A DNA stretch of 22,047 nucleotides, taken from the NCBI GenBank assembly GCA_905330235.1, contig CAJNUA010000022.1, positions 727,027 through 749,073 on the forward strand, read 5' to 3'. This DNA comes from Rotaria sp. Lineage: Eukaryota. Of this stretch, positions 1 to 22,047 are shown one piece after another. The notes beneath the pieces were generated by a model that saw nothing but the letters and a program-made list of their open reading frames with translations, did no database searches and had not been told where the DNA came from. The translations under genes and the position numbers were made by a program. Within the stretch, counting starts at the first letter, position 1; each line of letters begins with the position of its first letter.

Positions 1-801
1 TAGTGTAGTTAGTAATTCGTGTACAGCTGATTATATAGATCAAAACGCAAGAGAGAGAGAAATCTAGATTTTCTTCAGGTTTATATAAAATGAGAGAAAA
101 TGTCGGGATTGAAAGGGTTAAAGACAGAAGAAATTAATTATTTGCTTTATCTTTGAAAGGGGAGATAGGTACTTCATACTACTTTAATATAACATATTTT
201 ATCTAAAAGCGACGAAAGCGAGTAGTGACGTTTTTCTACTCTCTAAAATCTTTCATATTTTCTGTGTTGAAATAAATCAAGTGGCGACACTCGATCAATT
301 TTTTAGTCACATCCTGTACTTCTCTACGAGATCAACAAAAACCTGACAATCTTCCCAGAAGTATGATTGTGACTTGAAAACTTAGTCGACAGACATCACG
401 CAATACCCTATTACAATAATATGAGGAGTCGCCACTGAATCGATTTCAAGACAAATGGCTGAAATATATTAGAGGTGGACAGATAACCTTGTGCGCTCTC
501 ATTTTTAGAATGTTCGATACCTATGTATGAATACTTCGAGTATATTGTCCGGTTCTAAATCAGTAATTCATATTTCATGCAGTAATATATAACTAGATGA
601 CATTCGATTTTCGCTCGACTACAAAATGCGATGCGTAGTTTCCAATGCTGACAGACGGATAAGTCGACATTTTCTGAAAAAAATCAATACTCATTTCTAC
701 AATTGAATAGGATACATTTTCCTTGGAAAGATAACTATTCTACACTAGAATCACAATTTCCTTTTTATCGCTGCAAATCGGTTAAGTTACGTTTGGATGC
801 A

Positions 802-1200
802 TTAAATGATCGATTCCATCGGTCCAATGCTAAAGATGAAATGCATAAAGAAAAGAATTTCTTCTTCTTCTCCTTCGACATAACTGACGTCATAGATATT
901 TGCGGAAGCAGTAGTCGATGTTGATGGATTAATAGTTATTTCAAAGAGAATACCTATCAGATCGTGATCACTTAAATTACTGTGAGTAAAAGCAAAAGAT
1001 ACTTCTTGATCAAGACTTGTCGACAAGAAATTATTAAATGATAAAAGTTCATCTTGTATCTTGACTAATTTATCAAAATTGGTGTGTGACAATCCATGAT
1101 CGCGATAAACAGTAAGTGAATTTAAAGACGAACTTCCAAAGAACTGTTGAGTATGAAACTCCGCGATGTTGTTGTAAAGATCTTGGATAAAAGTCCCATA
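802..1200 (-). CDS. Mono-ADP-ribosyltransferase (R-S-E class, ART/ADPrib_exo_Tox-like) domain, C-terminal portion; terminal exon of an unmapped gene or a pseudogene fragment
   Basis: The minus-strand frame is open from 1200 to the TAA stop at 802-804. Translation: YGTFIQDLYNNIAEFHTQQFFGSSSLNSLTVYRDHGLSHTNFDKLVKIQDELLSFNNFLSTSLDQEVSFAFTHSNLSDHDLIGILFEITINPSTSTTASANIYDVSYVEGEEEEILFFMHFIFSIGPMESII. It carries the three ART motifs in the canonical order: aromatic-Arg (VYRD), S-T-S (FLSTS) and E-x-E (EGEEEEILF). There is no ATG; an in-frame TAG sits immediately upstream at 1201-1203, and its AG could equally serve as a 3' splice acceptor. The ORF-track entry 802..1092 is the same frame. Confidence 0.45.
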   Translation of the reverse strand, partial: YGTFIQDLYNNIAEFHTQQFFGSSSLNSLTVYRDHGLSHTNFDKLVKIQDELLSFNNFLSTSLDQEVSFAFTHSNLSDHDLIGILFEITINPSTSTTASANIYDVSYVEGEEEEILFFMHFIFSIGPMESII

Positions 1201-4200
1201 CTAGTTATGAGATTGACATTCATCATTCATAATGATCGATTGAGCATTGAAAACAAAACAAAAATTGGCTAGTATACCACCGAATTGGAAGATACAAATG
1301 GAATACTTGTTCTAGTTGGTCGACGGGTTTCAGTTCGCTAGCTCCGTCCTCGAAAAGTTGACGACAATACGGAACAAATTCATCAAAATGTTTTTTTCTT
1401 GGAAATCAATCGTTAATAAAACTTCTTTTAATATTTTTGTGTACATAAATGAAAGATATAATTAATCTAGGTTTTGTCTGCGATTTTTCCTCCTAGTGGA
1501 AACAATGCCAATGATGGTCAAGTTTTGATCATATCTGTGAGCAACTTGTTGAACTACTTTACAGATTGAGGCAATATCTGTAAACATATCGTTTGCTTTT
1601 TGTCATCGTTTCATCCAAACTTCATGTTGAGCATAGTCCTTGCTCCAAAATAAATTGTATTGATTTGTGAAATGTCATGAACGATATAAACTGTTGTTTG
1701 TTCCATTGCACTAGAAACGATCAGAAATTTTTTTTTTTCTTCTGGAAGTGCATGCTATTTTATCAATGAAAGGAAATAAAAATGAAATGGATTGATTTTA
1801 TATAGATTGTCGGATGTTTTTTCTAGATATTTCTATTTGTTTTCGATGGTTATTGTCATCCAAATTGTTTTTTCCCTTTTCGTTTCACTTGAGTACTTTA
1901 CTCCTATTTTCTAACGGTGGTTGTTTGTGTAGTGTCATAAGACAAAAAACGAGTGAAAAAAAATGATTCATTGCAATGTAGTTTCATACGCTGCGTCACA
2001 TTTCACTTCACTTATATTATGCGTAGAGGTTTTCTCTCTCATTCTCATTATGTTGCTGTAACTCGAGTGAAATCCTTTAATGTTCCTGCACTAGTTCCTT
2101 GATAGATCCAATAATGATTCTGCAAGAATTTACTGTCAGGATTCAGTTAAGATTCTGAGCAATTTACTAAGGTGTATAAAACCAGGAATTGGTTTAGAAA
2201 ATCATAAATCCTGAAATAAACATGTCGCAACAAAATGTCAAAGATTTTGACAGGTTTCGAAACAAGATCTTAAAAGAATCCTGAGCAGCTTTCGACAATT
2301 TTTGGATCAGAATCCTGCTAGAATTTCGATCATATCTAATTGAAAAAGAACTTTCTCTATACATCTTACGAAATTTTACTAGCTTTACTTGAGGATATTA
2401 TCAGATATTCTGATAGGAATCTTGCACGATTTGAAAACAAGAGCAGAAGAGAAATGAACACATAGAGTATCGGTCTCTAAACATACAGTTTACGTACCGA
2501 TCAGTTTATTTGACTGGAGCGTCCCATGCTATTATATGTAACTACAAGTTTCTATATCTTGAATTTAGACTAAATTGTTAGCGCTTATAGCTGAATTTTA
2601 TGTGAAGACAAAATATTTCACAAAAAGTTTAAATGTATAACATCATTTTAAACACTGCTATTAGTTTACAACAGTTCATTATTTTTTATAAAATTTCAAT
2701 GCAATGTAAAAAGTTTATTTCTAATTTTTTTCTACAAATAATCAAAACAATGAACAAACTTCACCAAATGATTTGTCTCTTACTGAAAATAGCTATTTAA
2801 TAAAAAGATTAGTGTAATAGCTAAAATGAAATTGATACCCCTAATTTAATAATTTTTTAAGCTTCTTTTCAGAATAAAAGCGCAAAAGTAACTGATATTT
2901 CTGACTTGAATCTCATATCACTTTTAGCATAAATGTTTAAGAGATGTGAAAATAAAAGTTTTTGAAATTTCGCTATAAGCTTTATATTTGTTTATTCCAA
3001 GATCTAATCATGATCAGGATAAAATCCTGGTAGATTCCTGAATTCTGTTAGGCTCAGAGCAAAACGTAATAAAAGTTTTCAAAAATTCTTCTATTTACAT
3101 TGATGAAATTTTACTTAAGATTGATATTAAAATTCATGTTGTGATCTAAAGATTTACAAATTTTTGACCAATCCTGAACAAAAATCAGTTAAAACCTTGA
3201 TAAAAACTTTACGTTTATCTTGACAAGGATCCGAATGCGAATCAGTTATAAACCTTCATATTGACACTTGAAATAAGTGTTCGTATTAATTTTTAATTCA
3301 CCACCAACAGGATTATGTTTCATTTTGTTTCGACTAATATTCTACAAACTTTCATGTGATTAAAAATAGAATCACAGAAGGCATTTAAGGCAGATATAGA
3401 AAAGGCAAATAAAACTAATGTTTGTAAATAAGATACATTTTCACCGTTACTAATATAAGTCTATAACTGATCACATCTGATTAACCGATGTTTCTTCTAT
3501 TCTTTGCGGAACCTAGATCGTTTTTCTGCTTGGTTAAGCATATCGCTAAGAGTTGAGATGAAGAAAAAACCAGAAGAAACTAGGAGAACGGCTCCAAACC
3601 TAGCATTTCCTTGAACGAATTAGAAGATTTGGTTACCTTGTCTAGAACTATTAATAGTAATCTTTTAGGAACTCATTACTTAATAAACGGTTAATTAAAT
3701 AAACTCAAATTAAAAAAAACAATTGTCAGTACGGTCCAATGCAGAGCCGAAGTGTGTAGCTCTCAACTTCTGATTGCTATAAAATTATCAAATAGTGTCT
3801 GAATGGCTAAAATAATTTATCAAAAAAAAATGCCAAATAAATGAATAAATCAAAATTAGAAGAATTTTAATGGTTAATAGAAAGCAGTAAATATCATTTT
3901 ATGCTTCGTTTCGTTGGTTCGACTAGTATATTAGTCCGCTATACATATTAACTTAATCGTTCAAAAAGCTTCCAAGTATATCATCTATCATCCTTTCTCT
4001 CGACGAACTTTGCCACATATCTTTGAATTTTGTCTAAGCTAATAGTTCAATTTATTCATACTTTTCCATGTCGATCCTATTCTGACAATGTTAGATTCAT
4101 AATATCACTGGTCTACTGATTGACATCTACAATAAGATTGTTTCGTTGCATTAAATACCAAAACTCGTCATATTTAGACTAGCTAGAATCTACAGTAGAA

Positions 4201-4795
4201 ATCTTAAGTTCATAAAATTCTTTGGAAGACTCTAGAAAGTCCCAAAATGATCTTAACACTGTCATAACTGACGTACCCTTTTCCATTCTCAATAATCTTT
4301 GGCTTTCCTTCTCTGGGCCTCGGTTGCTAGAACCTAAGGGGATAGTAGTAAAAACCTCAATTTCAACTTGCACTCACTATATTTTATTCAAAAACATATG
4401 TAAGTTCCACAACAATCAATATTGAACATAAAATAGGTTCGGATGAAAACAAATAATTATGAAAGGTATAATCTTGTATTTTTCTGTCATAATGAGTGAT
4501 TGTTGTATAAGATTGTCATTAAATAAAATTGAACAATGCTTCCGAAAAAAGCCAGGTAAATTAGATTCAAAACAGCTATCTACATAGAAACGAGCGGCAC
4601 GAATATGATTGGTGATTATCTAACAAATAAATGATCGTGGTAATAGTATGGAAAAAGAAAACAACAAATCATAGGTCTACAGAATGCAAAAAAAAAAGAT
4701 TTATGTTATATTTTGTGTGTGACAAATCAATATTAAACATAATACTGTTTTTATTCATAATACTCAATTTTGTATCAATTTATGATAAAAATTTT

Positions 4796-4810
4796 TTAAT
4801 TTTTCTATAG
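4796..4810 (+). promoter_or_regulatory. Acceptor-like ttaatttttctaTAG 50 nt upstream of the SLC35E-like ATG
   Basis: Pyrimidine run followed by AG. A short uORF (ATG at 4825) lies between it and the start. Confidence 0.3.
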
Positions 4811-4859
4811 AAAGTCAACAAAACATGAAAATAATCTTTCTATAAAATTAATCTAAGAA

Positions 4860-5064
4860 ATGCCATTATCAAGTTTATCTGAAGTTGTCCCAGATAAAGT
4901 GCATGTTTTACTTTCACCAGAACGGTTTGTAATTGAAGTTCCACGAGGTTTATATCATTCAATGGCAATAATAATGCTTATTGTTTGGTATATTTCATCA
5001 GCTGTAACATTATTTTCAAATAAATATATATTAAGTCATTTAAATGGTGATGCTTTTTCATTGG
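4860..5064 (+). CDS. SLC35E-like / TPT-family nucleotide-sugar (solute) transporter, exon 1
   Basis: Starts at ATG 4860 (MPLSSLSEVVPDKVHVLLSPERFVIEVPRGLYHSMAIIMLIVWYISSAVTLFSNKYILSHLNGDAFSLG). A hydrophobic TM helix follows a short N-terminal tail. Donor is GTATTG at 5065, phase 1. Confidence 0.75.
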
Positions 5065-5139
5065 GTATTGAAATAGAAAAATAAAAACATACTTTTCTTT
5101 TAATTAAAATTTCTTTTATTTTTCTCTTTTTAAATAAAG

Positions 5140-5406
5140 GTACCAATCAACTTGTTATATCTGTAATAAGTGGTTATATTCAAATAAAATTTATAAATAA
5201 ATATCATAATCAATTAGGCAAAAATCCACTTATTATCAAAAATGCATATCGTGATATGATGTTTATTGGTGCCTTTCGTTCTGTGACTGTTGTTTTAGGT
5301 TTAATTGCATTGAAATACATAGCTGTATCATTTGTAGCAACAATAAAATCATCTTCACCATTATTCACTGTTATTATAAGTCGAATTATGCTTGGAGAAA
5401 AAACAA
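5140..5406 (+). CDS. SLC35E-like transporter, exon 2
   Basis: Acceptor is aataaAG|gt. Encodes GTNQLVISVISGYIQIKFINKYHNQLGKNPLIIKNAYRDMMFIGAFRSVTVVLGLIALKYIAVSFVATIKSSSPLFTVIISRIMLGEKT. The KSSSPLF..SRIMLGEK stretch matches the conserved TPT-family segment (human SLC35E2 KATMPIWVVLLSRIIMKEK, recalled from memory). Donor is GTTAAT at 5407, phase 1. Confidence 0.8.
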
Positions 5407-5466
5407 GTTAATACAAATTTTTTTCAATATTTATTAAATATTAAGTTCAAAATGATTTTATTTTAG

Positions 5467-5587
5467 GTTATTGGACTAAATTTTCAATGATACCAATAAC
5501 AATTGGGCTTTGTTTGTGTAGTTCATTTGAATTAAGTTTTAATTTATTTGGATTTTTATGTGCATTAGGCACAAATATATTTGATTG
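5467..5587 (+). CDS. SLC35E-like transporter, exon 3
   Basis: Acceptor is ttttAG. Encodes SYWTKFSMIPITIGLCLCSSFELSFNLFGFLCALGTNIFD(C). Donor is GTAAGA at 5588, phase 2. Confidence 0.8.
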
Positions 5588-5920
5588 GTAAGATTTTTTT
5601 TTTTTTTTGAGTCTTATGAAGCATAAACTAAAACAAGGAGTGTTGAAGTATAAGACCAGATTATTAGACGTTGTAATGGACACTGGAGCAGCAATTTATT
5701 ATAAATTGTGACTAAAGATGTAAGAAATCAGGTTTTACTAGACCCAATTATACCCTTGACAAATCCAATCTAGAGAAAACTAATCCAGAATTTATTCATA
5801 TTACATTTAAAAAAATACATCAATACTTTTATTTACAAGAGAACCCCATCCGACTGATAATCTCTGTTTGAGTTCACATGTAGAATTCATAATGCAGATA
5901 AGAAGTCTGAAAGGATCCGT

Positions 5921-6264
5921 GTCATTAAGCCTTTTTTCTCGAGTTATAGCCATTTTACTGAACCTTCAATCTATTGTAGGATATACTGAGAAAAATTGCA
6001 ATAGGGAGTTTTGGCTTAAAATTCTCCTCAACAATAGTTCTCATGACTTTTATGGCATCCTGGAAATTTCAGCTCAAACGAATGTTTTCTTTCTGAGATA
6101 ACACATTTGCAAAAAACCGTTACTTTCACACAAGAATTCCATAAGAGGTATTGTTGAGGATAATTTCAAATTGAAACCCCTTATTGTGACTTCTCTTGTG
6201 ATATCATGTAATACGCTGACAGTTCACTGAAACGGTTATTACTCGAGAAAAAAAGCCTCATGAC
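5921..6264. mobile_element. Foldback / MITE-like element with ~40-bp terminal inverted repeats
   Basis: Left arm at 5921-5960 is gtcattaagccttttttctcgagttatagccattttactg. Right arm at 6225-6264 is cactgaaacggttattactcgagaaaaaaagcctcatgac. The right arm is the near-exact reverse complement of the left. No ORF. Lies inside the large SLC35E-like intron. Confidence 0.6.
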
Positions 6265-6464
6265 ACGAACTCTTTGAAGATTTTTATCTATACTATGAGT
6301 CCTAATCATTAGTAAAATATGAGCTCAAACGGAGGTTATCTAGCGAATGGCTTCCCTCGTTAGTTGACTCTACTAGTGTTTTGGATCATTTCGCTTCAGT
6401 TATGTTCTGATTGATATGATTTATAAGATAATTTGCTTCAGGGTACTTCTCTTTCTTTTCCGTA

Positions 6465-6910
6465 GTTTCTGGAGACAGCTCATCGAGAAGAATTTGAAAT
6501 TTTTAGAACCAATAGATCTTGACGTGTAAGGTAAAAGTTGTTATACACTCAGCATTTATGAGTATTATCTTCTATGAACAGCTAGGATTACAATGACCTC
6601 AATTTTCGCACCCATCTCTCCAATATGCTATGCTCGATCCAACTGAAAATTTTTTCACAAGCACTAAACACTGTTTGGGATGTATATTTGTTTTTGTTCT
6701 TTGAATAAAAAGGTCAAATTTGAAAAAAGCTTGTGCTTTTTTAATAGACCTTTTTTTTCTAAGAACTACCACAAATCAGCAGAACAATATTTTTTTTGAA
6801 TTAAAAAAATATCCATTTCAAACAGTGTATAGTATATATGAAAAAAGTTTCAGCTCGATCAGAGGCGCAAGGTCAGAGAAGCGGCGTGTTTCAGAACTCT
6901 TTTTTTCAAG
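6465..6910 (+). repeat. Dispersed ~450-bp repeat, copy 1
   Basis: About 75-80% identical to 7272-7775 over several collinear blocks: tttctggag..ctcatcgagaagaatttgaaattttt..agatcttga..aaaagttgttata.actca; ttttcgcacccat..tgaaaatttttt; ctaaacactgtttgggatg; ccacaaa.cag.g.ta..atatatgaaaaaa.tttc.gctcgatc. No ORF is conserved between copies. Confidence 0.7.
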
Positions 6911-7271
6911 AAAAAGTCAGATTGAGAAGAAAGTGTAACAATGTATAGCTTTCGATAATTTCTCAAATTTTTTAACGTTTACAGACAATTTTTCGATCTT
7001 AACACTGGCGATGGAATTTTTTGGAAAAAAATAAAATTTCTCTTTTTCTATACATTTGAACATAAATCAATCTACATTTCTATTTAATAAAAAATTTTTA
7101 TAAATCTGCGTGTTCAGAAAATTTTCAAAGCCCTATAGAGACAGAAACGTTTCTTACAAATGTTTTCGATTTTTGCAAGTTTTCCTGTAAAAGTCAATTG
7201 TGTTATATTTATTATGTGTTACTGACTATAAGAATAAAATAATCTATAGCTCACCTTAAGGTAACCCCTCC

Positions 7272-7775
7272 CCTTTCTGGAATTTCTTGAGAATGGCTCA
7301 TCAGAAAAATTTGAAATTTTCAGGGCAGATAGATCTTGATGAGTACAGCAAAAGTTGTTATAGACTCAAAATTTTCTGATGCTGTCTTCGATGAGATAAT
7401 AGAGTCCCAGCGTTGAAAAATGGCCTTATTTTTCGCCCCCATTTCTACAAGACGGTATGTTCAATTGAGCTGAAATTTATTTTTTACAGGTACTAGACAC
7501 TGTTTGGGATGGGGTATTTTTTTTAGTTCCTTTTTATCTTTTGTTGTTTCAATAAAAAAGTAAAAATACCGAGCCTACTCTAAAAAAAACGCTTGTTTCT
7601 TTTCATAGTGCTTTTCTTGTAAAGGCTACAAAAAGTCAACAAATTGATATTTTTCGAAACAAAAAAAAGTACCCACCACAAACAGTGTCTACTATATGTG
7701 AAAAAAATTTCCGCTCGATCGGACTTACTACGCCGGAGAAACGTGGGTGAAACAGTACTTTTTCTGTTAAAAATT
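7272..7775 (+). repeat. Dispersed ~450-bp repeat, copy 2 (same orientation)
   Basis: See copy 1. Track ORFs 6720..6938 and 7636..7869 fall in these copies and are not conserved. Confidence 0.7.
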
Positions 7776-8598
7776 TGATTTTGACAAAAACGCGAAACAA
7801 TTTAGAATTTTTGCTATTTTCGTTATGTAAATTTGATTTCTTCTCGAACTTTTTATAGCTTAACGACAATATTCGGGTCTCAAAATGTAGTCAGTAGATA
7901 AATACCACTTGGCAGTGTAAAACGGTCACAAAAAACCAAAAATTTTGAGTCAGGAAAGGGGTGAAGGTATCCTTAAACCAACAAGGTTCCTGATAAATGC
8001 TTTCATGAAAACCTATATTACATATGAATCTATATGTTTGAAAATACTAGGAAATCATTGTGATCTCACACGAAGTCACTCGTCCCAATGGGTTGATATG
8101 TACTCAGCAGATAGTATAATAGGCAGAAAAAAAACAAAAAAAAAATGGGTCACAAAAGAGAGGGTTGGTACCCTTAAAACCATAGAATATTTAACTATAA
8201 TCTTCAGCTTCAGCTAGGACAACTGTTTTTTCGTAGTCTCAGTCTTGACAACTTCTCTTTCCCGCGGTCATGTACATATGTAATCGTGATAGACAATGCA
8301 TGGAATGTGAAATTTAATTGTTTATTGTTCTCAGTTATGAAAAGAGGCAATCATAAGTTTATAGATAAGCTAAAAAGGGCTCTAAAATAGTATTGATTGA
8401 ACGTTTTCAACTGATCAATCGATTTTGAATTCAAATTCTGTGCCTCAAGTAAACTCAGTGAGATATGAAAAACCTCAAAAGAATCAGTTCTCCTTAGACC
8501 ATCTGTTCAGAGTTATAGACATTGTACTAGAATTTTAGATTCTGGCTTAATATAAATTAGGAAATTGAATAATATTATTTCGATCCGAGATTTTGCTT

Positions 8599-8813
8599 AC
8601 AGATAGGCCTATTTGTCAGTAAAATGTCTTGAAAATTTGAGCTCAAGAGAATGTTTCCTTCCCAAGATATTAAAGTCTCAAAAATCACTTATATTCGATC
8701 GAAAGATGTTAGAATTTTCTGATTTTTTGAAACTTTAATGTCTTGGAAAGGATATGTTCTTTCAAATATGAAATTTTCAGAGCATTCTACTAACAAATAG
8801 ACCTATCTATGGG
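8599..8813. mobile_element. Second foldback / MITE-like element, related to 5921-6264
   Basis: Arm 8599-8646 (acagataggcctatttgtcagtaaaatgtcttgaaaatttgagctc) is the reverse complement of arm 8771-8813 (gaaattttcagagcattctactaacaaatagacctatctatgg). It shares cattttactga and gagctcaa[ag]aGAATGTTTyC blocks with the first element and with 6068-6100 and 6320-6350. Confidence 0.55.
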
Positions 8814-9148
8814 TAAAGTCTCAGATTGAAATGCTGTCATCTGATTTGTTGGTATATACAAAGCCAGACGCTAAAATTTCAGTAAAATGCCTATAACTCT
8901 GGATAGAAAGACGAAGAGAATTTATCTTTTTGGTGCCTTTTAAATCTCAATAGGGTCTACTTTATGCATAGTGTTCGAATTCAAAAGCGACAGGTCAATT
9001 GAAAACGTTTCTTCATAAGTATTGAGTATATACAATATTGGTTTTAATCGATTTGTTAAATATTTCGCTCTATTAATAATAGGAATTCATTTATGTTTCA
9101 TATTTTTTATTTTACAAACATTGTAATAATAGAATATTTTTATTTTAG

Positions 9149-9406
9149 TTTACAAAATGTTTATTCAAAAATATTAATTAGCGGTGAACATTATCGTTAT
9201 TCAGCTGTTGAATTACAATTTTGGACAAGTCTTCTCGCATGCATTTTTCAATTGCCTTTACTTGTTTATTATGTTGATGTTCCATTAGCTTTAAAATTAA
9301 CTTCTAAAACATTAGCCTTTTTATATATTTTTAATGGACTTCTTTATCATATACAGTCAGTCGCTGCTTTTGCTATAATGGCTTACATATCTCCAATAAC
9401 ACATAG
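9149..9406 (+). CDS. SLC35E-like transporter, exon 4 (follows the 3.56-kb intron)
   Basis: Acceptor is tattttAG at 9147-9148. Encodes (C)LQNVYSKILISGEHYRYSAVELQFWTSLLACIFQLPLLVYYVDVPLALKLTSKTLAFLYIFNGLLYHIQSVAAFAIMAYISPITH(S). This joins in frame with exon 3 to recreate the conserved ..LQNxxSKxxL.. TPT segment. Donor is GTAAAA at 9407. Confidence 0.8.
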
Positions 9407-9464
9407 GTAAAAAACGATAGATAAGTCTTTTTTTGTGTTTATAATTAATTTGTTTTTTAATTAG

Positions 9465-9666
9465 TGTTGCAAATACGATTAAACGAGCGTTGTTAATATG
9501 GTTGTCGATTATTATATTTCATAATCCGGTGACATTTTTAAGTGGTGCAGGAACATTTATTGTTATTTTTGGAGTTATCATATATAATGAAGGAAGAGAT
9601 GTAGAGAAAAAGCCTGGGATATTAAATAGTGATAAGACTGCAATGCTTACATGGCGGCATGTTTAA
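9465..9666 (+). CDS. SLC35E-like transporter, exon 5 (terminal)
   Basis: Acceptor is ttaattAG. Encodes SVANTIKRALLIWLSIIIFHNPVTFLSGAGTFIVIFGVIIYNEGRDVEKKPGILNSDKTAMLTWRHV*, with TAA at 9664-9666. The SVANTIKR..L..NPVT motif is the hallmark C-terminal TPT/SLC35 signature. Confidence 0.85.
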
Positions 9667-9815
9667 ATATAAAAATATTCCTTAAATGAATTCCATGTGA
9701 TAGTTTATTCAATAGATTGATTTTATCATCACAATGAATACAACGATGTATGGCAGCATATATATATATTATATTAGTATTGAACATTTTTATTTGAATT
9801 TTTAATCTTTTATAA

Positions 9816-9840
9816 ATATATATATATATGTGTGTGTGTG
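9816..9840. repeat. Compound dinucleotide microsatellite (TA)7(TG)6
   Basis: The sequence atatatatatatatgtgtgtgtgtg lies about 150 nt downstream of the SLC35E-like stop. Confidence 0.9.
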
Positions 9841-10654
9841 AATTCACTTGTTAAATTAAAATGTCATTACAATATACAAATAGCTAAGCAATGCTTTGAG
9901 TATTGAATGTGATCTTAGTTCTACGTTTATAAAAGAAAGGTGATTGTTGATATTGATTTTCTTTTTTTTTTGCATCTGTTTCAACGCTGAAAGAAATCGT
10001 TTGATATGACTACTAAAAGTTGGCATGTGTTCAATTAATGAGAAATTGATGCTAAGTTATTTTATATTTAGTGAATTTCTTTTAGAACATCTTACATTAC
10101 AAATAAGAATTATTTCTTTTCAGAATTTAATATTTTTAAATTCAATTATAAAATAGATTTTTATTGTTGCTGAAAGAATAAGCGTAAAATATAACATTGA
10201 AGTTAAGTCATGTTTACTCAGTATTAGTAATAAAAATAATTGATTTATTTGCGATGAGTGTTTTTTTATTGAATAGCACTATTTTTTTTTTAGTTCATGT
10301 CATTCGAATAAATTTTCATGTACGTTGTATTGTCAAATCGACATAAGGATCTTATTAGCCGCAAGCAAAAAAGTAACTCAGCACTGCAGATAGGGAAGTC
10401 GAAGAGTAGTGAAGTTTCATAAAAAGGGGCACTGCTTAAAAAATTTTTAAAAACAGGGAAAAGTGTGTGAAAGAATTTCAGAATATGGGGAAGAAGTGAT
10501 TTCCTTGGTTACTCAAATATTTACATCCTCAGTACACTTTATTGTGCATGTGTCTGATGAGAATTAGTCATATTTAAAATTTCACTGTTAGGTGAAAACA
10601 CCAAAAATGTTTTTTTCTTACCACAGGGTTAAAATACTCAATGCCAGATAAGGG

Positions 10655-10731
10655 TCTTTGCGTTCTTCTCTTATTCACTCTCCTCTGAATTTGTTCTCCA
10701 ACCCTTGTTCTCTCTTTTTTTTACTTCACAG
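10655..10731 (+). promoter_or_regulatory. Polypyrimidine tract ending in CAG, about 240 nt upstream of the MVP-A ATG; candidate 3' splice acceptor (5'UTR intron or trans-splice site)
   Basis: tctttgcgttcttctcttattcactctcctctgaatttgttctccaacccttgttctctcttttttttacttcaCAG. A second site, ttttccttCAG, lies at 10933-10943, 27 nt before the ATG. Confidence 0.35.
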
Positions 10732-10969
10732 AAATAAATCAGCCTTACCCTGTGTCTATGCATTACTCGTTATTACCATTTAGACGTGCAATTTTGTTTC
10801 TGTCATTTCATAACTTTGTTGAAAATTGCTTTCTCTCTTTACTCAACCCTTTTCTTCTTATTTTTCATACACAATATATCTTGATTATGTTGACATCCTT
10901 GCTCATACATAAAAGGACCCCTATATCTTTCATTTTCCTTCAGATTCATACCACTAATAAAGAATAATA

Positions 10970-10994
10970 ATGGCAGATTCAAAAGTTACTGGTG
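10970..10994 (+). CDS. MVP: Major vault protein paralog A, exon 1 (short coding 5' exon, MADSKVTG)
   Basis: This is the only ATG that can be joined in frame to exon 2 (GTAAGA donor at 10995, 56-nt intron, phase 1). The exon-2 frame is open upstream but lacks an ATG. The start assignment is an inference. Confidence 0.5.
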
Positions 10995-11050
10995 GTAAGA
11001 ATTTTAATTTCTTCTTTTGTTCGTATTTAGTTCTACATCTTTAATTTTAG

Positions 11051-11192
11051 TTTACCGGGTTCATCCTTTTTATTATTTACATGTTCTTGATCAAAATAAA
11101 AATGTAACTCGACTTGAAGTTGGTCCTCAAACATTTGTTAAACAAGATCATGAAAAAGTTTTACTTGGGCCAGAACGAATGTTAATAATTCC
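11051..11192 (+). CDS. MVP: MVP paralog A, exon 2
   Basis: Encodes (G)VYRVHPFYYLHVLDQNKNVTRLEVGPQTFVKQDHEKVLLGPERMLIIP(P). This matches the MVP N-terminus (human [36 protein letters not shown]). Donor is GTATGT at 11193, phase 2. Confidence 0.9.
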
Positions 11193-11251
11193 GTATGTTT
11201 AAATACTTTCAATTTAATGAAAAGAAAACTATTTTTTTGAATAATATCTAG

Positions 11252-11535
11252 TCCTCGTCATTATTGTGTTATTGAAAATCCAGCTGTTCGTGACAAAAAT
11301 GGCAAAGTTGTTATCGATGCTAATGGTCAAGTTAAATTATTACATTCAGATGTTGATATTCGATTTTCTCAAGAACCATTTCCTCTTTATCCAGGTGAAA
11401 CACTTAAACAAGCCGTAACACCATTGAAAGTTATTGAACCTAATTGTGCATTACGTCTTCGTGCGGTTCTGGATTTTATTGATGATGAAGGCGAGCAATT
11501 TCGTGCTGGAGATGAATTCCTTTTTTATGGACCAG
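11252..11535 (+). CDS. MVP: MVP paralog A, exon 3
   Basis: Encodes [94 protein letters not shown](G). Human has [38 protein letters not shown]. Donor is GTTAAA at 11536, phase 1. Confidence 0.9.
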
Positions 11536-11598
11536 GTTAAAAAGAATAAATTTAAATTTTATTAGTTAATAATAAAAATTTGAATTTATTTTTTCTAG

Positions 11599-11825
11599 GA
11601 ACTTATATTCCACGTAAAGAAGTTGGTGTTGAAGAACAAATAAAAGCTGTTACTCTTAAACCAAATGAAGCTGTTCGTTTACGTGCTAAAAAGGAAATGA
11701 TCGATCGTGATGGAGTTCAACGGGAAACAGGTGAAGAATGGCTTAATCGTACTAATGGTTCATATTTACCATTAGCTTATGAAGAGGTTGTTGCAACAGT
11801 TAAAGCCTATGTATTAACTGATAAA
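11599..11825 (+). CDS. MVP: MVP paralog A, exon 4
   Basis: Encodes [76 protein letters not shown]. Donor is GTATGA at 11826, phase 0. Confidence 0.9.
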
Positions 11826-11886
11826 GTATGAGTGTTTAGAAACTGTTGAATTGGTTTTTTTTAATGATAGATTTATATTATTTTAG

Positions 11887-12012
11887 AAAGCTCTTCATGT
11901 TCGAGCCTTACGTACATTTGTTGATTCATTTAAACGTAGACGTCTTCATGGAGAAGAATGGTTAGTATATGCTAGTGATGCTGAATCATATATTCCAGAT
12001 GTTTATGAAGAG
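11887..12012 (+). CDS. MVP: MVP paralog A, exon 5
   Basis: Encodes [42 protein letters not shown]. Donor is GTAGAT at 12013. The following intron carries an (AT)n tract. Confidence 0.9.
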
Positions 12013-12016
12013 GTAG

Positions 12017-12032
12017 ATATATATATATATAT
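12017..12032. repeat. (AT)8 microsatellite inside MVP-A intron 5
   Basis: The sequence atatatatatatatat lies immediately after the GTAGAT donor. Confidence 0.85.
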
Positions 12033-12072
12033 GTTTAATTCATAGATAGAAGATAATTGGGAAAATATTTAG

Positions 12073-12183
12073 GTTGTTTGTGTTGTACCTGTAACTGTAT
12101 TAAATTCACGTCAATATTGTGTTATTCTTGATCCAGTTGGTTCCGATGGTAAACCACAACTTGGAAAGAAAAAACTTGTTAAG
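12073..12183 (+). CDS. MVP: MVP paralog A, exon 6
   Basis: Encodes [37 protein letters not shown]. Human has [26 protein letters not shown]. Donor is GTATGA at 12184. Confidence 0.9.
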
Positions 12184-12239
12184 GTATGATAAATGACAAT
12201 TATCTGATTTAATTGACTTAATCATTTTCTTTTTTGAAG

Positions 12240-12362
12240 GGAGAAAAAACATTCTTTCTTCAACCTGGTGAAAAATTAGCTAAAGGTATTCAAGATGTCT
12301 ATGTTCTTGAAGAAGATGAGGGACTTATTCTTCGATGTACTGAATCATTCAAAGAAGATGGA
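12240..12362 (+). CDS. MVP: MVP paralog A, exon 7
   Basis: Encodes [41 protein letters not shown]. Human has [34 protein letters not shown]. Donor is GTAAGT at 12363. Confidence 0.9.
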
Positions 12363-12420
12363 GTAAGTTTATTCTTTGATTTTTTTTAATCAATAATATA
12401 TCTCTTTTTGTTCATTATAG

Positions 12421-13008
12421 AAAGAATTACGTAATCCTGGTGATCGTTGGATGGTTCGAGGACCAAAAGATTATATTCCAGCTGTTGAAGCTGAAGTTGT
12501 ACTTCGTCGTAAAGCTATACCATTAGATGTTAATGAAGGAATTTATGTTCGAGATGTTAAAACTGGTAAAGTTCGATCGGTTATTGGTAGAACATATTTA
12601 TTGACTGAGAATGAAGAACTTTGGGAAAAAGAATTACCTAAACAAGTCGAACAACTTCTTAATCAAGATGCTCGATGTTTTGACGATAAATCATCACAAA
12701 CAGCACCCATACCACCAAGAGATAAATCAAAAGTTATTGCATATCGTGTTCCACATAATGCTTGTGTACAAATTTATGATTTTAAATCTAAAAAAGCCCG
12801 AATTATATTTGGTCCTGAACTTGTTATGCTTGGACCAGATGAACAATTTACAGTTTTAAATTTATCTGGTGAAAAACCAAAGGTACCAAATAAAATTCGA
12901 GCTATTTGTCTTTTAATGGGACCAGAATTTTCAAGTGATGTTGTTACAATTGAATCAAGTGATCATGCTCGACTTTCACTTAGACTTTCATATAATTGGC
13001 ATTTTGAA
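12421..13008 (+). CDS. MVP: MVP paralog A, exon 8
   Basis: ORF track 12451..13035 gives ..[120 protein letters not shown]. Donor is GTAAGA at 13009. Confidence 0.92.
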
Positions 13009-13054
13009 GTAAGAATTGTAGTATTAAGAAAATAAAACATATTTATTTTTTTAG

Positions 13055-13369
13055 ATTAATAATCGTAATGATGAAAAAGAAGTTACTCAACTTTTTTCAG
13101 TACCCGATTTTATTGGTGATTTCTGTAAAGCTGTAGCAGCTAAAATTCGTGGTACTGTTGCTGGTATTTCATTTGATGACTTTCATAAGAATTCAGCAAA
13201 AATTATTCGAACTTCCGTATTTGGTCTTGATGAAAATAAACATGTGAAAAAAAGACTTGTTTTTCCACAAAATAATTTGGTTCTTACATCAATTGATATA
13301 CAAAGTGTTGAACCAGTTGATCAAAGAACACGTGATGCACTTCAAAAGAGTGTTCAATTAGCTATTGAA
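13055..13369 (+). CDS. MVP: MVP paralog A, exon 9
   Basis: Encodes [105 protein letters not shown]. Human has ..[74 protein letters not shown]. Donor is GTAAGA at 13370. Confidence 0.92.
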
Positions 13370-13428
13370 GTAAGATAAATTCTATTGATCTTTCTTTTTT
13401 TGTAGTAAATATTAATGGAATTATTTAG

Positions 13429-13460
13429 ATTACAACAAATTCACAAGAAGCCCAAGCAAA
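13429..13460 (+). CDS. MVP: MVP paralog A, exon 10 (32-nt micro-exon, [11 protein letters not shown])
   Basis: Acceptor is attatttAG. Donor is GTAAGT at 13461, phase 2. Human has [15 protein letters not shown]. Confidence 0.85.
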
Positions 13461-13516
13461 GTAAGTCGAATCGAAGGAAAAATAAAAATATATAACTTGA
13501 ATTTTCTTTTCTCTAG

Positions 13517-13590
13517 ACATTTGGCTTCACGAACAGAACAAGAAGCAAAAGGTCATTTAGAAAGACAAAAAATTGCTGACGAAGCTGAAG
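13517..13590 (+). CDS. MVP: MVP paralog A, exon 11
   Basis: Encodes (K)HLASRTEQEAKGHLERQKIADEAE. Donor is GTAGAA at 13591, phase 1. Confidence 0.85.
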
Positions 13591-13643
13591 GTAGAATTTC
13601 ATGATATATGAAATTGAAATATTATACTTTTACATTTGTTTAG

Positions 13644-13778
13644 CCGAAAAGGAACGTCGAAATCTATTGCAACTTCAAGCTCTATCAGCTGCTGTTGAAT
13701 CCACTGGTCAATCACGTGCTGAAGCTCAATCACGAGCTGAAGCAGCTAAAATCGAGGGTGAATCTGCTGTCAGTCAAG
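13644..13778 (+). CDS. MVP: MVP paralog A, exon 12
   Basis: Encodes [45 protein letters not shown]. Human has [33 protein letters not shown]. This is the coiled-coil cap-helix region. Donor is GTATGT at 13779. Confidence 0.9.
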
Positions 13779-13842
13779 GTATGTTATATATAAATATAAT
13801 ATATTTCATCAATAAAATACGCATGTTTTTTCATTTTTATAG

Positions 13843-14066
13843 CTACACTTCGTGCAAAAGCAGCAAAGATTGAATCTGACACTGAACTATTACGTTTAAT
13901 ACAAGCACGTGAACTTGAATTAAATTATTCAAAAGTAACATCTGATTTGGAAATCGAAAAAACAAAACGATTAGCTGATATTGAAATTGAAGAATTTAAA
14001 CAACATGTTTCTGCCATCGGTCCAGAAACTATTAAAGCTATTGCTACTAGTGGGCCAGATAATCAA
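13843..14066 (+). CDS. MVP: MVP paralog A, exon 13
   Basis: Encodes [75 protein letters not shown]. Donor is GTAAGA at 14067. Confidence 0.9.
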
Positions 14067-14126
14067 GTAAGATTTGTTTTTAATAAAAAGTTTTGTTAAG
14101 ATTTACTTAATATTGTGATTGTGTAG

Positions 14127-14240
14127 GTTAAACTTCTGCAAGCTCTTGGCATTAAGTCAACTTTGATTACTGATGGACGTAGTCCAATTAATCTTTTCAA
14201 TACTGCTGTTGATTTAGTTGGTGCATCAACGAGTTCATAA
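14127..14240 (+). CDS. MVP: MVP paralog A, exon 14 (terminal)
   Basis: Encodes [37 protein letters not shown], with TAA at 14238-14240. Human has [32 protein letters not shown]. Confidence 0.9.
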
Positions 14241-14265
14241 TACGATTCGGAAGAACAAATTAAAA

Positions 14266-14271
14266 GAATAA
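14266..14271 (+). promoter_or_regulatory. AATAAA polyadenylation signal for MVP-A (a second AATAAA lies at 14278)
   Basis: A hexamer lies 26 nt past the stop codon. Confidence 0.5.
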
Positions 14272-14695
14272 AAAAACTAATAAACTTTAAAATTCATATG
14301 TCCAGTTTAGACCCGAGATTAGTCAGATTTTTAGAATAAAAGCCCATGTTTTGTTATAAGAAGAAACATAAGATTCTGTTTAATACTAATTTTTTTAATG
14401 TATTTGTGTGATCTCTAAAAAAACAAATTTTACAATCGAAATAAAATAATTTAAAAAGTTTGTTTTATATCGGTCATCTTTATTGATAGCAATAATCGAC
14501 TTAGATTCAATCAATATTTTTAAAAATTCAATTTTTCAATTAGAATGAAGTTGAAGAAATATTTCATGTGCCAAAGTAATCGATCAACTTGCCGAATTCA
14601 GTTTAACTTAGATGATAGAGGAATAAAGTAATATATCATGTTACTTTACCACAGACGAGATCGATTCTACAGGTGGTGGATAGAAATGTGCGGAA

Positions 14696-14730
14696 CCAGT
14701 CTCGGTCCTGCTCTCGGTGACCGAGACTGG
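14696..14730. other. Perfect 12-bp GC-rich stem / 11-nt loop hairpin in the convergent MVP-A/MVP-B intergenic spacer
   Basis: ccagtctcggtc-ctgctctcggt-gaccgagactgg. The arms are exact reverse complements. It is embedded in a locally GC-enriched ~120-bp island (14640-14760) in otherwise AT-rich DNA. Confidence 0.6.
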
Positions 14731-15645
14731 GACTTGGATTCGAAAAACTAAAATCAATGAATCCTAGAACTAAAAAAATTGATCCGGCATATCTTTAGAG
14801 TGACAGAGCTAAAAGGTTTGGATAGGTTCAAAAAACTTTTTCTGCTTTCATTAGTTTGATAGATTGCAGTAACACTACATGCCTATTAAAAATCTTGAAC
14901 AATCAACAAACTGACAATGTCATATTTCTTTTTATGGACAGGTCTGCTTCATGATTTAACTGCTTTTCAGTAGATTACGTCAGAAATTCTTCTTTCAAAG
15001 ATCGGAATTTAATAAGCATAAACATTCGCATGTGTTTTTGTTATTTATCACTGCTATACACTGCAAAATGTGAGTTCGAAATAACAAATACGAACCGATT
15101 TTATCTCTATACTGTAGTGTAACTACTATATACAAAAGACTATCAAGACTTGTGTTTGGCATATATTCGATCAATTTTATTTATCTATTAACAATATTTA
15201 ACATATTTTAATTGTACTAAAAGAATCATAGTTGTGAAAAGTTAGTCTTAGTCCTGCCGAGCAAAGAAAAATAGTTGGTATATCGTAACTCCTACGATCA
15301 AATGAATTCTATTTATTTGAATAGAAAAACACGAATAAATTTTCGAAATTTTGACGAGCAATGAGAAAAATGAACAACAAACTTTTCAAGGTTAAGATTA
15401 CATATCTACGGTTGCGGCTACTTTTAACCGCTTATAAATACATTTATATGACATTAAAATGAAGAAAAAGAACAATTCGGTAGTGCAAAATTCTTTCGGA
15501 TGAAAACCATCTTAGTTTATTATTCATACATGAGCTACAAAATAATTAAAGTGAAATTGTAGAATAAAATTGATAATATGAAAACAGAAAAGGACGGACA
15601 ATGTTATTGTTATTTTTTTCTCTTGAAACAAGAAACAAATTTGAC

Positions 15646-16034
15646 CTAATCTTTGTGTTCAACATGGTAGCCAGTAGGAATCTTAGAATTTTTGATTGCA
15701 GTGGAAGTTAAACCACCTAAAAGTCCTTGTCCAAAACCCATTAGATTAATAGGTGTATGTCCATCAGTAACCAACATTGATTGAAGACCAAGTGCTTGTA
15801 AAAGTTTAACTTGTGTATCTGGACCTGCAGTAGCAATCGATTGAATTGTGGATGCACCAATAGATTCAACTTGTAATTTAAATTTTTCAGTTTCAATGCT
15901 TGACATTTCACTTTTCTTTGATATTTCTAATTCATTTTGTTCACGTACAAATTTGATTTCAGCTTCACGTGCTAATTTTAAACGTGATAATTCAGCTTCA
16001 GCTTCGATTTGTGTAGCTTGAGCCTTGAGAGCAG
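15646..16034 (-). CDS. MVP: MVP paralog B, exon 8 (terminal; stop TAG at 15646-15648)
   Basis: ORF track 15646..16080 gives [128 protein letters not shown]. Confidence 0.9.
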
Positions 16035-16090
16035 CTAAATAAAGCACAACAAATAAATTTTTATTGTAAAACAAAATCATTATTCATTAC

Positions 16091-16331
16091 CTTGCTCAAC
16101 AGCTGCTTCTCCTTCAATTCGAGCTGATTCAGCACGACTTTGTGCTTCAGCTTTAGCTTGACCTGTTGATTCAACAGCAGCTGATAAAGCTTGTAATTCA
16201 AGAAGTTGTTTTCGAACTTCTTCAGCATTAGCTTCATCTTTTATACGTTGCCGTTCCAATAATCCTTTGGCCTCTTGTTCTCGGCGTGAAGCTTCATGTT
16301 TCGCAGCTGCTTCTTGTGAATTTGTTGTAAT
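16091..16331 (-). CDS. MVP: MVP paralog B, exon 7
   Basis: Encodes [80 protein letters not shown]. Donor is GTAATG, phase 1, at the same position as A intron 12. Confidence 0.88.
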
Positions 16332-16389
16332 CTAAATAATTCCATTAATATTTATTATAAAAAAGAAAGATCAACAGAGTTTATCTTAC

Positions 16390-17293
16390 TTCAATAGCTA
16401 ATTGAACACTCTTCTGAAGTGCATCACGTGTTCGTTGATCAACTGGTTCAACACTTTGTATATCAATTGATGTAATAACAAGATTATTTTGTGGAAAAAT
16501 GAATTTGTCTCTTATATGTTGATTAGCATCAAGACCAAATACTGATGCACGAATGATTTGAGCTGAATTTTTATGAAAATCATCAAATTGTGTTCCAGCA
16601 ACAGCACCACGAATACGTGATGCTATAGCTTTAGCTGCATCACCAACAAAATCTGGTACTGAAAAAAGTTTTGCTGCTTCTTTTTCATCATTAATATCAG
16701 GTATTTGAAAATGCCAATTATATGAAAGTTGTAGTGAAAGACGAGCATGATCAGCTGTTTCAATAACAATAACATCAGTAAAAAAATCTGGTCCAAGAAG
16801 TAAACAAAGTGTTTGAATTTGATTAGCTTTTTTCGGTACACTACCACTTAATGAAAGTAATGTAAAATGTTCATCTGGTCCAAGCATAACAAGTTCGGGA
16901 CCAAATATAATACGTGCTTTTTTAGCTTTATAATCATAGATTTGTACACAAGCATTATGTGGAACACGATATGTAACTAATTTTGATTTATCACGTTTAG
17001 TAAAATTTGTATTTGAAGTTGTTGTTTGTTGTTGAGATTGCGATTTATCTGATGCTTGATTACGTGTTAGAACATTTCGTTCAGCTAATGCATCACGTGA
17101 TAACAATTCCTCAACTTGTTTAGGTAATTCTTTTTGCCATAATTCTTCATCTTGTGTTAACATATACGTTTCACCAATGACTGCTCGTACACAACCAGTT
17201 TTTATGTCACGAACATATATACCTTCATTTTCATCTAGTGGCATTGCTTTTCGACGTGTAAGAACTTCAACTTGTGTTGGAGGAATATAATCA
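16390..17293 (-). CDS. MVP: MVP paralog B, exon 6 (covers A exons 8+9 without the intervening intron)
   Basis: ORF track 16381..17244 gives ..[169 protein letters not shown]. Donor is GTAAGA at 16389. Confidence 0.9.
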
Positions 17294-17344
17294 CTAAAAG
17301 TTATAATAATAATTTAAAGTTTTATTCAATAATAAATCTCTTAC

Positions 17345-17529
17345 GTTGGACCACGAATCATCCATCGATCACCGGGATTTCGATTAACATTAGCGTGTTC
17401 ATCTTTAAATTCTTCAATACATTTAAGAATAACACCTTCATCTTCACCTAATATAAAAACATCTTGAATGCCATTTTCAAGTTTTTCACCAGGTTGAAGA
17501 AAGAATGATTTTTCACCCACGACAAGTTT
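17345..17529 (-). CDS. MVP: MVP paralog B, exon 5
   Basis: Encodes [61 protein letters not shown](T). Donor is GTAAGA, phase 2. This intron position is absent from A. Confidence 0.85.
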
Positions 17530-17593
17530 CTAGAAAAAAAATTCCAATAATTCAATTTTCCCTATATGACAAAAAACAATATGTGTGACATAC

Positions 17594-17860
17594 TTTTTTT
17601 CCTAATTGTGGTTTTCCATCAGCAACTGGATCAAGTATAACACAATATTGACGAGAATTCAATGTTATTACATCAACAGCAGCAACTAATTGTTCATATA
17701 CACTAAGAATATGTGTTTCAGTGTCGGCGAGAGTTACAAGCCATTCTTCACCATTCATGCGTTCTTTACCGAAATTGTCTGTAAAAGTTTTTAATGCACG
17801 AATATGAAGAGCTTTTTTATCGGTTAATACAAAAGCATTTTCTACAGAAACAACAGTTTC
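17594..17860 (-). CDS. MVP: MVP paralog B, exon 4
   Basis: Encodes [89 protein letters not shown]. Donor is GTATGT. It partly overlaps ORF track 17552..17758. Confidence 0.88.
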
Positions 17861-17912
17861 CTAAAAATTTCAAAATTTTTAATTAAAATATGCAAATAGA
17901 ATTTAAACTTAC

Positions 17913-18221
17913 ATATGCAAGAGGTAAATAAGCACCGGTTTTTTTAACTAACCATTCTTCACCAGTAACACGATGTTGACCTGCACGATCAATAATTTCT
18001 TTTTTTGCACAAAGTCGTATAGCTTGATTAGGACCAATAACTGTAGCTCGAATTTGTTCCTCAACACTAACTTCTTTACGAGGAATATAAGTAGCTGGTC
18101 CTTCGAATAACCATTCATCACCAGCACGACGTTGTTCCTTTGCTGTTTCATCTTCAAAATCGAGTACAGCTTTTAAACGTAATGCTGAATTAGCAGGAAC
18201 AACTTTTAATGGAGTAACAGG
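17913..18221 (-). CDS. MVP: MVP paralog B, exon 3
   Basis: ORF track 17883..18287 gives [103 protein letters not shown], then GTAAGT. There is no intron at the A exon3/4 site. The ORF-track frame and my base counting differ by 1 nt near 18181-18240, so the start is ±1. Confidence 0.85.
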
Positions 18222-18295
18222 CTGAACAAAACCAAAAGAATTATATATCAAATTAGTTTTATTTCTGTCAATTGAAAAAAGTTTCAACTTTATAC

Positions 18296-18464
18296 CTGAC
18301 GAAGAATTTCACCGGGATAAAGAGGAAATGGTGCTTGATCAGGTTGAGCAAGACGAATATCCAAATCAGCATGAATAAGCTTTGCTTGTCCATTTTTATC
18401 AAATTGAACATCTCCAGCTTCATTACGTACTACGGGTGATTCAATAACACAATAATGGCGTGGT
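18296..18464 (-). CDS. MVP: MVP paralog B, exon 2
   Basis: Encodes [56 protein letters not shown]. Donor is GTATAA. This intron has no counterpart in paralog A. Confidence 0.85.
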
Positions 18465-18524
18465 CTAAATTATTCAAATCATTATTTTCTTTGTTTGTTT
18501 TTTTTATGTAACAAATTTACGTAC

Positions 18525-18715
18525 GGTACTGTAATCATCTTTTCTGGTCCAACAGTGACTGTTTCATTATCTTGCTTAATAAATGTTTTTGGACCGATTT
18601 CGAGTCGTGTAACATTTGTATTTTGATCCAAAACATGAATATAATAATAAGGAGGAATTCGATAGAGTGGACCAGAACCACTTTTATTATCAGTTGTAGC
18701 TGTTGTTTTACTCAT
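18525..18715 (-). CDS. MVP: Major vault protein paralog B, exon 1
   Basis: ATG at 18715 (minus strand). Encodes [64 protein letters not shown](P). Donor is GTACGT, phase 2, at the same position as the A exon2/3 junction. ORF track 18482..18715. Confidence 0.9.
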
Positions 18716-18858
18716 CGTATGTTTATAACTGTTGGTTTGCTAGTAACAATCTAGACAAAAAGAACGTTGATGTGCTTTTATAAACTGAAAAAATAAAGAA
18801 TATGATATTGCATGCTAAATGATTAAGTATTTTTCAAATCATTGTGCAAGTTTGCCCT

Positions 18859-18893
18859 CTGAAAGAGAAAGGAAGAGAAAAAAAGCGAGACAA
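18859..18893 (-). promoter_or_regulatory. Polypyrimidine-CAG acceptor-like site, about 145 nt upstream of the MVP-B ATG (minus strand)
   Basis: Minus strand reads gtctcgctttttttctcttcctttctctttCAG. A second site, attctttattttttCAG, lies at 18785-18801. Confidence 0.35.
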
Positions 18894-21800
18894 AATCTAT
18901 GTTTCACTCTCTTGTGTGCCTTGATGTTCTTGCACAATCGCGTGTTTTTTTTCCAAGTTGTTTGCTTATCACCATATCGATAGCATAGGAATGAGTAAAT
19001 ATTTTTTCAAGCCTGATTCATTATGGGAAAGAGAATTACATTTGAAGGGAAAATTTATAAATCATTCATGTGGGTAAAGTTTTTTGATAACTACAAATCA
19101 ATGTTAAATAAAGAAAATTTCAAAACAATTTGTAATCAATAAATAAAAAAGTTCTTAGTGTCTGACGTACGTAGATTAAAATTAAAGAATATTTAACAAA
19201 CGTAGACATGCAATATATGAAGGTCAATTTGACATATTATTTAGAAAAAACTTCATCCTTTCACATACATAGTACAGGGCACTTTACATAATCAATTACA
19301 ATGATTAAAATCTATTCAAGAAGAATGTTATATTCTGTGGCCCGTGAAAAACTATACATTGTTCATATATCAATGCTTACTTATCAATCTTTACAACAAC
19401 AAGCCCGTTCAAAAATCACAGCAGATGATTGAGTATTATTATTATAAGCTAACACTATATGTTCATAAGTATTGGATGAGAACTCACCATCCAAAACACA
19501 ATATTTTGCTCCAGTTTTTGATTTTTCATAAGTGTATATGAGGTGATCTAAACATTGATGCTATATGTAAACATAAATGTTTAACTGACCAGAGTTCATG
19601 ATGTCTATCGATTGAGGACTGTATGAATTACACACAGACATACACTAGTAATGTAGCGATGCTTCTTGTTATTTTTAAATAAAACTATTCTCGAAACTTT
19701 TTGAACAGTCCTTGTGTTCATCATCTTTTCTATAATAGACTATCTGGAACTGATATGTTTAAAAATATATGAAACAATTCAACTGTAGCAGAGAATATTA
19801 ACTTCTTACTCCCTGACACTAATCCAATATGATTGGTGTTGAGTAAGCCACAGAAATCACTTATGCATATGCTGAAATATGACCCTTATATGGTTAAATT
19901 TAGGTGAAGTCATTTCAGTGTGACATGCTACAAATGACTCATTCCTCTTTAATTACATGAGAACTGAATTTATTGTGATTTCGATTTGTTTGTGGGTTTT
20001 TTTTGCAGTGATTTTGTCCGTATAAAGCTGGACATCAACTTGTCATGAATTATCTTTTGAAAAATAAGTCATTTCCGTAGGGAGGGGGAGGAATAATATA
20101 TAGTTAGACACTTGAAAATATGACTACTTTTCTGATTGAAGTCAAATCTTTGATTTCTACGATCGTGTCAGACTTATTAGTCTTCATGTTTTTTTTTACA
20201 ACATGGAATTACTATTGATTCGCAAGCTTGAGAATTGAAAATATGCATATTCAATACTTGTGGCGATAACTGTTTCTGTTTAAGGAGTAAAATTAAATAT
20301 AATAAATTATGTGCATTCATTCGGACGAGTGATAAACGGCTCGCCCGATTCAATCGAGTAGAAGATTCCTTAATAGCTAGTAGAGACAAGCTTTTCTTCA
20401 CCAGGCGATCTGAATTGTTCTGTGTCTTTTATATGTTTTGTGTCATAAATGAAACACTTTTTACTGATGTTGAAGACTACTACTGTAATGGGACACATGT
20501 CAGAATCCTCTATCAAGTGAAAATTTATCATATCATACTGAATATATTGTATCAATTCACCTTGACACCAAGTTATGTTATCGAAACAAAATCAAATAAT
20601 GATTTACACAGTGCTTCATAAGCTCTGAAATTCGACAAAAATTAGTGTATATACAGACCGGGGATGATCTTTGACTGAATGTATTTATACGAGATTTTAG
20701 TAATCGTGTCGATGTTTCAAATGATGCAATATTTAGTGACATATTCTCTTGCATGAATAGTAGCATTCATATAGGAAACTAATATTTAGTTGTTCAAAAA
20801 CCGATCAACAAGAGTTCTTGGTTTTCTTTTATTGAGCTGACGAACGAATGTGATATAAAAAGTAGAAAAGCAATACGTAGTTGTCACAATCGGTTAATCG
20901 AAAGATATCATTAGCCACTGATCAGATGATTACTCAGATTATATTCTGAACAAATGGTTCAAGTTCAAAAAGAAACTAAGGTGCATGAATACACCATATG
21001 TCCAACAAAACAACACTCCATAGAAAGAAGAACTTACATTTTGCAAACAGTGTCCATATCTTCCCCTGATTTTTAGCTGTTTAGTTCGCATGTAGTTTTA
21101 CTGATCATTTGAACAATGGTCTAATAATAGTCACAAATAGAAGAACAAAGTAAGTACTCATCAATTTCTACTGTTTTGTTTATTATTATAAATATTTCGG
21201 TTCCATGTAACTGTCTTTCTCACTCCGTAGTTGTTTTCGTATTTTTCACAGCATTTTTTAATTAAATGTCTCGTTAGTCAACTAGATTACAAAAAGAAAA
21301 AAATTATTCCGAACACTAGTGCTATTATTAATATCGTCAAAATCCTAGTTGAACTGTATCTGATATTGGAAACTTCCTGGAACAATCAGACAATTTTCTG
21401 AATCTAAGTCGACATACTTTACTGCACAAGATTCGTTATATATTGGCAAGAGGATGAATTTGTGATAGAAAAAGGTCTGGTATACCACGAGCTATTGCAG
21501 CTTGACATTATAGAAAAACTGTATTTAAAAAAAAGCTAATCTCAGGAATGTTTCAGTAAAACTATGAAGAAATGGGTGAAAAACATCAGCATCTTCAGTT
21601 TATAAAGTTACAAAAGCAGCTAGCTTAAAATGGTTTAAAATATTATAACAAAAAAATTGGCACATTACAATAAGATGTAGCGCATTAAATTTGCTATGAC
21701 GTTAAGAAAAAATTTGATATTACAAAAAATTCGAAGAATTCCATGTGGAATAAAGTTGAAAATACTGACTTTTACGGTAAGTTTACTTTAGAATCATTGT

Positions 21801-22047
21801 CAAATCCACAGCATGAAGGCATTTGGACAACAAATGTTGTATAAATACCACTAACAATTCATAATCGATCAAAAAGGAAGTTTGCAAGTGATATTGCCTT
21901 TGGAATGCCATCTCTTACCATGATTTGATTCCCAGAAAGGAGCCATTTGACGCTCCATCATGGTTAGACAAAACAAAAAATTGCGAAATAAAAGAAAAGA
22001 ATTTATGTGAATGATGAATTATATTCTTGATTTATTGATGACGTTTA

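Follow-up and report, generated by a model that had tools for sequence, protein, structure and literature searches.

Two anciently diverged major vault protein genes form a tail-to-tail pair maintained as a unit in bdelloid rotifers

To our knowledge, animals have so far been treated as having one vault shell protein. In mammals, a single gene gives rise to a 78-mer homo-oligomer (PMC13347060), the human and rat vault being a D39 shell, and the function of vaults is described as still unclear (PMC12547018, PMC13347060). Multi-paralog vaults are already known from Dictyostelium and trypanosomes. Dictyostelium discoideum has two full-length major vault protein (MVP) paralogs of high sequence similarity (PMC12547018), MvpA and MvpB; its vaults are described as a chimera of both, and disruption of either alters vault morphology (PMC3595041, PMC12547018). 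Trypanosoma brucei carries three paralogs, MVP1, MVP2 and MVP3, which are kept across the whole of Kinetoplastida, and affinity capture and dual tagging provided evidence for a mixed shell (PMC12547018).

Such systems have at least two divergent full-length paralogs conserved across a clade, and this is what we found in bdelloid rotifers, which add an animal to the list. As in Dictyostelium, two full-length paralogs (here A and B) share one genome. They are about 66% identical, the same distance that separates each of them from mollusc or cnidarian MVP, and unlike the Dictyostelium genes they belong to an animal, lie tail to tail, have been duplicated as a pair and are locally converted. As in T. 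brucei, divergent paralogs have been kept across the whole clade, and one of them resembles mammalian MVP more than it resembles its own paralogs. T. brucei differs in having three more divergent lineages (52-58% similarity) against two in bdelloids, and its genes are not adjacent (judged by gene IDs, MVP1 is on chromosome 5 and MVP2 and MVP3 are at separate chromosome-10 loci). Co-assembly in T. brucei was demonstrated by experiment, whereas that of the bdelloid pair is a prediction. Where mammals have one gene, bdelloids have two fixed subunit classes with lineage-specific cap-ring and C-terminal sequences.

The window, a stretch of 22,047 nt from Rotaria sp. Silwood2 (contig CAJNUA010000022.1), contains both genes. 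Gene A lies on the plus strand at 10970-14240 and encodes 839 aa in 14 exons (10970-10994, 11051-11192, 11252-11535, 11599-11825, 11887-12012, 12073-12183, 12240-12362, 12421-13008, 13055-13369, 13429-13460, 13517-13590, 13644-13778, 13843-14066 and 14127-14240), with a TAA stop codon at 14238-14240. This model was made by hand from GT..AG splice sites, which bound 13 of 13 introns (46-64 nt), and was reproduced by a separate spliced alignment guided by a Rotaria socialis protein. Gene B, also modelled manually, lies on the minus strand at 18715-15646 and encodes 884 aa in eight exons (18715-18525, 18464-18296, 18221-17913, 17860-17594, 17529-17345, 17293-16390, 16331-16091 and 16034-15646), ending in a TAG at 15648-15646. 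Its protein is 100% identical to an NCBI protein of the same species (P0199). NCBI annotates one 884-aa and one 839-aa gene at the matching spans, and both genes are thus already known as public annotations, which the earlier note overlooked. Two other Silwood2 assemblies carry both coding sequences without a single base difference, so no frameshifts appear on resequencing. The spacer between the two stop codons (14241-15645) measures 1,405 nt, in agreement with the 1.4 kb first reported for this convergent pair. It contains the 3' ends of both genes, with an AATAAA for A at 14267-14272 (plus strand) and one for B at 15521-15516 (minus strand). An Rfam search found no family in the spacer, and comparison with the spacers of other species revealed no conservation beyond matches of at most 42 nt.

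Domain searches at the Pfam curated cut-offs identified Vault (four copies), Vault_2 (two copies), Vault_3, Vault_4 and MVP_shoulder in both proteins. Scores were 210.7 bits for Vault (four stretches), 121.4 for Vault_2, 108.0 for Vault_3 and 61.7 for Vault_4 in A, and 217.2, 112.6, 121.1 and 71.0 bits, respectively, in B. The shoulder domain (PF11978) spans residues 513-631 of A (163.4 bits) and 541-659 of B (174.1 bits). Residues 8-836 of A align to residues 6-852 of the human and rat MVP chains in the PDB, and residues 17-862 of B align to residues 7-850 (E = 0 for both). Both proteins share with the human and rat vault the order of nine repeats, shoulder, cap-helix and cap-ring, and their repeat body, shoulder and cap-helix/cap-ring are collinear with solved MVP. 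The splice models, domains and annotation together bear out the earlier note's description of two complete MVP genes that have kept the repeats, shoulder and cap helix.

We found the same arrangement in other bdelloids. On Adineta vaga chromosome CP075497.1, a convergent A/B pair is flanked by a TPT transporter gene and a Sad1_UNC gene, as it is in the window. Convergent pairs are also present in Didymodactylos carnosus and on a further bdelloid contig, and the orientation is kept in every bdelloid genome examined, across three genera. In neighbour-joining trees, the only kind built, A and B form two clades with 100% bootstrap each, both containing Didymodactylos, Adineta and Rotaria. Rotifer MVPs group together with 100% bootstrap, and the A/B split relative to monogononts receives only 44-61%. 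The phylogeny proposed to date the duplication places it within rotifers, before the divergence of the sampled bdelloids. We conclude that A and B arose when a single animal MVP gene underwent an old inverted tandem duplication.

The pair itself has been copied. Silwood2 contains three intact convergent A/B pairs in total, the window pair and two more. In pair 1h, both members are 88.7% identical to their window counterparts; in the A2/B3 pair, the values are 78.7% (A2) and 77.3% (B3). The A and B trees of these pairs are mirror images, which indicates that both members were copied together and kept together. The A/B pair therefore acts as one evolutionary unit that was duplicated twice in Silwood2. 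All A-type genes examined are paired with a convergent B gene, and no A-type singleton was found among five genomes. B-type genes also occur as singletons, so B need not always have an adjacent A. The pair described in the earlier note is accordingly real but belongs to a larger family of three pairs and B-type singletons. Bdelloids appear to have retained two MVP classes since before their own radiation, as a linked pair, and then multiplied them.

Palindromic scaffolds of early bdelloid assemblies were later questioned, and these doubts could favour reading the pair as a palindromic mis-assembly of haplotypes or ohnologs, or as a gene beside a pseudogene. A background of degenerate tetraploidy, with two to four copies of most loci as reported for bdelloid genomes (PMC6264785), would point the same way. 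However, nucleotide identity between the copies is only 71%, their intron sets differ and each copy has further duplicates of its own. Both reading frames remain intact throughout and are subject to purifying selection. At least four species show the arrangement in independent assemblies, the chromosome-level assembly of A. vaga among them. We regard artefact or decay as a negligible prospect. Ohnologous or allelic copies and palindromic mis-assembly were specifically ruled out because independent assemblies place A and B on a single contig, 1.4 kb from each other; the ohnolog reading is also contradicted by the differing introns and by the duplicates in further pairs (L018 and L016).

A and B are 66.5% identical in protein sequence overall (557/838) and 62% when high-identity tracts are excluded, lower than the roughly 70% first estimated by eye outside the converted tract. 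In both lineages, dN/dS between orthologs ranges from 0.08 to 0.15, indicating purifying selection on each, and all copies examined are intact. Judged from these sequences, both genes encode full-length, selectively maintained vault-shell subunits. Together with the orientation kept across three genera, this upholds the view of a fixed, deeply diverged pair in which neither member is a pseudogene. A has 13 introns and B has seven; Rotaria and Adineta have kept the same set for each gene, and A and B have just three positions in common. The locus is a small example of differential intron loss after duplication, a phenomenon that is not itself new.

The two lineages have diverged unevenly. Of 35 fixed differences between the clades, 18 are derived in A and 10 in B, and the fixed substitutions of each lineage are distributed across all domains. 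Identity to outgroup MVPs is 64-67% for A versus 69-73% for B. The cap-ring motif shows the reverse, as A keeps the ancestral LFNTA and B carries a derived LMGFG, and the C-terminal tail of B is longer by about 45 residues. By these comparisons, the body repeats have changed more in A, and B is overall nearer to other animals. The faster evolution of A raises the question of whether B is the real MVP and A acts outside the classical vault shell, for example as an extracellular or structural protein; a salmon-louse MVP is reported to have a non-vault role (PMC11219742). This seems improbable, as A retains all MVP domains, aligns to human MVP without loss, has kept the cap-ring motif that B altered and evolves under the same dN/dS range as B. 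In addition, the predicted gene models contain no signal peptide or extra domain.

We consider it very probable that these observations jointly reflect an old inverted tandem duplication, two maintained full-length subunits, a pair that behaves as one unit and recurrent local conversion. We further interpret A and B as two cooperating subunit classes of a bdelloid vault system, with a probability of roughly 0.6. The two types would work jointly in one system, most likely as mixed shells, and losing either would be selected against through dosage balance. Such selection would explain why the pairs are retained as pairs, and dosage balance between the types may have left the convergent pair intact after each duplication. 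The conservation of the pair suggests vaults with two kinds of subunit, and a heteromeric or subfunctionalised vault is consistent with the retention of three A/B pairs in Silwood2. Both multi-paralog systems studied so far yield mixed particles (PMC12547018), and by this analogy physical co-assembly of A and B is plausible, at slightly under even odds.

Published expression data fit this interpretation. MVP genes of A. vaga are among its highly expressed radiation-induced genes (PMC10809525). Two adjacent ones, FUN_011957 and FUN_011958, have mean counts of 8758 and 8625 and, 2.5 h after X-rays, log2 fold changes of 2.55 and 2.48 (PMC10809525), although the two could not be placed at the A/B locus. 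Their near-equal expression and induction are consistent with a heteromeric or subfunctionalised vault. Mammalian MVP is reported to be linked to the DNA-damage and radiation response (cited in PMC10809525), and the bdelloid system would probably be induced by DNA-damaging stress in the way the A. vaga genes are. One JGI sample contains intron-free A-type and B-type contigs, which may represent transcripts.

A TATA-like box, CATAAAAGG, lies at 10908-10916 (plus strand), some 60 nt ahead of the start codon of A, and the A orthologs of L001 and A. vaga have comparable ATAAAAG elements at a similar distance upstream. Another, TATAAAAG, lies at 18774-18781 (minus strand), some 60 nt ahead of the start codon of B, and the upstream regions of the L001 and A. 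vaga B orthologs conserve TATAAAAGC. Both are putative core promoters, read from the sequence. Gene B also has a candidate C/EBP-like site, AAACTTGCACAAT, at 18842-18849 (minus strand, about -134 from the start codon). This site occurs at -121 to -134 in four B genes (WIN_B, Avaga_B, RSil2_B2 and L002_B), against a background density of 0.13 per kb for this 8-mer. A second candidate, GATTGTGCAAGAAC, lies at 18930-18937 (minus strand, about -222), and its 14-mer is also found at -173 in L001_B and -232 in Avaga_B. No promoter motif is common to A and B in the window, and the B-type motifs are absent upstream of the window A gene.

The lack of a common promoter between convergent genes would agree with two separate homomeric vault populations, subfunctionalised in cargo, partners, localisation or timing, with A and B adjacent from inertia or a shared chromatin context alone. 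The B-type singletons without an A neighbour, the fixed substitutions over all domains and the differing cap-rings and tails could be explained in the same way. Vault assembly is also reported to be co-translational on polyribosomes (Mrazek 2014, cited in PMC7916137), which would favour shells from one mRNA and hence homomeric particles. However, vault subunits and halves reportedly exchange in vivo, which would make mixing possible after synthesis (PMC7916137). All three Silwood2 units kept both members with mirror-image divergence, no A-type gene stands alone in the five genomes, the adjacent A. vaga genes behave near-identically and the known multi-paralog systems form mixed particles. Separate populations are therefore a doubtful alternative to cooperating subunits, albeit one to be taken seriously.

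If A and B do share a shell, its geometry is constrained. A half-vault has 39 subunits (PMC13347060), an odd number that excludes strict A-B alternation round a ring. A vault with one half made of A and the other of B would avoid this problem. In the strongest version, bdelloid vaults would be obligately two-component, with mixed rings or with one half of each type. They would then be the first heteromeric animal vaults, and the expanded radiation-inducible MVP family would form part of the bdelloid toolkit against desiccation and ionising radiation. We offer this version as speculation and think it rather unlikely. The bdelloid genes provide a tractable animal system for asking whether a two-subunit vault shell exists in Metazoa and what role the subunit-specific cap-ring and tail sequences play, and they bear on whether vaults aid extreme DNA-damage tolerance. 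If A and B merely make two ordinary vault populations, the case becomes a routine family expansion.

Sequence likeness between A and B is greatest in a short tract that has been converted. On the A side, it spans 13260-13451 (plus strand), running from the end of exon 9 through the entire intron 9 (13370-13428) into the first part of exon 10. On the B side, it spans 16499-16309 (minus strand), running from the end of exon 6 through the entire intron 6 (16389-16332) into the first part of exon 7. Here, 182 of 192 nt are identical (95%), compared with about 71% overall, and the tract was also found as inverted repeats I1 and I8. The tract intron matches at 54/59 positions, whereas the two other introns at shared positions reach 61-62% and shuffled sequence 57-65%. 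Identity exceeds the flanks through the intron, and the paralogs are more alike than orthologs, as gene conversion produces.

The same exon-intron junction is affected in at least four independent pairs. Junction introns within pairs are identical at 57/57 positions in A. vaga and 59/63 in pair 1h, and are clearly alike in L001 (roughly three quarters by eye). Between pairs they are unrelated: the A. vaga intron cannot be aligned with that of Rotaria, and that of pair 1h is different again. The tract at this junction is not present in the older D. carnosus and A2/B3 pairs. These alignments indicate that the shoulder/cap-helix junction has been homogenised repeatedly, and independently in separate pairs, by conversion between inverted copies about 3 kb apart. 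The single converted tract of the earlier note is therefore genuine, but a second candidate exists inside exon 8 of A (12739-12846, plus strand, its peptide ending in GPDEQ) and at 16974-16867 of B (minus strand). Nucleotide identity there is 94.3%, against 71% overall, and reaches 98.2% in the A. vaga pair; the D. carnosus and A2/B3 pairs lack it. This candidate is weaker evidence, since it includes no intron to tell conversion from coding constraint. As in concerted evolution of inverted paralogs, the main tract and its intron are near-identical within a pair and differ between species and pairs. Unlike concerted evolution in general, only about 190 nt are involved, in otherwise saturated paralogs, and the event recurs at one junction. 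The locus is a clean small case of recurrent, localised conversion between inverted paralogs, although not new in kind.

[quoted passage not shown] The window is AT-rich (GC ~31%) and has numerous short, interrupted reading frames, which marks it as eukaryotic DNA with small introns, and the longest exon of B matches MVP fragments of bdelloid rotifers. Both gene models were assembled manually from GT..AG splice sites. A occupies 10970-14240 on the plus strand (14 exons, 839 aa) and B 18715-15646 on the minus strand (8 exons, 884 aa), and the two converge on a spacer of 1,405 nt. A custom spliced protein-to-DNA aligner guided by a Rotaria socialis protein recovered the exact model of A, and the complete model of B and the Rotaria sp. 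Silwood2 protein P0199 from NCBI are 100% identical. Two other Silwood2 assemblies (GCA_905329745.1 and GCA_905330805.1) match the window at 99.7% and have 884-aa and 839-aa genes annotated at exactly these spans. Both proteins carry the complete Pfam set (four Vault, two Vault_2, Vault_3, Vault_4 and MVP_shoulder). The solved human and rat MVPs align end to end with A and with B (E = 0), so the fold is uncontroversial. The location, orientation and completeness of the genes described in an earlier note are thus borne out by models, aligner, domains and annotation alike; its estimate of ~70% protein identity outside one converted tract was slightly high, as we obtained 66.5% overall (557/838) and 62% without the high-identity tracts. 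In exon 12 of A, an 18-nt unit is present in two tandem copies (13708-13743, 94% match) that code for a repeated cap-helix motif of 12 residues. This duplication is not recent, because the motif is conserved in other aligned MVPs, including the human one.

The convergent arrangement is conserved across bdelloids. On the bdelloid contig L001, a B-type and an A-type gene converge; Sad1_UNC lies upstream of the former and a TPT transporter gene upstream of the latter. The order on Adineta vaga chromosome CP075497.1 (8.18-8.21 Mb) is TPT, A, convergent B and Sad1_UNC, and Didymodactylos carnosus has convergent A-type and B-type genes ~2.9 kb apart. All copies at these three loci yielded intact spliced models. 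Every A-type gene examined (7 loci in 5 genomes) has a convergent B partner. B-type MVP also occurs as singletons, for example in Silwood2 (contig L009, 10001-13821; 899 aa), where an RGS gene lies on one side and AdoHcyase genes on the other, and after Sad1_UNC in a rotifer found in many metagenomes (contigs L002-L004, ~8800-11700). No A-type remnant was seen downstream of these singletons.

Phylogenetic analyses (neighbour-joining on Kimura distances with 200 bootstraps, own implementation) separated an A clade and a B clade, each with 100% bootstrap support and each containing Didymodactylos, Adineta and Rotaria. All rotifers, monogononts included, grouped together at 100%, and A and B as sisters to the exclusion of monogononts received only 44-61%. 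The phylogeny that the earlier note had proposed for dating the duplication therefore places it within rotifers and before the sampled bdelloid radiation. Both lineages have been under constraint: dN/dS between orthologs is 0.08-0.15 in each (synonymous divergence 0.5-1.3), which excludes a pseudogene. The frameshifts on resequencing that the note had considered do not appear either, since the coding sequences of A and B are identical in the two other Silwood2 assemblies. We regard an artefact or pseudogene as an explanation of negligible probability.

The pair has been duplicated together. Silwood2 has two further intact convergent A/B pairs. One (contig L018, 8001-16977) consists of Sad1_UNC followed by B1h (891 aa) and convergent A1h (838 aa), each 88.7% identical to its own window counterpart. 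In the other (contigs L016/L017; L016 8001-16935), B3 (876 aa; 77.3% identical to the B of the window) converges with A2 (839 aa; 78.7% identical to the A of the window). Rotaria sp. Silwood1 has at least the A2/B3 pair (contig L011, 14371-23841). The A and B subtrees mirror each other and their members have diverged in parallel; the unit of duplication is the A/B pair.

We compared intron positions on one alignment that covered the gene models of every A and B copy. Thirteen A introns and seven B introns are conserved between Rotaria and Adineta, and only three positions are common to A and B. The A and B copies of D. carnosus share four further positions, so the ancestor was probably intron-rich and lost introns differentially later; the B-type gene on contig L002 has only 4. 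Strong differential intron loss followed the duplication. At the protein level, 35 alignment columns are fixed within A and within B but differ between them, and these are scattered over all domains (with approximate boundaries from the rat structure, transferred through the alignment of A to solved MVP). The derived state is in A at 18 of the 35 columns and in B at 10. Four of the changes derived in B lie close together in the cap-ring, which reads LMGFG in B and LFNTA in A, as in other animals; B also has the longer C-terminal tail. A is less similar to outgroup MVPs than B (64-67% vs. 69-73% identity). That A, with its full domain set, has a non-vault role seems to us improbable.

A and B agree at 71% of nucleotides overall and at 95% (182/192) in A 13260-13451 / B 16499-16309, so the converted tract flagged in the earlier note is real. 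It spans an intron shared by both genes at the shoulder/cap-helix junction, with 54 of 59 intron positions identical; the two other shared-position introns are 61-62% identical, the level of shuffled sequence. The junction introns of the A. vaga pair are identical (57/57), yet unrelated to those of Rotaria. Those of pair 1h are near-identical (59/63) with a sequence of their own, and those of the L001 pair are clearly alike (roughly three quarters, by eye). They are unrelated within the D. carnosus pair and within the A2/B3 pair. Because junction introns match within pairs but differ between genomes, conversion at this one hotspot is, as read from the sequences, recurrent and pair-specific. 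We infer that conversion recurs at this site because the stretch is the most constrained, and hence the most similar, one, which would supply the homology for recombination to begin between the inverted copies, separated by ~3 kb. A second, candidate tract lies at A 12739-12846 (94% identical to B in the window and 98% in A. vaga). A third stretch, with 90% identity of coding nucleotides (A 12109-12275 / B 17653-17482), was rejected because intron positions differ inside it and conversion would have carried introns across. No exchange of C-terminal parts by crossing-over at the inverted tracts was seen: every A has LFNTA and every B has LMGFG.

Our preferred interpretation, to which we give a probability of roughly 0.6, is that A and B are cooperating subunit classes that probably co-assemble. 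Dosage balance between partners would fit their pair-wise retention after duplication and the matched expression of two A. vaga MVP genes. The bdelloid A/B pair is an animal case of the multi-paralog MVP systems of Dictyostelium and T. brucei, where vaults of mixed subunits are documented (PMC12547018, PMC3595041). Two separate homomeric vault populations are possible, if rather unlikely. Vault shells are reported to be built on single polyribosomes (Mrazek 2014, as cited in PMC7916137), which favours such populations and speaks against co-assembly, but subunits and half-vaults are also reported to be exchanged in vivo, which would allow mixing. A further point against co-assembly is the number of subunits per half-vault, 39 (PMC13347060), which rules out strict A-B alternation.

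The evidence on expression is indirect. Radiation leads to over-expression of five MVP genes in A. vaga (PMC10809525). Table S5 of that study includes two MVP genes that are numbered consecutively, FUN_011957 and FUN_011958, with mean counts of 8758 and 8625 and log2 fold changes of 2.55 and 2.48 at 2.5 h, respectively. These two are a candidate A/B pair, given their adjacent numbers and the different degrees to which they resemble Lottia MVP. Three contigs of 42% GC, from JGI samples 3300002343 and 3300002341, look like spliced mRNAs, probably of environmental bdelloids. Two of them (L013 1-2757 and L014 1-2752) hold an uninterrupted 841-aa A-type frame collinear with the spliced coding sequence of the window, and are probably mRNAs because they are intron-free and their ends are nearly identical across the two samples. 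A third, from one of these samples (L015 1-2898), is B-type and intron-free; a frame break separates its 161-aa and 685-aa ORFs.

Both genes were already annotated in public assemblies, and several radiation-induced A. vaga MVP genes have been published. In the open-access literature we found no paper on two MVP lineages, their convergent linkage, pair-wise duplication or a conversion hotspot.

An Rfam search of the window detected no vault RNA or other known RNA, and the 1.4-kb spacer shares no conserved element with its counterparts in A. vaga, L001, D. carnosus and the A2/B3 pair. A k-mer search of the regions upstream of A and B for a shared promoter motif returned only a C/EBP-like site, which occurs in B-type promoters and at A. 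vaga A. It is absent upstream of the window's A, so co-regulation through a shared motif is unsupported for this window. The candidate sites upstream of B, predicted from sequence, are AAACTTGCACAAT (18842-18849) and GATTGTGCAAGAAC (18930-18937). Similar sites lie upstream of the B-type genes on contigs L001, L002, L007 and L009; in Rotaria, Adineta and other bdelloids, B-type promoters have them at conserved positions of ~-130 and ~-170 to -230. In A. vaga, radiation also induces a C/EBP gene (PMC10809525).

Upstream of A, an intron or insertion measuring ~3.5 kb (5602-9089) interrupts the TPT/UAA-family transporter gene (4795-9665, plus strand). Introns of this genome usually measure ~55 nt, and in A. 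vaga the orthologous gene is a compact 1.35 kb. Inside the insert lie direct repeats (6486-6577 / 7303-7394) as well as inverted ones (5881-6045 / 6140-6304), and its ORFs have no match in Pfam; a mobile element, decayed or non-autonomous, is one possibility. An ORF fragment at 802-1092 (minus strand) has a weak match to ADP-ribosyltransferase exoenzyme (PF03496, E 6.5e-4, 19.5 bits, below the 23.4 cut-off). It carries STS-like and EEE motifs and probably represents one exon from a larger gene.

Follow-up and report, generated by a model that had tools for sequence, protein, structure and literature searches.

Across the genome, rotifers have kept few of the introns ancestral to animals (Martin-Duran et al., bioRxiv 10.1101/2020.05.07.078311). 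The major vault protein (MVP) locus described here fits that picture, in which a fast-evolving spiralian lineage carries far fewer ancestral introns than slow-evolving ones; the genome-wide study worked from single-copy orthologs and rates for whole lineages, whereas the MVP case sets a conservative paralog (seven ancestral introns) against a stripped one (a single ancestral intron). Bdelloid alpha-tubulin classes show marked differences in how many introns they carry and where, and the monogonont copies are intron-poor or have none (Eyres et al. 2012, PMC3464624). Like MVP, these are ancient bdelloid paralogs with class-specific introns that are stable across genera, and conversion has been invoked among the copies. 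The MVP pair differs in being adjacent and convergent, in having its polarity set by three outgroups and in showing conversion between divergent paralogs (66% protein identity) rather than between near-identical collinear copies.

As summarised in PMC3464624, duplicates outpace orthologs in exon-intron divergence (Xu et al. 2012 PNAS; Castillo-Davis et al. 2004), as introns are lost, gained or slightly shifted. The MVP pair adds a metazoan example to this rule. The two surveys behind it reportedly covered plants and Plasmodium. Inverted duplicates are subject to interlocus gene conversion, as in the concerted evolution of palindrome arms. The MVP pair resembles such arms in that paralogs of one genome match each other more closely than orthologs from different species do, even in non-coding sequence, and in having short, sharp tracts that recur in independent lineages; these tracts, however, measure a mere 130-190 nt or so and occur only in the block of highest conservation, while the rest keeps paralog-specific states. 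A first-pass annotation of this DNA had called the intron discordance between the two genes unusual, but intron turnover of this kind is already on record for the lineage, and the pair illustrates it neatly without being surprising.

Two convergent MVP genes with different introns

The window (the whole 22,047-nt stretch of Rotaria sp. DNA analysed) contains the following pair.

10970 to 14240, + strand: MVP paralog A, 14 exons, 839 aa (gene model, Pfam, identity to Rotaria MVPs)
14241 to 15645, no strand: 1.4 kb spacer separating the two convergent genes at their 3′ ends
15646 to 18715, − strand: MVP paralog B, 8 exons, 884 aa, identical to annotated protein P0079 (gene model, Pfam)

Gene A runs from an ATG at 10970 to a stop ending at 14240 and gene B from an ATG at 18715 to a stop ending at 15646. 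Both are full-length MVP genes with vault repeat and shoulder domains: Pfam Vault, Vault_2, Vault_3, Vault_4 and MVP_shoulder are well over cut-offs in each, and the two proteins are 65-71% identical to MVPs across animals. Protein A is 86-94% identical to Rotaria MVPs, and protein B matches its annotated counterpart from Rotaria sp. Silwood2 residue for residue. The window probably derives from this bdelloid rotifer or a near-identical one. The spacer shows no conservation against R. socialis or A. vaga.

Listing every frame-preserving GT/GC..AG option between open-frame segments in both genes gave 13 GT-AG introns in A and 7 in B, the counts first annotated. They are given below with their occurrence elsewhere, the outgroups being Lottia, Saccoglossus and Nematostella; a slash in a peptide marks the intron position.

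10995 to 11050, + strand: A intron 1, phase 1, SKVTG/V; Rotaria and Adineta A genes only, a gain
11193 to 11251, + strand: A intron 2, phase 2, MLII-P/P; common to A and B in Rotaria and Adineta, in no outgroup and neither Didymodactylos gene
11536 to 11598, + strand: A intron 3, phase 1, FYGP/G; ancestral animal position (Lottia, Saccoglossus, Nematostella, Didymodactylos A and B)
11826 to 11886, + strand: A intron 4, phase 0, LTDK/K; ancestral (all three outgroups and Didymodactylos A)
12013 to 12072, + strand: A intron 5, phase 0, VYEE/V; ancestral (Lottia, Nematostella)
12184 to 12239, + strand: A intron 6, phase 0, KLVK/G; ancestral (Saccoglossus, Nematostella, Didymodactylos A)
12363 to 12420, + strand: A intron 7, phase 0, KEDG/K; ancestral (Lottia, Saccoglossus; Nematostella off by one gap-ambiguous column)
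13009 to 13054, + strand: A intron 8, phase 0, NWHFE/I; Rotaria and Adineta A only, within a position cluster, 10 nt 3′ of the ancestral SYN-W (TG/G) intron
13370 to 13428, + strand: A intron 9, phase 0, LAIE/ITTN; every bdelloid A and B gene, no outgroup; 89% identity to B intron 6
13461 to 13516, + strand: A intron 10, phase 2, EAQA-K; ancestral (all three outgroups and Didymodactylos A)
13591 to 13643, + strand: A intron 11, phase 1, DEAE/A; specific to the A clade, Didymodactylos A included
13779 to 13842, + strand: A intron 12, phase 1, AVSQ/A; common to A and B in Rotaria and Adineta only
14067 to 14126, + strand: A intron 13, phase 0, PDNQ/V; ancestral (Saccoglossus, Nematostella)
18465 to 18524, − strand: B intron 1, phase 2, KMITV-P/P; position of A intron 2
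18222 to 18295, − strand: B intron 2, phase 0, GEILRQ/P; ancestral (Lottia, Didymodactylos A and B), lost from Rotaria and Adineta A
17861 to 17912, − strand: B intron 3, phase 0, LPLAY/E; Rotaria and Adineta B genes only, a gain
17530 to 17593, − strand: B intron 4, phase 0, LGKK/K; Rotaria and Adineta B genes only, 12 nt 5′ of ancestral KLVK/G
17294 to 17344, − strand: B intron 5, phase 2, RGP-T; Rotaria and Adineta B genes only
16332 to 16389, − strand: B intron 6, phase 0, LAIE/ITTN; bdelloid-wide, homogenised with A intron 9
16035 to 16090, − strand: B intron 7, phase 1, AVEQ/A; position of A intron 12

The introns are short (46-64 nt in A, 51-74 nt in B), which narrows the range first given as 46-75 nt to 46-74 nt. 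In the protein alignment (66.5% identity) only three positions coincide, with equal phases, as had been proposed: MLII-P/P (phase 2), LAIE/ITTN (phase 0) and AVSQ/A or AVEQ/A (phase 1). The introns assigned to B alone also hold, namely those after GEILRQ, after LPLAY (15 codons before LTDK/ of A), after LGKK (4 codons before KLVK/ of A) and after RGP (phase 2). When the Lottia MVP protein served as guide, an independent spliced dynamic-programming alignment found all 7 introns of B again and 12 of the 13 in A, with unchanged coordinates; the A intron missed lies 8 codons from the N-terminus, beyond the local alignment.

Could the discordance be an annotation artefact, with cryptic introns in B at A positions or vice versa? 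We found no point in favour of this and regard it as close to inconceivable. Exons of B are uninterrupted frames across all A-only sites, as are exons of A across B-only sites, and they align residue for residue over the intron sites of the other gene, leaving no cryptic introns; models made independently of the guide are concordant. Two intron-free environmental contigs from sources other than this genome, the A-type L013 (86% identity, a single 841-aa ORF) and the B-type L015, are contiguous across 13 of 13 A and 7 of 7 B junction peptides and so lend transcript-like support to every junction. At A intron 6 an alternative donor at 12178 is excluded by the mRNA-like contig L013, which has KKKLIKGEK there.

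Polarity and age of the intron positions

The ortholog comparison suggested by the first-pass annotation as a way to tell gains from losses was made with a matrix of exact intron maps, matched in position and phase to Lottia, Saccoglossus and Nematostella. It shows that the discordance consists of ancestral introns lost differentially plus new introns gained. Ancestral animal introns, shared with at least one of these outgroups, number seven in A and one in B; six introns in A and six in B are bdelloid-specific, including all three positions common to A and B, which are absent from every outgroup. At least 17 positions are new over the bdelloid MVP genes compared. No ancestral intron is left in the Brachionus MVP and hardly any in bdelloid B, with four adjacent ones (LTDK/, VYEE/, KLVK/, EDG/) missing from every B-clade gene. 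Parallel loss is common in the family, the VYEE/, PDNQ/ and DFHK/ positions each having been lost at least twice.

The A and B clades each received 100% bootstrap and each contain Didymodactylos, Adineta and Rotaria; rotifer monophyly is likewise at 100%. Monophyly of A+B relative to the Brachionus group has 79% bootstrap by neighbour-joining, and a duplication slightly older than this placement of the A+B ancestor is possible. The convergent arrangement recurs in D. carnosus, R. socialis, A. vaga and a second Silwood2 pair, A2/B2, and in R. socialis and A. vaga it sits between TPT-transporter and Sad1/UNC genes. With adjacency conserved and the same sets of species in both clades, A and B are an ancient DNA-level inverted duplicate pair. 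No divergence known in the bdelloid class is deeper than that of D. carnosus (PMC7943196), and since Didymodactylos lies in both clades and keeps the pair, the duplication is older than this split. NCBI taxonomy places Didymodactylos in Philodinidae; the term deepest split follows our trees and Nowell et al. 2021.

Introns of the Didymodactylos pair are different (its B model is a spliced alignment made here, there being no annotated protein). The A. vaga pair has 13 and 7 introns at positions identical to those of the window, and R. socialis and Silwood2 A2/B2 have 13 and 8, the older A2/B2 pair carrying the 13 positions of A and the 7 of B plus one; A. steineri B has 7. As Adineta and Rotaria show the same layout, intron positions have been unchanged since before their divergence. 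The proposal of an old duplication in a lineage with rapid intron turnover is thereby supported as regards age and turnover, by the 100% clades, synteny in four species and outgroup polarity, but its rapidity calls for a caveat, since the turnover is old and was followed by stasis (an identical layout in A. vaga, a nearly identical one in A2/B2).

Two other readings had been raised for the B-specific positions and for B itself. Near-coincident positions might be the same introns slid by 12 nt (LGKK/ and KLVK/), 45 nt (LPLAY/ and LTDK/) and about 47 nt (RGP-T and EDG/). Each time B has the new position without the nearby ancestral one, no gene has both, and small shifts do occur in the MVP family at a separate site, LSYNWHFE; yet positions lie no closer together than chance would place them (P = 0.22 for three or more of four within 16 codons, P = 0.40 for one or more within 4 codons) and no residual similarity links the intron sequences. 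Since the A-side sites are ancestral and the B-side ones restricted to Rotaria and Adineta B genes, the slides of 4 and 15 codons that had been suggested are unneeded, and we consider sliding here unlikely. Shifts of 45 nt are, to our knowledge, far outside the range of sliding models. A better candidate is LSYNWHFE itself, with four positions within 14 nt: TG/G in outgroups, AA/T in both Didymodactylos genes, A/AC in some Rotaria B genes and GAA/ in Rotaria and Adineta A. Even so, these shifts of 1, 3 and 10 nt are indistinguishable from repeated gain.

An origin of B as a partly processed retrocopy of A, from the cDNA of an incompletely spliced transcript with introns regained later, would account for the absence from B of six of the seven ancestral introns retained by A, and for the four adjacent ones absent from every B-clade gene. 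However, later cDNA-mediated conversion of a resident gene explains this block loss equally well, and B adjoins A tail-to-tail in all species examined, a layout kept in four species. Nor are ancestral introns all absent: B retains GEILRQ/, Didymodactylos B retains GEILRQ/ and FEGP/G and has a further intron that misses the ancestral SYN-W position by 3 nt, and the bdelloid-specific LAIE/ITTN intron is common to A and all B genes. The semi-retrotransposed origin first suggested is thus unsupported and, in our view, very improbable; differential loss and gain after DNA-level duplication is preferred.

Sequence exchange between A and B

The LAIE/ITTN introns of A and B within one genome have identities of 0.89 in the window, 0.74 in R. 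socialis and 1.00 in A. vaga, against about 0.53 between orthologs of different species (shuffled null 0.52 ± 0.05). Among the shared-position introns compared, this pair alone is similar. Two discrete tracts were delimited on the A side.

13263 to 13451, + strand: gene-conversion tract, about 95% identity (96% in one comparison) to B 16309-16497
12723 to 12850, + strand: second high-identity tract, about 92% identity to B ~16863-16990, with 0.85-0.9 at third codon positions

The first takes in an exon end and the whole LAIE/ITTN intron, runs 22 nt into the exon that follows, and has an abrupt 3′ boundary beyond which identity is under 45%. Codons ~570-675 show concerted evolution in both lineages, and no swapped fixed A/B diagnostic sites were found outside the tracts. 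Homogenisation within the genomes of three species, with paralogs more alike than orthologs in non-coding sequence too and with sharp tract edges, indicates recurrent ectopic gene conversion between A and B.

Conversion may also have copied the shared introns from paralog to paralog, so that they would not date from before the duplication. MLII-P/P and AVSQ/A occur in both Rotaria and Adineta paralogs and in neither Didymodactylos paralog, VPDF/GD mirrors this by occurring in both Didymodactylos genes only, and conversion demonstrably carries the LAIE/ITTN intron in three species; codons ~570-675 are concerted in both lineages. But no excess A-B similarity is left in the MLII-P/P or AVSQ/A introns, nor in their flanking exons across species, and with parallel losses so common a pre-duplication origin followed by two losses is about as parsimonious; we hold intron copying to be possible but doubtful. 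A combined scenario, in which once-gained MLII-P/P and AVSQ/A (Rotaria and Adineta) and VPDF/GD and AA/T (Didymodactylos) were copied by conversion and LSYNWHFE introns truly slid by 1, 3 and 10 nt, is similarly tentative; if true, the locus would be a natural archive, in an animal, of introns passing between paralogs and of introns sliding.

A probable history of the locus

We infer the order of events, and the mechanisms of loss and gain, from what was observed directly, namely the gene models, where the introns lie and how they polarise, the synteny, the unchanging layout and the homogenised intron, and consider the history as a whole probable: an ancient DNA-level inverted duplication, differential loss and gain, then stasis with conversion tracts. 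The duplication would have taken place in the bdelloid stem, ahead of both the A2/B2 divergence and the earliest split known among bdelloids, in a gene with roughly ten ancestral animal introns and at least one new one (LAIE/ITTN). The B lineage would then have lost nearly all ancestral introns, keeping GEILRQ/ alone, and the LTDK/, VYEE/, KLVK/ and EDG/ run was presumably gone before Didymodactylos diverged; loss of such an adjacent block of four is as expected from recombination with spliced cDNA. The A lineage would have retained seven ancestral introns. No sequence signature of a mechanism of intron gain or loss was found at the locus. Both copies probably acquired new short introns later, at lineage-specific sites, and the layout of 13 versus 7 or 8 has been static since the Adineta/Rotaria common ancestor, while short conversion tracts between the inverted copies keep homogenising the most conserved coding stretch and its embedded intron.

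Gene structures of the two MVP paralogs

Enumeration of all frame-preserving GT/GC..AG joins between open-frame segments yielded two gene models for the neighbouring major vault protein (MVP) paralogs A and B, which are convergent in the window:

10970-14240, + strand: gene A, 14 exons, 839 aa, 13 introns
18715-15646, - strand: gene B, 8 exons, 884 aa, 7 introns

All 20 introns are GT-AG, very short (46-74 nt) and AT-rich, and both proteins, which share 66.5% identity, carry the full MVP Pfam domain set. A spliced dynamic-programming alignment guided by Lottia MVP returned the same coordinates for 12 of the 13 A introns and for all seven B introns; the A intron it missed lies 8 codons from the N-terminus. 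Alignment of A with B confirmed that only three intron positions are common to both, namely MLII-P|P (phase 2), LAIE|ITTN (phase 0) and AVSQ/AVEQ|A (phase 1), and likewise reproduced the four private introns of B with the 4- and 15-codon offsets described in the first-pass annotation. Cryptic introns, which that annotation had named as a way in which the discordance could disappear, are excluded because the frames of A and B run unbroken across each other's private intron sites.

Protein B is identical to P0079, an annotated protein of Rotaria sp. Silwood2, while the A protein is 86-94% identical to Rotaria MVPs and its model was checked through orthologous annotations and the environmental contig L013. 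These matches identify the window as DNA of a bdelloid rotifer. The annotation of R. socialis A (P0002), whose prediction used same-species RNA-seq (PMC7943196), has the same 13 intron positions. L013 holds a single A-type ORF of 841 aa without introns, which aligns with A with no internal gaps over all 13 junctions and whose blastn blocks end at A's intron borders. For the B-type contig L015, a direct junction-peptide search found all seven B junction peptides contiguous. L013 and L015 are transcript-like support for the two models, from sources other than this genome. A 44-nt 'intron' returned for L015 by the spliced aligner is spurious, as the junction-peptide search settled, and is due to a one-base frameshift in the contig. 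These contigs and L014 come from JGI samples 3300002341 and 3300002343; their MVP coding sequences are intron-free and UTR-flanked and resemble spliced mRNAs from a metatranscriptome. L013 and L014 are A-type (86% identical to A) and L015 is 89% identical to B.

Age of the duplication and polarity of intron change

Neighbour-joining trees (Kimura distances, 300 bootstraps) recovered an A clade and a B clade, each with 100% support and each containing Didymodactylos, Adineta and Rotaria; support was 79% for A+B and 100% for rotifers including the Brachionus group. The convergent pair is also found in D. carnosus (L004), in R. socialis (L005/L006) and in the chromosome-level assembly of A. vaga (L012), where the flanking genes are again TPT-transporter and Sad1/UNC, and Silwood2 has a second, more divergent convergent pair, A2/B2 (L011). 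The presence of the pair in D. carnosus, the deepest known divergence in the class (PMC7943196), argues that A and B are older than crown bdelloids, and the pair would also predate the split of A2/B2 from A/B. NCBI taxonomy places Didymodactylos in Philodinidae, unlike this deepest-divergence position. In A. steineri (L010, 13000-23063) no A-like sequence was found downstream of B within 10 kb; A. vaga has the pair, and A may have been lost from this A. steineri copy or haplotype.

Comparison of intron positions with related MVP genes, the check proposed in the first-pass annotation, polarised the gains and losses. Outgroup gene structures were mapped exactly (12 introns in Lottia, 12 in Saccoglossus, 16 in Nematostella and one in Brachionus calyciflorus) and all positions were set on one common alignment. 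Seven of the 13 positions in A are ancestral to animals (FYGP|G, LTDK|K, VYEE|V, KLVK|G, EDG|K, EAQA-K, PDNQ|V), one is bdelloid-wide (LAIE|ITTN), two are common to B in Rotaria/Adineta only (MLII-P|P, AVSQ|A), one is specific to the A clade (DEAE|A) and two occur only in Rotaria/Adineta A (SKVTG|V, NWHFE|I). The seven of B comprise one ancestral position (GEILRQ|P, also in Lottia and both Didymodactylos genes), three bdelloid-specific positions common to A, none of them ancestral to animals, and three that only Rotaria/Adineta B genes have (LPLAY|E, LGKK|K, RGP-T). By these classes, most of the discordance is ancestral-intron loss from B, to which A and B each added gains of their own.

No ancestral intron survives in Brachionus. 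The one MVP intron of this monogonont (L001) is new, 66 nt long and located at PDFST|D (phase 1), a position unique among the genes examined. Both Didymodactylos paralogs have an intron at VPDF[IV]|GD (phase 1) that no other gene examined has, mirroring the pattern of MLII-P|P and AVSQ|A in Rotaria/Adineta, and their first 40 codons are unusually similar to each other.

The 13 positions of A form the same set in A. vaga, R. socialis and A2, and all seven B positions are found in the B genes of A. vaga, A. steineri and R. socialis, in B2 and in a solitary B copy (L007); R. socialis B, B2 and L007 B have one further intron, at LSY-NWHF. The Didymodactylos genes (14 introns in A, nine in B) are substantially unlike those of Rotaria/Adineta. 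Static layouts in the latter and differing maps in the former indicate that turnover followed the duplication but preceded the common ancestor of Adineta and Rotaria, that Didymodactylos underwent its own turnover, and that the process then stopped, an old burst followed by long stasis. This agrees with the few ancestral introns kept in rotifers genome-wide (bioRxiv 10.1101/2020.05.07.078311) and with the bdelloid alpha-tubulin paralog classes (PMC3464624).

Two explanations had been offered for the discordance. An old duplication in a lineage with intron turnover proves essentially right. Two facts speak against an origin of B as a semi-processed retrocopy: B lies beside A in a conserved arrangement, and B-clade genes retain ancestral introns. 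Four neighbouring ancestral introns disappeared in the B stem, which would fit the usual cDNA-mediated removal of introns from a gene that stayed in place. The original observation holds, and it is a case of a known phenomenon, exon-intron divergence of old paralogs in a lineage with documented intron turnover. A and B offer a cleanly polarised, multi-species-checked case of gene copies reaching near-unrelated intron maps, one copy being conservative and the other stripped and then repopulated.

Gene conversion and clustered intron positions

Within a genome, the LAIE|ITTN introns of A and B are 89% identical in the window, 74% in R. socialis and 100% (57/57 nt) in A. vaga, while the introns of orthologs in different species are no more alike than shuffled sequence (0.52 +/- 0.05). 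Two tracts of high A/B identity lie in the window:

A 13263-13451 (+ strand), B 16309-16497 (- strand): conversion tract 1, ~95% identity, abrupt end
A 12723-12850 (+ strand): conversion tract 2, ~92% identity to B

In the comparison across species, A and B resemble each other over codons ~570-675 more than they resemble their Didymodactylos orthologs, and the two Didymodactylos genes show this pattern too. A diagnostic-site scan found that fixed paralog-specific sites elsewhere were not exchanged, with only scattered swaps and no long tract, so that the raised third-position identity of codons 435-650 may partly reflect shared AT-biased codon usage. Firm conversion evidence comprises only the two short tracts and the LAIE|ITTN intron. 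Homogenisation of this intron within rather than between genomes, seen in three species, indicates recurrent short-tract ectopic gene conversion between the inverted copies, with a hotspot at LAIE|ITTN and its flanks.

Such conversion raises the possibility that some introns shared by A and B were transferred and not inherited. Positions confined to one lineage and present in both paralogs fit transfer (MLII-P|P and AVSQ|A in Rotaria/Adineta, VPDF|GD in Didymodactylos), but residual A/B similarity lends it no support, an excess having been sought in the MLII-P|P and AVSQ|A introns and none found, and parallel intron loss is common among the MVP genes compared. The conversion hotspot shows that an intron can travel between diverged paralogs, which bears on the use of shared positions as evidence of ancestry.

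The intron pairs of A and B described as 'slid' in the first-pass annotation lie no closer together than random placement predicts (P = 0.22-0.40). The invariant motif LSYNWHFE appears to be a better case for small intron shifts, with four positions within 14 nt across lineages (loci L003, L004, L005, L007, L009, L011).

Intron positions at the LSYNWHFE site
TG|G: outgroups
AA|T, 3 nt upstream of TG|G: both Didymodactylos genes
A|AC, one further nt upstream of AA|T: some Rotaria B genes
GAA|, 10 nt downstream: Rotaria/Adineta A
Site in the window: A 12985-13060 (+ strand); B counterpart about 16700-16720 (- strand)

Neither window B nor the Adineta B genes have an intron here. The cluster reflects either a hotspot of intron gain or genuine sliding; together with the conversion hotspot, it is the only feature a little beyond expectation.

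Other features of the window and the MVP family

In the otherwise AT-rich spacer between the 3' ends of A and B, an inverted repeat with perfect, G+C-rich 12-bp arms (CCAGTCTCGGTC / GACCGAGACTGG) and an 11-nt loop occupies 14696-14730; an Rfam search of the window gave no match, this repeat included. The upstream TPT/EamA transporter gene (4860-5596 and 9137-9628) is split by ~3.5 kb (about 5600-9130) missing from R. socialis and A. vaga, where ~40 nt separate the flanking exons. The inserted DNA lacks a long ORF and contains many 50-165-nt inverted repeats as well as direct repeats at 800-nt spacing; it probably consists of foldback or MITE-like elements clustered within an intron.

The MVP family is enlarged in bdelloids. 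In Silwood2, B2 of the second convergent pair shares 77% identity with B, the LGKK| intron of a solitary B-type gene (L007/L008) has expanded to 692 nt, and there are several further B-type clusters at 86-89% identity. Since MVP genes are among those over-expressed in A. vaga after irradiation or rehydration, five being reported as induced (PMC10809525), telling the paralog classes apart by their intron maps could help to assign expression data to the correct MVP copy.

Follow-up and report, generated by a model that had tools for sequence, protein, structure and literature searches.

How can two paralogous genes that have been diverging for a very long time keep one short segment nearly identical, not only in its exons but also in the intron that the exons enclose? 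This question is raised by a window of 22,047 nucleotides (the whole stretch of DNA analysed here) from the bdelloid rotifer Rotaria sp. 'Silwood-2', which contains two MVP genes, referred to as A and B. By comparing the two genes with each other and with their counterparts in other bdelloids, we arrived at an explanation that is very probably correct: the segment would be an island of concerted evolution, produced by recurrent, short-patch, non-reciprocal interlocus gene conversion between ancient, adjacent and convergent MVP paralogs.

The convergent MVP genes and the segment they share

The window is AT-rich (GC about 0.31), and its introns are of the GT..AG type, with lengths of 46-74 nt. 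Gene models of A and B were obtained by joining exons at GT..AG splice sites into one open frame; exons were searched for by tblastn, with a human MVP sequence used only as a guide. Paralog A (10970..14240, plus strand) has 14 exons and 13 introns of 46-64 nt and encodes 839 aa, and paralog B (15646..18715, minus strand), which lies convergent (tail-to-tail) with A, has 8 exons and 7 introns and encodes 884 aa. Both models were confirmed by their open frames and by the public annotation of the same locus, which lists products of 884 and 839 aa, and the B translation was 100% identical to the annotated protein P0001 (Rotaria sp. Silwood2). The Pfam families Vault, Vault_2, Vault_3, Vault_4 and MVP_shoulder scored far over the cut-off in both A and B, so that the two products have the vault repeats and the shoulder domain by which the MVP family is assigned. 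Among the matches of B, non-rotifer metazoan MVPs show 67-71% identity to it. A and B are intact MVP genes.

Overall, A and B share 66% protein identity and 71% coding-nucleotide identity, and only three intron positions are common to both genes (A-I2/B-I1, A-I9/B-I6 and A-I12/B-I7). The gene order Sad1_UNC, B, A, TPT transporter, with B and A pointing toward each other, recurs across Rotaria loci: it was found in other Silwood-2 individuals (L001-L003; L004 has B only), in Rotaria sp. 'Silwood-1' (L005), in R. sordida (L008-L010) and in R. socialis (L014), as well as at ohnologous loci of Silwood-2 (L011), Silwood-1 (L020) and R. sordida (L021). Didymodactylos carnosus (L016) also has a convergent MVP pair with an A-type intron. 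Because Didymodactylos represents the deepest bdelloid branch sampled (PMC7943196), the presence of the pair in this genus means that the A/B duplication is very old. Synonymous identity between A and B outside the islands described here is about 0.62, which is near the divergence between Rotaria and Didymodactylos orthologues. A and B are thus old paralogs. In Adineta steineri (L013), B is present and tblastn detected no A within 10 kb, so this locus was usable as a B outgroup only; R. magnacalcarata, R. macrura and A. ricciae lay outside the comparison set. An apparent presence/absence polymorphism of gene A in Silwood-1 (L006, and L007 at a contig end) was rejected, as the scaffold has a gap, or the contig breaks, next to an intergenic inverted repeat.

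Pairwise nucleotide alignment of A and B returned a mosaic of identity, as had been noticed when the window was first interpreted from its letters alone (hereafter, the sequence-only reading). In the tract, A 13260..13451 (plus strand) aligns with B 16499-16309 (16309..16499, minus strand), and 182 of 192 columns match (94.8%), the exceptions being nine substitutions and one 1-nt indel; beside the tract, identity is 75% in the upstream exon sequence and 67% downstream. The core of the tract, A 13284-13451 against B 16475-16309 (16309-16475), has 7 differences in 168 nt, corresponding to 95.8% identity. The sequence-only reading had located the near-identity at 13265-13455 in A, which holds apart from the last four nucleotides (13452-13455), and at 16335-16525 in B, which is about 26 nt too high. 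It had also estimated about 70% identity outside the tract, in agreement with the flanking values. The tract is not the sole elevated region, and the upstream island 12721-12845 discussed below had been missed. The inverted copies are separated by a spacer of 2857 nt (13452..16308) made up of the 3' portions of A and B together with the intergenic region.

In A, the tract runs from the end of exon 9 through the whole of intron 9 into exon 10, of which it takes in the first 23 nt; the match of these 23 nt with B had likewise been correctly noticed. The peptide encoded by the tract corresponds to A residues 611-655, at the junction of the shoulder and the cap helix, and reads ITTNSQEA after the intron. 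Near-identity extends to synonymous sites, as had been claimed: at conserved degenerate residues, 39 of 44 codons in the tract are identical, versus 244 of 390 in the 5' and 3' parts of the genes (Fisher p = 2e-4). A scan with a 44-codon window over the flagged tract gave p = 0.006, and a 30-codon window scan statistic applied to A and B of the window alone was not significant after correction (p = 0.11).

The intron within the tract gave a stronger signal. The shared phase-0 intron, A-I9 (13370..13428, 59 nt, plus strand) and B-I6 (16332..16389, minus strand; 58 nt, and not the 57 nt first given), is homogenised between the two genes, with 54 of 59 positions identical. This value is about 7 sd over the other A x B intron pairs (n = 90), which have a mean identity of 0.596 (sd 0.045, maximum 0.71), and the remaining two pairs at shared positions reach 0.61 and 0.63. 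The conservation of this intron, as first noticed, was upheld. The exon signal alone is modest, and the case is carried by the intron and by the cross-species data.

Grouping by locus, tract boundaries and a second island

Within the tract, paralogs of one genome are closer to each other than to their orthologues, and the flanks follow the gene tree. A-B intron identity within a locus is 0.92 in Silwood-2, 1.00 in Silwood-1, 0.98 in R. sordida L010 and 0.94 at the Silwood-2 ohnologous locus; orthologous versions of the tract intron are 0.71-0.88 identical. In neighbour-joining (NJ) analysis of the tract, A and B of the same locus grouped together with bootstrap values of 80% in Silwood-2, 98% in Silwood-1, 100% at the ohnologous locus and 100% in R. 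socialis, and R. sordida A grouped with the L010 B copy at 96%. In the NJ tree of the remaining CDS, A separates from B at 98%. In quartet site patterns of the window and the ohnologous locus, the ratio of gene-specific to locus-specific sites was 1:4 in the tract exons and 323:12 in the rest of the gene (p = 1.6e-5); the corresponding ratios for the window and Didymodactylos were 2:13 and 138:47 (p = 3.6e-6). Same-locus A and B have lineage-specific substitutions and indels in common inside the tract, and this co-evolution of the two genes was seen in five loci. A and B of Didymodactylos have a common AGT to TCT switch at one serine codon.

The extent of homogenisation differs among loci. At the ohnologous loci, A' equals B' in the intron only in Silwood-2; the A' and B' introns of Silwood-1, like those of R. 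sordida, are unrelated to each other. Homogenisation in Didymodactylos is found in the exon part only, with introns that are unalignable, and the introns of R. socialis are weakly related (0.71); homogenisation of the intron is therefore not universal. The derived states common to A and B differ by lineage, which means that the events were independent. As recorded in the assemblies, such events are shown for Silwood-2, Silwood-1, R. sordida and the Silwood-2 ohnologous locus and, longer ago, for R. socialis. In Silwood-2, about 7 private differences per 168 nt have arisen since the last homogenisation; examples, judged against the other copies, are located at 13325, 13402 and 13405 in A and at 13345 and 13384 in B. 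Given this number, the Silwood-2 homogenisation is not very recent, and it probably took place after the split from Silwood-1 and R. sordida.

With regard to lifestyle, recent intron-level homogenisation was observed in the desiccating clade (Silwood-1, Silwood-2 and R. sordida) and an old trace in the non-desiccating R. socialis, the classification of Rotaria species as desiccating or non-desiccating being taken from the literature (PMC7943196). This contrast is one phylogenetically confounded comparison, and hence no conclusion was drawn from it.

The cross-match between A and B ends at one and the same base in every locus, A-gene position 2482, which is window position 13451. Nine nucleotides past this 3' end lies the A-specific intron 10 (13461..13516, plus strand), a 56-nt heterology that all A-type genes carry, as does D, and that all B-type genes lack: in every A-type copy, GT follows directly on ..GCAAA(G), and every B-type copy reads through. 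On the 5' side there is a homology cliff (13233..13283, plus strand), in which a protein segment has diverged (13 mismatches in 27 nt) and three gene-specific sites follow. These sites (13277, 13279 and 13283), which include an L/I amino-acid difference, are A-versus-B differences fixed in the main-locus copies of Rotaria, and two of the three are also seen in the ohnologous copies; the conversion core was therefore taken to start at 13284. The A-specific intron 8 (13009..13054, plus strand), which B reads through, divides the collinear block that contains the tract (13055-13460) from the block upstream.

A second island, R1, is located 430 nt upstream of the tract, where A 12721..12845 (plus strand) is 92% identical to B 16992-16868 (16868..16992, minus strand). 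Locus-specific sites in R1 were enriched in comparisons with the ohnologous locus, R. socialis and Didymodactylos (p = 6.5e-5 to 2.6e-3). R1 has undergone no conversion since the split of the three close Rotaria species, and it appears to be a second, older conversion island that behaves like the tract. A permutation scan detected raised synonymous identity over the whole of 12721-13435 (126 of 150 codons, p = 5e-5).

Gene conversion at this locus would begin with a break or nick in one copy, for the repair of which the inverted copy, 2.9 kb distant on the same or the sister chromatid, would serve as template, possibly via synthesis-dependent strand annealing or heteroduplex repair. Amino-acid constraint on the most conserved MVP peptide may keep baseline identity sufficient for homologous pairing, and each conversion would reset the silent sites and the intron, so that the island remains recombination-competent. 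The coincidence of positions suggests that heteroduplex extension halts at the two cliffs, intron 10 on the 3' side and the diverged segment on the 5' side. The ends of the tract abut the 56-nt heterology and the mismatch-dense block, and the 168-nt core falls within the known range, as mean tract lengths of 50 to several hundred bp have been reported for interlocus conversion (PMC3924818). The rate of interlocus conversion is known to depend on identity and uninterrupted homology, and compact introns are often included (PMC3924818, PMC3966223). A signature of GC-biased gene conversion was considered and rejected because GC3 is not raised in the tract (0.07/0.05 for A/B versus 0.10/0.11 outside, in a small sample); such a bias is not required by the gene-conversion explanation.

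It is conceivable, though rather doubtful, that homogenisation at the shoulder/cap-helix junction is no mere by-product of homology but has been retained by selection, with A and B (as well as A' and B') co-assembling into mixed vaults in which the lateral-contact segment must be identical, and that exchange has also reached the ohnologous loci, which lie on other chromosomes. Intron 9 is the only intron that is still alignable between the A/B and A'/B' loci (0.73, versus 0.29-0.56 for the others). If this were true, there would be an MVP network of four or more members with one co-evolving module, and its host would be a putatively asexual, desiccation- and radiation-tolerant animal with stress-induced MVP genes (PMC10809525). 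In Adineta vaga, MVP genes were reported to be induced by radiation and rehydration (PMC10809525).

Direction of exchange and rival explanations

Information about the direction of exchange was provided by two R. sordida assemblies, L008 (individual RSOR408, GCA_905250875.1) and L010 (GCA_905250125.1). Their B genes differ in 21 alignment columns over 3.09 kb, and 17 of these columns (about 12 of 16 mutational events) are within 50 nt of the tract intron. The L010 B intron matches the R. sordida A intron at 0.98, whereas L008 B has retained a different one (0.77); between the two assemblies, the A intron does not differ. For this one event only, the assemblies thus show a non-reciprocal transfer from A to B that left the donor A unchanged. 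The event spans no less than 50 nt and no more than about 134 nt. Inside the patch, the L010 B copy has one C where A has T, so that its tract either is discontinuous or has mutated since. The event is still polymorphic and, with two assemblies, represents either alleles within an animal or a difference between animals. The sequence-only reading, correct as far as it went, had proposed a recent non-reciprocal exchange between the inverted copies; non-reciprocity was substantiated by the R. sordida event, and the notion of one recent event gave way to repeated, independent exchange in several lineages.

Crossover between inverted repeats that lie 2.9 kb from each other is a classical route to inversion, and most of the events are too old for reciprocity to be scored. 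Reciprocal recombination, in which the inverted repeats would cross over again and again (as inversion flip-flop or as double crossovers), is nonetheless a very improbable source of the pattern. The L010 B gene gained the A intron, yet A itself is no different from A in the other assembly, and reciprocal exchange does not make both copies alike. In every species, the tract is flanked on either side by intact A-specific introns and gene-specific sites; a single crossover would have yielded chimeras with an A head and a B tail, and hence none has been fixed.

Nucleotide-level purifying selection without any exchange, acting on a splicing enhancer, RNA structure, an intronic small RNA or codon preference, would be in keeping with the position of the tract, which encodes the most conserved MVP peptide and overlaps those 45-aa windows that are best conserved in a set of 12 non-rotifer metazoan MVPs. 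Exon identity is also high, at 0.89-0.98 among all A/B-type copies across bdelloids. However, orthologous synonymous identity did not differ significantly between the tract and the rest of the gene for A of the window and R. socialis (0.81 vs 0.76), B of the window and Adineta steineri (0.84 vs 0.83), or A of the window and Didymodactylos (0.61 vs 0.58). The tract intron is 0.75-0.86 identical between close species, within the range of other introns (0.56-0.92), and it is unalignable in R. socialis, Adineta and Didymodactylos, which disfavours purifying selection. Lineage-specific indels and substitutions common to A and B are not a product of constraint. In the same genome, a further convergent MVP pair, C/D (L019), encodes nearly the same peptide, with three substitutions each, but has no tract: C and D are 76% identical, and C/D are 79-84% identical to A/B. 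These data suggest that silent positions, in synonymous sites and in the intron, were homogenised without constraint as the cause, and we consider purifying selection highly unlikely as the explanation. The earlier argument that conservation of the intron excludes simple purifying selection was sustained, in that orthologous synonymous and intronic rates in the tract are not reduced. A structured RNA hosted by the intron or overlapping the exons was also rejected as a candidate; an Rfam scan of window positions 10500-19000 at E <= 1 gave no match, and the intron is not conserved across genera.

An assembly or consensus artefact, in which reads of the two copies were collapsed or cross-polished to give false identity, seems just as unlikely. 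All compared sequences are consensus assemblies, mostly short-read and from single individuals (PMC7943196), the length of the tract is about that of one Illumina read, and the Silwood-1 assemblies L006 and L007 break near an inverted repeat at the MVP locus. Nevertheless, three separately assembled Silwood-2 individuals (RPSE411, RPSE812 and RPSE809; L001-L003) gave the same tract, as did a fourth Silwood-2 assembly that contains B only (L004). The sole exception among the four was an extra T in the poly-T of the A intron of L003, and the 10 A/B differences were preserved. A matching intron sequence cannot be invented by an assembler if the true introns differ, and several species, as well as 10x-based assemblies, show the pattern with lineage-specific sequences that differ among them. 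Moreover, unconverted controls are found within the same assemblies, namely R. sordida L008 B, the ohnologous B' of Silwood-1 and R. sordida, and C/D.

If one ancient conversion (or a mosaic partial re-duplication) had been followed by slow divergence without recurrence, the identical 3' boundary seen in all loci would be expected, but this scenario can be dismissed with near certainty. It predicts grouping by gene whereas the tract groups by locus with 80-100% bootstrap, the derived indels common to A and B differ in each lineage, and both converted and unconverted states are found within R. sordida, as they are at the ohnologous loci when three species are compared.

Significance and comparison with known systems

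Recurrent interlocus gene conversion, as the preferred explanation, would imply that a homology island of less than 200 bp in old, approximately 70%-identical paralogs can sustain ectopic conversion for a very long time. Independent conversion of the island has occurred in four or more Rotaria lineages or loci, and weaker traces are seen in the deepest branch of bdelloids in the sample. Homologous-recombination repair in bdelloids may thus use short, diverged ectopic templates besides allelic ones. Residues ~447-655 of A/B will bring mixed histories into any MVP tree or dS estimate in which they are included, and the island is a candidate assay locus for ectopic conversion after desiccation or irradiation. 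General knowledge of gene conversion is left unchanged, and nothing new is added on vault function. A limited literature search found no report of gene conversion between MVP paralogs.

Interlocus conversion between adjacent inverted paralogs has been described in Caenorhabditis for the hsp-16 modules, hsp70-7/-8, col-12/col-13 and act-1/act-3 (PMC3966223). Like the MVP genes, these are adjacent duplicates, with tail-to-tail and head-to-head arrangements included; their tracts are short (>191 bp as reported there) and run through compact introns of ~50-65 nt, and each paralog resembles its partner in the same species more than its own orthologue (PMC3966223). Unlike those pairs, the rotifer MVP genes are homogenised over only ~6% of an old, ~70%-identical pair, one island was converted independently in several lineages, and the host is a bdelloid rotifer. 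The landscape of inverted repeats has also been treated in the literature (PMC12563786).

In bdelloids, allelic or homologous conversion and loss of heterozygosity have been recognised as a major force in genome evolution (PMC5916493, PMC8494291, PMC7749112). The MVP case belongs to the same clade and presumably depends on the same homologous-recombination machinery, but the MVP exchange is ectopic, its partners being ancient paralogs that lie on one chromosome.

Mosaic concerted evolution with fixed boundaries is familiar in vertebrates from the human gamma-globin genes HBG1/HBG2 and the primate L/M opsins. In these systems, as in the MVP pair, conversion recurs in part of the gene and homogenises introns, and either sequence heterology or selection on diverged sites determines where the boundaries fall. 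The globin and opsin pairs are direct tandem repeats that are much younger or more similar overall, whereas the MVP pair is inverted and very old. The palindromes of the human Y chromosome likewise undergo intrachromosomal, non-reciprocal conversion from arm to arm across a spacer, as the MVP pair does. The arms of those palindromes measure tens to hundreds of kb and are >99.9% identical, and the MVP 'arm' is an island of 170-190 bp in diverged genes. Taken in this company, the MVP case is textbook interlocus gene conversion, or mosaic concerted evolution.

A second conversion island, and intron 9 at the ohnologous loci

Besides the main conversion tract around the shared intron of the two convergent MVP paralogs, A and B, a second stretch of high A-B identity (92%), designated R1, was found in the region of the Vault_3 repeats (window positions A 12721-12845 and B 16868-16992). 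Locus-specific shared states were over-represented in R1 relative to the ohnolog, R. socialis and Didymodactylos, and zero conversion events were detected after the split of Silwood-2, Silwood-1 and R. sordida. R1 is a second conversion island, older than the main tract. Synonymous identity between A and B was moderately elevated throughout window 12721-13435.

When A was compared with the A' genes of the ohnologous loci in Silwood-2, Silwood-1 and R. sordida (L011, L020 and L021), intron 9 (window 13370-13428) was the sole alignable intron, with an identity of 0.73 versus 0.29-0.56 for the remaining A introns; against its orthologue in R. socialis, intron 9 reached an ordinary identity of 0.51. 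The likeness of intron 9 across loci may reflect inter-ohnolog, that is, inter-chromosomal, exchange within the main-tract island.

Distribution of gene A and of recent homogenization

In a comparison of the window, L005 (Silwood-1), L008 and L010 (both R. sordida) and L014 (R. socialis), recent A-B homogenization at the intron level was observed in the three desiccation-tolerant Rotaria species, whereas the non-desiccating R. socialis showed only an old trace, with an A-B intron identity of 0.71; this represents one contrast, confounded by phylogeny. Adineta steineri (L013 10001-23063) has the Sad1_UNC-B arrangement, with no A-type MVP gene in the 10 kb downstream; A was either lost or relocated in this lineage.

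Repeats near the MVP genes

The Silwood-1 B-A intergenic region contains an inverted repeat of 164 nt, 91% identical (L005 13683-13846 and 13958-14121). Two more Silwood-1 assemblies are interrupted by a gap or break exactly at this repeat (L006 13880-13946; end of L007), and gene A therefore seems to be missing from them, an absence that is only apparent.

The span of the neighboring TPT/EamA transporter gene includes foldback-like palindromes and a diverged direct repeat (window 5881-6304, 6457-6962/7274-7821 and 8400-9009). A 73-74% copy of the palindrome at 8400-9009 occurs elsewhere in Silwood-2, at an unlinked locus (L018 1845-2092), and R. sordida and Silwood-1 show weaker similarity to it at the orthologous positions; the palindrome is probably an old dispersed element of the foldback or MITE type.

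Gene structure and additional MVP genes

The structures of A (10970-14240; 13 introns) and B (15646-18715; 7 introns) are strongly unlike, with three intron positions in common. A-I6 (12184-12239) and B-I4 (17593-17530) are offset by 12 nt in the coding sequence; either independent gain or intron sliding could account for this.

At least seven MVP genes are present in Silwood-2 (A, B, A', B', B3, C and D), with those outside the window located at L019 (8001-11090, plus strand; 13320-16935, minus strand), L018 (8001-11821) and L011. C and D form an additional convergent pair (L019), between which no conversion tract was seen. After the ..QEAxAK motif, D has an A-type intron and C resembles B; the convergent layout may therefore be older than the duplication that gave rise to the two loci.
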